Positions 1 to 64,000 of a stretch of DNA of 64,000 bases are shown in pieces (position 1 is the first letter of the stretch; each line of letters opens with the position of its first letter). Source of the DNA: Candidatus Aminicenantes bacterium JdFR-78 (GTDB taxonomy: Bacteria; Acidobacteriota; Aminicenantia; JdFR-78). The position numbers and the translations under genes were made by a program. The stretch is taken from the NCBI GenBank assembly GCA_002010665.1, contig MTON01000024.1:76999-140998 (forward strand). The letters are read 5' to 3'. The notes under the pieces were generated by a model. The model had not been told where the DNA came from. It saw only the letters and a program-made list of their open reading frames with translations, and did no database searches.

Positions 1-180
1 TTTTACCATAGTTGTATAGGTTGTCCCATATTCCATAGATATTTTAAAATCTTTTGGATCAATTTCTTTTCCCATGGCTCTGACATCAATTGCAGTGATT
101 CGAGGTGCTTTTATTTTTTCTAATGCTTTTATAACTTCATCAATCATTATTACTCTTACATAAGCCTTGATTAATTTCAT
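1..180 (-). CDS. P-II (GlnB-like) family small signalling protein; 3' end cut by the window edge
   Basis: Hand translation of the minus strand from ATG 180..178 gives MKLIKAYVRVIMIDEVIKALEKIKAPRITAIDVRAMGKEIDPKDFKISMEYGTTYTTMVK... The N-terminal pattern resembles P-II proteins (MK.IEAI....lD.V..AL). GGAGG lies 9 nt upstream, and the gene starts 5 nt after the stop of the M56 gene. It is absent from the ORF track because it runs off the window. Confidence 0.5.
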   Translation of the reverse strand, partial: MKLIKAYVRVIMIDEVIKALEKIKAPRITAIDVRAMGKEIDPKDFKISMEYGTTYTTMVK

Positions 181-185
181 TAGAT

Positions 186-1106
186 TTAACCTCCAAATTT
201 TGCTGTTTTCTCACAGCAATTATAAAAGTGAGATTTAGACTTGATCACCGAACATTCACAATTACTTGTTTTTGCATAAAATTGGGGTATTAAAAGCATA
301 TTAAAAACAATAATTAAAACAATTAATGTCATTAAAAACTTTTTAATAGGAAATTTAAAAGAAGTTTTCTGCCCATAAATCAATTCCTTTAATCTTGTTT
401 CTAGATTACTGCTATGCTTGAAAGCCCAAATCGTGGAATAAAGATTTTTTTTGCTTTCAGCCACTTTAATTAAGGCACTTGCAAGATGAAGAGGATGAAT
501 AAATGATGAAGCCATTTTATCTGCCTTTCTTTCTTGAATAGAAATTATATAATCTTTTAAGAAACCACTGATGGGTAAAAATAAAAAGAAATCCGAGATA
601 AAATTTATTAAGAATTTTCGTAATGGGTCTCTTTTTTGACAGTGAGAAATTTCATGATAAATGACTGCCTTAAGTTCGTCCTGATCCAATGATTTTATAA
701 GCCCAGTGGATAAATAAATTTTAGGTTTAATCAACCCTGCGGTAAAAGAAAGTTTTATTAAATCATTTTCAAAAATGTTTATTTTATTTATCATCTTGGA
801 AAAAACTGGAGATTCAGAAAGACAAATTTTTATTATTTTTTTATATTTATTTTCATTATTAATTAAATTAAGGCTGTTTATAAATTTTTTCTCTTTGAAA
901 AGATTTTGAAGCTGTTTTAAAAAAGAAAATACAAAAAGGAAACCCAATATTAAAATAAAAATATTTGAGATTGAATTAACAATATTAAAAAGGATATTTT
1001 TACAAAAATAAATTATATGGTGACAATTTTTTATTGTTAAAATCATAGCAAGTATTGTTATAGAAAAGAAAATGATTGAATAAAAAAAGAGCTTAAAAAT
1101 TTTCAT
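186..1106 (-). CDS. BlaR1/MecR1-like M56-family membrane zinc protease without a penicillin-binding sensor domain; Cys-rich C-terminal tail
   Basis: HEISH (HExxH) is encoded at nt 642..656. There are several hydrophobic segments. It overlaps the upstream BlaI-type repressor gene by 4 nt, the classic blaI-blaR1 pairing. The protein ends ...AKTSNCECSVIKSKSHFYNCCEKTAKFGG. At 306 aa it is too short to hold a transpeptidase-like sensor domain. Confidence 0.7.
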   Translation of the reverse strand: MKIFKLFFYSIIFFSITILAMILTIKNCHHIIYFCKNILFNIVNSISNIFILILGFLFVFSFLKQLQNLFKEKKFINSLNLINNENKYKKIIKICLSESPVFSKMINKINIFENDLIKLSFTAGLIKPKIYLSTGLIKSLDQDELKAVIYHEISHCQKRDPLRKFLINFISDFFLFLPISGFLKDYIISIQERKADKMASSFIHPLHLASALIKVAESKKNLYSTIWAFKHSSNLETRLKELIYGQKTSFKFPIKKFLMTLIVLIIVFNMLLIPQFYAKTSNCECSVIKSKSHFYNCCEKTAKFGG

Positions 1107-1531
1107 TTCTTACACAATTCTTTTTTCTTTTTCTCGATAATCGAGGATAATTGCTCTAAGGTTTTAGGGTCATAATCAGATAAAATGTCAATCAGAAACG
1201 CGATGGTAGCACTTTCAGAAAAGTCGAGCACCCCTTTTAATATCCGTTCATAAATGTATTTTGTAAATTCTTCTTTATCTAAAGTTGCACTATAGAGATA
1301 TATTTCGTCTTTCTTTTTTTTATTCACCAATCCTTTCTTAACCATTCTCTGGAGAACTGTTAAGACTGTTGTATATGCAACCTTCTTTTCTTTTGATACT
1401 CTTTCAAAGACCTCTCTTCCTGTGAGTTCTTTTCCTTCCCATAAAACATTGAGAACTTTTTCCTCTAATTCGCCTAAAAATTTTTTTAATCCCCTTTTTT
1501 CTGGTTTAAACGAAAATTTAATTTTTTTCAT
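1103..1531 (-). CDS. BlaI/MecI/CopY-family winged-helix transcriptional repressor
   Basis: LGELEEKVLNVLWEGKELTGREVFERV...YTTVLTVLQRMVKKGLV is typical of the penicillinase-repressor family. The ORF track starts at TTG 1540, but a TATAAT at 1546..1551 sits only 5 nt upstream. ATG 1531 on a leaderless or near-leaderless mRNA is therefore more plausible. The C-terminus has a single Cys and no CopY CxCx4CxC motif. Confidence 0.8.
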   Translation of the reverse strand: MKKIKFSFKPEKRGLKKFLGELEEKVLNVLWEGKELTGREVFERVSKEKKVAYTTVLTVLQRMVKKGLVNKKKKDEIYLYSATLDKEEFTKYIYERILKGVLDFSESATIAFLIDILSDYDPKTLEQLSSIIEKKKKELCKK

Positions 1532-1545
1532 TTTTTTCAACCTTA

Positions 1546-1574
1546 ATTATATTCTACAATATGTAGAATGTCAA
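1546..1574 (-). promoter_or_regulatory. Sigma-70-type promoter of the blaI-blaR1-PII genes, with an operator dyad filling the spacer
   Basis: The minus strand reads TTGACA-TTCTACATATTGTAGAA-TATAAT (17-nt spacer). The spacer is the inverted repeat TTCTACA-N3-TGTAGAA and contains a TACA/TGTA core like BlaI/CopY boxes. The same arrangement recurs at 7624..7652. Confidence 0.65.
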
Positions 1575-1577
1575 TAT

Positions 1578-4500
1578 TTATTTCTTATTTCCTTTATTAA
1601 TTTTCTTTATTTCCCTTCTAAGTTTCCAGCTTTTCCATACAAAATATATAGCTGGAAGCACTAAAAGAGTCAAAATTGTGGAAGAAATCATGCCTCCTAC
1701 CATTGGGGTGGCAATTCTTTTCATAACTTGTGAGCCTGTGCCATGCCCCCAGAATATTGGGAGTAAGCCTCCAATAATAGCACTTACAGTCATTATAATC
1801 GGCCTAACTCGTCGACCAGCACCCTCTATTACTCCTGTTTTTACATCTTCAATACTTCTCAATTCTCCGTGTGTAAGTCTCCTGCGATAGGCTTGGTCTA
1901 AGTATACTAACATTATAACCCCAATTTCCGCTGTTACTCCTGCTAGAGCGATAAAACCTACACCTACTGCAACGCTCATATTGTAGCCAAGAATATACAT
2001 GAACCATATTCCACCAACCAATGAGAAAGGAAGAGTTACCATAACAATTAAACTCTCTGTTATATTTTTAAAATTAAAATAAAGTAATAAGAAAATAATT
2101 ATTAATGTTATTGGAACGACTATTCTTAGACGTTTTTGAGCTCTTTGCATATATTCATATTGACCACTCCAGACTATACTATAGCCGGGAGGGAAGTCTA
2201 TTCTTTCATTAACAATTTTTTGGGCGCGTTTTACATAGGTTCCTACATCTATATCTTTTATATCTATATAGAGCCAGGCTGTTTTACGAGCATTTTCACT
2301 TTTAATCACTGGAGGTCCTTTTCTAATTTTAATTTTCGCAACTTGACCAATTGGAATCTGTGCACCTGTTGGAGTAGGGATAAGGATTCTTTCTAAGTCT
2401 GAGAGAGAATCCCTTAATTCTCTACTGTATCTTAAATTGACTGGATAACGCTCTGAGCCTTCAACTGTATAGGTTATATTCATACCTCCAACTGCAGACA
2501 TGATAACATCCTGCACGTCGCCAACTGTAAGACCGTATCGTGCTGCTTCTTCACGGTCAATTTCAAAATCTAAGTAATTTCCACCAATAGTTTTGTCAGG
2601 AAAAACACTCAAGGTCCCAGGTATTTCTTTAATAACTGCTGCTATTTTCTGAGCTAACTCAGATAAAACTTTTAAATCATCACCCATGAGTTTTATACCC
2701 ACAGGGGTTTTTATCCCTGTTGAGAGCATATCAATCCGAGTTTTTATTGGCATTGTCCATGCATTTGTGAGACCCGGAAACTGAATTGCTCTATCAAGTT
2801 CCTCAATCAGTTTTTCCATGGTCATTCCTGGTCTCCATTTTTCTTTCGGTTTGAGTATAATCGTAGTCTCAATCATTGATAGGGGAGCTGGGTCAGTTGC
2901 AGTCTCAGCACGACCAATTTTGCCAAATACACTTTCAACTTCTGGAAAACTTTTAATGATTTTGTCAGTTTGTTGTAGAAGTTCTTTAGCTTTAGTAATA
3001 CTTATTCCAGGATCAGTAGTGGGCATATAAAGTAAATCACCTTCATTTAAAGGAGGCATAAATTCAGAGCCAATGCGCTTATATGGAAAAAGAGTAATAA
3101 GCAAAATCAGAAGAGCTATTGAAATTGTGGTTTTTCTGAAGCGAAGGACAAAGCGAATTACAGGTTGATAAATTTTCAGAAGAATCCAGTTAATTGGATT
3201 TTTTTGTTCAGGAATAATTTTTCCTCTTATTAAATACCCCATAAGAACAGGCACAATAGTTATAGATAACAATGAGGCGGCTGCCATTGCATAAGTTTTT
3301 GTAAATGCAAGGGGTTTGAATAACCTACCTTCTTGTGCTTGAAGAGTAAAAACCGGCATAAAGGAAACAGTGATTATAAGCAGGGAGAAAAATAATGCCG
3401 GTCCTACTTCTTTTGAGGCTTCAGTAACAATTAGCCAGCGATTCTTTTTTCCTCCTTCGTGTTCTAAATGTTTATGAGTATTTTCTATCATTACAATTGC
3501 TGCATCCACCATTGCTCCAATTGCGATTGCAATTCCTCCAAGAGACATAATATTTGCATTTAGTCCCTGAAAGTACATAATTAAGAACGAAATTAAAATT
3601 CCCATGGGAAGTGTAAAAATTGCAACAAAAGCACTTCGGAAATGTAGAAGGAAAATAATACATACAAGAGCAACAATAATACACTCTTCAATTAATTTAA
3701 CCTTTAAAGTATTTATCGCATTTTTAATCAATTTAGAACGATCATAAGCTGGTTTAATTTTTACTCCTTTTGGGAGTCCCTTTTCAAGTTCTTTTAGTTT
3801 CTTTTTAACATTTTCTATTACCTTTAAGGCATTTTCTCCATAGCGCATTACAATAATTCCACCAACTATTTCACCCTCTCCATTCCATTCAGCAAGTCCT
3901 CTGCGTAGCTCAGGACCTAAATGGATATTTGCAACATTTTTGAGAAGAATTGGAGTTCCTTTTTTATCAACTCCTAATGGTATATTTTCAAGATCTTTGA
4001 TAGATTTAATGTAACCCAAACCGCGAACCATAAATTCTGTTTCGCCCATTTCAATCAGTCTTCCACCCACATCATTGTTACTTCGAAGAATTGCTCTTTT
4101 GACCTTAGAGAGAGGAATTCCATATGCTAAAAGTTTATTTGGATCAACTTCCACCTGGTATTGTTTTACATAGCCTCCGATGCTTGCTACCTCTGCTACA
4201 CCTGGGACACTAGAAAGTTCATATCTAAGGAACCAGTCCTGAATGGAGCGTAACTCTGCAAGGTCATATTTATTCCCTCCATCAAGAACATACTCGTAAA
4301 CCCATCCAACACCAGTAGCATCTGGACCTAAAGTAGGAGTTACTCCTGGAGGAAGACGATTGGCTACATAATTTAGATATTCTAAAACTCTACTTCTAGC
4401 CCAATACAAATCTGTTCCATCCTCGAAAATAATATAAACCATTGAAAAACCAAAGAATGAATAACCACGAACTACCTTTGCATAAGGAACGGCAAGCATT

Positions 4501-4715
4501 GCTGTTGTTAGAGGATATGTAATTTGGTCTTCAACAACCTGGGGAGCTTGACCAGGATATTCTGTGAAAATTATGACCTGGACATCACTGAGATCAGGTA
4601 TAGCATCAATAGGAGTATTCATCATTGCATAAATACCTGCAAGAGCAATAATCACGGTAAATGTAATTATGATAAACCTGTTGTTAACTGAAAACTCTAT
4701 GATTTTCTTAAGCAT
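1578..4715 (-). CDS. cusA: Heavy-metal efflux RND pump, CusA/CzcA family
   Basis: 1045 aa with 12-TM RND architecture. The N-terminus MLKKIIEFSVNNRFIIITFTVII..GIYAMMNTPIDAIPDLSDVQVII is typical of the HME-RND family. It follows an MFP gene and a TolC-like gene. Confidence 0.93.
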   Translation of the reverse strand: MLKKIIEFSVNNRFIIITFTVIIALAGIYAMMNTPIDAIPDLSDVQVIIFTEYPGQAPQVVEDQITYPLTTAMLAVPYAKVVRGYSFFGFSMVYIIFEDGTDLYWARSRVLEYLNYVANRLPPGVTPTLGPDATGVGWVYEYVLDGGNKYDLAELRSIQDWFLRYELSSVPGVAEVASIGGYVKQYQVEVDPNKLLAYGIPLSKVKRAILRSNNDVGGRLIEMGETEFMVRGLGYIKSIKDLENIPLGVDKKGTPILLKNVANIHLGPELRRGLAEWNGEGEIVGGIIVMRYGENALKVIENVKKKLKELEKGLPKGVKIKPAYDRSKLIKNAINTLKVKLIEECIIVALVCIIFLLHFRSAFVAIFTLPMGILISFLIMYFQGLNANIMSLGGIAIAIGAMVDAAIVMIENTHKHLEHEGGKKNRWLIVTEASKEVGPALFFSLLIITVSFMPVFTLQAQEGRLFKPLAFTKTYAMAAASLLSITIVPVLMGYLIRGKIIPEQKNPINWILLKIYQPVIRFVLRFRKTTISIALLILLITLFPYKRIGSEFMPPLNEGDLLYMPTTDPGISITKAKELLQQTDKIIKSFPEVESVFGKIGRAETATDPAPLSMIETTIILKPKEKWRPGMTMEKLIEELDRAIQFPGLTNAWTMPIKTRIDMLSTGIKTPVGIKLMGDDLKVLSELAQKIAAVIKEIPGTLSVFPDKTIGGNYLDFEIDREEAARYGLTVGDVQDVIMSAVGGMNITYTVEGSERYPVNLRYSRELRDSLSDLERILIPTPTGAQIPIGQVAKIKIRKGPPVIKSENARKTAWLYIDIKDIDVGTYVKRAQKIVNERIDFPPGYSIVWSGQYEYMQRAQKRLRIVVPITLIIIFLLLYFNFKNITESLIVMVTLPFSLVGGIWFMYILGYNMSVAVGVGFIALAGVTAEIGVIMLVYLDQAYRRRLTHGELRSIEDVKTGVIEGAGRRVRPIIMTVSAIIGGLLPIFWGHGTGSQVMKRIATPMVGGMISSTILTLLVLPAIYFVWKSWKLRREIKKINKGNKK

Positions 4716-4732
4716 TATAAATTCTCCATTAC

Positions 4733-6271
4733 TTATTTAATTTTTTGTATTTTCTCTTCAATCATTTTTTGAATAGCTTCCTGAATTCTGCTTTCAGAAT
4801 CCAATAAAAATTGAGCAGAAGTTACAATTTCTTCACCTTCTAAAAGACCTTGAATAACTTGAACATAATTATTTTCACCTTCCACTCCCAGTTTGATTTC
4901 TCGAGGTTCAAATTTACCCTCTCCTCTAACAACAAATACTATGTTCCGTTCTCCGGTGCGAATTACAGCATTATCTGGTATTATAAGTGTATTCTTTTTA
5001 ACTGGAGCATGTATGCGAATATTTGCATACATATTTGGTTTAAGTTCAAGATTAGGATTAGGGAAAATTAATCTGACTTTTACATCTCTTGTTTTTTCTT
5101 TTAAAAACGGATAAATATAATCAACTTTTCCTTTAAATATTTTTCCTGGAATATAAGAAAGTTCCATTTCCGCTTCCTGTCCAACCTTAACCCATGGAAG
5201 TTCGTATTCATAAACTGTAACATAAACCCATACAGTTGAAAGGTCTGCAATGTGAAAAAGGTCCATTCCTTCCTTTACAAACATACCTTCTTCTACATTT
5301 TTATGAATTACTATTCCATTGACAGGAGAAAGGAGTTTCATAGTTTTGACAATTGTTCCTCTTTTCTCTAAAGCCTCAATTTCTGATTTTGGAATATCCC
5401 AGAGTTCAAGCCTACGCTTTGTGGATTTTACCAGTGATTCAGCACTTTCTCTTATTTCTTTAAATGGACTTTCTTTTACCAACTCAAAATTTTTTAATGC
5501 TGAAAGATATTCCTCTTGTGTAGAGACAAGTTCAGGAGAATAAATTTCAAGGAGTATGTCTCCTTTTTTTACTTCTTGGCCTTTATAATTTACATATAAT
5601 TTTTCTATCCAGCCTGATATTTTAGTATTTATCCGATAAAGTTTTCTCTCATCGTAATCAATTGTTCCCACTGTTCTAATAATTCTTCTAAGGTCACCTC
5701 TTTTAACTTTTGTTGTTTTAACACCAATATTTTGAACAGTAATAGGGTCAATTGTTATAACTCCACCCCTTCCTAAAACCTGTTCATCTTCATAAACAGG
5801 AATCAAATCCATGCCCATTTTTGATTTGCCTGGATGATCATATATTTCTGTCGGATCCATAGGTGCTCTCCAGTAAAGAATTTTTCTTTTATCTTTAGGT
5901 TTTTTGGCTGGAGTTGTCTTTTTTATTGGAACTAACTTCATTCCGCATTTTGGACAATCACCGGGTTTATCTACTATGACTTCTGGATGCATGGGACATG
6001 TCCATAATTGAATTTCTTGTTTAGGACTCTCTTTTTCTATACCAAAGGTTCTTTTTACTGGGACTAATTTCATTCCACATTTAGGACAATCTCCCGGCTC
6101 TTCCAAAATTACTTCAGGATGCATTGGACAAGTCCATAGCTGAATTTCTTTTTCAGTTTTTTCAACACCTTCAATATTTTTTGATTTGATAAAATAAACA
6201 GCTAATCCTCCAATTATTATCCCAGTTAAAAAAACAGTAAAAATGATTAAAATTGATTTCTTAAAATTCAT
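4733..6271 (-). CDS. cusB: Efflux RND periplasmic adaptor (CusB/MFP) with repeated N-terminal metal-binding modules
   Basis: Barrel-sandwich/lipoyl-type MFP core (…GDILLEIYSPELVSTQEEY…). The N-terminal TM is followed by two copies of QLWTCPMHPEVI..PGDCPKCGMKLVP and a degenerate third copy (YWRAPMDPTEIYDHPGKSKMGMDLIPV). Confidence 0.9.
   Translation of the reverse strand: MNFKKSILIIFTVFLTGIIIGGLAVYFIKSKNIEGVEKTEKEIQLWTCPMHPEVILEEPGDCPKCGMKLVPVKRTFGIEKESPKQEIQLWTCPMHPEVIVDKPGDCPKCGMKLVPIKKTTPAKKPKDKRKILYWRAPMDPTEIYDHPGKSKMGMDLIPVYEDEQVLGRGGVITIDPITVQNIGVKTTKVKRGDLRRIIRTVGTIDYDERKLYRINTKISGWIEKLYVNYKGQEVKKGDILLEIYSPELVSTQEEYLSALKNFELVKESPFKEIRESAESLVKSTKRRLELWDIPKSEIEALEKRGTIVKTMKLLSPVNGIVIHKNVEEGMFVKEGMDLFHIADLSTVWVYVTVYEYELPWVKVGQEAEMELSYIPGKIFKGKVDYIYPFLKEKTRDVKVRLIFPNPNLELKPNMYANIRIHAPVKKNTLIIPDNAVIRTGERNIVFVVRGEGKFEPREIKLGVEGENNYVQVIQGLLEGEEIVTSAQFLLDSESRIQEAIQKMIEEKIQKIK
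5795..6148 (-). repeat. Intragenic tandem duplication encoding CPMHP...CPKCGM metal-binding modules of CusB
   Basis: Residues 42-72 and 86-116 are near-identical at protein level and clearly similar at DNA level, with a period of 44 codons. A third diverged unit covers residues 131-159. Confidence 0.7.
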
Positions 6272-6292
6272 TGTTCATACTCCTTATTATCA

Positions 6293-7582
6293 TTATTCTT
6301 CATTGGTTAGCTGTTTTCCTATAATAGCTTCCAGTTCAGCTAATTTTTTTTCAAAATCTGTTAGAATCCGATAATAATCAATTTCATAATTGAATAATGT
6401 TACCTGATTGTGTAATAATGTAATGAAATCTATTTTGTCTACCTGATATCCTGAAATTGCTGAATTTAAAGACTGCGTGGCTTGAGGAATTATGCCAGTT
6501 TTATATAACTCAATGAGTTCTTCATCTCTTTTTAATTGTTCTAAAATATTTTCGATTTGAAAAAATATCTCATTTTTAAGGCTGTTATATTGTTCCTTAC
6601 TCATAGCAATATTTAACGCAGTCTCTTCAATTTTTTTCTTTTGTTTACGGCTAAAATATAAAGGGATATTAAAAGAAACCATGCCAGAGAAAAAATCGTA
6701 CATTTTCATTCCGGTTTTTAAATCCTCTCTTTGGGTATAAGAGAAACTTAAATTGAAGTTTGGAAAATAGTCCTTTTTAGCTAACTCATAGGCTAATTCA
6801 TACTTTTTGATTATATACTCCCATGCCTTTAATAAAGGGCGATTTTCAAGTGCAATTTGTTTTAGTTTTTCTAAACTCAAATTGAATTTAGATTTTTTTA
6901 TTTCTAGTATTTTTCCTAATGGACTTTCCGGTGGTCTATTTAATAAAGTATTTAATCTTGCCTTAATAGTTTCTCTTTTTTGCTGAAGATTAATTAATTT
7001 TTCTATAAGTTTAGATAGCTCCACCTGTGCTTTTAACACATCCTGCTGAAGCCCTTTTCCTACCGAATATTTAGTTTCAGCAATTTTAACGAATTGTTGC
7101 AACAGTAATTTATTTTTTCTAGTTATCTCTATGGATTTATCAATGAAAAAGAGGTCATAAAAAGTAATTTTAACATTTTTTATTATTGTATTTCTTAGAT
7201 CTTTGTAATTTTGTCCAACAGAGTTGTATTCGCTAAGGGCGATTTTTTCCTTTAATTTTAATTTTCCTGGAAATGGAATCATTTGCATAATAGATAATTT
7301 TTTTCCAGTCATTGGCTCTTGATTAAAATCAAAACTATTTACGGGAAGATTCATAAGACCTAATGAGATTACGGGGTCTGGTAATGCACCTGCTTGTGGT
7401 ATTTTTTCTCTATAAGCTTCCCATTTCTTTCTTGCAGCAATGATTTGAGGATTATTATTTAAAGCTTCATTAATAAGCTCATTAAGATTAAGTATAGATT
7501 CAATATTTCCAAGAGAATTGCCTGCCAGTAGAATGATGAGTATTAATAAACCATATATTTGATTTAATATTTTCTTGTTCAT
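6293..7582 (-). CDS. TolC-family outer-membrane efflux protein (CusC-like)
   Basis: 429 aa with a signal-like N-terminus. It has two coiled-coil/barrel repeats typical of OEP-family proteins and is the first gene of the cusBA operon. Confidence 0.85.
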   Translation of the reverse strand: MNKKILNQIYGLLILIILLAGNSLGNIESILNLNELINEALNNNPQIIAARKKWEAYREKIPQAGALPDPVISLGLMNLPVNSFDFNQEPMTGKKLSIMQMIPFPGKLKLKEKIALSEYNSVGQNYKDLRNTIIKNVKITFYDLFFIDKSIEITRKNKLLLQQFVKIAETKYSVGKGLQQDVLKAQVELSKLIEKLINLQQKRETIKARLNTLLNRPPESPLGKILEIKKSKFNLSLEKLKQIALENRPLLKAWEYIIKKYELAYELAKKDYFPNFNLSFSYTQREDLKTGMKMYDFFSGMVSFNIPLYFSRKQKKKIEETALNIAMSKEQYNSLKNEIFFQIENILEQLKRDEELIELYKTGIIPQATQSLNSAISGYQVDKIDFITLLHNQVTLFNYEIDYYRILTDFEKKLAELEAIIGKQLTNEE

Positions 7583-7623
7583 TTCAACCTTCCTTAAATT
7601 TATTCATCTAATTTAAGAGAAGA

Positions 7624-7652
7624 ATTCTATACTACATATTGTAGAATGTCAA
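7624..7652 (-). promoter_or_regulatory. Sigma-70-type promoter of tolC-cusB-cusA, with the same operator dyad in the spacer
   Basis: The minus strand reads TTGACA-TTCTACAATATGTAGTA-TAGAAT (17-nt spacer). The dyad is CTACA-N3-TGTAG. It is nearly identical to the 1546..1574 promoter, and AAGGAAGG lies upstream of the tolC ATG. Confidence 0.65.
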
Positions 7653-7690
7653 GATTTTTTATAAAAAATGTAAAAAATATTTTATTAATT

Positions 7691-7720
7691 AAAAATTATT
7701 CTTAATTAAAAATAATTCTT
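7691..7720. promoter_or_regulatory. Candidate Fur/PerR box overlapping the -35 of the fur-family gene promoter
   Basis: The AT-rich 13-mer AAAAAT(T/A)ATTCTT occurs twice (7691..7703 and 7708..7720). There is also a 7-bp inverted repeat AATTATT/AATAATT (7694..7700 and 7711..7717). It is not a clean 7-1-7 Fur box. Confidence 0.3.
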
Positions 7721-7747
7721 GACAAAAAGAAATTTTTGATTTATATT
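7719..7747 (+). promoter_or_regulatory. Sigma-70-type promoter of the oxidative-stress operon
   Basis: TTGACA (7719..7724), a 17-nt spacer, then TATATT (7742..7747). It lies 18 nt upstream of ATG 7765. Confidence 0.5.
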
Positions 7748-7764
7748 TGGTATTGTATATTGTA

Positions 7765-8181
7765 ATGAAAGATAAAAATACAGTTATAGAAAGGTTAAAA
7801 AAAGCAAATTTTAAATTAACCCCACAAAGAATGGCTATAATTGAAACTTTAATAGGTAATAAAACTCATCCTTCTGCAGATGCCATTTATGATAAAATTA
7901 AAAAAAAGTTTCCTATGATATCATATTCTACTATTTATAATACCCTTCGCATTTTAATTGATTTAGGTGAACTCAGAGAATTGTCAATAAAGGAAAATAA
8001 AATTAATTATGATCCGAATACAGAGCCACATCATCATTTTCTTTGTGAAAAATGCAATAGAATAATTGATATTTTTCAGGAAATAAATTTCAAATCAGAG
8101 CATATTAATACACATAAAATTAGAAATTATGAAATTTATTTTTATGGAATTTGTTCTGATTGTTTAAAAAGAATCAAATAA
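7765..8181 (+). CDS. Fur-family metalloregulator (PerR-like by context)
   Basis: RLKKANFKLTPQRMAIIETL...HPSADAIYDKI...STIYNTLRIL, plus HHHFLCEKC...CSDC metal sites. The ORF-track start 7747 lies inside the -10 box, so ATG 7765 is preferred. Confidence 0.85.
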   Translation: MKDKNTVIERLKKANFKLTPQRMAIIETLIGNKTHPSADAIYDKIKKKFPMISYSTIYNTLRILIDLGELRELSIKENKINYDPNTEPHHHFLCEKCNRIIDIFQEINFKSEHINTHKIRNYEIYFYGICSDCLKRIK

Positions 8182-8255
8182 AAAAGGAATAAAGTAATGA
8201 AAAAAGCATTAGCGAAGATGGAGTCAGAACAATTAAAGACGCATTAGAGTTTAAG

Positions 8256-8747
8256 ATGAATAGTAAAGAATTTTTTAAACGAACTGAAGAACTTACTGAA
8301 AATAAGCTTGGAAAGAAAATGTTTTGTAGATTTGTGAATGATAGAATTAGATGTTTTTCTTTCTTTAGGGAGTTATTTACTATTATCTTTGTTAATGATC
8401 TAAAGGCAAAAGAAATTTTCGAGAGACTTTTTCAAAATAAATTTCCTGGAAGAAAAATTAAATTATTTAATGAAATTCCTATTCCCCTGCCTAGAATCGA
8501 AATTGAGAATGAGAGTGAACCTATAAGCAAGATTCTTGCTCGGGCTATAGAGGCAGAGAAGACAACATATGATTTCTATATTTCTCTTTCCATGAGGTTT
8601 GAACAAGATATTAATATAAAAAAGATGCTCATATATATAGCGGAAATGGAAAAAGGACACTACAGATTGGTCGAAATTGAAAAAGAAAATGCAGAAAAAT
8701 TTGAAGCTTATAATATAGAATGGCCAATGATGCATATTGGCCCTTAA
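8256..8747 (+). CDS. Ferritin-like/rubrerythrin-domain protein; the N-terminus may be disrupted by a frameshift
   Basis: The C-terminal half has the diiron-helix pattern AIEAEKTTYDFY...IAEMEKGHYRLVE. The in-frame upstream sequence (SISEDGVRTIKDALEFK) continues the domain but has no start codon. An ATG at 8197 is out of frame by one base. Confidence 0.6.
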   Translation: MNSKEFFKRTEELTENKLGKKMFCRFVNDRIRCFSFFRELFTIIFVNDLKAKEIFERLFQNKFPGRKIKLFNEIPIPLPRIEIENESEPISKILARAIEAEKTTYDFYISLSMRFEQDINIKKMLIYIAEMEKGHYRLVEIEKENAEKFEAYNIEWPMMHIGP

Positions 8748-8767
8748 GCTACATAAGGAGGTAAAGC

Positions 8768-8959
8768 ATGAAAAATGTGGGCAAAGTGGATTCTGCAATA
8801 AGAATTGTATTGGGGATTGTTATTATTATAATTGGAATCTATTTCAAAAGCTGGTGGGGGGCAATAGGCTTGATACCATTGATAACTGGAATAGTAGGTT
8901 GGTGCCCTTTGTATGTTCCTTTTAAAATATCGACAATAAAAACGAGAAAAGGAGGGTAA
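8768..8959 (+). CDS. DUF2892 (YgaP-like) small membrane protein
   Basis: MKNVGKVDSAIRIVLGIVIIIIGIY...IGLIPLITGIVGWCPLY matches the DUF2892 signature (NvG..DR.iRi..G...G.CPlY). AAGGAGG lies upstream. Confidence 0.8.
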   Translation: MKNVGKVDSAIRIVLGIVIIIIGIYFKSWWGAIGLIPLITGIVGWCPLYVPFKISTIKTRKGG

Positions 8960-8962
8960 AAA

Positions 8963-9265
8963 ATGCCAGATTTTGGAACACCATTTTCTGGATTAAAAAA
9001 TGAGCGAAATCTTAGTCATGAGGAACTTGTTAGAGCTATACGTTTTCTCATTTCAGCAGAATATGAAGCTATTCAATTATATATGCAACTTGCTGAGTCA
9101 ACCAATAACGAGCTTGCAAGGGAAGTATTAAATGATATAGCTGATGAAGAAAGAATTCATGCTGGTGAATTTCTCAGACTTTTAAAAGAGCTTTCCCCTA
9201 ATGAAGAAAAATTTTATGAAGAGGGAGCAAAAGAAGTAGAAGAGATTATTGAAAAATTGAAATAG
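8963..9265 (+). CDS. Small (100 aa) ferritin-like protein of the EncFtn/rubrerythrin-like type
   Basis: AEYEAIQLYMQLAES....VLNDIADEERIHAGEF gives an E..E..Y plus EExxH half-diiron site, as in encapsulated-ferritin-like proteins. The C-terminus (EVEEIIEKLK) has no recognisable encapsulin targeting peptide. Confidence 0.65.
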   Translation: MPDFGTPFSGLKNERNLSHEELVRAIRFLISAEYEAIQLYMQLAESTNNELAREVLNDIADEERIHAGEFLRLLKELSPNEEKFYEEGAKEVEEIIEKLK

Positions 9266-9276
9266 AAATTAATAAA

Positions 9277-10017
9277 ATGAAAAAGATTAAATGGCAGATC
9301 GTATTAGGGGTATTTTTAGTTTCACTTTCAGCAGTTCTTTATTTAATTCATTATAGTATATTCAGAGATCCTCATCATATATTCATTTATATGCTAGGTG
9401 ATATAGCTTTTGTCCCAATTGAAGTGCTTTTTGTTACTCTAATTATTCATAAGGTGATTAGTGAAAGGGAAAAACATGTTATGATGGAAAAGTTAAACAT
9501 GGTTATAGGAACCTTTTTCAGTGAAGTTGGAACAAAATTACTGAAGTATTTTAGCAAATTTGATCAGAATTTTGAAGAAATGAGAAATAGACTGATTGTT
9601 GAAAATGATTGGTCCGAGAAGGATTTTCTGAAAATAAAAAAACTGATTTTCGATTTTAATTATAGTATTGATAGTGGAAAAGGAAATTTAGAAGAGTTAA
9701 AAAAGTTTCTCATTGAGAAATGGAATTTTTTACTTCGTTTATTAGAAAATCCGAATTTACTTGAACACGAATCATTTACTGAACTTCTCTGGGCTGTTTT
9801 TCACTTGGCAGGAGAACTTGCTAATAGAGATAATGTCCAGAAGTTATCTGAAACAGATTATGAACATCTTTCAAATGATATAAAAAGAGCATATATTTTA
9901 CTGATTTCACAATGGCTTGATTATATGAAACATCTAAAAAATCGCTATCCTTATCTTTTTTCGCTTGCAATAAGAATTAATCCCTTTAAAAAGGAAGCGA
10001 GTGCAGAGATTAAATGA
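9277..10017 (+). CDS. Hypothetical membrane protein: two N-terminal TM helices plus a helical cytoplasmic domain
   Basis: A long ORF 12 nt after the previous gene, with hydrophobic segments VLGVFLVSLSAVLYLI and IAFVPIEVLFVTLII. I recognise no family. Confidence 0.55.
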   Translation: MKKIKWQIVLGVFLVSLSAVLYLIHYSIFRDPHHIFIYMLGDIAFVPIEVLFVTLIIHKVISEREKHVMMEKLNMVIGTFFSEVGTKLLKYFSKFDQNFEEMRNRLIVENDWSEKDFLKIKKLIFDFNYSIDSGKGNLEELKKFLIEKWNFLLRLLENPNLLEHESFTELLWAVFHLAGELANRDNVQKLSETDYEHLSNDIKRAYILLISQWLDYMKHLKNRYPYLFSLAIRINPFKKEASAEIK

Positions 10018-10036
10018 TATATGAGGAGGAGAGAAA

Positions 10037-10738
10037 ATGGATTTAAAAATTCTTTACAAAATAAGTTATGGTCTATATGTGGTTACTTCAAAGAAAAACG
10101 ATAAAATCAATGGACAGATTGCAAATACAGTGTTTCAGGTTGCATCAGAACCTCCTACTATTGCAGTCAGTATAAATAAGAACAATCTTACTCATGAATT
10201 TATTCAAAATAGTGGAATTTTTGCTGTTTCTGTTCTTTCAAAAGATACTCCTATGAAATTGATAGGGAATTTTGGTTTTAAATCCGGAAGAGAAATAGAT
10301 AAGTTTAAAGAAGTGAAATATAAAACTGGGGCTACAGGAGCTCCTATTATATTGGAGAGTACACTTGGTTATCTGGAAACAGAAACCATAAACAATTTGG
10401 ATGTTGGAACCCACACAATTTTTATTGGAAAAATTTTGAATGCTGAAATAATTGGTGAAGGAGAACCAATGACCTATGCTTATTACCATCAGGTTAAAAA
10501 AGGAAGAGCTCCGAAATCAGCCCCTACCTATATGAAAGAGATTAATCATGAAAACTTGAATATGGGAGGGAATAGAATGGCGAAATATGAATGCACAATA
10601 TGTGGATATATTTATGATCCTGAAAAGGGTGATCCTGATTCTGGAATTGATCCGGGCACTTCTTTTGAAGAGCTTCCAGATGATTGGGTTTGTCCTGTTT
10701 GTGGTGCATGGAAATCAGCTTTTAAACAAATAGATTAG
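10037..10738 (+). CDS. Flavin reductase-like domain fused to a C-terminal rubredoxin (high-molecular-weight rubredoxin, Hrb-like)
   Basis: The N-terminal part is an FMN-binding split-barrel (YGLYVVTS....[16 protein letters not shown]). The C-terminal part is [12 protein letters not shown]....DDWVCPVCG, a rubredoxin. GAGGAGGAG lies upstream. Confidence 0.85.
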
Positions 10739-10758
10739 AAGAATAAGGAGGGATTAAT

Positions 10759-11943
10759 ATGACAGTTCAAAAAATTAAAGATAATGTATATTTTGTAGGT
10801 GCAATTCATTGGGATAGAAGACTGTTTGATGAACTTATACCTCTACCTGATGGAACAACCTATAATAGTTATCTTATTAAAGGTTCGAAAAAGACTGCTT
10901 TAATCGATGCTGCTGACCCGGCAAAGGAAAATGAGTTATTATCAAATCTCAGGAATTTAGGAGTTAAGAAGCTAGATTATTTAATTTCGAATCATGCAGA
11001 GCAAGATCATTCAGGAGTAATCTCAAGAATTGTTGAGCTTTATCCTGAAACAAAGATCGTGACTAATGAAAAATGTAAAGATTTTTTAAGAGAACTTTTA
11101 CTAATACCAGAAGATAAGTTCTATATAATAAAGGATGGTGACGAGCTTTCTCTGGGTAATAAAACTCTAAAATTTATTTTTACTCCATGGGTTCATTGGC
11201 CTGAAACAATGGTAACCTATTTGATTGAGGATAGAATTTTATTCAGTTGTGATTTCTTTGGTTCTCATTATGCAACCTCATCTATATTTGCTAAAGAAGG
11301 AGAGAAATTACTTGAAGATGCAAAGAGATATTATGCGGAAATAATGATGCCTTTTAGAAAAACAATTGTAAAGAATATTGAAAAAATTTCAGTATTGGAT
11401 ATTGATATTATAGCTCCAAGTCATGGCCCTCTATATAAAAATCCTTCTTTTATAATAAATGCATATAAGGAATGGATAAGTGATGATGTTAAAAATGAGG
11501 TTCTCATTCCATATGTTTCAATGCATGGTAGTACAGAGAGAATGGTAGAATATTTTATTGATTTACTTGTAAATAAAGGGATTGAAGTTAAACCTTTTAA
11601 TCTATCCAAAACAGATATAGGAGAGCTTGCTATGGCTCTTGTTGATGCTGCAACCATTGTAATAGCTTCTCCAATGGTTCTTGCAGGAGCGCATCCTGCT
11701 GCTGTTTATGCAGCCTTCCTCGTGAATGCTTTGAGACCAAAGACGAGGTTTTTGTCAATTATAGGTTCTTATGGATGGGGTGGAAAATTTGTTGAACAGT
11801 TAAAAAGTCTGTTAAGTAATCTTAATGCAGAATTTATCGAACCTGTGATAGTAAAAGGTTATCCAAAGGAAAAAGATTTTAAAGCTCTGGAAAATTTAGC
11901 TGATAAAATTTTAGAAAAGCATAAACAATTAAAAATAGTTTAG
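10759..11943 (+). CDS. fprA: Flavodiiron protein (FprA; rubredoxin:O2/NO oxidoreductase)
   Basis: Metallo-beta-lactamase-like domain with the HAEQDHSG diiron motif, followed by a C-terminal flavodoxin-like domain. It sits immediately downstream of the Hrb-like gene. Confidence 0.9.
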   Translation: MTVQKIKDNVYFVGAIHWDRRLFDELIPLPDGTTYNSYLIKGSKKTALIDAADPAKENELLSNLRNLGVKKLDYLISNHAEQDHSGVISRIVELYPETKIVTNEKCKDFLRELLLIPEDKFYIIKDGDELSLGNKTLKFIFTPWVHWPETMVTYLIEDRILFSCDFFGSHYATSSIFAKEGEKLLEDAKRYYAEIMMPFRKTIVKNIEKISVLDIDIIAPSHGPLYKNPSFIINAYKEWISDDVKNEVLIPYVSMHGSTERMVEYFIDLLVNKGIEVKPFNLSKTDIGELAMALVDAATIVIASPMVLAGAHPAAVYAAFLVNALRPKTRFLSIIGSYGWGGKFVEQLKSLLSNLNAEFIEPVIVKGYPKEKDFKALENLADKILEKHKQLKIV

Positions 11944-11959
11944 AAAGGAGGTTGTAAAA

Positions 11960-12295
11960 ATGGATTTTTCCAAAATATTAAAAAACAAAGAGCATGAAGG
12001 AAAAGAGAAACATATCCCTTTTATTGATATAGTCGGAGATGAAAATATAGTTAGAGTTACTGTTGGAAAAGAGATTCCTCATCCAAATACTATAGAACAT
12101 CATATTGTATGGATAGAATTATATGGATTGAAAAAAGATGGTCAGGTAGTTCATCTTGGAAAGGCAAATTTTTCTCCAATATACACAGAACCTGATATTA
12201 GTTTTAGAATTTCTGTTAAAGAATTTAAGGCTTTATATGCTCTTGAATATTGTAACATTCATGGATTATGGGAAAATTGTATAGAGATAGAATAA
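11960..12295 (+). CDS. Superoxide reductase, single-domain neelaredoxin type
   Basis: EKHIPFI..., HPNTIEHHIVWIEL and YCNIHGLWE provide the His4Cys iron centre II ligands. Confidence 0.85.
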   Translation: MDFSKILKNKEHEGKEKHIPFIDIVGDENIVRVTVGKEIPHPNTIEHHIVWIELYGLKKDGQVVHLGKANFSPIYTEPDISFRISVKEFKALYALEYCNIHGLWENCIEIE

Positions 12296-12311
12296 AAGAG
12301 GAGGTTTAAAG

Positions 12312-12431
12312 ATGGCAATAGAGGGAAAAATTTATGTATGTTCAATTTGTGGTCAAGAGGTTAAGGTGATAAAAGCCGGTGTTGGGACATTAGTCTGTTG
12401 TAATAAACCAATGAAATTGAAAAAATCTTAG
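12312..12431 (+). CDS. Desulforedoxin (Dx)-like 39-aa protein; not in the supplied ORF track
   Basis: Hand translation: MAIEGKIYVCSICGQEVKVIKAGVGTLVCCNKPMKLKKS. The spacing CxxC...CC matches desulforedoxin and the desulfoferrodoxin N-domain. AGAGGAGG ends 8 nt upstream of the ATG. Confidence 0.7.
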   Translation: MAIEGKIYVCSICGQEVKVIKAGVGTLVCCNKPMKLKKS

Positions 12432-12476
12432 ATTTTTTCAAGGCGAGGTAAAAATAAATTTAAATGGAGGATTGAA

Positions 12477-13715
12477 ATGAGTCTTATTGAAATGAATAAA
12501 AAATACCTTCGCAGTGCAGCTGATAAGATAAATTTAGATCCTAATCTTCTGAAGATTTTGGAAAGACCAATGAGGGTTCTTGAAGTTTCTATACCGCTCG
12601 TAAAGGATAATGGTGAAGTCGAGGTATTCACAGGTTATCGATGTCAATATAATGATGCAAGGGGCCCCACAAAAGGAGGGGTAAGATATCATCCTAATGT
12701 TACAAAAGATGAAATAATAACACTTGCAGCATTAATGACTTGGAAATGTGCTCTTGTGGATCTTCCATATGGAGGGGCAAAAGGTGGTATAATTTGCGAT
12801 CCAACAAAATTATCTGAAAAAGAGTTGGAAAGACTTACAAGAAGATATACTGTAGAAATCATACATCTTTTAGGCCCTCATATAGACATCCCAGCTCCTG
12901 ATGTATTTACAACTTCTAAAAACATGGCTTGGATAATGGATACATTTAGTATGATGAAAGGCTATACAGAACCAAGCATTGTAACGGGAAAACCAGAAGT
13001 TCTTGGAGGTTCAAAGGGTAGAAAAGAAGCAACTGGTAGAGGTGTAGCAATTGTTACAAGAGAATTATTTAAAGCATTAAATAAGAATCTTAGGGGAGCA
13101 AAAGTAGCTGTTCAGGGATTTGGGAATGTTGGAAGTCATGCAGCACTATTTCTCTCTCAAATGGGCGCTAAAATAGTTGCAGTTTCTGATATTACAGGTG
13201 CTTTAGTAAATGAAGATGGTTTTTCAGCTCAAGAATTGATAGGATGTGTGGAGAAATACGGCTGTTTGGAAGGTTATAATAAAGGAAAGAAAATTCCACG
13301 AGATGAATTGCTTTATTTGGATGTTGATGTTTTAATTCCGGCTGCATTGGAGAATCAGATTCATTCAGAAAATGCAGGGAAAATAAAAGCTAAAATAATA
13401 ATTGAAGGAGCAAATGCTCCTACTACGCCTGAAGCTAATGAATTATTGAGTAAAAAAGGAATTTATGTTGTTCCTGATATTCTTGCAAATTCAGGAGGAG
13501 TTATTGTGAGCCATCTTGAATGGGTTCAAGCATTAAGTGGATTATACTGGGAAGAAGAGGAAGTAATTAAGCACTTGGAAAAGAAACTTGTAAAAAGTTT
13601 CAAAGAGGTATGGAAAAAATCAAAGGAATTTAATGTATCTCTTAGAGAAGCATCTTATATAGTAGCACTTCAAAGAATTGCTGAAGTTTATCATTATAGA
13701 GGTATTTTTCCGTAG
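12477..13715 (+). CDS. gdhA: Glutamate dehydrogenase
   Basis: TKGGVRYHP, YGGAKGG and GFGNVG are the Glu/Leu/Phe/Val dehydrogenase signatures. Confidence 0.93.
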   Translation: MSLIEMNKKYLRSAADKINLDPNLLKILERPMRVLEVSIPLVKDNGEVEVFTGYRCQYNDARGPTKGGVRYHPNVTKDEIITLAALMTWKCALVDLPYGGAKGGIICDPTKLSEKELERLTRRYTVEIIHLLGPHIDIPAPDVFTTSKNMAWIMDTFSMMKGYTEPSIVTGKPEVLGGSKGRKEATGRGVAIVTRELFKALNKNLRGAKVAVQGFGNVGSHAALFLSQMGAKIVAVSDITGALVNEDGFSAQELIGCVEKYGCLEGYNKGKKIPRDELLYLDVDVLIPAALENQIHSENAGKIKAKIIIEGANAPTTPEANELLSKKGIYVVPDILANSGGVIVSHLEWVQALSGLYWEEEEVIKHLEKKLVKSFKEVWKKSKEFNVSLREASYIVALQRIAEVYHYRGIFP

Positions 13716-13750
13716 TTAATCAATTTAAAGAATAAAAAAGGAGGTCATAA

Positions 13751-14323
13751 ATGAACTTAAAGGGAACAAAGACAGAAAAGAATTTATTAACTGCTTTTGC
13801 AGGAGAATCACAAGCAAGAAATCGATATACCTTTTTTGCAAGTAAAGCAAGGAAAGAAGGTTATCATCAAATTGCTGCAATTTTTGAAGAAACAGCTGAA
13901 AATGAAAAGGAACACGCGGAGAGAGAGTTTAAATTCCTTCAGGGAGGAGAGGTAGAAATTCAAGCCTCTTTCCCAGCAGGAGTAATAGGTACAACAGCAG
14001 AGAATTTAAAAGCAGCAGCTGCAGGAGAGAATTATGAATACGCCCAAATGTATCCTGAATTTGCACGAATAGCGAGAGAAGAAGGGTTTGAAGAAATTGC
14101 TAAAGTTTTTGAAGCAATTGCAAAAGCTGAGAAACAGCATGAAAGGAGATTTCTTGTTCTTCTAAAAAATATAGAAGAAGGCAAAGTTTTTAAAAAAGAC
14201 CAATCTGTAAAATGGAAATGCCGTAAATGCGGTTACGTACATGAGGGGATAGAGCCTCCCGAAGAATGTCCTTCATGCGGTCATTCACGGGAGTATTATG
14301 AGTTACTCTGTGAAAACTATTAA
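13751..14323 (+). CDS. rbr: Rubrerythrin
   Basis: GTKTEKNLLTAFAGESQARNRY, with E..EExH repeats and a C-terminal CRKCGY....CPSCGH rubredoxin-like centre. AAGGAGG lies upstream. Confidence 0.95.
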   Translation: MNLKGTKTEKNLLTAFAGESQARNRYTFFASKARKEGYHQIAAIFEETAENEKEHAEREFKFLQGGEVEIQASFPAGVIGTTAENLKAAAAGENYEYAQMYPEFARIAREEGFEEIAKVFEAIAKAEKQHERRFLVLLKNIEEGKVFKKDQSVKWKCRKCGYVHEGIEPPEECPSCGHSREYYELLCENY

Positions 14324-14465
14324 AAAAGGTTGAATATTTAAAACGAGTGTTGCTTTTAGGCTGTAGTAAATTTAAGGTTTATTAAGAGTATCAAGATTTA
14401 GTTATCTAAGAAATGCACAAAAATATTTAAAAAGTTTATAAGTAATTACGGGTTATGCCTTTTCC

Positions 14466-14494
14466 TTTACATTCTAATTTTTTTAGTTTATAGT
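14466..14494 (+). promoter_or_regulatory. Possible sigma-70 promoter of pckG
   Basis: TTTACA, a 17-nt spacer, then TATAGT, about 40 nt upstream of ATG 14536. Confidence 0.3.
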
Positions 14495-14535
14495 AAAATA
14501 CTAGGTAAAAATAATTTTTTTAAAAGGAGGATAAA

Positions 14536-16416
14536 ATGGATGATAAAACGATGAATTTTCTTAGGGAGAGGTTAGGGGATACTAATTACCAGAAACTTAT
14601 AAAAATAAAAAATCCTAACCTTTATGAATTTATAGCTAAATATATAGAATTATGCAATCCTGATAGAGTATTTGTATGCAATGATTCACCTGAAGATTTC
14701 AATTATATTCGAAAATCAGCAATAAAGAACGGTGAGGAAAGTCCACTTGCTATTCCCGGACATACAGTACATTTTGATAATTACTATGACCAGGCTCGTG
14801 ATAAGAAAAATACTTGTATTCTTGTGAGCCCTGGCACAGAGCTTGGTTCAGCTGTTAATACAAAAGATAGGGATGAGGGGTTAAGAGAGATTCATGAAAT
14901 TTTAAAGAATATAATGAAAGGAAAGGAATTATACATATTATTCTTATGTCTTGGACCAACTGGCTCAGAATTTTCAATTCCATGTGTCCAATTAACTGAT
15001 TCTAGTTATGTAGCACACAATGAGATACTTCTTTATAGGCCAGGATATGATGAGTTTGTTAAACAAGGTGTTTCAGCTCGTTTCTTTAAATTTGTTCATT
15101 CTGCGGGTGAGCTTGATGAGAGAAAAACATGCAAAAACCTTGATAAAAGACGGATTTATATTGATCTCGAAAATGAAATTGTTTATAGCGCAAATACTCA
15201 ATATGGAGGAAACACCATTGGTCTCAAAAAACTAGCAATGCGATTAGCTATAAAGCGTGGATCAGAAGAGGGATGGTTAACAGAACACATGTTTATACTC
15301 GGAATTCATGGACCTAATAATCGAGTTACTTACTTTACAGGTGCTTTCCCCTCTTTGTGTGGAAAGACTTCCACTGCAATGCTTGAAGGTGAAACAATTG
15401 TTGGCGATGATATTGTCTATATGAGAAAAAAGAATGGGGAAATTAGGGCAGTTAATGTTGAAAAAGGAATGTTCGGAATAATACAAGGAATTAACTCAAA
15501 AGATGACCCAATACTATGGAAGGCTCTGCATAATGAGGGAGAAATTATTTTCTCTAATGTTTTAGTTACAGAAGATAAACGTGTCCATTGGATTGGGAAA
15601 GACGGTGATGTTCCTTCGAGAGGTTATAACCATTCAGGAGAGTGGTTTATTGGAAAAAAAGATGCAGAAGGAAAAGAGATTCCATGTTCTCATCCAAATG
15701 CACGATTTACGCTTGAGCTAAGTCTTTTGGAAAATGTTGATCCAAAATTAAATGATCCAGAAGGTGTTGTAGTAAAAGGAATTGTTTATGGAGGAAGAGA
15801 TTCTGATACGTGGCTACCTGTAGAAGAAGCATTTGATTGGGTTCATGGAATAATAACTAAAGGTGCATCACTGGAATCAGAAACTACTGCTGCTACTCTT
15901 GGTAAAGAGGGTGTAAGAAAGTTTAATCCCATGTCAAATCTTGACTTTCTATCAATTCCAATAGGAAAATACATACAAATCAATCTGGATTTTACTAAAG
16001 ATTTGGAGAAGCCTCCACGCATTTTCTCAGTAAATTACTTTTTGAAAGATGAAAAAGGCAATTTTCTTAATGAGAAAACAGATAAAAAGATTTGGTATAA
16101 ATGGATGGAATTAAGGGTTCACGATGAAGTAGATGCTATAGAGACACCAACAGGTCGCATTCCCAAGTATGAAGATCTACAAAGATTATTTAAGGAAGTC
16201 CTTAACAGAGACTATTCAAAAGAAGATTATAACAAGCAGTTTATGATTAGAATTCCAGAGAATTTAGCCAAAATTGAAAGAATAAAAAATATTTACGAGA
16301 CACAGGTCCCTGATGCTCCAGAGATATTATTTAAAGTATTAGAAGAACAAAAACAGAGATTGCTTAAAGCTCGCGAGAAATTGGGTGATTACATAACCCC
16401 AGATAGATTAAGATAA
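14536..16416 (+). CDS. pckG: Phosphoenolpyruvate carboxykinase (GTP)
   Basis: 626 aa. FPSLCGKTS is the kinase-1a loop, and YGGRDSD and HPNARFT are characteristic of GTP-PEPCK. AGGAGG lies upstream. Confidence 0.95.
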   Translation: MDDKTMNFLRERLGDTNYQKLIKIKNPNLYEFIAKYIELCNPDRVFVCNDSPEDFNYIRKSAIKNGEESPLAIPGHTVHFDNYYDQARDKKNTCILVSPGTELGSAVNTKDRDEGLREIHEILKNIMKGKELYILFLCLGPTGSEFSIPCVQLTDSSYVAHNEILLYRPGYDEFVKQGVSARFFKFVHSAGELDERKTCKNLDKRRIYIDLENEIVYSANTQYGGNTIGLKKLAMRLAIKRGSEEGWLTEHMFILGIHGPNNRVTYFTGAFPSLCGKTSTAMLEGETIVGDDIVYMRKKNGEIRAVNVEKGMFGIIQGINSKDDPILWKALHNEGEIIFSNVLVTEDKRVHWIGKDGDVPSRGYNHSGEWFIGKKDAEGKEIPCSHPNARFTLELSLLENVDPKLNDPEGVVVKGIVYGGRDSDTWLPVEEAFDWVHGIITKGASLESETTAATLGKEGVRKFNPMSNLDFLSIPIGKYIQINLDFTKDLEKPPRIFSVNYFLKDEKGNFLNEKTDKKIWYKWMELRVHDEVDAIETPTGRIPKYEDLQRLFKEVLNRDYSKEDYNKQFMIRIPENLAKIERIKNIYETQVPDAPEILFKVLEEQKQRLLKAREKLGDYITPDRLR

Positions 16417-18591
16417 TTAATAACGCCAAGAGTATTGGATTTTAATCATAAATTGATTTAAATCTGGTATGAAACCTCTGTTTGTATCTATCCAGTTGCG
16501 ATTATAAACTATAAACACATCAAGAAGACTTCTATAAGTCCAGCGTAATCGTGTATTCATACCTAAAGATCGTGTTATATTATCGTATTGGAAAAAGCTG
16601 AGAACTTGAAAATTTGGGGAAATAAAAACATTTATTCTTGCTCTTGCAAGATTTATATCAAAAAGACCAGAGGGTAATTCTCCAGAATTTTTTTCTCCTT
16701 CAAAAGATATATTAAAATAATGCGAAGGTCTCCATGCAAGTGTTGCCTGATACTGATTCATATGACCATTATAAAAACCTCCAAACCACCATGTAAATTT
16801 TGTTTTAAATTTTCTTTTATCAGCTGTTTCAAATTCAATGCGATATCGTGTCCATTTATATTCTCCAGGGGATACAAAAACATCAGGTGATATATTAAAA
16901 CTTTCGGGTATTACTTCCATTTGGGGAACTATATTAAATTCAACTCTGTCTCCACTTTCGAATTTCCAATTAATTGGGGCTGTAAAAATTCTCCATTGCA
17001 TAATCTTTCCATTAAGATCCATAACAAAGCTGGTAAAAAATTGATAGAATATCTGTCGTAGCCAGGAAATTTCAGGCCTTGGTTTATACATTGTCGCGTA
17101 ATTGATTTTATAGATTCCTTTCCATGGGACAAAACCAAGAGAAGGGTCAAAATCTGCACCAATTCTTTTGAAGGTCAGAGAGATATCCCATAGATCATTT
17201 GGATAATCTATTTTAAAGCCAAAAGCATAACGGTCTTTTCCAAGATCCTGACGGTTATTTATTAATCCCCATATTCCAAATAGAAAATTTTTATCTCCTC
17301 GAAATTGAGTAGTTTTATAAATAAAATCTACACCTACTAACCAGCTATTATAGCGACCAAGAGGATCTCCCATAGTTATTAAAAATCCAATTTTTGATTC
17401 TTTCCAAATGTTCTGAAAACCTCTAAAAGCAAATAAATTTGTTTTTGGAGCAAGGTTTTCTACTTCTCTTGTAAGGCTATCGAGTATTCCAAAATTAAAC
17501 CTTCCTATGCTCCCTGTAGCTTTTATTGATAAATCAAGAGGAACAGCTTGCCCTTTTACAAGTCCTATCCGTCTACTGAAGAAGGGAATTATATCCTTTT
17601 GCCTATGGGAAGTTAATCCAATTCCAAAATTGAATATATCTGATCCTTCAAGAAAGAAAGTTCTTTTTTCAGGGAAAAATAGGGGAAATCTAGTTAGATT
17701 AATCTGTCTTGTATCAACTTCAGTCTCAGCAAAATCTGTATTTATACTTATAAGACCTGTTACATCGCCTCCAAAATTTTTAAATATATCCAGTCCAGTT
17801 TGAGGAGTATATGTTACAGATAAATTAGGAGTTTCTTTTATCCTTTTTCCAAGAATATAGGGTCTTATTGTCATTCCCATTCCCTGTTTAAAGGAAGGTA
17901 AGGAGACGAGTCTTCCTCCTCTGCTAATATGAGTTACTTTATAATTTCTATTAGGTGAAGCCCAACGATCAGTCTCAAGTAAACGTTGAATTCTTCTTTC
18001 AATATTAAATCCCCATTCTGTAAGACCGGTTCTAAATCTCAATGTTTTTATTGGAATATATATTTCAACACTCCATCCCTGTTCAAATCTTCTTGCTGAA
18101 GCTTCCCATATACCGTCCCATTGTTTGTTTTCTCCTTCTCCTTCTCTCTCAATAAGAGCATCGTAACGGGCTCCATTAGGATTAACTGCAAAAACATATC
18201 CTGTTCTGCCATTTAAAAAGGTATCAAGAACTATTTTTACATGATCTTCACCTCTTAGATCTGCATCTCGTTGCATTGTATAACTTACTATTTTGTCTGG
18301 ATTACTGTCATAGCATATTATTCCAAAATAAATAGACTGAGAGGTAGCTAGTACCTTAACCACTGTTTTTTCAGTAGGGGAAACTCCTTGTTTTGGTTCA
18401 ACCATAGTTAAAGAACCTATTGAAGGAGCATTTTCCCAAGGAGATTCATTTAATTTTCCATCTAATTTAATAGTTTGGTCATTGGAGATTAAATAGACTT
18501 CTGCTTTTGGGATAGAGTATTTTTCATTAGAGTATGTAATAAGAGAAGTGAAAGTTATCAATAAAATGAGGACATATAATTTGTACTTCAT
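16417..18591 (-). CDS. Large outer-membrane protein, CBM9-like N-domain plus DUF5916-like beta-barrel
   Basis: Signal peptide; N-terminal DGKLNESPWENAP...DHVKIVLDTF...FAVNPNGARYD (CBM9-like). Alternating beta-strand pattern, ending in the aromatic C-terminus ...IQYSWRY. Confidence 0.55.
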   Translation of the reverse strand: MKYKLYVLILLITFTSLITYSNEKYSIPKAEVYLISNDQTIKLDGKLNESPWENAPSIGSLTMVEPKQGVSPTEKTVVKVLATSQSIYFGIICYDSNPDKIVSYTMQRDADLRGEDHVKIVLDTFLNGRTGYVFAVNPNGARYDALIEREGEGENKQWDGIWEASARRFEQGWSVEIYIPIKTLRFRTGLTEWGFNIERRIQRLLETDRWASPNRNYKVTHISRGGRLVSLPSFKQGMGMTIRPYILGKRIKETPNLSVTYTPQTGLDIFKNFGGDVTGLISINTDFAETEVDTRQINLTRFPLFFPEKRTFFLEGSDIFNFGIGLTSHRQKDIIPFFSRRIGLVKGQAVPLDLSIKATGSIGRFNFGILDSLTREVENLAPKTNLFAFRGFQNIWKESKIGFLITMGDPLGRYNSWLVGVDFIYKTTQFRGDKNFLFGIWGLINNRQDLGKDRYAFGFKIDYPNDLWDISLTFKRIGADFDPSLGFVPWKGIYKINYATMYKPRPEISWLRQIFYQFFTSFVMDLNGKIMQWRIFTAPINWKFESGDRVEFNIVPQMEVIPESFNISPDVFVSPGEYKWTRYRIEFETADKRKFKTKFTWWFGGFYNGHMNQYQATLAWRPSHYFNISFEGEKNSGELPSGLFDINLARARINVFISPNFQVLSFFQYDNITRSLGMNTRLRWTYRSLLDVFIVYNRNWIDTNRGFIPDLNQFMIKIQYSWRY

Positions 18592-18635
18592 TTTTTGAAA
18601 TTTCTATTTTAATATAATTTCGGAGGGTTTCCAAG

Positions 18636-19436
18636 TTAAGCTTTTATTTTTTTCAATATTCCTTCGTGCTCACCACAAAATTCATAATCACCTTTTAATT
18701 GAGCATTTATAACTTCTTCCTGCCAGTGAGCATTGTATAGCCTACAATTTTTATCAGAGCAAAAAGGATTACCAAATAAATGGAAGAAGATAGCTTGCAT
18801 TACATAGCCTTTCATTATTTCGGTAATTCTTGGGTCTTCATAGTCAATAAATCTTCCCTTAAATTCTTCTTTTAAAATTAAAGGATCGATTCCCATTTGT
18901 TTTTTCAAATAAAATTCTCTCGGTTTTGCAGGGCCTTCTACAAGTCCAGTGGTTGATATGATAGTGGGGAAACCAAACACTACAACTCGAGCATGATACC
19001 GGAAATTTTTTTCATCCCAAGTTCCAAATAATTGATTAGTAAAAACGATATGACAGTATTTAAGATTTGTTTCTTCTTTTGGAATTAAATTCGAAAAAAT
19101 TAAGATCAGTTCAAATCCATTATAGAAATTACCAATGGGTTTTTCTGCCCACTTCAAAATATATTTTTTTTCAAGATTTATCTCAATTGGATGAGGTATT
19201 CTCTCGATTTCTTTTTTATTAGGATTTATTATTCTAATTCGAGCTATATCATCTGATAACTTATCAATTAGCTTTATTTTTTCTTCCTCAACAGAAATTT
19301 TTGATATGCAGTAATTTATAAATTCATCTCTAATCTCAATTTTAAAACCAGTTTTTTCTTCTAAGTAATTTTTTATTTTTTTTAAATTAAGGTAATTTTT
19401 CTTTATTCCATTATAGAGAAAGATTTTTTTCAGCAA
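18636..19436 (-). CDS. Hypothetical protein with an archaemetzincin-like Cys/His C-terminal module that lacks HExxH
   Basis: The ORF-track start 19502 overlaps thi4 by 92 nt. AAGGAG-N6-TTG at 19436 gives a 26-nt overlap and a 266-aa product. The C-terminus is [22 protein letters not shown]...EFCGEH. Confidence 0.5.
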
Positions 19437-20202
19437 TTTCAGCTCCTTTCTTTCCAGAAAGAAGCATTGCTCCAAATGTAGGCCCCATTCTCGGTAAACC
19501 AAAAACAGTAGATACAGCCATTCCTATAACTATTAATCCAGGATGGACTTCTCCGGTGTATTCAACTATTAAGTCTTCTGATCTTTCAACCCACATTGCT
19601 CCAAAACCCTGAGTTTTTAATAAACCTCTTTCCTCTAATTTTTTTGCCACAAATGCATCATGACCTGTGGCATCTATAACTATTTTTGATTCAAGAGCTA
19701 TTGGGTCAACACAAGTGATCTCCCGAGGTAGTGCCTGAACAGGGGTCCAGTTTACAACAACACCTGCAACTTTGTTTTCTTCTTTTAAAACAATATCATC
19801 GAAGGTGGTCATTGTAATGAATTTAACCCCTGCGTCACATGTTGATGCAATTAATTTTGAGCAGGCATGAGGTCCATCAGCAACATACAATCCTTTAGAT
19901 ATTTCTTCATATGGAACTCCAAGTTCTTTTAATATTTCTTGACCAGGCTCACGAACAGTGACCTTATTCATCAGATAACCACCTATCCAAAATCCACCAC
20001 CTAGATAATTATTTCTTTCGACTATAAGAACCTTATATCCCTTTTTTGCCAATTCCCTTCCAGCCATAAGACCGCTCGGACCACCTCCTATAATAATACA
20101 ATCGCTTTCTACATATTCTGTGAACTGCTTGGCAAATTCACTAACAATTGCACGAGTCACATCTTTTTCTCCCACAAGACTGAAAATCTTTTTTTCGGAC
20201 AT
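19411..20202 (-). CDS. thi4: Thi4-family thiazole synthase (archaeal/sulfide-dependent type)
   Basis: [10 protein letters not shown] dinucleotide fold, [13 protein letters not shown], and IDATGHDA with His where the yeast suicide enzyme has Cys. Confidence 0.88.
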
Positions 20203-20224
20203 CTTTTACCTCCTTAAATTTATT

Positions 20225-21238
20225 TCAAATTCCCAAGTATCTTGCAAAAAGTGATTTAGCTATTGAAATATCAGTAGTTCCTTTAATTATAGTCCTTCCA
20301 TCAGGGAAAACAATTAATTCATATTCAGGATTCTTAAAGGATAGAACAAACTCATTATATTTGACTTCTCCAAGAGATTTCAATTTATTTTTTAACTTTT
20401 CAAATGAAATACTGATTTTCCTCTTGGGAACTATTTGAACTGCATTCCTCCCACAGAGAGTAACAGCATGAGATATTTCTTCTCCTTCAAGCGCTGGATA
20501 AATTTTTTGAACACAACTTGGACAATTCTTTTTCTTTTCAATATTTATTTTTTCAAATGAATTTAACCACAAGTCCACAATAATTAGGTTCTTATTCAAA
20601 CTTTCTTTACTAAGAATAATTTTAAAGGCTTCAGTTGTCTGTATCGAAGCAATTAGACTTGGAATGGTATTGAGCACTCCCATTGTGTCACATGTTGGTA
20701 AACTACCTGGATGGGGTATTTGCTCTATCATACATCTTAAACAAGGTGTTTTTTCTGGTATAATGGTCATTGTTGAGCCTGCAGATCCTATCACAGCACC
20801 ATAAATCCATGGAATTCCATTTTTTAGACAAGCATCATTTATTATAAAACGAGTTTCAAAATTGTCTGTTCCATCTAAAACTATATCAGAGTCTTTTATC
20901 AGTTCCTCAATATTCTCTGGATTTACATCAATGACCATTGCTTCTATCTTTACCTCAGAATTTATTTTTTCCAGTCTTTTTTTTGCTGCAACTGCTTTTG
21001 GAATTCTATTTTTTACATCCTCTTCGTCATATAAAATCTGACGCTGAAGGTTACCAATTTCTACTAAATCCCTATCCACTATTTTTATTTTACCAACACC
21101 AGCCCTCACAAGATTGTTTGCTATTATTCCACCTAATGCACCACATCCAATTACTGCAATTTTTGCGTTTCTTATTTTCTCTTGGCCCTCTTTTCCAATT
21201 TCAGGAAACACGATTTGACTTAAATAGCGATTTTCCAT
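20225..21238 (-). CDS. ThiF/MoeB/HesA-family E1-like adenylyltransferase with an extra C-terminal domain
   Basis: VIGCGALGG Rossmann motif, DRD...NLQRQ, and CLRC...CPSC zinc cysteines. An additional domain of about 90 aa follows. Confidence 0.85.
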   Translation of the reverse strand: MENRYLSQIVFPEIGKEGQEKIRNAKIAVIGCGALGGIIANNLVRAGVGKIKIVDRDLVEIGNLQRQILYDEEDVKNRIPKAVAAKKRLEKINSEVKIEAMVIDVNPENIEELIKDSDIVLDGTDNFETRFIINDACLKNGIPWIYGAVIGSAGSTMTIIPEKTPCLRCMIEQIPHPGSLPTCDTMGVLNTIPSLIASIQTTEAFKIILSKESLNKNLIIVDLWLNSFEKINIEKKKNCPSCVQKIYPALEGEEISHAVTLCGRNAVQIVPKRKISISFEKLKNKLKSLGEVKYNEFVLSFKNPEYELIVFPDGRTIIKGTTDISIAKSLFARYLGI

Positions 21239-21239
21239 T

Positions 21240-21935
21240 TTAATTTCTAATTCTCTCCCTTTTTCCCTTATTCATAATTTTTTTTAATTCAAAAATTGTA
21301 TTCTCTAATTGTTCAATTTTTTCCTCCAATTTTTCCTGTTCTCTCATAACAAATTTCAAAGCATCAGAGATCGGGTCAGGAAGCTTTCCGTGTTCAAGTG
21401 CTTTGATTTCCTCTATGCTCAGGCCAAGCCCTATTCTTCCCGGAACTCCAACAACAATTGAATTTGAGGGGACATCTTTTACTACAACTGAACCTGCACC
21501 TATTTTGACATTATCTCCTATTTTCACAGGACCTAGAACTATCGCTCCAGCTCCGATCACAACATTATTTCCAATAGTAGGATGTCTTTTCCCTTTTTCA
21601 AGGGAAGTTCCACCAAGGACTGCACCTTGATACATTAGAACATCATCTCCAATTTCTGTGGTTTCTCCTATTACAATTCCCATTCCATGGTCTATAAAAA
21701 ATCTCCTACCAATTTTAGCTCCGGGATGGATTTCCACTCCTGTAATGAAACGATTAATGTGAGAGATAATTCTTGCGATCAATTTTAATTTATTTTTCCA
21801 AAAGAAATGAGCAATCCTATGAAGCCAGACTGCATGAAGTCCTGGATAACACAAAATTATTTCTAGAGTATTTCTTGCTGCAGGGTCTTTTTTAAATACA
21901 GTTTGTATATCTTCTTTTAATGTTTTAAAAATCAT
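21240..21935 (-). CDS. cysE: Serine O-acetyltransferase
   Basis: DPAARN...[12 protein letters not shown]-domain followed by left-handed beta-helix hexapeptide repeats ([28 protein letters not shown]...). Confidence 0.9.
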
Positions 21936-22854
21936 TCTTAAATAATTCCGTAGATAAATATCTTTCTCCAGTATCTGGAAGAACCACTACAATTAATTTT
22001 CCTTCATTTTCATCCCTTTTTGCAACCTGAAGAGCAGCCCAAGCAGCTGCACCCGAGGAAATACCGACTAACAAGCCTTCTTCCTTTATAAGTTTTCTTG
22101 CAGTTTCAAAAGCATCTTCGTTTTTTACTCTTATAATTTCATCGATTATCTCCATATTAAGTATATCTGGAATAAACCCTGCTCCTATTCCTTGAATCTT
22201 ATGAGGACCAGGCTGGCCACCTGAGAGGACTGGTGAATCAGCTGGTTCAACTCCAATTGCCTTAAAAGAGGGTTTTCTTTTCTTTATCACTTCTGATACA
22301 CCTGTTATTGTTCCTCCTGTGCCAATTCCTGCAACTAGAATATCAACTTTTCCATCTGTATCATTCCATATTTCTTCTGCTGTTGTTTTTCTATGTATTT
22401 CTGGATTAGCCGGATTTTTAAATTGCTGAGGCATAAAAACATTTTTGTTTTTTTTAACAATTTCTTCGGCCTTCTCTACCGCTCCTTTCATTCCCTTTTC
22501 TCCAGGTGTCAAAACTAATTCAGCCCCAAAGGCTTTTAATAATGCTCTTCTTTCGAGACTCATTGTTTCAGGCATTGTTAGAATTAATTTATATCCCTTA
22601 ACTGCACAGACGAAAGCAAGAGCAATTCCTGTATTTCCACTTGTAGGTTCAACAATTATTGTATCTTTATTTATTAATCCTTGTCTTTCTGCATCCTCGA
22701 TCATGCTAAATCCAATCCTATCTTTTACACTTCCACAAGGGTTATAAAATTCTAGTTTTGCAACTATTTCTGCTTTACAACCTTGAGTAATTTTATTGAG
22801 CTTTACTAAAGGAGTCTTTCCAATCAATTTCGTGATATCCTCTGCAATTTTCAT
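21925..22854 (-). CDS. cysK: Cysteine synthase (O-acetylserine sulfhydrylase)
   Basis: [10 protein letters not shown]...NPCGSVKDR (PLP lysine), [10 protein letters not shown] and [10 protein letters not shown]. Confidence 0.95.
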
Positions 22855-23068
22855 GATACTAAATTCCTCCTTCAGTTATTTAGAAAAATTTCGTGATAGT
22901 TTCCTGAATTTCGAATTTAACATCATCTCTTTGTTTTTCCAAAACGAGTGTTTTCTTCGAAACTTTGTCAGTTATTAATTTTGGACAAAGTTTGAATTTT
23001 TATCTTTCTATCGTTACTATGATAGTTATCATAATTTCTGAATTTAGTCAACATTGGGATTAGTGAAA

Positions 23069-23368
23069 TTATTTCTGAACTGAATTTTTTAGATATTCAA
23101 TTCTTTCATCAATGCAGGGGCAAGGAGCATTTGGATTCATTTTCCATTTAGCTTCCCAGACTCTCTCAGAAGTAATATTTTTTTCAATTTTCCATAACCC
23201 AGGAAGAAAAAAATTTATCTCTTTATAGAGTATGTCTGGGTCAAAATCAGAAATTGTTACAAGTGTATACCATGGAGCCAATGAGTTGAGCCTTTCGTGG
23301 ACGGATTTAAGACTTTCTGGGAAAGTATTTTTTCTTAAGTCGATCTTAATTTCTTTTCCTTCTTCCAC
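23069..23368 (-). CDS. Small hypothetical protein, possibly with a DUF2249/TusA-like fold
   Basis: 99 aa with GGAGG-type RBS. The pattern IDLRKNTFPESLKSVHERLNSL....LVTISDFDP..LYKEI resembles DUF2249/SirA-like proteins. This is a weak call. Confidence 0.4.
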   Translation of the reverse strand: MEEGKEIKIDLRKNTFPESLKSVHERLNSLAPWYTLVTISDFDPDILYKEINFFLPGLWKIEKNITSERVWEAKWKMNPNAPCPCIDERIEYLKNSVQK

Positions 23369-23450
23369 TTTATTCCTCCTTAGAGAATTTTATTTTTTAT
23401 ATTGGTTTTTGTCAACAACAGATTTGTTAACCTGCTTTACATTATTTAAT

Positions 23451-23479
23451 TTGACTTAATAATTGTATTGTGTTATAAG
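23451..23479 (+). promoter_or_regulatory. Possible sigma-70 promoter of the TPR gene
   Basis: TTGACT, a 17-nt spacer, then TATAAG. Confidence 0.3.
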
Positions 23480-23527
23480 CATTAGTCAGTGAAGAAATGG
23501 AAAGATTATCAAAGTAGAGGTGAAAAG

Positions 23528-24700
23528 ATGAAATTCAGGGTTAAAAAATCTACATTACTTCTTATGCTTTTTATCTTTAGCATTTTTGGAAGGTATTCGA
23601 TGGGTTTATCTTTTATGCCCCAAGAACCAAAAGAGGAGGCAGCTGACCCAAAAACATTGGATTATAACAAAGCTGTAACTGCAAAGACACCTGAAGAAAG
23701 AATTAGACTTTTTAATGAATATTTAAAAAAATGGAGCAATAGCATTTATCATAAATATGTTTATGCCCAATTATGTTTGAATTATTATCAGATAAAAAAA
23801 TTCAACGAGGCAATAAAGGCAGGGGAAAAAGCACTAACTTATCCTGATTTAGAACCTGATTGGAGAGGGCAGATACTCCTTGTTCTTGCTGATTGTTGTG
23901 CGTCGAATCCTGCCAATAAAGACTATCAAAAATCGTTAAATTATATAAATAGGGCAATTAAAATTGCAGAAGAGAACAATCTTTATCGTCTGGCTCAAAC
24001 AGCTAAAAATGCTAAAAATGCTGTTTTAAAATTGATAAATATTGGGAAATTAGGAAAAATAAAATCATTATATGAACAGAAAAAATATTCTCAGGTCATT
24101 TCTATTATAGAGAGTATGCCAGAAAAGGAGAGAAATAAATTTGAGGTGTTGAGATTTTACGCTCTCTCTTTATATAAAACGGGAAAACCTGAGTCAGCTT
24201 TAAATAGCTTCAGGAAAGCCTATTCAATCAAAAAAACAGGTGAAATGGCTAATTTAATGGCCATTATTTTATATGGAAAATCCAAAAAGAATAAAAAACT
24301 TTTAGATGAAGCCATTAAATATTTCATAATTGCCAGTAAACTTTTTGCAAAAGAAAATAATAAAAAAATGTCTGATAAAGCTTTAGCAAGAGCACAATTT
24401 CTATTTTTTAATGATAAGTATAAAATTAATAAAAGAATAAAAGAAATTGAAGAGAAATATAAGGGAGTGGAGGAAAAATATAATTCATTGGTTAGGGAAT
24501 ATAATGCTTTAGTGAAAAAATACGAGAATGTAGAAGAAATTCCAAAGGATGTAGAGAAGAAAATGGATCAAATGAAAAGACAGATAGAAGAACTGGAAAT
24601 AAAATTGGAAGATAAAGAAATCGCCCTTGAAGATTTACAAAATGAACATAAAAGATTAATCAAAGAATTTAATAAATTGCTTATAGAAATAAGAGAATAA
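23528..24700 (+). CDS. Secreted TPR-repeat protein with a C-terminal coiled coil
   Basis: ATG 23528 is preceded by AGAGGTGA. Signal-like MKFRVKKSTLLLMLFIFSIFG, TPR-like A/Y/L periodicity, and a Lys/Glu-rich heptad tail. Confidence 0.6.
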   Translation: MKFRVKKSTLLLMLFIFSIFGRYSMGLSFMPQEPKEEAADPKTLDYNKAVTAKTPEERIRLFNEYLKKWSNSIYHKYVYAQLCLNYYQIKKFNEAIKAGEKALTYPDLEPDWRGQILLVLADCCASNPANKDYQKSLNYINRAIKIAEENNLYRLAQTAKNAKNAVLKLINIGKLGKIKSLYEQKKYSQVISIIESMPEKERNKFEVLRFYALSLYKTGKPESALNSFRKAYSIKKTGEMANLMAIILYGKSKKNKKLLDEAIKYFIIASKLFAKENNKKMSDKALARAQFLFFNDKYKINKRIKEIEEKYKGVEEKYNSLVREYNALVKKYENVEEIPKDVEKKMDQMKRQIEELEIKLEDKEIALEDLQNEHKRLIKEFNKLLIEIRE

Positions 24701-24994
24701 TCATTTTTGAGAGTGTTTTTTTCTTTGTGTATCTTAATACAAAAATGGTAGAAATTTTGATGGTTCTCTTAAACAATAGATTAAATTTTAAAATCAATTT
24801 TCGCCATGTTACATTCAATTTTTAAATAACCACTCTAGAAAAGGTCGAACCTCCTGGCAAAGGAATTAAACTCAAAAAGTAAAAATTTGCAACAGATTAT
24901 TCAGAAAATAAGTTATTGTAAGTAGAGATAAGGTTTGATTGATTTTTACTACTCAAGTATGTTAAATTAACTTTAAGGACAGGAGGAGAAGAAG

Positions 24995-26494
24995 ATGAAA
25001 AAGTTAATAGTCATCAGTATAATAAGCTTCTTCTTGGGAGCTGCTGTTTACGGTTTATTTTTTGTTTATCTTCCAAAATCAAAAATTATTAGCTCAGAAA
25101 TTAATACAGAATCAATACAACCCCCGACAGTTATTGCTTCTTCACCATCTCAAACTGTAAAGTTGTCTGATCCAAATTTAAGTTTTGTAAAGGTTGCAGA
25201 AAAAGTTGCTCCTGCTGTTGTTAATATTGTTAGCACAAAAAGGGTGAGGGTTACTTCATGGGGAGGTGACTGGTTTTTTGAGGATCCATTTGAAGATTGG
25301 TGGAGAAGATTTTTTGGTTTTCCAGAAGAAAGAGAATATAAAGAAAAGGTTGGTGGTTCAGGATTCATAATTGACCCTCAAGGATATATTGTTACAAATA
25401 ATCATGTTGTTCAAGATGCTGAAAAAGTTGTAGTAACCACTCTTGATGGTAAAGAATTTAAAGCAGAAATAATAGGGACTGATCCAAAAACAGACTTAGC
25501 TCTTTTGAAGATTAAAGGTAAGAATTTACCATATATTAAATTTGGGGATTCAGACTCAATTAAGGTAGGTGAATGGGTACTAGCCATTGGAAATCCTTTT
25601 GGATTGTCACATACAGTCACAGCAGGAATAATAAGTGCAAAAGGAAGGCATTTCGAAGGGAAAAATGTGCCTGAATTAAACGATTTTATACAAACAGATG
25701 CTGCAATAAATAAAGGGAACAGCGGTGGACCTCTAGTAAATATGAAAGGAGAAGTTATTGGAATAACAAGCAATATTTATACTCCAACAGGTGGTAATGT
25801 AGGAATAGGATTTGCTATTCCAAGCAATATGGCGAGAGCAGTAATAAAAGATTTAAAAGAGAAGGGAAGAGTAATTAGAGGTTATCTTGGAGTATATGTG
25901 CAGGATATTAAAGCTGAGGCATTAAAGTCTCTTAAATTAAAGAAAAAGGTAGGAGCTTTAGTGGCTAAAGTAGAGCCTGATTCTCCTGCTGATAGAGCTG
26001 GAATAAAGAGGTATGATGTAATAATTGAATTCAATGGAGTGAAAATTAGGGATTCGAATCATCTAAAAGTTAAAGTTGCTGAAACTCCTCCTGGAAAAGA
26101 GGTAAAAATTAAAGTAATCAGAGATGGTAAGGAAAAAATATTAACTGCAATATTAGGGGAATTGGAATCCGAGGGAGAGGTTGGAAGAGGTTATAAATCT
26201 AAAGCCAGAAGGGATTTAGGAATGAGGTTAACTCCATTAACTCCAAGGATTGCGCGAGAGTATGGATATAGTTTTGCGGGTGGTCTTTTGATTACTTATG
26301 TAAGAAGAGGCAGTCCAGCATTTGAAGCTGGATTAAGAGCAGGAGATGTTATTATAGAGGTGAATAGAAGGGAAGTTAATACACTCAGAGATTTTAATAA
26401 TATATTAAGAAAAGCTAAATCTGGAGATGTATTGATATTATTGATTCGTAGAGGCGAAACAGGAGAATTTATTGCATATTTAAGAATCCCTTAA
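24995..26494 (+). CDS. htrA: DegP/HtrA-family periplasmic serine protease with two PDZ domains
   Basis: Catalytic triad context TNNHV, DLALLK and GNSGGPL, followed by two PDZ-like segments. AGGAGGAG lies upstream. Confidence 0.93.
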   Translation: MKKLIVISIISFFLGAAVYGLFFVYLPKSKIISSEINTESIQPPTVIASSPSQTVKLSDPNLSFVKVAEKVAPAVVNIVSTKRVRVTSWGGDWFFEDPFEDWWRRFFGFPEEREYKEKVGGSGFIIDPQGYIVTNNHVVQDAEKVVVTTLDGKEFKAEIIGTDPKTDLALLKIKGKNLPYIKFGDSDSIKVGEWVLAIGNPFGLSHTVTAGIISAKGRHFEGKNVPELNDFIQTDAAINKGNSGGPLVNMKGEVIGITSNIYTPTGGNVGIGFAIPSNMARAVIKDLKEKGRVIRGYLGVYVQDIKAEALKSLKLKKKVGALVAKVEPDSPADRAGIKRYDVIIEFNGVKIRDSNHLKVKVAETPPGKEVKIKVIRDGKEKILTAILGELESEGEVGRGYKSKARRDLGMRLTPLTPRIAREYGYSFAGGLLITYVRRGSPAFEAGLRAGDVIIEVNRREVNTLRDFNNILRKAKSGDVLILLIRRGETGEFIAYLRIP

Positions 26495-26505
26495 AGGATA
26501 ATTTA

Positions 26506-27360
26506 ATGAAGCTAATTAAAGCCCAAGTCTTGGGAAATGATTTTCTGGTTTTAAGTCAAAAAGATGCAAAAAAAATAAGCGATTTGAATACCTTTTCCCG
26601 GCTGGTTTGTGATCGTCATTTTGGAGTAGGAGCAGATGGACTTATAATCACCTCTCTGATTAAAAACAAAAAAGATGAAGCGTCCTTTAGAATTTTTAAT
26701 CATGATGGGACTGAAGCAGAAGTATCTGGTAATGGGCTCAGATGTGCAGCAGCTTATATGTATTATTTTGGATTAACTGAATCCAAAAAAATAACTTTCA
26801 ATACAAATGCAGGTGTAAGAGGATGTGAATTGCTCAAAAAAGATAAAACAATTTATCTACTACGAATAGATATGGGTATTCCTACTTTTTCTTCACGAGA
26901 AATCCCTTTTGATGATGGTTCAGAGCATGAAAAATTGATTGATTATGATTTGACTATTGGACAGAAAAAGTATAAGGTAACCTGTTTATCTATAGGAAAT
27001 CCTCATTGTGCTGTTTTTCTTTCTAGTTTTCCATCTAGGATAGAATGGCATCAGATGGGCAGGGAAATTGAATCCCATCCATTTTTTCCAAAGAGAACAA
27101 ATGTTGAATTTGTTAAAGTTGTTAATAGAAACGAAATAGAAGCACTTTTCTGGGAGAGAGGAGTTGGAGAAACTCTTGCCTCAGGAAGTGGTGCATGTGC
27201 TTCAGCTGTAGCTTCAATACTCAAAGGTTTAACTGATAAAAGAGTTAAAGTAAAAACAAGTAGCGGTGAACTTATTGTTGAATGGGAGGGTGATAAAATA
27301 TATCAAATTGGTCCTGTAGAAGTTATTTGTGAAGTTAATTTTGTTAAAGAGTTTCAATAA
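26506..27360 (+). CDS. dapF: Diaminopimelate epimerase
   Basis: GNDF..., SGNGLRC and GNPHCV..., with paired catalytic Cys motifs and GETLASGSGA. Confidence 0.9.
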   Translation: MKLIKAQVLGNDFLVLSQKDAKKISDLNTFSRLVCDRHFGVGADGLIITSLIKNKKDEASFRIFNHDGTEAEVSGNGLRCAAAYMYYFGLTESKKITFNTNAGVRGCELLKKDKTIYLLRIDMGIPTFSSREIPFDDGSEHEKLIDYDLTIGQKKYKVTCLSIGNPHCAVFLSSFPSRIEWHQMGREIESHPFFPKRTNVEFVKVVNRNEIEALFWERGVGETLASGSGACASAVASILKGLTDKRVKVKTSSGELIVEWEGDKIYQIGPVEVICEVNFVKEFQ

Positions 27361-27363
27361 AGT

Positions 27364-28551
27364 TCAATAAGAATATCTTATCCCAAGACTTATTATTGTG
27401 GCATTAAGATTAAACCGTTGAGTTAAAGGATATCCTCCATAAACTGTAGAAATTTCTCTCTCTCTTCCAAGAGCATAAACTCCAGCAAAATTAAGTTCTA
27501 CTTTCCCTGCTCTATATCCAATTCCACCAAATAAAACTATTTTATCCACATCTATATCCATTAAATTTAGAGTTTCATCAGGTCGGGCATAATTATCATA
27601 AGCTACTCCTGCTCTTACTGCAATACCTTTGGGAAAGATATACTCAGTTCCAACTTTAAATTTAACTATATTTTTATAATTAATAATCTCGCTTTTATCT
27701 ATATCCATTGTTATACCAGGTGCAACTGGGACATTTTTTATTTTTCCCTCCAGTTTCTTCAGAGATGACCAATGAGAATAATCTACATCAGCAGAAATCA
27801 GGAAGTTTTCTTTTAAGCGATAGGAAATTCCGAGTTCAATTGAATAAGGAAGATTGAATTTAGTCTCTGAATCAAAATTCATTCCCATTAGTTTTGTATC
27901 TCCTTCAATTTTCATCTTTGCAGGTCCACGGAAGCTTAATCCAATGCCAATTTTTTCATTTGGTCGATATAAAATTCCAAAGCCAGCTGAATAGGATGTG
28001 CCTGATTCATCTATGCTCATTGGACCGTAAAGTGGATTTTCGGTTTCGACTTCCATTTTTCCTTTGTAAATGCTGAAATTAATGCCTGCTGAAAGCTTTT
28101 CTGAGAATTTATAAGCGATTGATGGAGTAAAAGAATAAATACCTAAAATTGCCTTTAATGGATAACCCAGATCTTGACGTGACCAATCAACTCCTCCACC
28201 ACCATATGGGCAATAAACTCCAAATCCAAAGCTCCATCTTTCTTTTTTTATTGAAATAAAAGCCTGAGGATAATAGTTCTTCAACTTGCTGTAAACTGTT
28301 GTTCCGGAAGGAAGAGTGTAGCTATGTTTTGGCATTATATAAATTCCTTCCAATGAAAGATTTATTGAATGAGTCTGAAAGGTTAAACCAGCTGGATTGT
28401 AAAAAATAGCGCTTGGGTCATCTGCTACTGCTGTAAAAGCTGTTCCCATTGAAAGAGCCCTTGTTCCCATTAATATATTATCCCATGCTCCTGCATAGAT
28501 GAAAGTAAAACAGAAAATCATTCCAATCGAAAATGCTATAAATTTCTTCAT
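27364..28551 (-). CDS. FadL/OmpP1/TodX-family outer-membrane transport protein
   Basis: Signal peptide, the N-terminal hatch motif FYNPAGL, a beta-barrel pattern and the C-terminus GIRYSY. Confidence 0.8.
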   Translation of the reverse strand: MKKFIAFSIGMIFCFTFIYAGAWDNILMGTRALSMGTAFTAVADDPSAIFYNPAGLTFQTHSINLSLEGIYIMPKHSYTLPSGTTVYSKLKNYYPQAFISIKKERWSFGFGVYCPYGGGGVDWSRQDLGYPLKAILGIYSFTPSIAYKFSEKLSAGINFSIYKGKMEVETENPLYGPMSIDESGTSYSAGFGILYRPNEKIGIGLSFRGPAKMKIEGDTKLMGMNFDSETKFNLPYSIELGISYRLKENFLISADVDYSHWSSLKKLEGKIKNVPVAPGITMDIDKSEIINYKNIVKFKVGTEYIFPKGIAVRAGVAYDNYARPDETLNLMDIDVDKIVLFGGIGYRAGKVELNFAGVYALGREREISTVYGGYPLTQRFNLNATIISLGIRYSY

Positions 28552-28711
28552 CTCTTCACACCTCCTTTCTGCTTTATATATATAAAAAACTTTTCATTGT
28601 CAATCTATAAATTTGTTAGAAAAATAAAATTATTCAATATATAGTATGATGTAAAGAAAACAGTAGTATATATTGTATTCAAGCTTGACTTTTTCCCTCT
28701 CATAAATTAAA

Positions 28712-30958
28712 ATGGTTTTTAGATTTAAAAAAATGAGTATGAAAATAAAATATTACAAGTATATACTATTTTTCGGCCTAATAGCCTTTTTTCTAATATT
28801 AAATCCTCTTGAATTTGCTAATGAAGAAAGAGAATTCTTCAGAAATTATTCAATTAAAAAACCTATTATAAGAATTGGACTTGGAATTAATCTTGAGGAA
28901 ATCAAGATTAATGCTTCTTCTGGTATGAAAATATACGAACTAAGAAATGGATTAAACAAAATTTCAGATAATATTAATGAGGTTTTAATAAAAGGAAAGA
29001 AGGAAAAACTTAATGAAAGATTTTTAATCCAGTTTCCACCTTTTAGAGAAAAAGAAGAAGCCGAGGATTTTTCCAATAAAATAAAAGAAAAGTTAAAAGA
29101 GAAAAAAATAGAGAAGGATGTATATATTGATCAAAATCTGGAAATGAACACTTATCAGGTATGGATAGGATATTTTGATTTAAAAAGTGAGGCAGAGGCT
29201 TTTGCAAGAGAACTTTATAATATGGGATTCAAAGATGCATGGATTGTTGAAGAAGAAATTACAGATGGAGAATCGAAGCCGTATTGGCTTTTTTGTAATG
29301 GAGAATTTATTAAACTCTCGCCTGATTCCACTTTATATATAATACCATCTAATTCAAGGAGTTACCTCTCTTTCAATGGGAAACCATACAGGGGTATTTT
29401 TGTTGTAAAGTCTACAGTTAAAGGTATAGCTTTGATAAATATTTTAAATATTGAAGATTATTTAAAAGGCGTTGTTCCTGTAGAACTTTCACCTTATTCA
29501 TTCAATGAAATTGAAGCTCAAAAAGCTCAGGCAGTAGCAGCACGTACTTATGCACTTAAGAATCTCGGAATGTTTGAGGAGTTAGGTTTTGATTTGTGTG
29601 ATACACAGAAATGTCAAGTTTATAGAGGCATGAGTGTTGAGAATCCATTGAGTTCTAAAGCAGTCGAACAAACTGAAGGTGAAGTGATGACTTATAGAGG
29701 AAGATTAATAAATGCCCTTTATACCTCTACATGCGGTGGATCCACTGAAAATGTTGAAAATGTGTTTCTTGGCAAGCCTATTCCTTATCTTAGGGGAACT
29801 CAATGTTTTTATGAACATCAAAAAGAATGGTGGATTAAAGGCTATTATATGATGGCCCCTGTATATGTAAATGGTTTTAATATAAGTCCAGAGATAGCTC
29901 GGTTAATTAGCTGGGGAATAATTCCTTTAAATATTAATCATTCTTTTTATAGAGAAATTGCTTCACCAAAAGAGGTTTCTAAATGGATTGAAAATACTCT
30001 TTCCTTTTTAAATAAGAAATTTAACCCTGTTAAATTGAATGAAAAATACGTTAATTATGCAAATTTAGCACATCTTATTATAGATTCATTTGGCTGGAAA
30101 AATAAGCTTGAGTTTCTATTAAAAGAGAAGGAAATTGAATATTTTATTAAAGATTTAATGGAAGTAAAAGAAGAAGATAAGAAATATATTGCTTATCTTA
30201 TTTTGGAAGATATTTTTCCAATATCAAGTGAGATTAAGAATCCTTATAGACCTATGTTGAGAAGTGAAGTTCTTCATGTAATCCATAAATTGATAAGGTA
30301 TATTGATAAAAATAGAATTCATAAAGGTAATTTTAAATTTTTAAAAGGCAATAGAATAGTTGTTGAAGAAAATAAAAAAGAAAAGGAATTTAATCTCGAG
30401 TCTAGAATCTTTCTTATTCATAATAATAATGGCTTTCTTTCATTTGGAAGTTATGCGTCTCTAATAGGAGGAGAAGAAGTATACTGGATAGAACGAAAGG
30501 GTTCAGTTCCTTATCTTGAAATACATTATTCTTCCTTTTCAAATATGCTTGAAAGAAATTCTATTTTTAATCGCTGGCAAGTGAGAAAGTCACGCGAAGA
30601 GCTGGAGAAAAGAATACAGAGATTTTATCCAATAGGAAAACTTATTGATTTAATACCTAAAAAGAGAGGGGTTTCAGGAAGAGTTATTGAATTGCAAATT
30701 GTGGGTAGTGAAAATCAGGTTCTTGTTAAGGGTTTTAGAATAAGAACAGTTCTTGGGCTACGGGAGACATTATTTGTAATAGATAGAGAGTATGATGAAG
30801 ATGGTAAGATAACATATTTCATATTCACTGGAAGAGGATGGGGACATGGAGTTGGTTTATGCCAGGTTGGTGCTTATGGTATGGCAAGGGAGGGAGCAAA
30901 TTATAAAAAAATACTTAAAAAATATTACAATAGAATAAAAATTGTAAAAAGATATTAA
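28712..30958 (+). CDS. SpoIID/LytB-domain protein with an SPOR-like domain
   Basis: EAQKAQAVAARTYAL...C.TQKCQVY.G....YTSTCGGSTEN is the SpoIID amidase-enhancer domain. An upstream basic/acidic SPOR-like segment and the C-terminal GWGHGVGLCQ.GA are also present. Confidence 0.85.
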   Translation: MVFRFKKMSMKIKYYKYILFFGLIAFFLILNPLEFANEEREFFRNYSIKKPIIRIGLGINLEEIKINASSGMKIYELRNGLNKISDNINEVLIKGKKEKLNERFLIQFPPFREKEEAEDFSNKIKEKLKEKKIEKDVYIDQNLEMNTYQVWIGYFDLKSEAEAFARELYNMGFKDAWIVEEEITDGESKPYWLFCNGEFIKLSPDSTLYIIPSNSRSYLSFNGKPYRGIFVVKSTVKGIALINILNIEDYLKGVVPVELSPYSFNEIEAQKAQAVAARTYALKNLGMFEELGFDLCDTQKCQVYRGMSVENPLSSKAVEQTEGEVMTYRGRLINALYTSTCGGSTENVENVFLGKPIPYLRGTQCFYEHQKEWWIKGYYMMAPVYVNGFNISPEIARLISWGIIPLNINHSFYREIASPKEVSKWIENTLSFLNKKFNPVKLNEKYVNYANLAHLIIDSFGWKNKLEFLLKEKEIEYFIKDLMEVKEEDKKYIAYLILEDIFPISSEIKNPYRPMLRSEVLHVIHKLIRYIDKNRIHKGNFKFLKGNRIVVEENKKEKEFNLESRIFLIHNNNGFLSFGSYASLIGGEEVYWIERKGSVPYLEIHYSSFSNMLERNSIFNRWQVRKSREELEKRIQRFYPIGKLIDLIPKKRGVSGRVIELQIVGSENQVLVKGFRIRTVLGLRETLFVIDREYDEDGKITYFIFTGRGWGHGVGLCQVGAYGMAREGANYKKILKKYYNRIKIVKRY

Positions 30959-30968
30959 AGAGGTAAAA

Positions 30969-31505
30969 ATGAAGGAGAGATTGATTGAAATCCTAAAAGA
31001 AAAATCTGTTATAACAGGAGTTGAGAGAATTCTGACCTCGGGAAGAAAAAGTAATTATTATATTGATTGTAAAATGACGACTCTTGATCCAGAAGGTGCA
31101 AATCTGGTGGGTAAATTAATTCTCGAGGTTTTAGAGCCATATCAGGTAGATGCAATCGGAGGATTTACGCTCGGTGCTGATCCGATAGTTAGTGCTGTTG
31201 CCACTGTTAGCTATCAACTTGGAAAGCCGCTTCCTGCTTTTATAGTTCGTAAAGAACCTAAAAAGCATGGAGAACAAAAGATGATAGAAGGGCCGTTTAA
31301 AACAGGATGGAAGGTTGCAATTGTTGATGATGTGTGCACAACAGGAGGTTCAATTCTTAAGGCATGTAAGGCAGTGGAAGAGGCTGGAGGAAAAGTGATT
31401 TTAACAATGGCTATTGTTGATAGATTAGAAGGCGGGAGGGAAAATATAGAAAAAAATGGGTATAAATTTATCTCCCTTTTGACAAGAAGAGATTTAGGGC
31501 TATAA
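30969..31505 (+). CDS. pyrE: Orotate phosphoribosyltransferase
   Basis: SGRKSNYYIDC and the PRPP loop VAIVDDVCTTGGS. Confidence 0.9.
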   Translation: MKERLIEILKEKSVITGVERILTSGRKSNYYIDCKMTTLDPEGANLVGKLILEVLEPYQVDAIGGFTLGADPIVSAVATVSYQLGKPLPAFIVRKEPKKHGEQKMIEGPFKTGWKVAIVDDVCTTGGSILKACKAVEEAGGKVILTMAIVDRLEGGRENIEKNGYKFISLLTRRDLGL

Positions 31506-31742
31506 ATTAATTTTTTCCATTTTTCCAATATCTAAAAGGGAAGCAATTTTTTTCTAAAAAGTAAGAATTATTTCCTCTTAATTTCTTGTTTATTTTTTTA
31601 CCATTTTAAGTTTTGTATTTATATTATGATGACTACAAAATTGTCTAGAATCAGTTTCTTATTAGGATTTAATACGACAAAATGCGATAATAAATGACAT
31701 TATTATTAAAGACATTGACAAAGTGTAAAAGTGTGAATAGTT

Positions 31743-31796
31743 AAAAAAGAGAGGCATGATTAATAGAAGATTAGACTACACTTTTCTTCCCTCTCT
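31743..31796 (-). terminator. Possible intrinsic terminator of tdh-kbl
   Basis: The minus strand reads AGAGAGG-GAAGA-(14-nt loop)-TCTTC-(11 nt)-CCTCTCT followed by TTTTTT, about 70 nt after the kbl stop. The stem is interrupted, so the call is tentative. Confidence 0.35.
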
Positions 31797-31868
31797 TCTG
31801 GCATAGGGGAGGTGATGGACAAAATTCAAAAATCACAATTCATAATTCAAAAATCAAAATTTAAAACT

Positions 31869-33071
31869 CTATTGGATTACTCCGTATTTCTTTCCAACTT
31901 TGATAAAAGCTTCTATTGCCCTATCGAGATGTTCCTTTTCATGGGCTGCTGAAATCTGAACCCTTATTCTCGATTGTCCTTTTGGAACAACGGGATAGAA
32001 AAATCCAATCACATAAATTCCCTCTTCGAGTAGATCCCTTGACATATCCTGGGATAATTTTGCATCATTCTCAAATTTTGAAAGCATTATAGGAACAATA
32101 GGGTGTGTACCTGGTTTAATGTCAAAACCAGCTTCACTCATTTTTTCTCTGAAATATTTTGTATTTCTCTCTAGTTTATCTCTTAATTCAGTTGTTTCAG
32201 AAAGAAGATCAAGCACAGCAATTGAGGCGCCAACAATAGCAGGTGCCAGAGTATTACTAAAAAGGTATGGTCTTGAACGCTGACGATAAAGCTCTATAAT
32301 TTCCTTTCTTCCAGAAGCAAATCCTCCTGAAGCTCCACCTAAGGCTTTTCCAAGGGTGCTGGTAATTACATCGATTTTTCCCATAACACCATGATATTCT
32401 GGTGTTCCCCTGCCTGTTTTACCAACAAATCCTGTGGCATGTGCATCGTCTATCATTACTAATGCATCATATTTTTCAGCTAAGTAACAGATATCCTTAA
32501 GTGGAGCAATATCTCCATCCATTGAGAATACTCCGTCAGTTGCAATCATTCTGAAACGAGCTTTTTGTGCTTGCTTGAGTTTATCTTCTAGGTCATTCAT
32601 GTCGAGATGTTTATAAATAAATCTCTGTGCTTTACACAAACGAATACCATCAATAATGGAAGCATGATTTAATTCATCGCTAATAATTGCATCTTCTGGT
32701 CCAAGTAAAGGTTCAAAAATTCCACCATTTGCATCAAAACATGCTGCATATAAAATAGTATCCTCTGTTTGAAGAAATTCAGAGATTTTTCTTTCAAGAA
32801 CTTTATGAATTTCCTGAGTTCCACATATAAATCGAACTGAACTCAAACCATAACCCCATTCTTCGAGTGCTTTTTGTGCTCCTTCTATGACTTTAGGATG
32901 GCTGGATAAACCAAGGTAATTATTAGCGCAGAAATTCAGAACTTTTTTTCCTCCTTTAACTTCAATTTCAGGCGCTTGGGGAGTCATGATAATCCTTTCT
33001 TCTTTATAAAGGCCAGCCTCCTTAATTGATTGAATCTCCTTTTGAAGAAATTCCTTTATTTTTCCGTACAT
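31869..33071 (-). CDS. kbl: 2-amino-3-ketobutyrate CoA ligase (glycine C-acetyltransferase)
   Basis: Class-II aminotransferase fold with [18 protein letters not shown] and STLGKALGG (PLP lysine). It is paired with tdh. Confidence 0.9.
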
Positions 33072-33175
33072 TTTTATCCTCCTGATATAAAATTATAGAA
33101 TCAATTCTAAAATTTCAAAATTAATTTCATTCAAATTCAAAGAACCTTACTTTCATTCTCTCATATTTCACATTT

Positions 33176-34306
33176 TTACCTTTCACCTTTTACACTTCTT
33201 TGCATTTCCAGTCTTTTTTGGGCTTCTTTTAATTCTTTTTCGTCAGGGAATAAAATAACTTTTACAGCTTTCCTTGGTCTTTCAAGAATAACGTCAAATC
33301 CTTTTTGAAATTCATCAAGAGTAAACATATGAGTGATTACAGGATATACATTTAATCTTCCAGAAGAAAGGAAATTGCGTACTCTATACCATGTATCAAA
33401 AAGTTTTCTACCAGTAATTCCATGAATTTGCAAACCTTTTAGAACTATCTCTTCATTATAATCAATATAAATGGTGGATGTAGGGGATAGACCAAAAGCA
33501 GTAAATCTTCCACCTCGCCTGAGCATTTTCAACCCTTCTCTTATTGCTTCTGGTGCGCCAGCCATGTCAAGGACTATATCTGCGCCATAACCATTTGTAC
33601 ATTCTCTTATATATTCAACTCTATCTAAATCATTTTTGTGTATGTTTATAATGTGGTCAGCACCCATAATTTTTCCTATAGATAAATTATAATCCCATTC
33701 TCCAATAAGAAAAATATTAGTAACTCCGCATAATCTTGCTATTCCAACCGAGAAAAGACCTGCTGGCCCATCTCCAATTATAACCATTGATTTTCCAGCT
33801 ACATCATTGTCTTCTCCGAGAACTGCGTAAGTTGCGTTGCCAATTGGTTCCTGAAGTGTAGCAATTTCAGGAGGAATAGAGGGATGATTTACCCAACAGA
33901 CATTCTCAGGGAGTGCGATATACTCTGCAAAGGTTCCATCTCTATCCACTCCTAAAATTTTCATTTTTTCTCCGAGATGAGCTTGACATAGAATAGACTG
34001 TAAATCCCATGGATCATAGATATGAGTCTCAGCTGAAATATAATCACCCACTTTTATTTTTCTGACTTCTTTTCCTACTTCAACTACTTCACCAGCAACT
34101 TCATGCCCCAGAATTTGAGGGAGTTTTTTTCTCCCTATTCTTGTATTTGACCACTTATCCCACTGGTAAATATGAACATCAGTTCCACATATTGATGTCG
34201 CTTTTACTTTTACTAAAACCTCTGTATCGCTTATTTCAGGCACATCAGTTTCAACGAGTTCTGCCCCTGGACCTGCTTTTGTTTTTACTACTGCTTTCAT
34301 TTTCAT
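33176..34306 (-). CDS. tdh: L-threonine 3-dehydrogenase (zinc-dependent MDR family)
   Basis: CGTDVH...GHE.AGEV zinc motifs and a GDGPAGL Rossmann motif, directly upstream of kbl. The assignment is by context plus family. Confidence 0.8.
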   Translation of the reverse strand: MKMKAVVKTKAGPGAELVETDVPEISDTEVLVKVKATSICGTDVHIYQWDKWSNTRIGRKKLPQILGHEVAGEVVEVGKEVRKIKVGDYISAETHIYDPWDLQSILCQAHLGEKMKILGVDRDGTFAEYIALPENVCWVNHPSIPPEIATLQEPIGNATYAVLGEDNDVAGKSMVIIGDGPAGLFSVGIARLCGVTNIFLIGEWDYNLSIGKIMGADHIINIHKNDLDRVEYIRECTNGYGADIVLDMAGAPEAIREGLKMLRRGGRFTAFGLSPTSTIYIDYNEEIVLKGLQIHGITGRKLFDTWYRVRNFLSSGRLNVYPVITHMFTLDEFQKGFDVILERPRKAVKVILFPDEKELKEAQKRLEMQRSVKGER

Positions 34307-34334
34307 AATTTTATCCTCCTATAAGCTTCTATTA

Positions 34335-34889
34335 TTAATTAAAAAAAATGTATTTTAAGATTAAAATCATCCAGATTATAAATCCTCCTAATATAGCTCT
34401 GTATTCCTTGTTTTTTTTATAAAGTTCAAATTTAAACCTTTTTGAATTTTTTCCCTGCAAACCTTTAAAATTTGGGAAAATACATGGCACTTTCTTTTCA
34501 TATTCTTTGTATTTTTCATGAAAAATTTCCCTGAGTTTGTTTGTTTCTTCTATAATCAATACAGGATAAAAGATCGAAAAATATGCTACAAAAATAATCC
34601 ATACCCATAAAGAATTAGCTCCAATACATAGACTTAGACCAAGAATAAAGTTTCCGAAATATAATGGATTTCTAATGTACTGATATGGGCCAGAAGTTGC
34701 CAGATTTTTTCCTTTTTCAATATGACCTGCTGCCCAAGTTCTAATTGCAAAACCAAAAATTGAAACTATAAATCCAATAAATATTGAAGTCAGTGTCGGT
34801 TTTGCAAGAATTAATATTGCAATGATAAACCATAACCCCGTAGGAACTCTTAATCTGTAGATCTTCTTTCTAAGCGTTTCAGTTCCCAT
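34335..34889 (-). CDS. ICMT/PEMT-family membrane methyltransferase
   Basis: Multi-TM protein with TSGPYQYIRNPLYFGNF, the family signature. Confidence 0.7.
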   Translation of the reverse strand: MGTETLRKKIYRLRVPTGLWFIIAILILAKPTLTSIFIGFIVSIFGFAIRTWAAGHIEKGKNLATSGPYQYIRNPLYFGNFILGLSLCIGANSLWVWIIFVAYFSIFYPVLIIEETNKLREIFHEKYKEYEKKVPCIFPNFKGLQGKNSKRFKFELYKKNKEYRAILGGFIIWMILILKYIFFN

Positions 34890-35868
34890 TTAAAATTTTT
34901 ATAACCTTTTCATAAACTTCATTTGGAGATATCTTTTTTATACACTCCATTGAATCACACTTTCTCTTATAACAAAAACTGCACGTAAGTTTGTGAAAAA
35001 CGATTTCGTCATGAGAACGAATAGGTCCATTTCTCTCTGGATCAGTTGGACCAAATATACCAACGACTGGGATTAAAATTGCACTTGCAAAATGAAGAGG
35101 AAAACTATCGCCACTTACCAAAATGGTTGCCCTGGAAATAAGCCCCATAAGTTCCGAAATTGTCAAAAATGGTAACATTGGAATTCCTGTTTCTTTACAA
35201 GCTTCTAAAGCGAGCTTTTCTTCTATTGAATTTCCCCATAGATAAAGAATAAATCTGTCATCTCTTTTTAACATTTTTGCAAGTTTAATAAAATTTCTTA
35301 TATCCCATCTTTTGGTTTCCCATCCTGCTCCTATATTCAAAAGTATTAGCTTTTTTTTAAAGTCATATCCACACGACATTAATTTCCTTTCGACAGAATA
35401 AATAAAATCTTGAGAGATTTCAATTGGAAATTCAATTTTTTCTTCATTTATATTTAAGAGATTTAATAGTTTTATATTTTTTCTTATAACATGCAAATTC
35501 TCTTGGATTTCCGGTAATTGATAGTTATAAAAAAGGGAGGCTAAAGGTTCTTTCAAATTTTTTTTGTGAAACCCGATTCTGATTTTAGCTTTTGATAAGT
35601 AGGAAATTAAGCCTGATTTTAAAAGTCCTTGGAAATCAATTGTATATTCGTAATTATTTTTGATTTTTTTTATTGTTCTAAAAATATTATCAAATTTTAT
35701 TATTTCATCCAAACCATTTACAAATTTGAGTATTTCCTTTCCTTTTCCATTTACAATCCATGAGATTTTTGTGTCAGGAAAATTATCTCTCAAAAGAGAA
35801 AAGGCTGGGAGTGTGTGAATTATGTCTCCTAATGAACTTAATCTTACTATCAAAAAACTATTAGTCAT
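34879..35868 (-). CDS. Glycosyltransferase family 9 (LPS heptosyltransferase)
   Basis: ILIVRLSSLGDIIHTLPAF N-terminus and the C-terminal ..VSGDSFPLHFASA...VVGIFGPT. Confidence 0.85.
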   Translation of the reverse strand: MTNSFLIVRLSSLGDIIHTLPAFSLLRDNFPDTKISWIVNGKGKEILKFVNGLDEIIKFDNIFRTIKKIKNNYEYTIDFQGLLKSGLISYLSKAKIRIGFHKKNLKEPLASLFYNYQLPEIQENLHVIRKNIKLLNLLNINEEKIEFPIEISQDFIYSVERKLMSCGYDFKKKLILLNIGAGWETKRWDIRNFIKLAKMLKRDDRFILYLWGNSIEEKLALEACKETGIPMLPFLTISELMGLISRATILVSGDSFPLHFASAILIPVVGIFGPTDPERNGPIRSHDEIVFHKLTCSFCYKRKCDSMECIKKISPNEVYEKVIKILNGN

Positions 35869-36343
35869 GAGAGAATTTTATTCTTATTTCCTTAATTATT
35901 TGAGATGTTGATCTTACTTTAGGCCCACCAGTAATTTCTATTTTTCCTCCATAACTTTTGACAACATCTTTTTCAGGCACTGTTTCTGGTGTGTAATCTG
36001 AACCCTTTGCATGAATGTGAGGTTTTAAAGTAGTTAAAACTTTTGCAACATTTATTTCTGGAAATATTGTCACATAATCAACAAAATAAAAAGAAGAAAT
36101 AATTTCTGCTCTTTCTTTTTCTTTAAGAAGAGGTCTTCCACTTCCTTTCAATTTTTTTATGGAATCATCACTATTAAGTGCCACTACTAAAATATCTCCT
36201 TTCTCTTTTGCTTCTTTCAGGTATCTTATATGTCCCACATGGATTAAATCAAAACATCCATTTGCAAGCACGATTTTTTTCCCTCTCTTTTTTTCTTTGT
36301 CTGTAATTTTCTTTAGCTCTAATAAAGAGTAAATCTTACTCAA
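35861..36343 (-). CDS. D-glycero-beta-D-manno-heptose 1-phosphate adenylyltransferase (RfaE domain II type)
   Basis: Cytidylyltransferase motif NGCFDLIHVGHIRYL. Translationally coupled to the heptose kinase and GT9 genes. Confidence 0.8.
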   Translation of the reverse strand: MSKIYSLLELKKITDKEKKRGKKIVLANGCFDLIHVGHIRYLKEAKEKGDILVVALNSDDSIKKLKGSGRPLLKEKERAEIISSFYFVDYVTIFPEINVAKVLTTLKPHIHAKGSDYTPETVPEKDVVKSYGGKIEITGGPKVRSTSQIIKEIRIKFSHD

Positions 36344-37355
36344 CTTTATTTTTCTCTTTAATTAAAATTTTTTTTAATTCTTCTTGGCTAACAGTTGCAG
36401 CACCCTTTTTCATTACAACAAGACCAGCTGCATAGTTTGAAAGATAAGCAGCTTCTCTAAAATCTGCACCCGCAGTTAAAGCAAGGGTATAAGTACTTAT
36501 TACAGTATCTCCTGCACCTGTTACGTCCACTATCTCATCAGAACCATAAATTGGAATCGAGAAAGGTTCTTTCCCTTTTTCAAAAAGGGTCATACCTTTA
36601 TACCCTCGAGTAATTAAAAGAGCAGGTGCGGAGAGTTTTCTCAGTATTTCTTTTCCAGCTTTCTTAAGAATTTCTTCATTATCATTTATTTCTAAATTTA
36701 ATGCATAGCTAACTTCTGGCTCATTTGGTGTTGCTATAGTTACTTCTTTGAAATTAAGGAGTTTAAAACGAGAATCAAGTGATATGGGTTTCTTAAGTTC
36801 TTTTAATTTTGGAAGAATTTTATAATAAACATCCTCATTAACCGTTAAATAATTATAATCAGATATTAAAAGAGCATCAATTTCATCGGATATTTCTAAT
36901 AGACAGGATAAGAGTAATGATTTTAATTTTTCATTATATTTGAGTTTGTCTTCATAATCAATTCTCAAAACTTGTTGTTTTCTTGTGTGTTCCCCACCTG
37001 CTAGAATTCTTGCTTTAGCAGGAGTTGAGTAATTTTTCAATTTTATCAGATATTCTGTCTCTATTCCATTTCTTTTCAGTAAATCTAAAATTCTATTTCC
37101 TTTTTCGTCCTCTCCAAGAATTCCAACTGGAAGGGGGATACCTCCAAGAGTTTTAATATTATTTACAGAATTTCCAGCTCCACCAAGACCATACTCAGTT
37201 GCTTGATATTTTAATATTAAAACAGGTGCTTCACGGGATACACGATGAGAAAGAGTATAAATATACTCATCGAGGATAAAGTCTCCCCAAACTGCTATTT
37301 TTTTATTTTTGAAGTTTTCGATCAAATTAAGAAGAGATGTAAAGTTAATATTCAT
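36336..37355 (-). CDS. D-glycero-beta-D-manno-heptose-7-phosphate kinase (RfaE domain I, PfkB family)
   Basis: VWGDFILDEY...GGAGNV... and the PfkB C-terminal motif DVTGAGDTV. Confidence 0.8.
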   Translation of the reverse strand: MNINFTSLLNLIENFKNKKIAVWGDFILDEYIYTLSHRVSREAPVLILKYQATEYGLGGAGNSVNNIKTLGGIPLPVGILGEDEKGNRILDLLKRNGIETEYLIKLKNYSTPAKARILAGGEHTRKQQVLRIDYEDKLKYNEKLKSLLLSCLLEISDEIDALLISDYNYLTVNEDVYYKILPKLKELKKPISLDSRFKLLNFKEVTIATPNEPEVSYALNLEINDNEEILKKAGKEILRKLSAPALLITRGYKGMTLFEKGKEPFSIPIYGSDEIVDVTGAGDTVISTYTLALTAGADFREAAYLSNYAAGLVVMKKGAATVSQEELKKILIKEKNKVE

Positions 37356-37387
37356 TAGCCAATATTTAACAGAAATATAAAATTAGG

Positions 37388-39031
37388 TCAATTATTAATA
37401 ACTATTCTTCCTGGAATATTTTTCCTTTCAATGAGTCTATAAACAGGATAAATGTTATATGTTCTTCTCCACTGAGGAATAATCCATTTATCAAAAAAAT
37501 TCCAAGTGAATAGACCATCATCACTTTGAGGCTCAAGAAGATATGCAATTAAATAAGCAAGTGGCTGTGCCATATCTACAAAATAGGTTCCCTCTGGGAA
37601 ACTTATTTCTTTCAGATTTTTTTCAATTTTGACCGTATTGAGATGATGCCCCTGATATGCTTTTTCTAAACTATTAAGTTCAATAATTTTATATTCTTCA
37701 ACCCTTAGAGTATATCTTTGAGTCAATCTCTCTACAGTAATTCCATGTTCAATTAATTTACCTACAATATCCTTTAAATTTTTTAAAATTAGATATCCGA
37801 ATGGAAGAGATATTTTTTCTTTTATTTCAATTTTTCCATAAAAGGGAACTATATAATTTTTCTTTTTATCGAGTTTTCTAATTCTTTTTCTACCTAATTC
37901 GTCTTTGTAGATTTCAAATTCATAACTTCTTATCAATAAATTATTCAGGATTCCTTTTTTAAATTTAATTCCGAATTCTTTTAATGGTTTAACTAAAAAT
38001 TGTTCAATGGTTCTTTTATCTGCATCATCAATTAATCTTCTTATTTCGCTGCAATGCTCATAGCAATACTCAAGTATTGATTGAAGAAAACCCTTGCAAG
38101 CGAAAATTCTAACCTTGTAAGGAGCATAAGCGTAATTTTCATTCAATATCGATATTCTATTTCTTAACCCAACATAATTTACTCCCATTCTTGGCACTGG
38201 TTCAAATCCAATCCATCCCTTTTCAGGAGCAGTTCTATCAGCAAAGTTTCCGTAAGGAATTGAGAGATATCCATGTTTTTCTTTGAGCTTTTTGGCCACA
38301 GTGGGCAAAAGTTTATCTCTTGTATATTCAAGTACTTTTAAATCTCCATTTGGATTCGTGGCGCCTGAGTAGGTTAAAGGCTCCTGATGATAAGAACCAT
38401 TGGTAGTATGAAGGTCAATAAAAACATCTGGATCCCATTTGTTTAATACATTAATGAGACTTTTCACTTCGGGTGACTCAATTTTAATAAAATCCCTATT
38501 TAAATCTAAATTCTGGCCATTATGTCGAATTCCGACTCCTTGGGAAGGGCCATTTTGATACGGTCTATGAGATGGATCAATTTTATCATTCCCATCTATG
38601 TTAAAAATTGGAATAATTAATATAACTTCCTTTTCCAATAAGTAATTAAGTTCTCCAAGGAGTATTTCTCTCATTAAAATCAAACTTGCCTCTTTACCTT
38701 CAACTTCTCCTCCATGTATGTTGGCATTTATTAAAATTGTTGTTTTTCCAGTTTTTTTTGCAAGACTTGGAAATTGAAAAACCGGTTTCGCTAAAACAAC
38801 TAATGGAATAGGATGTCCTTCATAAGAGTTTCCAATTATTAAAATTTTCATATCATTACTCATTTCTTTAAGCTTGTATATGTACTCCATAAGCTCTCTA
38901 TATGTGGATGTTCTCTGAAAATCGCTTAATTCTACAGGAGTTTTTAGGGATTCAATAGCAGAGAAAAGAAGATTCGAGGATAATAAGAAAGTAATTAATA
39001 TAAGAATTAGTACTTTAAACTTTTTTGCCAT
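37388..39031 (-). CDS. Secreted M14-family zinc carboxypeptidase
   Basis: Signal peptide, NIHGGEVEG (HxxE zinc ligands), NRDF and DLHT. Confidence 0.8.
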   Translation of the reverse strand: MAKKFKVLILILITFLLSSNLLFSAIESLKTPVELSDFQRTSTYRELMEYIYKLKEMSNDMKILIIGNSYEGHPIPLVVLAKPVFQFPSLAKKTGKTTILINANIHGGEVEGKEASLILMREILLGELNYLLEKEVILIIPIFNIDGNDKIDPSHRPYQNGPSQGVGIRHNGQNLDLNRDFIKIESPEVKSLINVLNKWDPDVFIDLHTTNGSYHQEPLTYSGATNPNGDLKVLEYTRDKLLPTVAKKLKEKHGYLSIPYGNFADRTAPEKGWIGFEPVPRMGVNYVGLRNRISILNENYAYAPYKVRIFACKGFLQSILEYCYEHCSEIRRLIDDADKRTIEQFLVKPLKEFGIKFKKGILNNLLIRSYEFEIYKDELGRKRIRKLDKKKNYIVPFYGKIEIKEKISLPFGYLILKNLKDIVGKLIEHGITVERLTQRYTLRVEEYKIIELNSLEKAYQGHHLNTVKIEKNLKEISFPEGTYFVDMAQPLAYLIAYLLEPQSDDGLFTWNFFDKWIIPQWRRTYNIYPVYRLIERKNIPGRIVINN

Positions 39032-39153
39032 TTAATCCTCCTTTTCAGCTTTTAAGGACAATAATTATAAATCTAATAATTTAAAAAAATCAATTAAATA
39101 TCTTTTTATCATTTGACTTATTCGTTTTAATGATGTATTTACTACATGTAAAA

Positions 39154-39795
39154 ATGATTAAATTTAGACATATTGCAATTGAAGGGCCGATTAAAGCAGG
39201 AAAGACAAAACTTGCAAAAATTCTTGCGGATAGATTTAAAGGAAGATTGATTTTAGATATAACAGATAATCCCTATTTAAAAGATTTTTATGAAGAAAAA
39301 GAAGGGGCTGCTTTTTTAGCCCAGCTTGTATTTTTGGTTAATCGATATCATCAGCAGGTTCAGTTATTTCAAAGAGATTTATTTAAAGAAATAATTATAT
39401 GTGATTATATATTTGAAAAAGATAAAATATACGCCTATCAAACTCTTACAGACGATGAGTTGATAGTTTATGAAAAAATTTTTAATATATTAGTTGAGAG
39501 AATTCCAAAGCCGGATTTGGTAATTTATTTACAGATTTCAAATGAAACCTTTATCAAAAGAGTTAGAGAAATGGGAAATGAAATTGAAAAGAATATTTCA
39601 GAAAGATATCTTGAAGATATAAATGAAGCTTTTGATTACTTTTTTTTTCATTACAAAGCAAGCCCTTTGCTTGTCATTAAAGCAGATAATTTATATTTAG
39701 ATAATGAGGAGGATGTAGAAGAGATTGTAGTTCAAATTGAACAGATGAGGAGGGGAACTCAATATTATGTTCCAGCCAAGAAAAACAGAAGGTAA
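39154..39795 (+). CDS. Deoxynucleoside kinase
   Basis: P-loop IAIEGPIKAGKTKL, with a DRY..D/ERS-like segment downstream. ATG 39154 places the P-loop at the usual distance from the N-terminus; the ORF track starts at 39130. Confidence 0.75.
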   Translation: MIKFRHIAIEGPIKAGKTKLAKILADRFKGRLILDITDNPYLKDFYEEKEGAAFLAQLVFLVNRYHQQVQLFQRDLFKEIIICDYIFEKDKIYAYQTLTDDELIVYEKIFNILVERIPKPDLVIYLQISNETFIKRVREMGNEIEKNISERYLEDINEAFDYFFFHYKASPLLVIKADNLYLDNEEDVEEIVVQIEQMRRGTQYYVPAKKNRR

Positions 39796-39900
39796 TATAG
39801 GACCGGAGCTACTAATTGCCCGGTACCTATTATATCAGATAAACTTTTTAAATACTTTACCTCAATCCTGGAATAACCAGGATGGGGAGAAAGGAGAAAA

Positions 39901-40773
39901 ATGGAAGAAAAAATATGTAAAGTTACTATTCCTTCCTTATTAAAGAAAAAAGAAAACAGAGAAAAAATCGTCGCGATTACGTCTTATGATTATCCAATAA
40001 CCAAAATAGTTGAAGAAGCAGGTATTGATTTGATTTTAGTAGGAGATTCACTTGGAATGGTAGTGCTTGGATATGATAATACTTTACCTGTATCCATGGA
40101 CGAAATGATTCACCATACAAAAGCAGTTGTGAGAGCAAGAAAAAAAGCAGTTATAGTTGGTGATATGCCTTTTTTATCATATCATCTAAGCATTGAGCAA
40201 GGACTTGAAAATGCATTCCGCTTTATAAAAGAAGCAGGAGCAGATGCAATTAAAATTGAAGGAGCAAGTCCAAAAAGGTTGGAGTTAATTAGAGCTTTGA
40301 GAGAAGCAGAGATACCGGTGATGGGACATATTGGTTTAACTCCTCAGTCTATTCTAAATTTCGGAGAATTTAAAGTCCAGGGCAAGAGCAGAGAGAAAGC
40401 TAAAAAATTAATTGAGGAAGCTCTTGCGCTAGAACAGGCAGGTGTGTTTTCCATAATTCTTGAATGCATTCCAATGGAACTTTCAAAAATCATAACAGAA
40501 AAAGTAAAAGTTCCTACAATAGGAATTGGTGCAGGGCCTTATTGTGATGGCCAAATACTAGTTTTTCATGATCTTGTTGGATATTTAAATGGTTACCTTC
40601 CAAAATTTGTGAAGAAATATGCTGATCTGCATAATGTTATACTGAATGCAGTAGAAGAATATATAAGGGAAGTAAAAAATGGGAAGTTTCCTTTGGATAA
40701 GCATTCTTATCATATGAAACCAGATGTCCTTGAGGAATTAGAGAAAAATTTTAAAACGGAGAAAGACTCATGA
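39901..40773 (+). CDS. panB: 3-methyl-2-oxobutanoate hydroxymethyltransferase
   Basis: ITSYDYP...[18 protein letters not shown] and GHIGLTPQS. Confidence 0.95.
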
Positions 40774-41621
40774 AAACAGTTAAAACTATAGAAGAAATGA
40801 AGAAAATTATAAAGAGTTTGAAAGAGGAAAAGAAAGTTATTGGTTTTGTTCCTACAATGGGTTATCTTCATGAGGGCCATTTAAGTCTTATTAGAGAATC
40901 AGTAAAAAAAGTTGATAGAACGATAGTAAGTATTTTTGTAAATCCCACGCAATTTGGACCGGGTGAGGATTATGACAGATATCCCAGGGATATAGAAAGG
41001 GATAAAAGGCTTCTAGAAAAGGAAAAAGTTGACTATTTGTTTCATCCATCTGTTGAAGAAATGTATCCACCTGGTTATAAAACATATGTTGAGGTAATTG
41101 AATTGCAAGATAAATTATGTGGACGTTCAAGGCCAGGACATTTTCGAGGAGTATGTACTATTGTTTTGAAATTATTCAACATAATTCAGCCTAACATAGC
41201 ATTTTTTGGACAGAAAGATGCTCAGCAAGCAATAATTATTAAAAGAATGGTGAGAGATTTGAATCTTGATGTTGAAATAAAAGTAATGCCAATTGTAAGA
41301 GAAAAGGATGGACTTGCAATGAGTTCAAGGAATACGTATTTGAGTCCAGAAGAGAGAAAACAAGCAACAGTTCTTTATAGAAGTCTCCAGCTCGCAAAAG
41401 AACTCATAGAAAAAGGGGAAAAAAGTTCAGAGTTAATTATTTCAGAAATGAAGAAATTGATTGAAACAGAACCTTCTGCAAAAATTGATTATGTGGAAAT
41501 TGTGGATTTAGAAGAGTTAAATCCGATTAAAGAAATAAAAAATGAAGCACTTATCGCTTTGGCGGTTTATATAGGAAATACAAGATTAATTGACAATATA
41601 ATTGTAAATGGGAAATTGTAA
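40770..41621 (+). CDS. panC: Pantoate-beta-alanine ligase
   Basis: [25 protein letters not shown] and FGQKDAQQ. It overlaps panB by 4 nt. Confidence 0.95.
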
Positions 41622-41693
41622 ATGGTAAAATATAAAATGATAAGAACTATTTTCGGTTTTCAATTTTCAATTTTTGAAATAAAAGAATAAAAA

Positions 41694-42056
41694 ATGAAAA
41701 GAATAATATTGAAATCAAAAGTTCATGGTGCAATAGTAACAGATATTAATATCAATTATGAGGGAAGTTTAACACTTGACGAAAAAATAATGGAAAGTGC
41801 AAATCTTATACCCTTTGAGCAAGTTCACGTCTATAATATTACAAATGGAGAAAGATTCACAACTTACATAATTAAAGGCGAAAAGGATTCAGGAATAGTC
41901 TGTGTCAATGGTGCAGCAGCCAGAAAAGTTTCAGTGGGAGATAAATTAATAATAGCTTCCTATGCTCTAATAGATGAAGATAAAATTAGCTCTTTTCAGC
42001 CGAAAATTGTTATTATTGAAGGAAAGAATAAAATAAAAGAAGTCAAAGAAAAATAA
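41694..42056 (+). CDS. panD: Aspartate 1-decarboxylase (pyruvoyl-dependent)
   Basis: LKSKVHGAIVTD..INYEGSLTLD contains the Gly-Ser self-cleavage site. Confidence 0.95.
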   Translation: MKRIILKSKVHGAIVTDININYEGSLTLDEKIMESANLIPFEQVHVYNITNGERFTTYIIKGEKDSGIVCVNGAAARKVSVGDKLIIASYALIDEDKISSFQPKIVIIEGKNKIKEVKEK

Positions 42057-42112
42057 AAAATGTCTCGCATAATAATTTGAGAAAAATTTAATTCTTTTTA
42101 TTTATTTTCTTA

Positions 42113-42910
42113 ATGATTGGCAGTATTTCAATAAAACTTAAACCATTAACAGAAGTAATATGTGAAGGCAGGGGAGAAGAGCATATTTACAGATTATTTA
42201 TTAATATTGTTAAAAAAGAAAATGAAGAAATAGCTGAGCAATTTCAAAATTTTAACGAAGATTTACCTGTTACTTTATCTCCGTTCCTAAAAGGGATTAA
42301 GTACTCAAAAGGAAAAACATATGCTTATTTGGGGGAATATCCTATATTTAGGATTACTTATTTAAAAGAAGAAATTCTTGAGATTATTTTGAAAAGTTTT
42401 AATTCTTGTTATGGTAAAAAGGAATTATTAAATTTTGCAAACGGAAAAGTTCAAATTGCAAAAGTGGATATACAAAAATCCTTCTATGCAAATTTTATAA
42501 CTTTTAAAAATATTCTTTCAAATGCAGAGGAAAAAGAAAATATAGTACTCGAATTTTCCTCACCGACAATTTTCGAAATTTCGGAAAAGAGACGGCTTTT
42601 TCCAGATCCAGAAATTGTTTTCTGTTCTCTTTTAGAGAAATGGAATAAATTCTCAAGTATAAAGTTGTCTGAACAAATAAAAAATGAGTTTGGAAAAATC
42701 GAAGTAATTCAGTATAGATTGACAACTGAATTTGTAAATTTCTCCAATAAAAAAATTCCAGGCTTCCTCGGAAAGGTAAATTATAGGTTATTGAAATCAA
42801 TGGATAAAAAGATAGTGAAATATCTAAATGCACTTGCTGATTTTTCCTTTTATTCAGGGGTTGGTTCAAAGACCATAATAGGAATGGGTCAAGCAAGAAG
42901 AGCAAATTAA
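42113..42910 (+). CDS. cas6: Cas6-like (RAMP superfamily) endoribonuclease, stand-alone
   Basis: 265 aa. The C-terminal glycine-rich loop FYSGVGSKTIIGMGQ fits the Cas6 G.G....G.G motif, and LPVTLSPFLKG resembles the conserved PFtfS segment. The size fits two RRM folds. There is no obvious Shine-Dalgarno sequence. Confidence 0.6.
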   Translation: MIGSISIKLKPLTEVICEGRGEEHIYRLFINIVKKENEEIAEQFQNFNEDLPVTLSPFLKGIKYSKGKTYAYLGEYPIFRITYLKEEILEIILKSFNSCYGKKELLNFANGKVQIAKVDIQKSFYANFITFKNILSNAEEKENIVLEFSSPTIFEISEKRRLFPDPEIVFCSLLEKWNKFSSIKLSEQIKNEFGKIEVIQYRLTTEFVNFSNKKIPGFLGKVNYRLLKSMDKKIVKYLNALADFSFYSGVGSKTIIGMGQARRAN

Positions 42911-42998
42911 TTTTTATATTTAAATCTACTTTTCAAAAAAACCGACTTATATAATAGAAGGGAAAAATTGAGATAATAAAACGCATAGGGAGGCTGAT

Positions 42999-43271
42999 AT
43001 GAACAAACGTGATATAGTAACAAAAATTGCTAAAAATTCAGAAATTACTATTCGCCAAGCCGAGAAAGCCTTGAGTTCTTTTTTATTGATTGTTGAAGAA
43101 GCATTAAAAAGGGGCACACAGGTAAAATTCGCAGGATTTGGAACTTTTTCTGTTATTGAGAGAAAGGCAAGAAAAGGAAGAAATCCATGCACAGGTGAAG
43201 AGATCAAGATCCCTGAAAGAAAAATTATTAGTTTTAAACCTTCACGGAAACTTTTAAATTCCATACAATAA
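42999..43271 (+). CDS. hup: HU-family DNA-binding protein
   Basis: MNKRDIV..IA....IT..QAEKAL.....V.EAL..G..V.F.GFGTF....R.AR.GRNP.TGE.I.IP. GGGAGG lies upstream. Confidence 0.95.
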   Translation: MNKRDIVTKIAKNSEITIRQAEKALSSFLLIVEEALKRGTQVKFAGFGTFSVIERKARKGRNPCTGEEIKIPERKIISFKPSRKLLNSIQ

Positions 43272-43451
43272 TAGATAATTAAATCCAGAACATTTATAAT
43301 AAAATAAATAAACGGTTATATTGGAATAGAAAAATCCGAAATTTAGGTTTATTTTAATCATTCCCATAATATATTTTTAATTAAATTTCCTCTTGTCTTT
43401 TTACAAAAGATCAATAAAAATATAGTCTATTATATAAAGGAGGGCTTGTTT

Positions 43452-44702
43452 ATGAAAAAAGGTTTGAATTTGGTGATTCTATTAATTGCTGCATTTATTT
43501 TTTCCCAAAAATTAATAAACAGTGAATCCTTATTTAGTGAAAAGATTGCTTTTTCGGATAAGGTTCAGAAAATTTTCTCTTTTATAGAGAAAAATAGAGA
43601 GAAAATTATTAAAGAATGGATTTTACTCACTGAAATACCAGCTCCATCTGGGTACGAGAGAGAAAGAGCTAAATATATGGAAAAAAAATTTAATGAAATA
43701 GGCTTGGAAAATGTTTATATTGATAAATTTGGAAATGTTATTGGAATATGGAAAGGAAATCCTAAGGGTAAAAATATAATTTTTTCAGCTCATATGGATA
43801 CGGTTTTTCAAGGGGTTTGGAAAATAAAAGTTAAAAGAGATGGAAATGTTCTAAAAGCTCCTGGAATTGGCGATGACACAGCAAGTTGCATTAATCTTCT
43901 ATGGACATTAAGAGCTTTAAAATATATTAACTTTAAACCATTTCATAATTACTATTTTCTGGCTACAGTTGGAGAAGAGATTGGATTTAAAGGAATGAGG
44001 CAATTTTTAGACAATTCAAATGAAAAATTTGATTATATTATTGCTTTGGATGGAGATCTTGGTAAACTTCACTATGGTGCGCTTGGTTTCGGTGGTGGAA
44101 AAATTGTTTTTAGAGGCTCGGGCGCTCATACAATGCAGAGCAGGGGAATTCCAAATCCAAATCTTGCAGTTGCAAAGGCAATTGATAGAATTTATAGAAT
44201 AGAGGTCCCTTCAAATCCTCCAGAAAAATGGACGATTTACAATGTTGGAAGGATAAATGGAGGAAAAGTTAACAATGCTGTTCCCCAGGAATCTTTCTTC
44301 ACAATTGATCTGCGCTCAGCAAATCAGGAAGAACTTGAGAAAGTTCAAAGAAAAATTGAAGAAATATGTCTTGAAGTAGCGAGAGAAACAGGTTGCAAAG
44401 TTGAGATTAATTTAAACAGAAAAGAAAAGGCTCATCAACTTCCAGGAGCAAGAAATTCTCTCCTTGTAAAAACTGCAGAGGATATTTTGAATTTTCTTGA
44501 AATAAAAGATATTAAAATTAACCCCCTTGGCTCAACAGAAGCAAACACAGGGATTGAAAGAGGTATTCCTTCAATAAATCTTGGGCGGACCTATTGTAGA
44601 TATAAACATAGTTTGAGAGAAGAAGCAGATATTGATGGACTTTTCCTTGCAATTAAACAAATAATTCTTATGATTTTATCTTTAGAGCAAGAGAAATATT
44701 AA
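43452..44702 (+). CDS. M20-family metallopeptidase (peptidase T/ArgE/DapE-like), secreted or membrane-anchored
   Basis: SAHMDTV, GIGDD and VGEEIG metal-ligand motifs. AAGGAGG lies 8 nt upstream of ATG 43452; the track starts at TTG 43446. Confidence 0.8.
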   Translation: MKKGLNLVILLIAAFIFSQKLINSESLFSEKIAFSDKVQKIFSFIEKNREKIIKEWILLTEIPAPSGYERERAKYMEKKFNEIGLENVYIDKFGNVIGIWKGNPKGKNIIFSAHMDTVFQGVWKIKVKRDGNVLKAPGIGDDTASCINLLWTLRALKYINFKPFHNYYFLATVGEEIGFKGMRQFLDNSNEKFDYIIALDGDLGKLHYGALGFGGGKIVFRGSGAHTMQSRGIPNPNLAVAKAIDRIYRIEVPSNPPEKWTIYNVGRINGGKVNNAVPQESFFTIDLRSANQEELEKVQRKIEEICLEVARETGCKVEINLNRKEKAHQLPGARNSLLVKTAEDILNFLEIKDIKINPLGSTEANTGIERGIPSINLGRTYCRYKHSLREEADIDGLFLAIKQIILMILSLEQEKY

Positions 44703-44710
44703 ATATTATT

Positions 44711-46414
44711 CTAAACAATCTCTTTTTTCAGAACTTTCCCAGGAAGAGTGCCTGTATGTTCCTTCTCTCTTATCACTACTTGTCCATTAACAATGACATA
44801 TTCTATGCCTTCTGGGTATTGATGGGGGTTTTCCCATGTTGCAAGATCAATTACTTTTTCTGGATTAAAAATAACTATGTCAGCAAAAAATCCTTCTTTA
44901 ATTTGTCCCCTTTTCTTTAGACCAAATTTTTTTGCATTTAGAGAGGTCATCTTTTTTATTGCTTCAGAAAGTGTAATAATTTTCTCCTCACGGACATATT
45001 TTCCCAATATTCTAGGGAATGTTCCATAATAGCGAGGATGTGGTTTGCCCTTATTTAATTTCCCATATGGAGCTACAGCATTTCCATCTGAGCCAATAGT
45101 TACAAGTGGATGGGAGAGTATTCTCTTTAAATTATCTTCATTCATCATGAAAGTTATCATTCCAACTCGATTTTTTTCTTCTATGATTAGATCTCTCATA
45201 AAATCATATGGGTCCTTTCCTGCTTCTTTAGCTGCTTCAAGGATGTTTTTTCCCTCAAGATGTTTATTTTTTTCTGTGAAAACAGAACATATCAAAACCT
45301 TTTCCCATGACCCAAGTTTTCTCTCTTGTTCCTTCACATAACTACGAATCTTTTGATCCAGAGAAGGGTCTTTTAATCTTGCTATAAATTCCTCTGTTGT
45401 TCCTTGTCTTGCCCACAGTGGGAAATAAAGGCTCAATCCTGTAGAACCTGCAATATAAGGATAACGGTCTGCCATAAGATCTATCCCTCTACTTTTTGCT
45501 TCATCTATTCTTTTTATGGCTGAATCAATTTTTGACCAATTTCTTGGATATGCAACTTTAAAATGAGATATCTGTAAGCTAACACCGGATTTTTTAGCAA
45601 TTTCAATAGCTTCATCAATCGCTTCTAAAAGATGGTCTCCTTCATCTCTCATATGAGTAGCATACACTCCATTCAATTTTGATACTGTTTTACAGAGATC
45701 TATGATTTCATCTGTTTTTGCAAAGCTTCCAGGTGCATATTCAAGACCAGTGGAGATCCCTAATGCACCTAACTTCATATTTTCTTCAACTAATTTTTTC
45801 ATTTTTTCCAGTTCTTCTTTTGTTGGAGGACGGTCATTAAATCCTACGACTTCTCCTCTAAGTGAACCCTGACCGAGTAATGTGGCATAATTCAGCGCTA
45901 TTCCTTTTTCTTCTAAACGTTTGAAAAATCCACTAATATCTCTCCAGTTTAATTCAAGATCATATTCTTTTTTTAGATATTCCTTTTGTTCTTCAAAAGT
46001 AGCATCAGGGATTGGAAATGGAGAATAACCGCAGTTTCCACTTATTTCAGTTGTTACGCCCTGTCTAATTTTACTTTCTGCTTTTGGATTAACTATTAAC
46101 TCTACATCTGTATGGCTATGAGCATCTATAAAACCAGGAGCAACTGCAAATCCTTCTGCTTCTATTATTTTTTTCGCTTTATTAGGATCTAAACTTCTTC
46201 CAATTTTGAAAATCGTTTCACCTTTAATGGCAATATCTACATTTTTTCCAGGATTACCAAGTCCATCATAAACTATGCCATTCTTTATTAATAAATCATA
46301 CTCTTTATTAGTTGAACAACCTTGAATTAGCAAATTCGAACCACTAAACCCGATTAAAACTGCTCCCTTTAAAGAGGTTTCAAGAAATTTTCTTCTGGAA
46401 ATTTTCTTATTCAT
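44711..46414 (-). CDS. D-aminoacylase-type amidohydrolase with a Tat-like signal
   Basis: SRRKFLETSL twin-arginine motif, the GFIDAHSH metal motif, and the length and pattern of N-acyl-D-amino-acid deacylases. Confidence 0.8.
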   Translation of the reverse strand: MNKKISRRKFLETSLKGAVLIGFSGSNLLIQGCSTNKEYDLLIKNGIVYDGLGNPGKNVDIAIKGETIFKIGRSLDPNKAKKIIEAEGFAVAPGFIDAHSHTDVELIVNPKAESKIRQGVTTEISGNCGYSPFPIPDATFEEQKEYLKKEYDLELNWRDISGFFKRLEEKGIALNYATLLGQGSLRGEVVGFNDRPPTKEELEKMKKLVEENMKLGALGISTGLEYAPGSFAKTDEIIDLCKTVSKLNGVYATHMRDEGDHLLEAIDEAIEIAKKSGVSLQISHFKVAYPRNWSKIDSAIKRIDEAKSRGIDLMADRYPYIAGSTGLSLYFPLWARQGTTEEFIARLKDPSLDQKIRSYVKEQERKLGSWEKVLICSVFTEKNKHLEGKNILEAAKEAGKDPYDFMRDLIIEEKNRVGMITFMMNEDNLKRILSHPLVTIGSDGNAVAPYGKLNKGKPHPRYYGTFPRILGKYVREEKIITLSEAIKKMTSLNAKKFGLKKRGQIKEGFFADIVIFNPEKVIDLATWENPHQYPEGIEYVIVNGQVVIREKEHTGTLPGKVLKKEIV

Positions 46415-46473
46415 TTTACCCTCCCATCTAAAGATAAAAAATCAAAAATGAAAAGTCAAAAGTTTGGAATTGG

Positions 46474-47793
46474 TTAAAAGTACCATTTAATAAACTCAAT
46501 ACCAATTGAAAACTTATTTTGACTCCCTGAATTTTTTAAATGAGATAGGTTTTCGAATTTAAAGAATGGTCTTAATTCAAGTTCTTTTCCAAAATCTAAA
46601 AATACTTTAAGACCAATAAAGGATTTTTTTGAATCTAATTTAAAAGTCACCTCAGTTCCCATATTTGTATTTTTTTTCAATGTATTCACTCCAAACCTGA
46701 AATTAAGGTCAAAATCATTTCTGAAATTACACCCACCTGAAATTTCATATCTCATTTTATTTTGTAATATTTCAAAGTCTTGTTGATTTCTCAGGCCCAT
46801 TCCTATTCCAAGAGAGGAACGAAATCTTTCACTTACATCAAGGGGAAGCTCAATTGTATAATTGCAGTACCCGAATAGATAAACAGATTGTTCATTAATT
46901 TTCCTTTCATATTCAACTTGAAGAGGATAAGCCATTTTTTCTGGCCAAAAAGTGCCAAAAAATTTTTCTCCTCTTAGAATTGGAGTTAAAGAACTTGCCT
47001 GTACAATTATTCTTCTCATGGAAGTCTTAAAGAAATCGATCCTAAATTCATTTTCAATACCAAGTTTATAATTTTCGTAAAAAGGATAAATTCCTATTCC
47101 AAGCTTTATTTTATTAATATAATTTTCTACTTTTCCATCAGATTTAATTCTCAATCCAATATATGTCATACTAGGATAACGATAGGTTTTTGTGTTTCTC
47201 AAGAATAAATCAAAGCTTTTATTTAATCCGAGAGAAAACTCTACTTCGTAAAGTATTTTTTTAAAATTTACAAATTTAAACTCACTATAAATTGAAAATT
47301 CACTTTCGAAAATTTTATCAAAATGAGTATTGAGAATTAATAGATTTCTGTAACTATTTTCTCCAATATATGTCCCAATTCCCAATGCTATAGAATTTTT
47401 GTTAAAATCAGTCCATATCTTTGCTATAACTTCATTTAAATCAAAAATTTTATAATTTTCTTGAGATGTCAGATGTCTACACATATGATAGAGGCCTGTT
47501 TCGATTCTGAGATTTTCTTTTATTTTGTAAAATAAGCTTCCATTTAGCCAGTAATCAATTTCTCCAATCAATTTGCTATTATTTCGCTGATAATACTTTG
47601 CTCCAATGAGTAAACCCAGAGAATTAAATGAAAAATAAAATTTTAATTCGGGCTTATAATACCTTCTTTCAAATGAATCAATTCCAATCTCAATATTGGC
47701 CTGTGTTTTATTCTTTTGATTTGCATAGTTGAGGGTAGAAATTAAGAATAAAAATACGATCCCCATACAAATTTTTTGAATTAAAAGTTTCAC
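46474..47793 (-). CDS. Hypothetical outer-membrane beta-barrel protein
   Basis: Signal-like N-terminus, alternating amphipathic strands rich in Y/F/G, and the terminal ...IEFIKWYF. Confidence 0.45.
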   Translation of the reverse strand: MKLLIQKICMGIVFLFLISTLNYANQKNKTQANIEIGIDSFERRYYKPELKFYFSFNSLGLLIGAKYYQRNNSKLIGEIDYWLNGSLFYKIKENLRIETGLYHMCRHLTSQENYKIFDLNEVIAKIWTDFNKNSIALGIGTYIGENSYRNLLILNTHFDKIFESEFSIYSEFKFVNFKKILYEVEFSLGLNKSFDLFLRNTKTYRYPSMTYIGLRIKSDGKVENYINKIKLGIGIYPFYENYKLGIENEFRIDFFKTSMRRIIVQASSLTPILRGEKFFGTFWPEKMAYPLQVEYERKINEQSVYLFGYCNYTIELPLDVSERFRSSLGIGMGLRNQQDFEILQNKMRYEISGGCNFRNDFDLNFRFGVNTLKKNTNMGTEVTFKLDSKKSFIGLKVFLDFGKELELRPFFKFENLSHLKNSGSQNKFSIGIEFIKWYF

Positions 47794-48118
47794 AATTTTA
47801 ATTTTTAATGTTTTTTTGTTAGCAATTTTTCCGTCAATTATTATTATTTCTACATTTATTTCTGAGTCAATTAATTTTCCTTTATTAATTTCGCCTTAAT
47901 TTTATCTACGTCCATCCTTTAATGCACTGTAAGAACATGTGAAATCCCTTATAAAATCCTTCTTTTTAGATTCAACTTTCTAATACAATAAATACCCTAT
48001 TCAGATTGAAAATACTTTCTCCTAATCCTTCTGTCAAGAAAAAAAATAAATAAACTTGATTTATGGCAGTCTTTTAATTTATATAGGAAAGAAGCAAAAT
48101 TATACACGAGGTGCAAAA

Positions 48119-49183
48119 ATGAAAAAAATTATTAAAGGAAGGTCAAAGAAAATTGGTTTACCTCCAGGAACATTAGTTCATATAGGGGATAAGAAGATGG
48201 ATAAAGTGAAAATTATTGTAGTTGAATATAATAAATCACAATACAATGAGAGAGAAGTGGAAAATATTGAAAAAATTTTTCCAATAAAAGGCAAAAATAC
48301 TACAACATGGGTCAATATAACAGGGATTTCTCAGATAAAAATTGTGGAGGAAATTGGTAGGCGATTGGACCTCCATCCTCTTATATTGGAAGATATTGTA
48401 AATACAGACCAGAGATCTAAAGTAGAAAGTTTTGAAGATTATATATTCATAGTACTGAAAATTCCTTTCTATGAAGAACAAAGTAGCGAAATAAGAATAG
48501 AACAAGTGAGTTTTGTACTTGGTTCAAATTTTGTTATTTCATTCCAAGAAATTGAAAATCCCATTTTTAATCCAATTAAGGAAAGAATAAGGAATCCAAA
48601 ATCCTTTATTAGAAAAAATGGAGCTGATTATCTCGCTTACTGTTTAATAGATGTGATAATTGATAATCATTTCTCTATTATAGAAAATCTTGAAAAGGAT
48701 ATTGAGAATATAGAGGAAAATTTATTAATAAATCCATCAAAAGAAACTTTACAGAATATTCATAAACTTAAAAGAGAGATAATTTTTTTACGGAATTCAG
48801 TATGGCCTTTAAGGGAAGTAATTAATAATCTTGAAAGAGCTGAATCAAAATTAATTAAAAAAACTACAGGAATATATCTAAGAGATGCATATGACCACAC
48901 AATCCAGGTAATTGAGAGTATAGAGACTTTAAGGGAAATGATAACAGGAATGCTTGATGTTTATCTTTCAAGTGTGAGCAATCAATTAAATAAAATAATG
49001 ATGTTACTAACCGTTATAGGAACAATATTTATTCCTCTTACATTCATAACCGGAATTTATGGAATGAACTTTAAATATATGCCCGAGTTATACTGGAAAT
49101 GGAGTTACCCACTGGTCCTTCTTATCATGTTAATAATAGGTGCCCTAATGCTGGTTTATTTCAAAAGAAAGAAATGGTTCTAA
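48119..49183 (+). CDS. corA: Magnesium/cobalt transporter CorA
   Basis: Two C-terminal TM helices with YGMNF. ATG 48119 is preceded by GAGGTG; the track starts at 48056. Confidence 0.9.
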   Translation: MKKIIKGRSKKIGLPPGTLVHIGDKKMDKVKIIVVEYNKSQYNEREVENIEKIFPIKGKNTTTWVNITGISQIKIVEEIGRRLDLHPLILEDIVNTDQRSKVESFEDYIFIVLKIPFYEEQSSEIRIEQVSFVLGSNFVISFQEIENPIFNPIKERIRNPKSFIRKNGADYLAYCLIDVIIDNHFSIIENLEKDIENIEENLLINPSKETLQNIHKLKREIIFLRNSVWPLREVINNLERAESKLIKKTTGIYLRDAYDHTIQVIESIETLREMITGMLDVYLSSVSNQLNKIMMLLTVIGTIFIPLTFITGIYGMNFKYMPELYWKWSYPLVLLIMLIIGALMLVYFKRKKWF

Positions 49184-49196
49184 AATAATTTCTATC

Positions 49197-50429
49197 ATGA
49201 ATAGTAAAAAAAGAAAGATGGGGCTTTTATCCGTGATTTCAATAGGAATAGGTGTAATGATAGGTGCAGGTATTTTTTCAATCATAGGAATTGGGTGTCA
49301 GATTGCTGGTAATGCTGTGTATTTAGGATTTATTATAGCAGGTATAATTGCATTATTGAGTAGTTATTCCTATGCTAAACTTGGAACTAAGTATCCTTCT
49401 ATGGATTGGATATATTTTTGCTCTTTCTCTTTATGCCAGGGCTTTTGGGGCCTATGCCATGACTTTTTTCAATAATGTTCCTGATTATTAGCTGAATTTA
49501 TTCATAACAGGAATAATAATCGTTTTTGTTGGGTCAATTTCATTGCAGCAAGATTTATGGGTTCAATAGAATTTCTTATAGTTGCAATAAAATCAGTATC
49601 CTGGTGTTCTTTTAAATAACTGACTCTTTTTCTGTCAAATCTCATTTTTTATCCATATCTTTATGGCCTTCTATAAACAATATATTTTTCTCAGCAGGGG
49701 TATTTTTTCTTGCTTATAAGGGATTTGGTTTAATTGCTAATGCTGCAGAGGATGTAAGAGATCCAAAAAGAACTTTATCGAAAACGCTGTATTTAAGTAT
49801 TGCGGTTGTTATTATAATTTATGTTGATGTTTCTTTAACAATAATTGGAAATTTAGCAATTCCTGAAATAATAAAAGCAAAGGATTATGCACTCGCAGAA
49901 GCAGCAAAGCCTTTTTTAGGATTGATTGGATTTAAAATTATGGCAATTGCAGCTTTTTTTCCCTTCTTCCGCAATAAATGCAACTTTATATGGTGGGACA
50001 AATATAAGTTATTTAATGGCTAAAGAAGAAGAACTCTCTGTATTTTTTCAAAGAAAAATATAGGAAGAAAAATGTTGAGGGACTTTTTATTCCTGGAGGA
50101 TCAGTGATTTTGATTGCAAATTTTATTGACTTGAGTAGAATATTGATGCTTGGACTGTTTGTTTCCTTTTAATTTATGGAGCTGTTAATACAGCCCATTT
50201 ATTTCTATTCAGAAGGACCAAGGCAAATCCCTTTTTAGTTGGATTGTCTATTTCTGGATGTTTCTTTATATTTGGGGTCTTAATTTATTTTTTACTGAGA
50301 AATTCTCCACCCACGTTGATTGTTTTTATTATTGTTTTAATATTATCCTTTTCTATTGAATGGATATATGGAAGATATCCTAAGAGGAAATTGAGAACGC
50401 GTAAGAAGAGTTTATTTAAATTTATTTAA
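49197..50429 (+). pseudogene. APC-family amino acid permease, degraded by multiple frameshifts and stops
   Basis: An intact N-terminus (SVISIGIGVMIGAGIFSIIG...YAKLGTKYPS) is followed by permease-like segments in other frames. Examples are WIGYIFALSLYARAFGAYAMTFF and FFLAYKGFGLIANAAEDVRDPKRTLSKTLYLSIAVVIIIYV. The last TM helices lie in the 50244..50429 ORF. At least five frame changes are needed to join the pieces. Confidence 0.75.
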
Positions 50430-50435
50430 AAGGTA

Positions 50436-50509
50436 TGGCTGGGAAGCAGGGACTCGAACCCCGATTCTGCGGTCCAGAGCCGCATGTCCTACCATTGGAC
50501 GACTTCCCA
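50436..50509 (-). tRNA. tRNA-Gln (anticodon CUG), CCA encoded
   Basis: Hand fold of the minus strand: TGGGAAG-TC-GTCC-AATGGTA-GGAC-A-TGCGG-CTCTGGA-CCGCA-GAAT-CGGGG-TTCGAGT-CCCTG-CTTCCCA-G-CCA. The cloverleaf is 74 nt with a GTTCGAGT T-loop. The layout parallels E. coli tRNA-Gln. Confidence 0.9.
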
Positions 50510-50520
50510 GCTCAATAACT

Positions 50521-50548
50521 ATTATAAAAAGGACTTGAGAAAAGTCAA
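50521..50548 (-). promoter_or_regulatory. Sigma-70-type promoter of tRNA-Gln
   Basis: The minus strand reads TTGACT, a 16-nt spacer, then TATAAT. The -10 box ends 11 nt before the mature 5' end. Confidence 0.55.
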
Positions 50549-50636
50549 GAGCTGGAAAAAACTGGATTATGGAAATGTATTTCAAAAGTGTTACTTTTTT
50601 ACACATTCTAATTAAGAAGATAAATATTCTGATATG

Positions 50637-50665
50637 TTGATATGTGGTAACTTATTTAATATCAA
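50637..50665. promoter_or_regulatory. Inverted repeat TTGATAT-N15-ATATCAA; candidate enhancer-binding-protein site
   Basis: A 7-bp perfect inverted repeat about 30-60 bp upstream of the sigma-54 element. A tandem GATATGT(T/G) lies beside it. Confidence 0.3.
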
Positions 50666-50696
50666 TTAAATAAAATCGATAGGCGATTATAATAAA

Positions 50697-50712
50697 TGGC
50701 ACAAAAATTGCA
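50697..50712 (+). promoter_or_regulatory. Sigma-54 (-24/-12) promoter of the minor-pilin operon
   Basis: TGGCAC-AAAAA-TTGCA matches the TGGCAC-N5-TTGCA consensus exactly. It lies 26 nt upstream of ATG 50738. Confidence 0.7.
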
Positions 50713-50737
50713 TAAGAAAAAGTGGAAGGAATAAGAT

Positions 50738-51241
50738 ATGAAGAAAGGATTTACACTAATTGAGATTTTGGTAATATTAGCAATTGTTGGTATTTTGATT
50801 GTATTGGGTTATCCGTCGATTAAAACAAGTTGGGAGATAAGAAAACTGGATGATAGTGCGAGGGAAATTCTTGCCACATTACAGAGAGCTAAATTTCAAG
50901 CTGTTAAGACAAAGACAATTCACTGTGTAATTTTTGATTCAACACAAAATACATATACCTTAAGCATTTATGATTACACTAATAATCGGTGGACGCCTAT
51001 AGAAAGAAAAGTTCTTTCTTCTCCTGTCAATTTTTTGATTATAAATCTTCCTGATCCAGATAATTTAGGAGCAATTGATACAGTTAATCAGGTTATCTTT
51101 GATTCTTTGGGATTTGCTGATAGACAAGGTTCTATTACAATCCAAAATCCTAATTTAACCAATTACACAGGGGTGGAAGATCTTAGATTGATTAGAATAA
51201 TGATAGGAGGGTCAATTGATATTATTAAACAAGAATCATAA
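50738..51241 (+). CDS. FimT/GspH-like minor pilin (prepilin-type N-terminal methylation domain)
   Basis: MKKGFTLIEILVILAIVGIL class III signal, followed by ..ARE.LA.LQRAKFQAV as in the FimT/FimU/GspH family. Confidence 0.8.
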   Translation: MKKGFTLIEILVILAIVGILIVLGYPSIKTSWEIRKLDDSAREILATLQRAKFQAVKTKTIHCVIFDSTQNTYTLSIYDYTNNRWTPIERKVLSSPVNFLIINLPDPDNLGAIDTVNQVIFDSLGFADRQGSITIQNPNLTNYTGVEDLRLIRIMIGGSIDIIKQES

Positions 51242-51638
51242 AAAAGAAAAAGGGTTTTCTTTACTTGAAACATTAGTGGCTCTTTTTCTTTTAGCTATTG
51301 CATTACTTGCTATTGCTCAACTTTTTATATTAGGAATTTTAAATAATGCTCAATCGGATGTTATGACAAATGCCAATTTTCTTGCTCAACAGCAAATTGA
51401 TTTTTTAAGAAACCTTGATCTAAATAATTTAAATAACTTAATGGCAAACTCACCTATTACGGAAGATTTAGACATTAATGGAGATAATAGGGCTGATTAT
51501 AGAAGAGTTACAGACATTAGCCTATTCCAAGGTCAATCAGCACAATTTCTTATTAGAGTGAGAATTTTCTCTACATTAAATCCAATGGGTGACCCAAATA
51601 GACCAAAAGTTGACTTAAGAACCATAATATCTCGGTGA
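51216..51638 (+). CDS. pilV: PilV-like minor pilin
   Basis: KGFSLLETLVALFLLAIALLAIAQL. The TTG start is preceded by GGAGG with a 5-nt spacer. Confidence 0.75.
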   Translation: MILLNKNHKKEKGFSLLETLVALFLLAIALLAIAQLFILGILNNAQSDVMTNANFLAQQQIDFLRNLDLNNLNNLMANSPITEDLDINGDNRADYRRVTDISLFQGQSAQFLIRVRIFSTLNPMGDPNRPKVDLRTIISR

Positions 51639-51658
51639 ATTTATAGGAGAGGATAAAA

Positions 51659-52744
51659 ATGAGTAAAGAAAAGGGTTTTACTTTAATAGAAATATTAGTT
51701 GCAACAGCTGTATTAGTAATCTTTATAGTTGGTGCTCTTGGTTTATATATAAGAAGTCATAAAATTTCAGTTGACCAACAACAACTGGCTCAAATGCAAC
51801 ATGATGTTCGGTCAGCAATGTTTTTTATCTCAAGAGATGTAAGATCAGCAGGTGTTGGACTTCCGATTGAATTTGCTGGATACTTCTTAGAAGGGGTGGA
51901 TAATGAAAATCAGGGTGGAGATGTAAGACCTGATAGATTAAAAATAATGGGGAATTTGGAAGACCCGATTTTATTGAGAATAACAGATTATGGAGCAGGA
52001 GTAGGAGGAGGAGCAGCTAATGTTCCTCTTGAGGACTTTAGTTTTGAAAAATTTCCATACCCAGATGATTTTTATGTGGGAAAATTGGTTCTTATTCTAA
52101 CTAATACTGAAGCAGGTTGCCCTTTGGCTGGAGAAATTCGACAGATAACACATGTAACCCATAACCCTTCAGGAACAAATGAAAGGCTTAATTTTTCTCC
52201 AGGTTTAGCTCCTGGAGTCAATCCACCTGGAGGATTAAACCCCGAAGGAGTTGATAATAACTGCTTTGATGGAGGTCCTGTAGTTATCATAAATGTAAAA
52301 GAATATTGGCTTGATGTTACAGGTAATTACCCGGGTTTGACTGCAGGTCAAAATGGTTATATTGGGAATGGAGAAGGTGGAATTTTATATTTAACAGAAA
52401 ACGGTGTACATTATCCTTTAGCTCGTAATATTGAAAATTTACAATTTCAATATAATGGAGATTGGGACAACGATGGCAATCTTGATGGGTTTACTGATTG
52501 GCAAACAAGCTGGACATTGGAAGATATTGCAAAAATCCGTCAGGTCAGAATATGGATACTTGGCAAAACAGAGAAGCCTTTTATCGGTGTTTCAGGAACT
52601 GCACCTCAAAACATGCCACTTATATATCAAAGACCGCCTATAGCAAATAGTCCTGGCTCTCAAACAGTAGATAGACATCGAAGGTTTTTACTTGAAACAA
52701 CAGTTAATATAAGGAACTTATCACTTAGTGTATATAATCTTTAA
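51659..52744 (+). CDS. pilW: PilW-like minor pilin
   Basis: KGFTLIEILVATAVL... followed by ...DVRSAMFFISRDVRSAG as in PilW. Confidence 0.75.
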   Translation: MSKEKGFTLIEILVATAVLVIFIVGALGLYIRSHKISVDQQQLAQMQHDVRSAMFFISRDVRSAGVGLPIEFAGYFLEGVDNENQGGDVRPDRLKIMGNLEDPILLRITDYGAGVGGGAANVPLEDFSFEKFPYPDDFYVGKLVLILTNTEAGCPLAGEIRQITHVTHNPSGTNERLNFSPGLAPGVNPPGGLNPEGVDNNCFDGGPVVIINVKEYWLDVTGNYPGLTAGQNGYIGNGEGGILYLTENGVHYPLARNIENLQFQYNGDWDNDGNLDGFTDWQTSWTLEDIAKIRQVRIWILGKTEKPFIGVSGTAPQNMPLIYQRPPIANSPGSQTVDRHRRFLLETTVNIRNLSLSVYNL

Positions 52745-52757
52745 GGAGAGTATGTAA

Positions 52758-53315
52758 ATGAAAAATAAAGGTTCAGCTTTAATTATTGCAATATTAATGA
52801 TTGCTTTTTTAGCAAGTGCAGGAATCCTTTTGATATTGGTTACTACAACTGGTCCGAGAGTAGCAAGTAATATTAGGCTTCAGGAAGAAGCTTTTAATGC
52901 AGCTGAAGCTGGATTTGATGCTGCTTGGGCTGTAATTGAGAATTTTTTTGAAACTGAACAATGGGCGAGTTTTGATGGCCATTATTTAACAACAGATAAA
53001 AACGGGAATAATATAGATACTCCATGGATAAATGGAGAAGTAAATCCCTATTATTTTCGAAGATTAAGTGATGAAGAACTCCTAAATGCTCTTGAAGGGC
53101 TTCAGCCTGAACCGACCACTCCAGGATTAATTTTTAATAGACAAACTTTTATTCAAGACAATCAAAATTATACCTATACAGTATTTTTAATAGACGATGA
53201 AGCAGGAAGTGGGACATCTGATCCCACTGATGCACTTTTAGTTTGTATTGGAACTGGGCCAGGAAATACAACAAAAAGATTAGAAATTGAAATATATGTA
53301 GAAATACAAAGTTAA
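52758..53315 (+). CDS. pilX: PilX-like pilus assembly protein
   Basis: KGSALIIAILMIAFLASAG...EEAFNAAEAGFDAA is the PilX N-terminal domain pattern. Confidence 0.65.
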   Translation: MKNKGSALIIAILMIAFLASAGILLILVTTTGPRVASNIRLQEEAFNAAEAGFDAAWAVIENFFETEQWASFDGHYLTTDKNGNNIDTPWINGEVNPYYFRRLSDEELLNALEGLQPEPTTPGLIFNRQTFIQDNQNYTYTVFLIDDEAGSGTSDPTDALLVCIGTGPGNTTKRLEIEIYVEIQS

Positions 53316-53335
53316 AGCTTTATATGGAGGATAAA

Positions 53336-56300
53336 ATGACTAAAAAAAGAAAAATATTTCTTTTAATAATTCCAGTAAGCATAATTCTAGTTTTTGCTTT
53401 TAAGTTTCTAGCCCAAAATGAATGTATAGAATATAATGCAACTTTTATTGAAAGCTTTGATAATACAACGTATAAGGATTTTCAAAATTCCTCAGTTGCT
53501 CATTGGGGTGATGGATACATTACTTTAAATAGACTGGGTGCCCAGTTTGAAGTAGCATCACCTACAGGAATGGGTGCAAAAATTTATGTATGTGATGCAG
53601 GAGATTTTGATGGAGATGGCTATCCTGATTTAATTGGTTTGGATATAGCTAATAATTATCGATTGATACTTATACGAAATTATTATGAAGATCTTGATGG
53701 AGATGGACAAGATGATGACGGAGTGATCTTTTATATAGATGAAAATGAAGTTTATGATTGGGGTTTAACGGTAGGACCTGCTTCAATTACAGTAGCTGAT
53801 TACAATAATGATGGATTATTAGACTTCTTTTTCTATAAAAATAGAAGAGACGAATTTGGATATACAGAATTTGTAGCAGCAATGTATATAAATATTGGAA
53901 CATCGACTGATCCTGATTTTCGTAGATATTTTGAAGCTCCTAATTTAAATTTTACAGATAGATTTATGGAAGCTGGAATTTATTGTAATTGGGCAGCAGA
54001 TCATTTAAGTTCAATAGATATAGATAATGACGGTGATATAGATGTTTTGGTTATTAGCCAAGATAAAATATTCCTCGTAAGAAACCCTGGACCTCAAAAT
54101 TTCGACCTTAATAATTTCGAAATTTCTGAGCTCAATTATAATCAAAGAACAGGTTTTACCATAGGAAGAGGAGGTTCTTCAATAGATGCTGCTGATTTTG
54201 ATAATGATGGAGATATTGACATTGTAGGAGGCACAGTAAATGATATCGCTTATTTAGTATATTACGAAAATGATGGAACAGGATATTTCACTCGTAGTGA
54301 AATTCCAATTCCAAATCCTGACGCTACAGGAACAGTTGCAACATGTGTAGCTGATTTTAATTTGGATGGTTTTATAGATATATTTGGTGCTACTGATAGA
54401 TGGAATGCAGGAAATGAAGCTCGAATGTGGATTTTTAAAAATATAAATGGCACAGAATTTCAATTTAGATGTTTAAATGGATGTAATCCTATTTTACCTC
54501 CTCCTCACGATGTTGATATGAGCGCTTGTCTGGACTATGATCAAGATGGTGATATGGATGTGATTTTAGCAGATGCTAATCATTCCGGAGATTATTATTT
54601 GATAATTAATCAGTTAGCACCAGTTTATACATTGACAGGAATTGCTCAATCAACAAATTTAAGTGATCAATTAAATCCAGAGCAATATGCAATTACAAAG
54701 GTTAGATTTACTTCTCTCCAGCAAACATGGAGGGGAACGTATTCAAGTGATGGATTAAGAATTGATTATTATGTTTCAAATGACAATGGAAGAAATTGGG
54801 AATTTTATGCTTCTTTCATTGGTGACGAGATTCGAAATCAAACAAATCTTCCATGGCATACATTTCATCATTTTGGCTCTCAGCTTAAATGGAAGGCGAT
54901 TCTATCAGCCCCGGATGACAATATGGTTGATTATGAAAACGCTTCTTACGAAACACCTGTTATTGGTGAAGTACGGATTGAATATGTTTATGTGGATAAA
55001 AGAGAGTACTCTCGCACTTCTGTAGCTGCTACAACAGTAGAAATAAATGGAGAGACTAAAAAATTAATTATAGCTGGAAGTTTCATTTTTCCAGGGTGGG
55101 AAGGACATTTGCGAGCATATGATGTTACTAATATGACAGCTCAAAATACAACATATACAACTTTGAGAACAATTAGTAGGTCAGATTTATCTTCTCCCAC
55201 AGGGAGAGAGATTGTTGCTCAAAATGTGCAAATTTTATGGGATGCAGGAGAATTATTAGCTTCTCGCTCCCCAGATACTAGAAATATTTATACTGCAGTT
55301 TTTCAAGAATCTTCTTTTACAAGAATTGATTTTTCTGCAGATAATGTTGATGTATTAGGTCCAATTTTACAGGATGTAAATAATGATAATGTAGGTCTTA
55401 TAAATTTTATAAGAGGAGAGGGTAGAGATTGGAAATTAGGAGATATAAATCATTCCAATCCCATTGTGGTAGGACCTCCTGAAGGTGTTTCATCATTAAT
55501 GGGACCAGGATATGATACATTTAAACAGACTTGGGCAAATAGACCTAAGGTGGTTTATGTAGGTGCAAATGATGGGATGTTACATTGTTTCGATGCTCGA
55601 ACAGGTGAAGAATTATGGGCTTTTATTCCTTATAATCTTCTTCCAAAATTGAGAAATATGTGGGCTGTTGATCCAAATACAGGAGAAAGATATTTTAATA
55701 GAGATGTATATGTTGATGGTAGTCCTACAGTAGCAGATGTATATATTAATGGGGAATGGAGAACTGTTTTAATTTGCGGGCAAGGTCCAGGAAAAGGTAG
55801 TAGTATAGGAGGTTGTCAATGTGGACAAGGAAATTGCCCAAACGAATCAGAAAAAAGAAATTATTATTTTGCCTTAGATATTACGGATCCTTATAATCCT
55901 CAACCTTTATGGGAATTTACTGATAGTAAGTTAGGTGAAACTTGGTCTGTACCTGCAATTGGCAAAATTAGAAAAGACGGTAAAGATGTTTGGGTTGCTT
56001 TTGTCGGATCAGGATATGATAATGATGACGACCCACGCAATTATATAGGAAATTATTTTTATGCAATAGATATTGAAGATGGATGGCATTATTTCTGGAG
56101 ATTTGAAGCACCCGAGGTAGATACCACAGCGGAAAATGGTTTTAATATCCAAAATACAATTCCTGGTTCACCCTCAATAATTGATATAAATAGTGATGGA
56201 TATGCGGATAGAGTATATGTTGGTGATTTAGATGGCAGAATATGGAAGATTAATGTTAGTATAGAATTCAGACAGTTAAGGAGGAGAAGAACAACATGGC

Positions 56301-56962
56301 AAGCAGAGATAATTTATGAAGATTCAAATAATTATCCAATAATAAGTAAACCAACAGCCTGGATAAATCCATATTCTCAGAGCACTATTCCACGTATTTA
56401 TTTCGGAACAGGAGGAGATGATAATGCACCTTCAGACGTTACCTATTCTTTCATAGCATTAATGGATAATGAAGCAAGCAGGCAAGAAAATAGGGTAGAA
56501 TGGTTTATAGGAGATCCAACTATTTTAAATCTTCCTGCATCAAAGGATAGGGGTGACTTAGCAGTAGGAGAAAAAGTTTGGTCTGATCCTCAAGTAGCTA
56601 ATTACATTGTCTATTTTAATACTCTGTCAGGAAGTATCGAAAGTGTTAATCCATGTGAAAATCTTGCTGGAATGGGAAAATTATATGCAAGATTTGTCCA
56701 ATCTGTTGCTGGAAGCACTATTGGAGGTACAGCATTTACAGGACCATCAGGACCTCCAGAAAGCTTAACTCTTGCATCAAAGACAAGATCTGCTGTGACA
56801 TTAGGAGAAAGAATAAGAACCTCAGGAGGAGCAAGAAAGAGGGAAGTTTATATCCAGGAATATGATTCGACTATACAGAAATTAGAACAACCAATTGGAG
56901 CTATTCTAAAAGTAAGGTCTTGGAGAGAAATATTCAAAATTATTAGGAATCCATATTTATAA
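53336..56962 (+). CDS. pilY1: PilY1-like pilus tip-associated protein with an N-terminal FG-GAP/VCBS repeat module
   Basis: Six D.D.DG..D loops: DFDGDGYPD, DYNNDGLLD, DIDNDGDID, DFDNDGDID, DFNLDGFID and DYDQDGDMD. The C-terminal region carries the PilY1-type Ca-site IDINSDGYADRVYVGDLDGRIWKI. ATG 53336 follows GGAGG-N5; the track starts at 53324. Confidence 0.8.
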   Translation: MTKKRKIFLLIIPVSIILVFAFKFLAQNECIEYNATFIESFDNTTYKDFQNSSVAHWGDGYITLNRLGAQFEVASPTGMGAKIYVCDAGDFDGDGYPDLIGLDIANNYRLILIRNYYEDLDGDGQDDDGVIFYIDENEVYDWGLTVGPASITVADYNNDGLLDFFFYKNRRDEFGYTEFVAAMYINIGTSTDPDFRRYFEAPNLNFTDRFMEAGIYCNWAADHLSSIDIDNDGDIDVLVISQDKIFLVRNPGPQNFDLNNFEISELNYNQRTGFTIGRGGSSIDAADFDNDGDIDIVGGTVNDIAYLVYYENDGTGYFTRSEIPIPNPDATGTVATCVADFNLDGFIDIFGATDRWNAGNEARMWIFKNINGTEFQFRCLNGCNPILPPPHDVDMSACLDYDQDGDMDVILADANHSGDYYLIINQLAPVYTLTGIAQSTNLSDQLNPEQYAITKVRFTSLQQTWRGTYSSDGLRIDYYVSNDNGRNWEFYASFIGDEIRNQTNLPWHTFHHFGSQLKWKAILSAPDDNMVDYENASYETPVIGEVRIEYVYVDKREYSRTSVAATTVEINGETKKLIIAGSFIFPGWEGHLRAYDVTNMTAQNTTYTTLRTISRSDLSSPTGREIVAQNVQILWDAGELLASRSPDTRNIYTAVFQESSFTRIDFSADNVDVLGPILQDVNNDNVGLINFIRGEGRDWKLGDINHSNPIVVGPPEGVSSLMGPGYDTFKQTWANRPKVVYVGANDGMLHCFDARTGEELWAFIPYNLLPKLRNMWAVDPNTGERYFNRDVYVDGSPTVADVYINGEWRTVLICGQGPGKGSSIGGCQCGQGNCPNESEKRNYYFALDITDPYNPQPLWEFTDSKLGETWSVPAIGKIRKDGKDVWVAFVGSGYDNDDDPRNYIGNYFYAIDIEDGWHYFWRFEAPEVDTTAENGFNIQNTIPGSPSIIDINSDGYADRVYVGDLDGRIWKINVSIEFRQLRRRRTTWQAEIIYEDSNNYPIISKPTAWINPYSQSTIPRIYFGTGGDDNAPSDVTYSFIALMDNEASRQENRVEWFIGDPTILNLPASKDRGDLAVGEKVWSDPQVANYIVYFNTLSGSIESVNPCENLAGMGKLYARFVQSVAGSTIGGTAFTGPSGPPESLTLASKTRSAVTLGERIRTSGGARKREVYIQEYDSTIQKLEQPIGAILKVRSWREIFKIIRNPYL

Positions 56963-58271
56963 TTGGTAAAAATATTTGAAAAGTTGAACCTTTTCCCTCT
57001 ATTGAAGAAGCAATTATTCTCCCTTGATGAGAGGCAATAATTTTCTTTACAAATGCAAGCCCCATACCTGTACCTCTTTCTTTGGTTGTGAAGAAGGGGA
57101 GAAATATTTTGTCCTTAATTTCAAGAGAAAAACCCCCTCCATTATCAGTAATCTTAATTTCAAATTCTTTTTGTTCCATTCTTTTAAAAGTTTCTATTGA
57201 AATCTCAGATGCACCTGCTTCAACTGAATTTCTGAATAAATTCACAAAAACAGTCTTTAAGAGATTTCTATCTCCTTCAATAATAATAGGAACTCCTTTT
57301 CTATTTAATTTAATTGAAGTTTTTGTTTCTTCTCTAAATTCATTAAATGTTTCTTCAATTATTTCTTCGATATTTAATTTTTCCTTTTTTAAATCAAGTG
57401 GTTTTGCAAAAGAGAGAAATTTTTCAACCATTTCTAAAAGAAAATCTGTTTCTTTTCTTATTTTTTGTAAATAAGGATTCTCCTTGATTTCCTTTTCCAG
57501 TAAACGGGAATGTCCAAGTATTACTCCCAAAGAATTTCTGAATTCATGAACAATTCCTGCTGAAAGCTCTCCGATTAAAGCTAATTCTTCTCTGGTTCGA
57601 GCAATTTCCTTAAGTCTTTTTTCTTCAGTTATATCCTTAAATATCGAAAGGAGACCTATGAATCTGTTATTTTTATCAAAAAGAGGCAATATTGTTGTTT
57701 CAAGAATTATTTTTTTTCCTTCTTTGAATTTAAATTCAAGCTCTTTAGGGCCAATTTTTTCTTTTTTCTGAAAGGCTGAGTTAAACAAAGAAATCAAACT
57801 ATCATTTTCTTCAAACAGTTGAAGATAAGTTTGATTTAATGCAACAAGTCGGGGGACATTAAATATTTTTTCAGCAGATGCATTAAGAGTAAGTAATTTT
57901 CCATATGGAGACCAAAGGATTAAACCATCTCCTAAATTCTCTACTATATAACTATTCAATCTTTCAGCTTCATCAGCTCTCATTTTTTCCTTTCTATGAA
58001 GCTCTTCGAGTTCCTTTTCTTTCTCTTTTAATTTGTTCACAAGATGCTGAATTGATGTAAGCATGAAAGTTTGATCATCTCTTGTTAGAAAACTATATTT
58101 TTCTGATATTTCTTTTTTTGTAATAATAATTTTTCTTATTGCCCATAGAATGATAAAAATAAGAAATACTGTAAAACCTAATCCTAAAAATAAAAAAATG
58201 AGGTTTGAAATAGAATTCTGTCCTTGAGTTATTTGCTTATAAAAATACAAAAAATTGGTAGCTACATACAT
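56943..58271 (-). CDS. Membrane-anchored PAS-domain sensor histidine kinase
   Basis: N-terminal TM, a PAS-like segment, H-box AGIVHEFRNSLGVI, and N/G1/G2 boxes (FRNSVEA, TDNGGG, GTGMGL). Confidence 0.85.
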   Translation of the reverse strand: MYVATNFLYFYKQITQGQNSISNLIFLFLGLGFTVFLIFIILWAIRKIIITKKEISEKYSFLTRDDQTFMLTSIQHLVNKLKEKEKELEELHRKEKMRADEAERLNSYIVENLGDGLILWSPYGKLLTLNASAEKIFNVPRLVALNQTYLQLFEENDSLISLFNSAFQKKEKIGPKELEFKFKEGKKIILETTILPLFDKNNRFIGLLSIFKDITEEKRLKEIARTREELALIGELSAGIVHEFRNSLGVILGHSRLLEKEIKENPYLQKIRKETDFLLEMVEKFLSFAKPLDLKKEKLNIEEIIEETFNEFREETKTSIKLNRKGVPIIIEGDRNLLKTVFVNLFRNSVEAGASEISIETFKRMEQKEFEIKITDNGGGFSLEIKDKIFLPFFTTKERGTGMGLAFVKKIIASHQGRIIASSIEGKGSTFQIFLPIINMDS

Positions 58272-58274
58272 GAT

Positions 58275-59042
58275 TCAATTTTTTTTAAATAAATTCAAAT
58301 AAGTCTTAATAATTTCACTCCCCCACATTAAAGCAATAAAAGCAGATGGAGAAAGAAAAGTTCCAAAAGGAAGCGAATATTTTAAATCTTTCCCTTTGAA
58401 AATAATTAAAAATATACCAACAGAGGCTGCCGCAAATGTGCCGATTAACAGTGTAAAAAGAGTTTTCAGCCATCCGAGAAAAGAACCAACCATTATCATC
58501 ATTTTTACATCACCAAGGCCGAGCCCTTCAATTTTTTTAATTCGAAGGTAAATCCAATAAATTAGGAAAAGAATACCTCCTCCAAAAGCCATTCCCAAAA
58601 GAGAATTGGTGAAGTCAATATAAGGATTTAAAAAAGAATAACCAAGAAATAGTAATGAACCAGGAATTGTAATTTCATTGGGAAGAATTTGATGATAATA
58701 ATCAATAAATGCCAGCACTATAAGAGCACTTGTAAATATAAAAGAGAAAAGGAAGAAAGTAGTAAATGAGTATTTAAAATACAATAAAATTATGGAAATA
58801 GGGGTTAATAATTCTACAAGTGGATACATAAAGGATATTTTATTTCCACAATATTTACATTTACCTTTTAAAATAATAAAACTGATTAAAGGAATATTAT
58901 AATAAAAAGGAATTTTATGCTTGCATGATGGACAAAATGAGGCAGGTTTTACAATGCTGATATTCCGTGGAAGACGATAAATTATTACATTTAAAAAACT
59001 TCCCCATATAAGACCAAATAAAATAATGATAATTAAAACCAT
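58275..59042 (-). CDS. pilD: Prepilin peptidase (A24 family)
   Basis: CPSC...CKYC zinc cluster, a multi-TM body, and GLGDVKMM, the A24 active-site Asp motif. Confidence 0.9.
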   Translation of the reverse strand: MVLIIIILFGLIWGSFLNVIIYRLPRNISIVKPASFCPSCKHKIPFYYNIPLISFIILKGKCKYCGNKISFMYPLVELLTPISIILLYFKYSFTTFFLFSFIFTSALIVLAFIDYYHQILPNEITIPGSLLFLGYSFLNPYIDFTNSLLGMAFGGGILFLIYWIYLRIKKIEGLGLGDVKMMIMVGSFLGWLKTLFTLLIGTFAAASVGIFLIIFKGKDLKYSLPFGTFLSPSAFIALMWGSEIIKTYLNLFKKN

Positions 59043-59163
59043 TTTTCTAATTTTAAATCATAAAAACCAAATGTCAAATTTCTTAGACTTTATTAATTCA
59101 ACCTGGACCTTGTTGATAATCATTGAAAAATTTGAACTCTAAAGTCTGTCGTCATTTTTAATA

Positions 59164-60018
59164 TTATTCTTTCTTCCAAGGAGTATATGGAGTCTTTATC
59201 TCACCAGTATGAGGATTGTAAATATAGTCATTTCCGTCCAGATCCTTTGGGATTTTATTTAGTATTCCAGCTCTGACTAATTGATTTAAATTCATAGGTA
59301 ATCTATTATATTTTTCCTTAAATTTTCTAATTGCCTTTTCTAATTTTATTGTATCAATTGTAGCTTTTGTCCGATATAAATGGTTATAAGCTATTTTTTT
59401 TATCCTTTTGTCCTTTGCTGTTTGGTAAATTTCAAGCCAGTTTCTATATGCGGTTTCTAAATCCATTGCTTTAAAAGCAGCAGCTGCGTAAAGACGGCGT
59501 GCAAGCGGAGGCGCTCCTTTAATTTTCATAGTAATACCATAATAATATTGTGCCAATTTATAATCTTTCTTATACATCTGTGCGTAATGACCAGCTTCAA
59601 AGGGCAAAATCCAGTCATTTGGATTTTTTTTAATACCCATATCCAGAATTTTTAAAGCTAAATCTATTCTTCTACCTTCATACCATGCAATTAATGCTCC
59701 AATTCTATATGGATCAATATAATAGGGATCCAATGCTGATATTATTGAAAAAATATGTTCGAGGTAATTAAATCTATCTTTAATTCGATAATCTGAATAA
59801 TATTGGATAGCCCAGATGTAAATTATATCAGCAAGAAGAGAGTTAAATCCAAATGTCACCAGTCTTAAATATTTTCCAGAAGGTAAGTATATAATTGATG
59901 AACCAGGGACTCTAAATCTTTTTGTTTTTTCTATTTTTATTTGCACAGATATTGCGATCAGGAGAAAGCAAATAGCGAGTAATGCAAAAAAAGTTCTGTG
60001 AATTCGAAATTTTTTCAT
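59164..60018 (-). CDS. Membrane-anchored TPR-like protein with a GspG-like C-terminal motif
   Basis: N-terminal TM and helical repeats. The C-terminal LVRAGILNKIPKDLDGNDYIYNP resembles the T2SS GspG C-domain (GYL..LPKDPWGN.Y). It overlaps the upstream ABC-2 permease gene by 4 nt. Confidence 0.5.
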   Translation of the reverse strand: MKKFRIHRTFFALLAICFLLIAISVQIKIEKTKRFRVPGSSIIYLPSGKYLRLVTFGFNSLLADIIYIWAIQYYSDYRIKDRFNYLEHIFSIISALDPYYIDPYRIGALIAWYEGRRIDLALKILDMGIKKNPNDWILPFEAGHYAQMYKKDYKLAQYYYGITMKIKGAPPLARRLYAAAAFKAMDLETAYRNWLEIYQTAKDKRIKKIAYNHLYRTKATIDTIKLEKAIRKFKEKYNRLPMNLNQLVRAGILNKIPKDLDGNDYIYNPHTGEIKTPYTPWKKE

Positions 60019-60779
60019 ATGAAATCCCTTTTGTGGAAAATTAAAGCAGAGAGGAAAAGAATTGCAAGGGCATAGAAAATTCCGTAAACTAACGAATAAA
60101 TAACAAAATCTGATTTTATGGGTAAGTTATGAACAACCTCTGTTTTAATATTAAATTTTTCTAAATTTGGCAGTATATAATAGAGAATCTTAATTAATAA
60201 TTTTCCGATTGGTGCTTTTGTTTTCATTATGAAAAATTTAAAGTTTTTGCTGAAATGTCCTATTAAAAAAAGAGAGAATGTGAAAACAGAGCTTAAAATT
60301 GGCGTTGTAAAGGAAGAAAATAGAATTGATATTGCTGTAATAATTGCAAGTTCGATATAAATTAGTAAAATTGCGATTAGAAATTTTGCTTCGAACTTAG
60401 AATTATGAAGTAAAATCAATCCAAAAAATACAATACTCATTATAATTATCATTACTAATAATGTAATATTGAGACCTAAGAACTTTCCTAATAAAAATTC
60501 ATATCTATGAATTGGTTTAGATAGCAGAGTATAAATTGTTCTTTTATCAATTTCTTTATAAACTAAATTGGTTCCTATTAAAATTGCCATAAATACTCCG
60601 AAAAGAGAAATAGATGCTAAACCGACATCTTTTATTACTTTTAATTCGTCTCCAACGGTCATCATACTTAAAACTTTTGAAAAGACTATAAAGAAAATTG
60701 AAATAAAAAGAATTAAATATAAAATCCTATCTCTTATTGCTTCTTTAAATGTATTTAAAGCTATTGTTAAAACTTTCAT
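60015..60779 (-). CDS. ABC-2 type transporter permease
   Basis: About 6 TM segments, a conserved N-terminus (TFKEAIRDRILY...), and a 4-nt overlap with the ATPase gene. Confidence 0.75.
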   Translation of the reverse strand: MKVLTIALNTFKEAIRDRILYLILFISIFFIVFSKVLSMMTVGDELKVIKDVGLASISLFGVFMAILIGTNLVYKEIDKRTIYTLLSKPIHRYEFLLGKFLGLNITLLVMIIIMSIVFFGLILLHNSKFEAKFLIAILLIYIELAIITAISILFSSFTTPILSSVFTFSLFLIGHFSKNFKFFIMKTKAPIGKLLIKILYYILPNLEKFNIKTEVVHNLPIKSDFVIYSLVYGIFYALAILFLSALIFHKRDFI

Positions 60780-61690
60780 TTTCGTTTGACTGCTCCGAGA
60801 AAGATATCTTCCAATGTATAAGTCCTTGGTATTAGAGAATGTATCTTTCCTTTTTTAGAAACTATAAATGCAATTATATCGTCTATTTTTTCCTGTTTGT
60901 ATATTTTAAGTAGAATCTTACCACCTTTTGATATTACTGTTTCACCAAAATTTCTCAATTCCTTCTCGGCCACACCAGAAACTGTTACTTCTGTATATAA
61001 AATTTCTTCTGAAATTAAATCCTCAAGCCTGCCTTCGCTTATTATTTTTCCATTTATTATTATTCCTACCTGATCGCATATCATTTCTATATCCTGAAGA
61101 ATATGAGAGGAAAAGAATATAGTTTTTCCTTCATTTCTTAATCTGAGAATTACATCTCTTATTTCCTTTCTTCCTATCGGGTCCAATCCACTTAACGGTT
61201 CATCAAGTATTACAAGCTCCGGATCGGAAATTAATGCCTGTGCAATACCAATTCTTTGAAGCATTCCTCTTGAGAATTTCCTGAGCTGTAAATTAGAGTG
61301 TGCACTTAATCCAACCAGATTTAGAAGGTCATTAATTTTCTTTGAATTATCTTTTCTATTGGAATTCGAGAGTCTAGCATAGAAATTTAAAAATTCATAC
61401 GCTGTAAGATAATCATAGAAATAGGGATTTTCCGGTAAAAAACCTATTTTTTGTTTTGCTTTTATATCAAGATGATTTTTACCAAAAATTTTAATTTCTC
61501 CTTTATCAGGAAAAATCAAGCCTAGAATAGTCTTTATAGTAGTTGTTTTTCCTGCTCCATTTGGTCCAAGATATCCATAAATATTTCCTTTTTTAACAGA
61601 TAGAGAAATTCCTTTTAAAATTTCCTTTTTCCTTGGTATAAAGCCAGTTTTAAATGATTTATATAGTTCACGAATTTCAAGCGCGTTCAT
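60776..61690 (-). CDS. ABC transporter ATP-binding protein
   Basis: Walker A GPNGAGKTT, signature FSRGMLQR, Walker B LVILDEP and H-loop SSH. Confidence 0.93.
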   Translation of the reverse strand: MNALEIRELYKSFKTGFIPRKKEILKGISLSVKKGNIYGYLGPNGAGKTTTIKTILGLIFPDKGEIKIFGKNHLDIKAKQKIGFLPENPYFYDYLTAYEFLNFYARLSNSNRKDNSKKINDLLNLVGLSAHSNLQLRKFSRGMLQRIGIAQALISDPELVILDEPLSGLDPIGRKEIRDVILRLRNEGKTIFFSSHILQDIEMICDQVGIIINGKIISEGRLEDLISEEILYTEVTVSGVAEKELRNFGETVISKGGKILLKIYKQEKIDDIIAFIVSKKGKIHSLIPRTYTLEDIFLGAVKRK

Positions 61691-61746
61691 TTTTCCTTAT
61701 TATATTACTTATTCTTTACAAAATAGTCAATGAAATCCATTTTTCT

Positions 61747-61776
61747 TTGACAAATCATTTTATTTATAGATAGAAT
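61747..61776 (+). promoter_or_regulatory. Possible sigma-70 promoter of the activase-like gene
   Basis: TTGACA, an 18-nt spacer, then TAGAAT, about 115 nt upstream of ATG 61893. Confidence 0.35.
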
Positions 61777-61892
61777 ATTATAATAAAAGAAAAGCATGAC
61801 TTCATTATTATTTAATTTTCTTAGATTTTGTAAAAGGAATATTATGGGTTCAAACATTGAAAAAGTCAAAATTTAATGATCGAGGGTTTAAA

Positions 61893-64000
61893 ATGGTAAG
61901 GAATGAAATTAGATTGGGAATCGATATAGGTTCTGTTTCAATTGGTATTGCATTAATAAAAAATAATAAACTAATTAAAACATTTTATAAGTTTCATCAC
62001 GGCGAAATTAAAAAAAGTCTGATAGAGCTTTTAAGAAATTTAAATATTCCCAAGGCAAAAGTAGGATTCACAGGTAGAGGAACTGGTATCTTCCAAGATT
62101 TTGAATCAATAAATGATATTATTTCTACAATCGAAGGTATCAAATTTATAATTAAAGATAATCCAAAATACATTATGATGATAGGGGGAGAATCTTTCAT
62201 TTTAATTGAATTGGACGAAAATGGAGTTTATAAATCTCATGAAATAAATACTGATTGCGCCTCAGGAACAGGTATTTTCCTTGAACAGCAGGCAATGAGA
62301 CTGGGAATTTCTGTTCAGCAGTTGGCAGAAATGGCTGAAAAATATAGGGGAATTTCACCTTCTATTGCAACGAGGTGTGCTGTATTTGCAAAAAGTGATC
62401 TCATACACAGACAACAAGAAGGATTTTCTGTAGAAAGCATTTCAGCCGGTCTCTGTGATGGGATTGCACAGAGTATAGTGGATACTATTGTAAAAGGTAA
62501 GAAGATCGATAGCACAATTCACATCGTTGGAGGAGTTGCATTAAATAAAAGAGTAATTTCTGCTTTAAGGAAGCTATTGAACTGTGAAATAAATGTAGTC
62601 CCTAATGCAGAGTTAATTCCTGCTATTGGAGCAGGCATTCTAGCTGAAAAATCTCTCGACATAGATGAATTATGTTCAGAAATTTCTTTAAGTTCCAATA
62701 ACAAAAATATAGTTTTGAATCCTCCTCTCACTTTAAATTTATCTCAATATCCTGACTTTGATAAAGATATTAAATGGAAAAAAGGAGATGTTGAAGTGAC
62801 AATTTATGACCCATTGCAAGCTGGGATGTTATATGACGTGTATCTTGGGCTAGACATTGGTTCCACTAGCACAAAACTTGTAATTACCCAAAATGAAAAA
62901 GTTCTTCTCGGGCTCTATACATATACTAAATCAGCACCTGTTCAAGCAACTCAAAAATTATTCAAAGTAATTACCGAGATTGAAGAAAAATATAACATCA
63001 AATTCAATTGGATCGGTGTGGGAACCACGGGTTCTGGTAGACAAATAATAGGGGAATTAATTAAAGCTGACCTTATAATAAATGAGATATCGGCCCATGC
63101 AAAAGCCGCAGTCCAGCTTGACCCTGATGTTGATACTATTATTGAAATAGGAGGTCAAGATTCTAAATTTATTAAATTACAAAATGGTTCGGTAGTACAA
63201 GCAATAATGAATTATATATGTGCAGCAGGAACTGGTTCATTTATAGAAGAACAAGCAAAAAAATTGAATGTTCCACTCAACGAATATGCGGGAAAAGCTA
63301 TGGGAAAAAGGGGCCCAGTTATATCTGACCGTTGCACTGTATACATGGAAAGGGACTTGAGTAGATTACTCTCAGAAGGATGGAGTAAAGAGGAACTTCT
63401 TGCATCAGTTTTACATTCAGTGAGGGATAACTACCTGATAAGAGTAGTTGGACAGGCAAAAATAGGGGACAATATATGTTTTCAGGGGGCTACTGCAAAG
63501 AATAGAGCTCTTGTTGCTGCTTTTGAAGTTACATTAAAAAAACCAATAAAAGTTTCTCGTTTCTGTCATCTTGCCGGAGCATATGGAGTTTGTCTCTTGC
63601 TTAAAGAGAGAAATGTTAAAAAGACAAATTTTATTGGTTTATCCTTTGCATTTCAACAATTTCACCAAAAGACAAAAATATGCAATATATGTAGAAATAA
63701 ATGTAAGATAACATTAGTAGAAGTCGGAAATTCAAAAGTTGCTTGGGGTTTTATGTGTGGTAGGGATTATGAAGATAGAAAATATAAGGAACGAAACCTT
63801 CCTTTTGATTCGATTTATAAAATCTATAGGAAGGTTTATCAAGAGAAGATATTAGAGAGAAAAAGGAATTGGAAAGTAAAAAAAATAGGATTGCCAAATG
63901 CATTACCTATGATTGAGTACATTCCATTGTGGCGTGAATTTTTTGAAAAAATAGGATACAAAGTTGTTATCTCACCTTATGAACGGAGAATGATTAAGAG
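61893..64000 (+). CDS. Tandem BcrAD/BadFG-type ATPase (2-hydroxyacyl-CoA dehydratase activase-related large protein); 3' end beyond the window
   Basis: Hand translation shows an open frame from ATG 61893 to the window end. There are two actin-fold ATPase units (LGIDIGSVSIG and LGLDIGSTSTK, each followed by CA[SA]GTG), then a Cys-rich ICNICRNKCKI...WGFMCGRDYE segment. GAGGG lies upstream. It is absent from the ORF track because no stop falls within the window. Confidence 0.8.
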   Translation, partial: MVRNEIRLGIDIGSVSIGIALIKNNKLIKTFYKFHHGEIKKSLIELLRNLNIPKAKVGFTGRGTGIFQDFESINDIISTIEGIKFIIKDNPKYIMMIGGESFILIELDENGVYKSHEINTDCASGTGIFLEQQAMRLGISVQQLAEMAEKYRGISPSIATRCAVFAKSDLIHRQQEGFSVESISAGLCDGIAQSIVDTIVKGKKIDSTIHIVGGVALNKRVISALRKLLNCEINVVPNAELIPAIGAGILAEKSLDIDELCSEISLSSNNKNIVLNPPLTLNLSQYPDFDKDIKWKKGDVEVTIYDPLQAGMLYDVYLGLDIGSTSTKLVITQNEKVLLGLYTYTKSAPVQATQKLFKVITEIEEKYNIKFNWIGVGTTGSGRQIIGELIKADLIINEISAHAKAAVQLDPDVDTIIEIGGQDSKFIKLQNGSVVQAIMNYICAAGTGSFIEEQAKKLNVPLNEYAGKAMGKRGPVISDRCTVYMERDLSRLLSEGWSKEELLASVLHSVRDNYLIRVVGQAKIGDNICFQGATAKNRALVAAFEVTLKKPIKVSRFCHLAGAYGVCLLLKERNVKKTNFIGLSFAFQQFHQKTKICNICRNKCKITLVEVGNSKVAWGFMCGRDYEDRKYKERNLPFDSIYKIYRKVYQEKILERKRNWKVKKIGLPNALPMIEYIPLWREFFEKIGYKVVISPYERRMIK

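Follow-up and report, generated by a model that had tools for sequence, protein, structure and literature searches.

The minus strand of the 64-kb stretch of DNA that we analyzed (the window) holds most of an eight-gene Cu(I)/Ag(I) resistance operon that encodes an outer-membrane factor (OEP), a CusB-like adaptor, a CusA permease, a BlaI-family repressor, an M56 membrane protease, a P-II protein, a small Cys-rich membrane protein and a secreted YHS/HMBD protein. Its sequence makes it reasonably likely that the operon is under the control of its own PetR/PetP-like, atypical BlaI/BlaR1 protease switch, with the M56 protein sensing metal. Such wiring, which recurs in many bacterial lineages, would place a protease switch where a two-component sensor is usual.

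The six co-oriented genes that an earlier note had listed from the letters alone (the last of them being the start of the P-II gene) were all recovered as open reading frames with Pfam matches (Table 1), and the short spacers or overlaps described there were confirmed as well: 21 nt between OEP and CusB, 17 nt between CusB and CusA, 46 nt between CusA and the repressor and 5 nt between M56 and P-II, with a 4-nt overlap in which the M56 start lies over the repressor stop. If TTG at 1540 is used as the repressor start, the protein has 145 aa and the CusA-repressor spacer shrinks to 37 nt. In the profile-HMM searches suggested in the note, the repressor matched Penicillinase_R (2e-24, 86.5 bits; cut-off, 22.6) and the protease matched Peptidase_M56 (1.2e-14, 54.7 bits; cut-off, 31). 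The operon runs beyond the window, and on the source contig (L001) the remainder of the P-II gene is followed by two further metal genes, the first encoding a membrane-anchored protein of 118 aa (CACGSCG...CNC) and the second a secreted YHS+HMBD+Met-rich protein of 184 aa; one protein of the operon gave a weak CcmH/PCYCGC-like match. No CusRS-type pair adjoins the operon, and in that respect the reported absence of a neighboring metal regulator stands, but a divergent Fur-family gene (7747-8181) that scores PerR-like and heads a rubrerythrin/flavodiiron cluster does adjoin it, and a large histidine kinase gene lies 1.3 kb beyond the operon end, after mnmA (L001).

Table 1. Features of the operon and its promoters in the window
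Feature	Position	Strand	Evidence
OEP, outer-membrane factor (TolC/CusC-like), 429 aa, first operon gene	6293..7582	-	Pfam OEP 7.6e-52, two stretches
CusB-like periplasmic adaptor, 512 aa	4733..6271	-	Pfam HlyD_D23 4e-83; HMBD 8.5e-34, three stretches
CusA-type HME-RND permease, 1045 aa, Cu(I)/Ag(I) class by sequence	1578..4715	-	Pfam ACR_tran 9e-247
BlaI/MecI/CopY-family (PetR-like) winged-helix repressor, 142 aa from ATG 1531	1103..1531	-	Pfam Penicillinase_R
Sensor-less M56 (BlaR1-type) membrane zinc protease, 306 aa	186..1106	-	Pfam Peptidase_M56
P-II-like gene (PII-NG type), first 60 of 112 codons, rest cut by window edge	1..180	-	ORF and source contig
Promoter P1, upstream of OEP gene	7624..7652	-	Sequence, dyad, promoter scan
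Internal promoter P2 (putative), cusA-repressor spacer	1546..1574	-	Sequence, dyad, promoter scan

By its residues and profile scores, the pump is of the Cu(I)/Ag(I) type. The permease scored 1270 bits against TIGR00914 (cut-off, 701) and 1295 bits with Escherichia coli CusA versus 590 with ZneA; the residues aligned to CusA M573, M623 and M672 are Met in all three cases, and its TM4 motif is AIGAMVDAAIVMIEN. The best NCBIfam match of the adaptor was CusB (245.8 bits, under the cut-off of 390), and its N-terminal extension carries the HMBD repeat (WTCPMHPEV...PGDCPKCGM) twice in full and once in degenerate form.

Both dyads mentioned in the earlier note were found: CTACAnnnTGTAG occurs exactly twice in the 64 kb, at 1554-1566 and 7632-7644. 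The two sigma-70 matches that scored highest on the minus strand of region 1-8300 each contain one copy in their 17-nt spacer. P2 scored 12/12, the top of this region, and consists of -35 TTGACA (1574-1569), operator TTCTACATATTGTAGAA (1568-1552) and -10 TATAAT (1551-1546). P1, second best on the minus strand with 11/12, consists of -35 TTGACA (7652-7647), operator TTCTACAATATGTAGTA (7646-7630) and -10 TAGAAT (7629-7624). Both hold TTCTACA-N3-TGTAG between the hexamers, and the two looser TACA-N3-TGTA matches elsewhere are intragenic and without the flanks. A site equivalent to P1 also precedes OEP in L005, L007 and L008, and a cassette of the form TTGACA-(A)TTCTAC-N5-GTAGAA(T)-TAnAAT, with variable central bases, precedes the repressor gene in six groups (Aminicenantia, Brocadiaceae, Nitrospirae, Poribacteria, Thermodesulfobacteriota and delta MAGs). 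From its consensus match and this conservation we infer that P2 is used as a promoter; the leader before the repressor ATG would be only about 8 nt.

The gene neighborhood survey proposed in the earlier note showed that the adjacency is not a peculiarity of this genome. At 15 or more further loci, among them loci of Aminicenantia, Thermodesulfobacteriota, delta MAGs and Brocadiaceae, repressor-M56 pairs adjoin OEP-CusB-CusA in another gene order, and several of these loci retain the promoter-operator cassette. The arrangement repressor-M56-OEP(-CusB-CusA) was present in 12 of the 46 species-level genome loci and additionally in L008, L056 (adjoining COX1-3/SCO1) and L057 (adjoining DsbD/FixS and a Cu-ATPase). 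About half of the closest relatives had no RND pump within the sequenced flank, and relatives from Nitrospirae and Poribacteria have genes for cytochrome c biogenesis, thioredoxin and peroxiredoxin as neighbors, not pumps.

The P-II gene, which the earlier note had taken as an extra module of the circuit, behaved differently. It directly follows cusA, with the pair elsewhere, in L007, L015, L020 and L056, and it is missing from the pair-plus-pump loci L008, L022, L025, L029, L030 and L057; on this distribution it belongs with the pump, traveling with cusA, and not with the regulator pair. The 60 codons in the window scored 21 bits and the full 112-aa protein (L001, 10927-11265) scored 69.3 bits against Pfam P-II, while the GlnB/GlnK equivalog models gave about 63 bits, under their cut-offs of 181 and 202, and the canonical K58 and K90 are replaced. 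According to a passage in PMC7726332 (citing Sant'Anna 2009), P-II proteins beside HME-RND pumps have already been named PII-NG, for example Geobacter GSU2134. In both cases a P-II-fold protein is encoded beside an HME-RND permease gene; however, PII-NG was described as mainly proteobacterial and Czc linked, whereas the present gene is Cus linked and comes from an uncultured low-GC lineage.

The M56 protein is probably an active protease. It carries HEISH at 151-155 followed by E192 and D196, and H151, E152, H155, E192 and D196 were invariant among 154 M56 sequences. The match of the window protein to the M56 profile leaves out roughly its first 100 positions. Its AlphaFold model (pLDDT 87) had the Staphylococcus aureus BlaR1 cryo-EM structures 8EXP/8EXR as top fold matches, with a probability of 1.0. 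As the earlier note had described, the 306-aa protein has no penicillin-binding domain and ends in a Cys-rich tail, AKTSNCECSVIKSKSHFYNCCEKTAKFGG (279-306), which follows the last hydrophobic segment and is modeled with a pLDDT of <50. A second Cys motif, C28-x6-C35, precedes the last N-terminal hydrophobic segment. Across 50 cluster representatives C28 and C298 were invariant and C35 nearly so, with the family consensus C-x6-C plus C-x3-HC...C-x2-HC, and 120 of the 154 sequences had at least two Cys within the last 40 residues. The short N-terminal region (65 aa) may cross the membrane two or three times, and C28/C35 may be buried in the bilayer instead of facing the periplasm.

The putative ligand residues of the M56 protein appear to track the pump's metal class. 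All Cus-type pumps with readable sequence (A/S-IG...D...EN plus three Met, or two in L022) pair with an M56 tail of 3 to 5 Cys, and the Cus-linked M56 proteins combine this tail with an N-terminal C-x6-C or, in Brocadiaceae-type proteins, a Cys cluster. Czc-type pumps (DFG...DGA...VEN) were found on Shewanella, Salmonella and Glaciecola plasmids, and their M56 partners show an HWHH loop and a tail of the form ...HH..E....TH that contains 0 to 1 Cys. The sample behind this co-variation comprises about ten Cus-type lineages and only two diverged Czc-type cassettes.

The neighbors of the Nitrospirae and Poribacteria relatives mean that the sensed signal could be thiol or redox damage. The M56 cysteines would then respond to disulfides, oxidants, sulfide, electrophiles or envelope damage in the periplasm, metal would not be the direct signal, and the pump operon would be one output of a general thiol-stress response, a reading that we regard as unlikely. 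Under the same operator, Nitrospiria L012 adjoins genes for a PCYCGC protein, a thioredoxin-like protein and ResB/CcsA, and Poribacteria L019 adjoins one for a YHS-peroxiredoxin fusion; the weak CcmH/PCYCGC-like protein of the window operon points the same way, and conserved Cys pairs are capable of redox switching. However, the output of the pump-linked loci is dedicated Cu/Ag export and metal-binding proteins, and the Czc-linked relatives have His in place of Cys, as would suit metal coordination but not redox sensing. Since copper is itself harmful to periplasmic thiols and to cytochrome c maturation, the Nitrospirae and Poribacteria neighbors fit copper sensing too.

There is a smaller chance that the M56 protein does not itself bind the signal metal and that its protease is activated by a Cu-loaded partner in the periplasm, for which the secreted YHS/HMBD/Met-rich protein and the small Cys-rich membrane protein are the candidates. 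Both accessory genes are predicted to be cotranscribed and are kept in L005 and L007, and YHS or PCYCGC genes recur beside the pair in other lineages, but many pair-plus-pump loci (L008, L022 and L057) lack both genes in the sequenced flank, and the M56 Cys motifs are conserved far more widely than either accessory protein.

That the repressor itself senses metal as CopY does, leaving the M56 protein to clear released repressor or to an unrelated housekeeping role, is very improbable. CopY_TcrY was the best NCBIfam match of the repressor and a single C-terminal Cys is present (...KELCKK), as noted earlier, but the match reached 51.6 bits, far under the cut-off of 121.95, the repressor sequence contains neither CxCx4CxC nor CxC, and the orthologues with 70% and 62% identity lack the lone Cys; in the alignment no column of Cys or His is conserved. 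A signaling role is also favored by the M56 partner, which is obligatory, translationally coupled and invariant in its catalytic residues. Because the repressor has no conserved metal ligand, the M56 protein is probably the metal sensor. A chance adjacency, in which the pair regulates something other than cusCBA, gains something from the pumpless relatives but is effectively refuted by the operator shared between the pump promoter and the pair's own and by linkage across several phyla in two gene orders.

For the preferred reading, a metal-sensing M56 switch, we infer metal binding by M56, its membrane topology, proteolysis of the repressor and the identity of the signal metal as follows. Without metal, a repressor dimer would sit on the dyad TTCTACA-N3-TGTAGAA at P1 and P2 and, by filling the -35/-10 spacer, block RNA polymerase. 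The M56 protein would bind metal directly through thiolate and imidazole ligands of the C-x6-C segment and the short Cys-rich tail, both placed in the periplasm by analogy with loop L2 and the sensor domain of BlaR1. Bound metal would switch on the cytoplasmic HExxH...ExxxD zinc protease, which would cleave the repressor in its dimerization helix. The cut would fall close to x-F-[V/L]-D, since the position at which BlaI/MecI are cleaved keeps a conserved [S/H/A]-F-[V/L]-D motif. Both promoters would be freed, the pump would remove periplasmic metal, and fresh repressor from the same transcript would close the loop. The metal-triggered derepression of a Cus pump proposed in the earlier note withstood all the computational tests applied and gained from the operator in both promoters, the linkage across lineages, the cassette across phyla and the match between ligands and pump class, but its P-II module did not survive, and a circuit of this kind, of which the earlier note knew no characterized case, does have a precedent.

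The precedent is PetR/PetP of Synechocystis sp. PCC 6803, a characterized copper-triggered BlaI/M56 switch in which PetP, a sensor-less M56 protein, degrades the BlaI-family PetR in a copper-dependent manner (García-Cañas et al., bioRxiv 10.1101/2020.07.31.226407; commentary PMC7896320). Both systems (PetP being compared by description) pair a BlaI/CopY-family regulator lacking the CopY Cys site with an M48/M56 membrane protease lacking a penicillin-binding domain, from overlapping, cotranscribed genes, and both use a 4-3-4 dyad operator (GACA-N3-TGTC for PetR, TACA-N3-TGTA in the window); the copper signal is shown for PetRP and presumed for the window system. However, the targets of PetRP are limited to petE, petJ and two small genes, and it is explicitly described as not driving a copper-homeostasis output (PMC10141476), whereas the window system would act on genes for a Cu/Ag RND pump and for metal-binding proteins. 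For PetP, two Met of the TM2-TM3 loop have been proposed as ligands, in place of the C-x6-C and the Cys-rich C-terminal tail seen here, and PetR also activates one gene, while both window sites are in repressor positions. In the literature we found no report of a BlaI/M56 proteolytic circuit driving a metal efflux pump.

BlaI/BlaR1 and MecI/MecR1 of Staphylococcus and Bacillus share with the window system the Penicillinase_R and Peptidase_M56 families, the HExxH...ExxxD protease with its BlaR1-like modeled fold, the Phe at the repressor cut position and an autoregulated operon with a palindromic TACA/TGTA operator. They differ in having a C-terminal penicillin-binding sensor domain (585 aa versus 306), a half-site spacing of N2 and not N3, and beta-lactamase or PBP2a as output instead of metal efflux genes. 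Other atypical sensor-less pairs, Mycobacterium tuberculosis Rv1846c/Rv1845c and those of M. abscessus and Pseudomonas aeruginosa PvmSR (bioRxiv 10.64898/2026.08.03.742534), likewise have an M56 protein without a sensor domain, and the best solved relative of our repressor is M. tuberculosis 2G9W, but their regulons are not metal efflux. CopY/TcrY of Firmicutes has the repressor family, copper export control and a TACA...TGTA operator in common with the window system; however, CopY itself binds Cu(I)/Zn(II) through a C-terminal CxCx4CxC missing here, needs no protease and targets P-type ATPases. Finally, CusRS/CzcRS and CnrYXH (ECF sigma) also couple periplasmic metal sensing, presumed for the window system, to transcription of a tripartite pump, but they act by phosphorelay or anti-sigma release, whereas irreversible proteolysis of the repressor is proposed here.

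All six co-oriented minus-strand genes that the earlier note had described were recovered by ORF listing and profile searches, and the three families that it had named all scored over their Pfam cutoffs: the repressor reached 86.5 bits against PF03965 (cutoff, 22.6), the M56 protease 54.7 bits against PF05569 (cutoff, 31), and the complete P-II protein 69.3 bits against PF00543 (cutoff, 25). Overall, that observation was confirmed, and the interpretation built on it, a metal-triggered proteolytic circuit for an RND pump with a P-II-like protein as an extra module, was supported only in part. The window edge cuts the operon, and an 84-kb metagenome contig (L001) carries the same M56 protein together with the remainder. 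Downstream of the M56 gene, L001 encodes a complete 112-amino-acid P-II, a 118-amino-acid membrane-anchored protein with a CACGSCG...CNC motif and a weak CcmH match, and a 184-amino-acid protein with a signal-peptide-like N terminus, a YHS domain, an HMBD, and a Met-rich stretch. These three genes are followed by mnmA, and the unit therefore consists of eight genes. No CusF-like periplasmic chaperone gene was found in the operon, including its L001 part; the secreted YHS, HMBD, and Met-rich protein is encoded instead. Rfam searches found no RNA elements in the locus, only a single tRNA (50439-50509). The closest named relative was an Aminicenantia metagenome-assembled genome (MAG) whose M56 and P-II proteins were 50% and 84% identical, respectively.

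Features of the operon, its surroundings, and related loci
Locus	Feature	Coordinates	Strand	Evidence or remark
Window	Outer-membrane factor (OEP)	6293-7582	minus	Pfam OEP, 7.6e-52
Window	CusB-like adaptor, three N-terminal HMBD stretches	4733-6271	minus	HlyD_D23, 4e-83
Window	CusA/CzcA-family RND permease	1578-4715	minus	Profile search
Window	Repressor, Penicillinase_R (BlaI/MecI/CopY)	1103-1531 (to 1540 with TTG start)	minus	PF03965
Window	Peptidase_M56/M48 protein, 306 aa	186-1106	minus	Start overlaps repressor stop by 4 nt
Window	P-II gene, first 60 codons	180-1	minus	Begins 5 nt beyond M56 gene
Window	Promoter P1	7652-7624	minus	Upstream of OEP gene
Window	Promoter P2	1574-1546	minus	In cusA-repressor spacer
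Window	Fur-family PerR-like gene	7747-8181	plus	Divergent from pump operon
L001	P-II gene	10927-11265		Pump linked
L001	Histidine kinase, 1247 aa	13477-17220		HAMP-HisKA-HATPase
L007 (Aminicenantia)	91-aa ORF	13402-13677		No Pfam match
L012 (Nitrospiria)	Pair and operator	5179-10592		No pump
L019 (Poribacteria)	Pair and operator	8547-10714		No pump
L060 (Shewanella sp. ANA-3 plasmid NC_008573.1)	Czc-type cassette	269236-276307		
L061 (Glaciecola pGLAAG01)	Czc-type cassette			
L062 (Salmonella enterica IncC plasmid NZ_CP100354.1)	Czc-type cassette	46842-53913		
L063 (Priestia megaterium plasmid NZ_CP069608.1)	BlaI-family/M56 pair	116202-117460		Metal-resistance island

The operon contains two nearly identical predicted promoters, P1 (TTGACA-TTCTACAATATGTAGTA-TAGAAT) ahead of the OEP gene and P2 (TTGACA-TTCTACATATTGTAGAA-TATAAT) within the 46-nt spacer between cusA and the repressor gene, where almost no leader is left ahead of the repressor ATG. 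P2 and P1 were the top two sigma-70 matches on the minus strand of positions 1 to 8300 (12/12 and 11/12, respectively). Both of them, including the repressor's own, carry the palindromic candidate operator TACA-N3-TGTA, and the exact dyad CTACAnnnTGTAG occurs at these two promoters and nowhere else in the 64 kb. An operator that fills the space between the -35 and -10 hexamers is the classic layout for repression by occlusion, and, because the dyads fill these spacers, the repressor very probably controls its own gene as well as the pump genes. The classical CopY/BlaI box TACAnnTGTA was absent from the region, the dyad found having an N3 and not an N2 spacer, and additional TACA-N3-TGTA matches at 21897 and 55368 were rejected as operators, as they lie within coding sequence and are without the flanking CT/AG and promoter hexamers. 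The same cassette (TTGACA/TTGCAT, (A)TTCTAC-N5-GTAGAA(T), and TAnAAT, with variable central bases) was present upstream of the repressor gene in Aminicenantia, Brocadiaceae, Nitrospirae, Poribacteria, Thermodesulfobacteriota, and delta-MAG loci, with a second copy ahead of the OEP gene in three relatives (L005, L007, and L008). Two loci combined the repressor/M56 pair and this operator with no pump: L012, where the neighbors are PCYCGC, TPR, and thioredoxin-like proteins and ResB/CcsA, and L019, where the pair lies beside a YHS-peroxiredoxin fusion. A Brocadiaceae MAG (L028) had three operator copies, at 2939, 4786, and 9053, preceding the genes for a Cache/HD-domain protein, a beta-propeller protein, and the repressor, respectively, which hints at a wider regulon among anammox bacteria; a beta-propeller gene of this kind also comes after the pair in L058 and L059.

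The repressor covered 114 of the 115 PF03965 profile positions, comprising the winged helix and the dimerization domain. Its C terminus, KELCKK, contains a single Cys and lacks the CopY CxCx4CxC site, as had been noted earlier, and the protein has no CxC metal site either; against the CopY/TcrY model TIGR02698 it scored 51.6 bits (cutoff, 121.95). The C-terminal Cys was missing in orthologues with 70% and 62% identity, and the repressor alignment had no conserved Cys or His column. An x-F-[V/L]-D stretch is retained at the BlaI/MecI cleavage position in an alignment to BlaI, MecI, and CopY reference sequences, of which only the C-terminal part of MecI was corroborated.

The M56 protein, the candidate sensor, matched both the M48 and the M56 Pfam families, and H151, E152, H155, E192, and D196 were invariant in 154 M56 sequences. 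An AlphaFold model built from a 50-sequence alignment had a pLDDT of 87, with the tail below 50 (a run with a 6-sequence alignment, pLDDT 64.7, was discarded), and its best structural matches were the cryo-EM structures of Staphylococcus aureus BlaR1, 8EXP and 8EXR, with a probability of 1.0. The earlier description of a protease with a Cys-rich tail and without a penicillin-binding domain was borne out: no class D beta-lactamase-like domain was found in the protein, which ends 28 residues past its last hydrophobic segment and scored 28 bits against the blaR1_generic model (cutoff, 400). Directly ahead of the last N-terminal hydrophobic segment is C28-x6-C35, in which C28 is invariant and C35 nearly so, while the short tail carries three to five Cys, often with His (consensus C-x3-HC...C-x2-HC; C298 invariant). 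Hydropathy and positive-inside counting gave two or three helices for the N-terminal region. In BlaR1, loop L2 and the C terminus are extracellular; M56 proteins of the His type are long enough for a BlaR1-like layout, and their ligand-bearing loop corresponds to L2. By analogy, the C-x6-C motif and tail of the window protein would face the periplasm, its short N-terminal region being ambiguous. The first homologue searches, which were word indexed, returned 6 matches for M56 and 11 for the repressor, and the family was sized by an exhaustive profile search. At a threshold of 1e-30 this gave 118 clusters, and at 1e-10 it gave 6058, so that these short M56 proteins make up a large family.

The permease reached the CusA/CzcA family model TIGR00914 (1270 bits; cutoff, 701) and matched Escherichia coli CusA with 1295 bits, versus 590 bits for the Zn pump ZneA. 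All three positions aligned to CusA M573, M623, and M672 are Met (LLYMPT, PLSMIET, and RIDMLST). The TM4 motif is AIGAMVDAAIVMIEN, i.e., A-x5-D-x6-E and not D-x5-D-x6-E, which we take to be of the monovalent-cation type; TM4 motifs of HME-RND pumps were reportedly assigned to metal classes by Nies in 2003. The adaptor scored 245.8 against the CusB subfamily model (cutoff, 390) and is of the CusB type, not an equivalog. Together, the permease features and the HMBD, YHS, and Met-rich accessory proteins point to a pump for Cu(I)/Ag(I).

To follow the pair across lineages, relatives were collected by contig look-ups of close homologues, a one-genome-per-species scan (46 loci), and tblastn of all operon proteins against the loci so collected. 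The co-occurrence of M56, BlaI, and HME-RND genes was not confined to the window: among the 46 genome loci, 12 had OEP(-CusB-CusA) immediately after the pair, from Aminicenantia, Thermodesulfobacteriota (2), "Deltaproteobacteria" MAGs (4), Brocadiaceae (4), and Planctomycetota (1), and three metagenome loci (L008, L056, and L057) had the same linkage in the order repressor-M56-OEP-cusB-cusA. The pair lies downstream of cusA in the window and in its close relative L005, and linkage that is retained although the genes are arranged differently speaks for a functional tie. L056 adjoins COX1-3 and SCO1, and L057 adjoins DsbD, FixS, and a copper ATPase. In L007, an ORF between cusB and cusA possibly encodes a small periplasmic metal-binding protein. 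The pair in L063 belongs to a metal-resistance island of a Gram-positive host, which also holds ars genes and the genes for CopZ, YdhK, a P-type ATPase, and a copper-binding four-helix-bundle protein, and sensor-less M56 pairs may thus be linked to metal genes beyond RND pumps.

Approximately half of the closest relatives had other neighbors, namely, cytochrome c biogenesis genes, thioredoxin or peroxiredoxin genes, and beta-propeller proteins. The cytochrome c biogenesis and thioredoxin/peroxiredoxin genes would suit a pair whose signal is thiol stress and not metal, an alternative that we keep alive; however, they are compatible with copper too. Control of the operon by the PerR-like Fur gene was judged unlikely, as this gene heads what looks like the oxidative-stress cluster of an anaerobe. 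The cluster continues to about 11943, with rubrerythrins, a flavin reductase-rubredoxin fusion, and a flavodiiron protein downstream, and the region upstream of the Fur gene (7660-7746) has a tandem AAGAAT(T/A)ATTTTTAATTA repeat. A distant histidine kinase, 1.3 kb beyond the operon end in L001 and with no adjacent response regulator, was also judged an unlikely regulator, since mnmA intervenes and the kinase is syntenic only in the closest relative (in L005 and not in L007).

The P-II gene directly follows cusA in L007, L015, L020, and L056, where the pair is upstream of the pump, and comes two genes after cusA in the window. It was missing from the pair-plus-pump loci L008, L022, L025, L029, L030, and L057, and it therefore goes with the permease. 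Thus, we rejected P-II as part of the sensor, and its role as an additional module of the regulatory circuit, as proposed in the earlier note, was not upheld, the linkage being to cusA and not to the pair. The protein matched the Aquifex aeolicus P-II 2EG1 with 77 bits and reached approximately 63 bits against the GlnB and GlnK equivalog models (cutoffs, 181 and 202). Of the canonical ligand-binding lysines of P-II, K58 is replaced by M, I, or F and K90 by I, A, or M in six of six pump-linked proteins (window/L001, L005, L007, L015, L020, and L056). All six keep an RxRTGE C terminus, a combination that looks like a subfamily signature. Because the equivalog models were not reached by the window protein, it probably has a ligand other than the canonical pair of ATP and 2-oxoglutarate. 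GlnK binds AmtB, and we speculate that the window P-II might bind the pump in the same manner. By gene neighborhood, the window P-II, which shares an operon with an HME-RND permease, resembles the PII-NG proteins, the name already given to P-II proteins beside HME-RND genes (PMC7726332, citing Sant'Anna 2009).

A plasmid protein search provided a natural control, a Czc-type cassette consisting of a BlaI-family gene, M56, TolC, an adaptor, a CusA/CzcA-family pump, and HupE (HupE/UreJ). It was found on 8 plasmids, the majority conjugative, from cultured Gammaproteobacteria, with Shewanella (six plasmids, including that of ANA-3), Salmonella enterica (an IncC plasmid), Glaciecola, and Pseudoalteromonas as hosts. 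A search of 5,426 complete E. coli genomes found no copy. The plasmid pumps have the TM4 motif DFGLLVDGAIIIVEN, of the divalent-cation type, with H, V, and E at the CusA Met positions, and their operator, AAACCGAT-N6-ATCGGTTT, differs from that of the window. Their M56 proteins have essentially no Cys ligands, and the putative ligands are His only, with HWHH in the TM2-TM3 loop and a ...HH..E....TH tail. A Cys-rich M56 tail was found beside every Cus-type pump with readable sequence in the set; one of these pumps, L022, retains two of the three Met. If M56 is the sensor, a soft-metal pump would be expected to go with soft ligands and a divalent-cation pump with His, as is seen here, the Czc side of this covariation being represented by only two diverged cassettes. 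The apparent swap of Cys and His ligands according to pump class points to a simple specificity code that could be engineered for metal biosensors.

In the circuit that we propose, repressor dimers would occlude P1 and P2 until loop and tail thiolates of M56 bind periplasmic Cu(I)/Ag(I); the cytoplasmic zinc protease would then be activated and cut the repressor, so that both promoters fire, and, as the pump lowers periplasmic metal, new repressor would shut the system off again. Of these steps, those that concern DNA and linkage are read directly from the loci, and metal binding, topology, and cleavage are reasoned by analogy with BlaR1/BlaI and PetP/PetR. More broadly, sensor-less M56 proteins may be widespread modular membrane metal sensors, with a metal site formed by the loop ahead of the last N-terminal helix and by a short C-terminal tail and with ligands that suit the metal class of whichever pump is controlled, a generalization to which we give slightly less than an even chance. 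If it is true, the ligand sets would be Cys/His where a Cus pump exports Cu(I)/Ag(I), His where a Czc pump exports divalent cations, and Met in PetP, and the pairs would constitute a third major mode of HME-RND control next to the two-component and sigma-factor modes, operating in Aminicenantia, Desulfobacterota-type lineages, anammox bacteria, and conjugative Shewanella and Salmonella plasmids. Cus/Czc-type efflux pumps are textbook cases of two-component or extracytoplasmic function (ECF)-sigma control, and a BlaR1-type proteolytic switch would add an input logic that is irreversible, thresholded, and reset by repressor resynthesis. The idea is directly testable, as the same architecture occurs on conjugative plasmids in Shewanella, which is cultured and genetically tractable, and these plasmids and the Salmonella IncC plasmid therefore give it relevance to metal and antimicrobial co-selection.

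Among known systems, BlaR1/MecR1 share the M56 membrane protease domain with the window protein, which lacks their penicillin-binding sensor domain, and CopY/TcrY have a C-terminal metal site, whereas the window repressor has none and falls below the TIGR02698 cutoff. Because these defining features were tested and are missing, the locus is neither CopY nor BlaR1 sensu stricto. The sensor-less BlaI/BlaR pairs of Mycobacterium tuberculosis and Mycobacterium abscessus and PvmSR of Pseudomonas aeruginosa respond to unknown signals (bioRxiv 10.64898/2026.08.03.742534), and a metal-sensing M56 would give such "atypical" pairs a concrete signal. In the literature searched, we found no Cus or Czc pump reported to be under the control of a BlaI/M56 pair, and the words BlaR, PetP, and protease are absent from the first half of a 2024 Chem Rev metallostasis review. 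The circuit is widespread, uncharacterized in the literature found, and testable in cultured Shewanella. The earlier note was not aware of such a circuit having been characterized, but its copper-triggered BlaI/M56 core has a characterized counterpart in PetR/PetP of Synechocystis. PetP is a sensor-less M48/M56 protease that breaks PetR down in a copper-dependent manner; PetR is a BlaI-family protein without a CopY site, its gene overlaps petP, and its operator is GACA-N3-TGTC (bioRxiv 10.1101/2020.07.31.226407). Similarly, the window regulator has no CopY site, its gene overlaps that of a sensor-less M48/M56 protease by 4 nt, and its operator, TACA-N3-TGTA, has the same N3 spacer. PetP, compared by description, differs in having a conserved Met pair in the TM2-TM3 loop, where the window M56 has C28-x6-C35. 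The outputs also differ: PetRP controls the plastocyanin/cytochrome c6 switch and, according to a 2023 review (PMC10141476), drives no copper-homeostasis output, while the window has cus genes in place of petE or petJ targets. The description that fits the locus best is that of a PetRP-like switch whose ligand set differs and whose output is new.

Follow-up and report, generated by a model that had tools for sequence, protein, structure and literature searches.

The 64-kb stretch of DNA analyzed here (the window) comes from a 2.53-Mb genome that is 96.8% complete (G000) and probably belongs to class Aminicenantia, its same-family relative G002 being named Ca. Aminicenantia; the window carries a gene of the Cas6 family, which we call cas6', between panD and a gene for HU:

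41694..42056, + strand: panD, which ends the dNK-panB-panC-panD run and is the upstream anchor common to the cas6' loci of close relatives.
42113..42910, + strand: cas6', a full-length TtCas6A/B-type Cas6 paralog (PF10040) in which the active site and the stem-reading hairpin are eroded.
42999..43271, + strand: HU gene (PF00216), 74% identical to a second HU gene, which on contig C4 immediately precedes the intact cas6 and its cmr operon.

The cas6' ORF starts with ATG and encodes 265 aa. It lies 56 nt past the panD stop (42056) and 88 nt ahead of the HU start (42999), where the earlier note had placed it. Contigs from other runs, neither flagged as the source, bridge both joins with zero differences (panD-cas6: X8, 41738-42249; cas6-HU: X7, 42493-43372), which rules out an assembly artefact at these positions. 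The Shine-Dalgarno sequence reported as lacking is truly absent, but its absence is uninformative and was rejected as a sign of decay, since none of seven copies has one, intact copies included. The intergenic flanks fold no better than shuffles (z = -0.5 and -0.8).

Both profile and structure support the original description of the gene as Cas6-like. The product scores 65.6 bits against PF10040 (cut-off 25, E = 7e-18) and 55 bits, just below the cut-off of 58.65, against TIGR01877, the equivalog of the functional CRISPR endoribonuclease Cas6; side matches to plastocyanin and Ceg19 (Pfam/NCBIfam) were weak, far below their own cut-offs, and were set aside. The two motifs quoted when the gene was first noticed, the Gly-rich loop and PVTLSPFLKG, are present in the product, which is basic (pI 9.2). 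The AF2 model (pLDDT 93) has a tandem ferredoxin/RRM fold, with TtCas6B as the top Foldseek match (TM 0.82 to 4C9D, E = 1.6e-21) and TtCas6A next (TM 0.75); these two are the best solved relatives by sequence as well. The fold matches also include PhCas6nc (3QJJ) and 3UFC, a Cas6-related protein of P. furiosus.

A homodimer was predicted for cas6' (ipSAE 0.64 versus 0.01 for the best control; pLDDT 91; contacts agreeing by at least 95% between runs), the ipSAE mark being one that 20 of 30 known dimers and 1 of 23 monomers reach, and the prediction being possibly an echo of the solved TtCas6 dimers. Residues 160-165, 197-205, 216, and 218 make up the predicted interface, which lies in the conserved core, with pairing via strand 197-205. 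TtCas6A and TtCas6B are dimers (PMC3902920).

CRISPR-Cas loci of the genome and the origin of cas6'

A repeat-spacer scan of the window, and searches for cas1, RAMP, and other cas6 genes, were negative, in agreement with the earlier note, which had seen neither an array nor another cas gene there. The whole contig (C1) gave no match to cas1, RAMP, or a further cas6, and, with up to 7-9 mismatches allowed, none to the three repeat types of the genome. No array or single repeat that might lie hidden near cas6' was detected in the window or on the contig, and cas6' has no linkage to a cas operon or array on C1, being in tandem with a III-B locus only in the relative L030 described below. Four imperfect 43-nt repeats at 53773-56200 of the window are coding, and by eye resemble FG-GAP/VCBS-type protein repeats, not CRISPR.

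The genome-wide scan for CRISPR and cas genes proposed earlier returned two systems, type I-B and type III-B, both having an intact cas6. The type I-B-like locus on contig C3 encodes a 243-aa Cas6 of its own (PF01881) and includes an 86-repeat array. The type III-B locus at the end of contig C4 is ordered HU, cas6, cmr2, cmr3, cmr1, cmr4, cmr5, cmr6, a gene of unknown function, csx3, an APE2256-family gene, a SAVED gene, and a two-repeat mini-array; its cas6 is G000:C4:196158-196958 (P0008), with P0006 as the L030 counterpart. Another array, of ~19 repeats of 37 nt, lies on the overlapping contigs C34 and C39 (L021:10757-12108, L022:1-2279) with cas2 and a cas4-cas1 fusion. It has no cas6 or effector in cis and is probably served by the C4 III-B locus. 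The 37-nt repeats of C34/C39 and of C4 fold to the same 8-bp stem and end in the same 8-nt tag, ATTGAAAC, and we infer that the C4 Cas6 is their natural processor. Both effector loci carry a cas6, so neither is in need of one. The earlier note had allowed that a normal CRISPR-Cas locus without its own cas6 might explain the gene; we discarded this explanation because the I-B and III-B loci are each equipped, and the C34/C39 array fits the C4 enzyme.

Several details of these regions were recorded alongside. The C4 mini-array (L018:19725-19840) consists of a leader, two repeats, and one spacer, and its repeat differs from that of C34/C39 at 8 positions, mostly in the 5' part, the stem and tag being common. 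The cmr2/cas10 gene on C4 (L018:9109-11804) is split by a 1-nt deletion into 513 and 385 aa, versus 898 aa in L030; the deletion creates an ATGA stop/start overlap with zero residues lost, and the split may have produced a Cas10 that works as two pieces or a recent knockout, or may be an assembly error. The 3' end of the III-B locus (L018:16170-19153; L030:14670-17353) has a gene of 315-318 aa without a Pfam match, csx3, the APE2256-family gene, and the SAVED gene, which is short (193 aa). G000 has no fewer than three HU-like paralogs (window 42999-43271; C1:36514-36768; C4:195801-196070), with identities of 59-74% or higher, together with two distant IHF-like ones, and two of the HU copies flank cas6 genes.

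cas6' is a duplicate of the type III-B-linked cas6, with which it shares 51% identity without gaps. In L030, a co-occurring relative (~81-85% nucleotide identity in the pan genes) from the same metagenome as the C4 contig, both copies stand in tandem, in the order dNK-panB-panC-panD-TA pair-cas6'-two small ORFs-HU-cas6-cmr2-cmr3-cmr1-cmr4-cmr5-cmr6. The tandem join crosses no repeat, and a second assembly supports it with two overlapping contigs. Downstream of panD in G001/L027 come an SseB_C-like gene and then a mosaic of cas6' and cas6 (L027:1620-2420 / L024), the first 180 codons being of the cas6' type (nucleotide identity of 0.82-0.91 to L105) and the 3' third of the intact type (0.79-0.90). 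The tandem copies of L030 indicate that the apparent housekeeping site next to panD is an old edge of the III-B locus, and the tandem and the mosaic together point to a III-B/defence-region edge where both copies neighboured and recombined. A tandem ancestor may later have been split in G000, or the reverse may have occurred; the HU paralogs do not settle the order of events, since they diverged about as early as the species (dS of 1.1 versus 0.8-1.0).

The panD and HU neighbours stressed in the earlier note are real, but the housekeeping context that they suggested is partly an accident of rearrangement. The panD part of the panD-cas6-hup synteny was recovered in G000, L030, and G001/L027 only and is not family-wide; no cas6 was seen in the ~1.5 kb checked after panD in G002, G183, G274, and G106. 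A candidate Cas6 fusion in G001 (a 397-aa ORF) proved to be an artefact of a run of N, the identical DNA in L027 having two genes. G002, a relative from the same family, carries broken remnants of the cas6 3' end at three places (L025:511-598, L025:1391-1525, and L026:2386-2514); these share 85-89% identity with the intact gene and flank genes judged by eye to be nucleotidyltransferase/toxin-antitoxin-like. Similar 69-nt copies occur in L027, and the cas6 3' end may be a hot spot of insertion or recombination.

Active-site residues and selection

Residues of cas6' were mapped by profile alignment, in which TtCas6B His42 and His23 correspond to positions 45 and 26, and TtCas6A Arg129, Lys226, and Ser228 to positions 155, 253, and 255. 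Four sites are listed with their coordinates:

42176..42178, + strand: codon 22, Glu instead of the Gly that 94% of distant relatives have, located where helix alpha1 begins, in the active-site pocket.
42245..42247, + strand: codon 45, Gln instead of the catalytic His; the position corresponds to TtCas6B His42, the equivalent of TtCas6A His37.
42575..42577, + strand: codon 155, where Glu replaces the Arg that reads the major groove (TtCas6A Arg129), reversing the charge.
42857..42892, + strand: Gly-rich loop (residues 249-260), with four Gly and Lys253 (TtCas6A Lys226) kept, and T255 (TtCas6A Ser228) changed to Ile.

The residues of cas6' at the sites considered are E22, Y26, Q45, L51 (where 80% of distant relatives have Lys), E155, I156, K253, and I255. 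Of 171 distant relatives, 167 have His45, and the loci sampled from these relatives mostly come with arrays or cas1. The residue is also present in all five full-signature copies of the clade that includes cas6' (9 of 30 clade members overall). The hairpin position 155/156 is R or K in 147 of the 171, versus E155/I156 in cas6'. Sites at least 70% conserved in distant relatives but eroded in the clade are G22, H45, K51, T255, M256, L108, and L168; the eroded sites are RNA-contact sites, whereas core and Gly-loop sites are retained, including the C-terminal GhGxxxxxGhG loop with its Lys (G249, G251, K253, G257, and G259 in cas6'). The C4 Cas6 retains G22, H45, K51, R155, and T255. Across the clade, position 45 varies freely (Q, R, N, D, C, L), and no clear newly conserved surface motif was found among the eroded copies; R20 and K/R27 in helix alpha1, with E22/E23 alongside, are common to the panD clade only and are not conserved in other eroded copies.

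The doubt expressed earlier about the catalytic His was well founded, the His being absent and Q45 occupying its site. His24 was considered as a substitute and rejected: it is unique to cas6', and lies two residues off the position of TtCas6B His23, which is Y26 here and in intact copies. In TtCas6A, the H37A mutation slows cutting ~17,000-fold and weakens binding 70-90-fold, and R129A weakens binding 260-290-fold (PMC3902920). Together with the residues lost from cas6', these effects lead us to infer with considerable confidence that cas6' neither cuts nor reads the repeat stem. A small chance of activity remains because His-less Cas6 enzymes (SsoCas6/SsCas6) can be active via alpha1 lysines (PMC3902920).

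Even so, cas6' is under relaxed but real purifying selection. It is 64% identical to its L030 ortholog, versus 80-89% for dNK/panBCD, and the pairwise dN/dS is 0.24 (95% CI 0.16-0.34), versus 0.09-0.12 for dNK/panBCD. In maximum-likelihood codon models, omega was 0.056 for the intact copies, 0.09 for the panD clade over the full length and 0.14 over the first 150 codons (which avoid conversion), and it reached 0.24 in one sister orphan clade and 0.26 in another, all estimates being based on few sequences of AT-rich DNA, with near-saturated dS and conversion in some copies. On the cas6' branch itself, omega was 0.12 and omega = 1 was rejected (P = 6e-8), with the caveat that a branch-averaged omega can mask a brief recent phase of neutrality. 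The chance that a neutral gene keeps its frame open is 0.4% after 0.2 changes per site, and 25% after 0.05. The losses at positions 22, 45, 51, and 155 are common to the whole panD clade, so purifying selection acted after catalysis was lost.

The 30 relatives form one well-supported group (100/99), in which branches are short for intact copies and long for several groups of eroded ones; a one-clade test neither rejected nor established a single origin of the eroded copies (p-AU = 0.28). Within family f8, a cas6 copy occurs in 6 of 96 genomes, a patchy distribution, the gene being kept in both members of each of two genera; no such copy was found in most of the other families searched. Five genomes (G106, G183, G261, G274, and G296; 81-93% complete) carry a full-length eroded copy, and cas1, cas2, and RAMP were not found in them; a PF01881 search of G183 matched only the orphan cas6 itself. 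MAGs often lose CRISPR loci, and the absence of CRISPR from the f8 genomes is for that reason not proven. The mosaic-bearing genome G001 (87% complete) gave no RAMP match and no matching repeat. Eroded full-length copies adjoin GH127/GH38 glycosidases, glmS, or LarA/DUF72, the neighbourhoods differing between subclades. Purifying selection outside CRISPR was found (omega 0.09-0.26), without lineage-wide retention at a fixed locus.

Two other arrangements were observed within the group. In the L034, L039, L109, L193, and L033 subclade, the orphan cas6 is fixed directly upstream of a gene for a GH57/GH38 alpha-mannosidase of ~1100 aa and often follows a GH127-type gene, the steadiest non-CRISPR linkage seen. 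In G114 (L112:8001-9743), a strongly eroded cas6, with Cys at the His site and an altered Gly loop, is located between biotin carboxylase genes and a truncated cas8b/TM1802.

Function of cas6' and comparison with known Cas6 proteins

cas6' is most likely a noncatalytic Cas6 paralog maintained by selection, neither a trans-acting processor nor a new RNase: the residues for cutting and for repeat reading are lost, yet the gene has been kept intact by selection. That it is not a working crRNA processor, which is common to the leading readings, we regard as highly probable. Its history began with a duplication of the III-B-linked cas6, the copy apparently lying in tandem at the panD edge of the cmr locus from which it is now separated. 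Five RNA-contacting residues, among them the catalytic His and the stem-reading Arg, are gone from the copy, which keeps the two-RRM core and the Gly loop and should no longer cut the 37-nt repeats, with binding far weaker than that of the C4 enzyme. It would still be made as a folded basic homodimer, probably by read-through from the pan operon, and may be retained for a noncutting role that does not require CRISPR; our best guess is a low-specificity binder of RNA or nucleic acid acting via the retained basic surface (R80, K253, R262, R263). We give about an even chance to cas6' being such a noncutting, basic, dimeric nucleic-acid binder with a CRISPR-independent job. More tentatively, a small clade of Aminicenantia Cas6 proteins may have departed from CRISPR, on one or more occasions; having given up catalysis and the reading of repeats, its members would now serve as dimeric RNA-binding or regulatory proteins independent of CRISPR. 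If so, G000 and L030 would catch exaptation midway, with parent, dead duplicate, and mosaic all visible, and would offer a tractable case.

Of the roles first suggested for the gene, service to a distant array is unlikely because the I-B and III-B systems both have an intact cas6 of their own and cas6' lacks the His and the stem-reading Arg. With these two residues gone, RNase activity is also unlikely, and with it the idea of a domesticated structure-specific RNase. The suggestion of a relic fits the origin of cas6' as a duplicate from the edge of the III-B locus, but not its status, neutrality having been rejected. A slowly decaying relic is still conceivable if selection acted mostly while cas6' processed crRNA or was refreshed by gene conversion, leaving no function today. 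This would be consistent with the end branch of cas6', the longest of its clade (0.42 versus 0.11-0.13), with the patchy distribution and unrelated neighbours, with the mosaics (products of gene conversion) and the three broken 3' remnants in G002, and with the 1-nt deletion that splits cmr2 in the same genome. However, ~1 synonymous divergence per site (NG86) built up among panD-clade members after the His and Arg were lost, with the frame open and omega at 0.1-0.25, and cas6' itself has no conversion tract; we consider a functionless relic rather unlikely.

Of similarly low probability is a modulator of CRISPR, a dead copy that would pair with the C4 Cas6 through its dimer surface, or compete for crRNA or effector assembly, and so damp or tune crRNA maturation. 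cas6' arose beside the III-B cas6, with which it coexists in G000 and L030, its predicted dimer surface falls within the conserved core, TtCas6A/B form dimers (PMC3902920), and a type III-associated Cas6 is described as suppressing type I-B interference in Thermus HB27 (PMC12102369). Yet sister eroded copies persist in genomes where cas1, cas2, and RAMP were not found, as does the mosaic in the 87% complete G001 without a RAMP match or matching repeat, and the R155E change should weaken repeat binding. We consider it very unlikely that cas6' is still an active endoribonuclease, working in trans through an atypical site without His on the C34/C39 array or on a new RNA. The precedent for this is the activity of His-less Cas6 with alpha1 lysines (PMC3902920); the panD clade shares R20 and K/R27, sister copies have Arg at position 45, the C34/C39 array lacks a cas6 in cis, and TtCas6A is a stand-alone active Cas6. 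But cas6' has Gln45 instead of Arg, and acidic E22/E23 and E155 at predicted RNA-contact sites, position 45 is freely variable across the clade, and an intact C4 Cas6 is present, the mini-array behind its cmr operon sharing the 8-bp stem and ATTGAAAC tag with the C34 repeat.

The selected, noncatalytic paralog has a practical side. The presence of Cas6 is commonly read as a sign of CRISPR RNA processing, and a gene called cas6 that probably cannot cut is an annotation trap. From the intact parent through its dead tandem copy and the mosaic to orphans in genomes where CRISPR was not found, these genes form a natural series that bears on how Cas proteins become exapted or turn into modulators. 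The parent enzyme and its repeat are both in G000, which makes a direct side-by-side comparison with cas6' simple.

A literature search for orphan or noncatalytic cas6, incomplete in coverage, returned no paper on this clade. The closest proteins within the genomes themselves are the III-B Cas6 of C4 (P0008) and of L030 (P0006), the direct parent or sister of cas6' (51% identity, gap-free) and likewise next to HU; in contrast to cas6', they have intact signature residues and an omega of 0.056, and lie directly before cmr2. Among described proteins, TtCas6B (TTHB231, 4C98/4C9D) and TtCas6A (TTHA0078, 4C8Y/4C8Z) of T. thermophilus HB8 belong to the same PF10040 subfamily, with a tandem RRM fold and a Gly loop with Lys as in cas6', for which a dimer is predicted too. 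The gene for TtCas6A, like cas6', lies apart from CRISPR loci (PMC3902920). The His is retained in the two Thermus proteins, which are active enzymes, whereas cas6' has Q at the His position, E at that of Arg129, and I at that of Ser228. Cas6-2 of T. thermophilus HB27 (PMC12102369) offers a precedent: in a host with I-B and III systems, this additional Cas6 negatively regulates type I-B. Its role was demonstrated by experiment on an enzyme with cross-cleavage activity, whereas such a role would be hypothetical for cas6'.

PhCas6nc of Pyrococcus horikoshii is, as is cas6', a noncatalytic Cas6 paralog kept beside active CRISPR systems (PMC3727216, PMC3902920), and cas6' shares with it an intact fold without the catalytic residues. 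It represents a different Cas6 branch (16-18% identity to cas6') and still binds repeat RNA by wrap-around, whereas cas6' has lost the stem-reading Arg too; judged by R155E, cas6' would probably bind repeat RNA poorly, if at all. Stand-alone and noncatalytic Cas6 proteins have already been described, and cas6' is not a new kind of system: in its working, it is least like the stand-alone, active TtCas6A and most like the inactive PhCas6nc.
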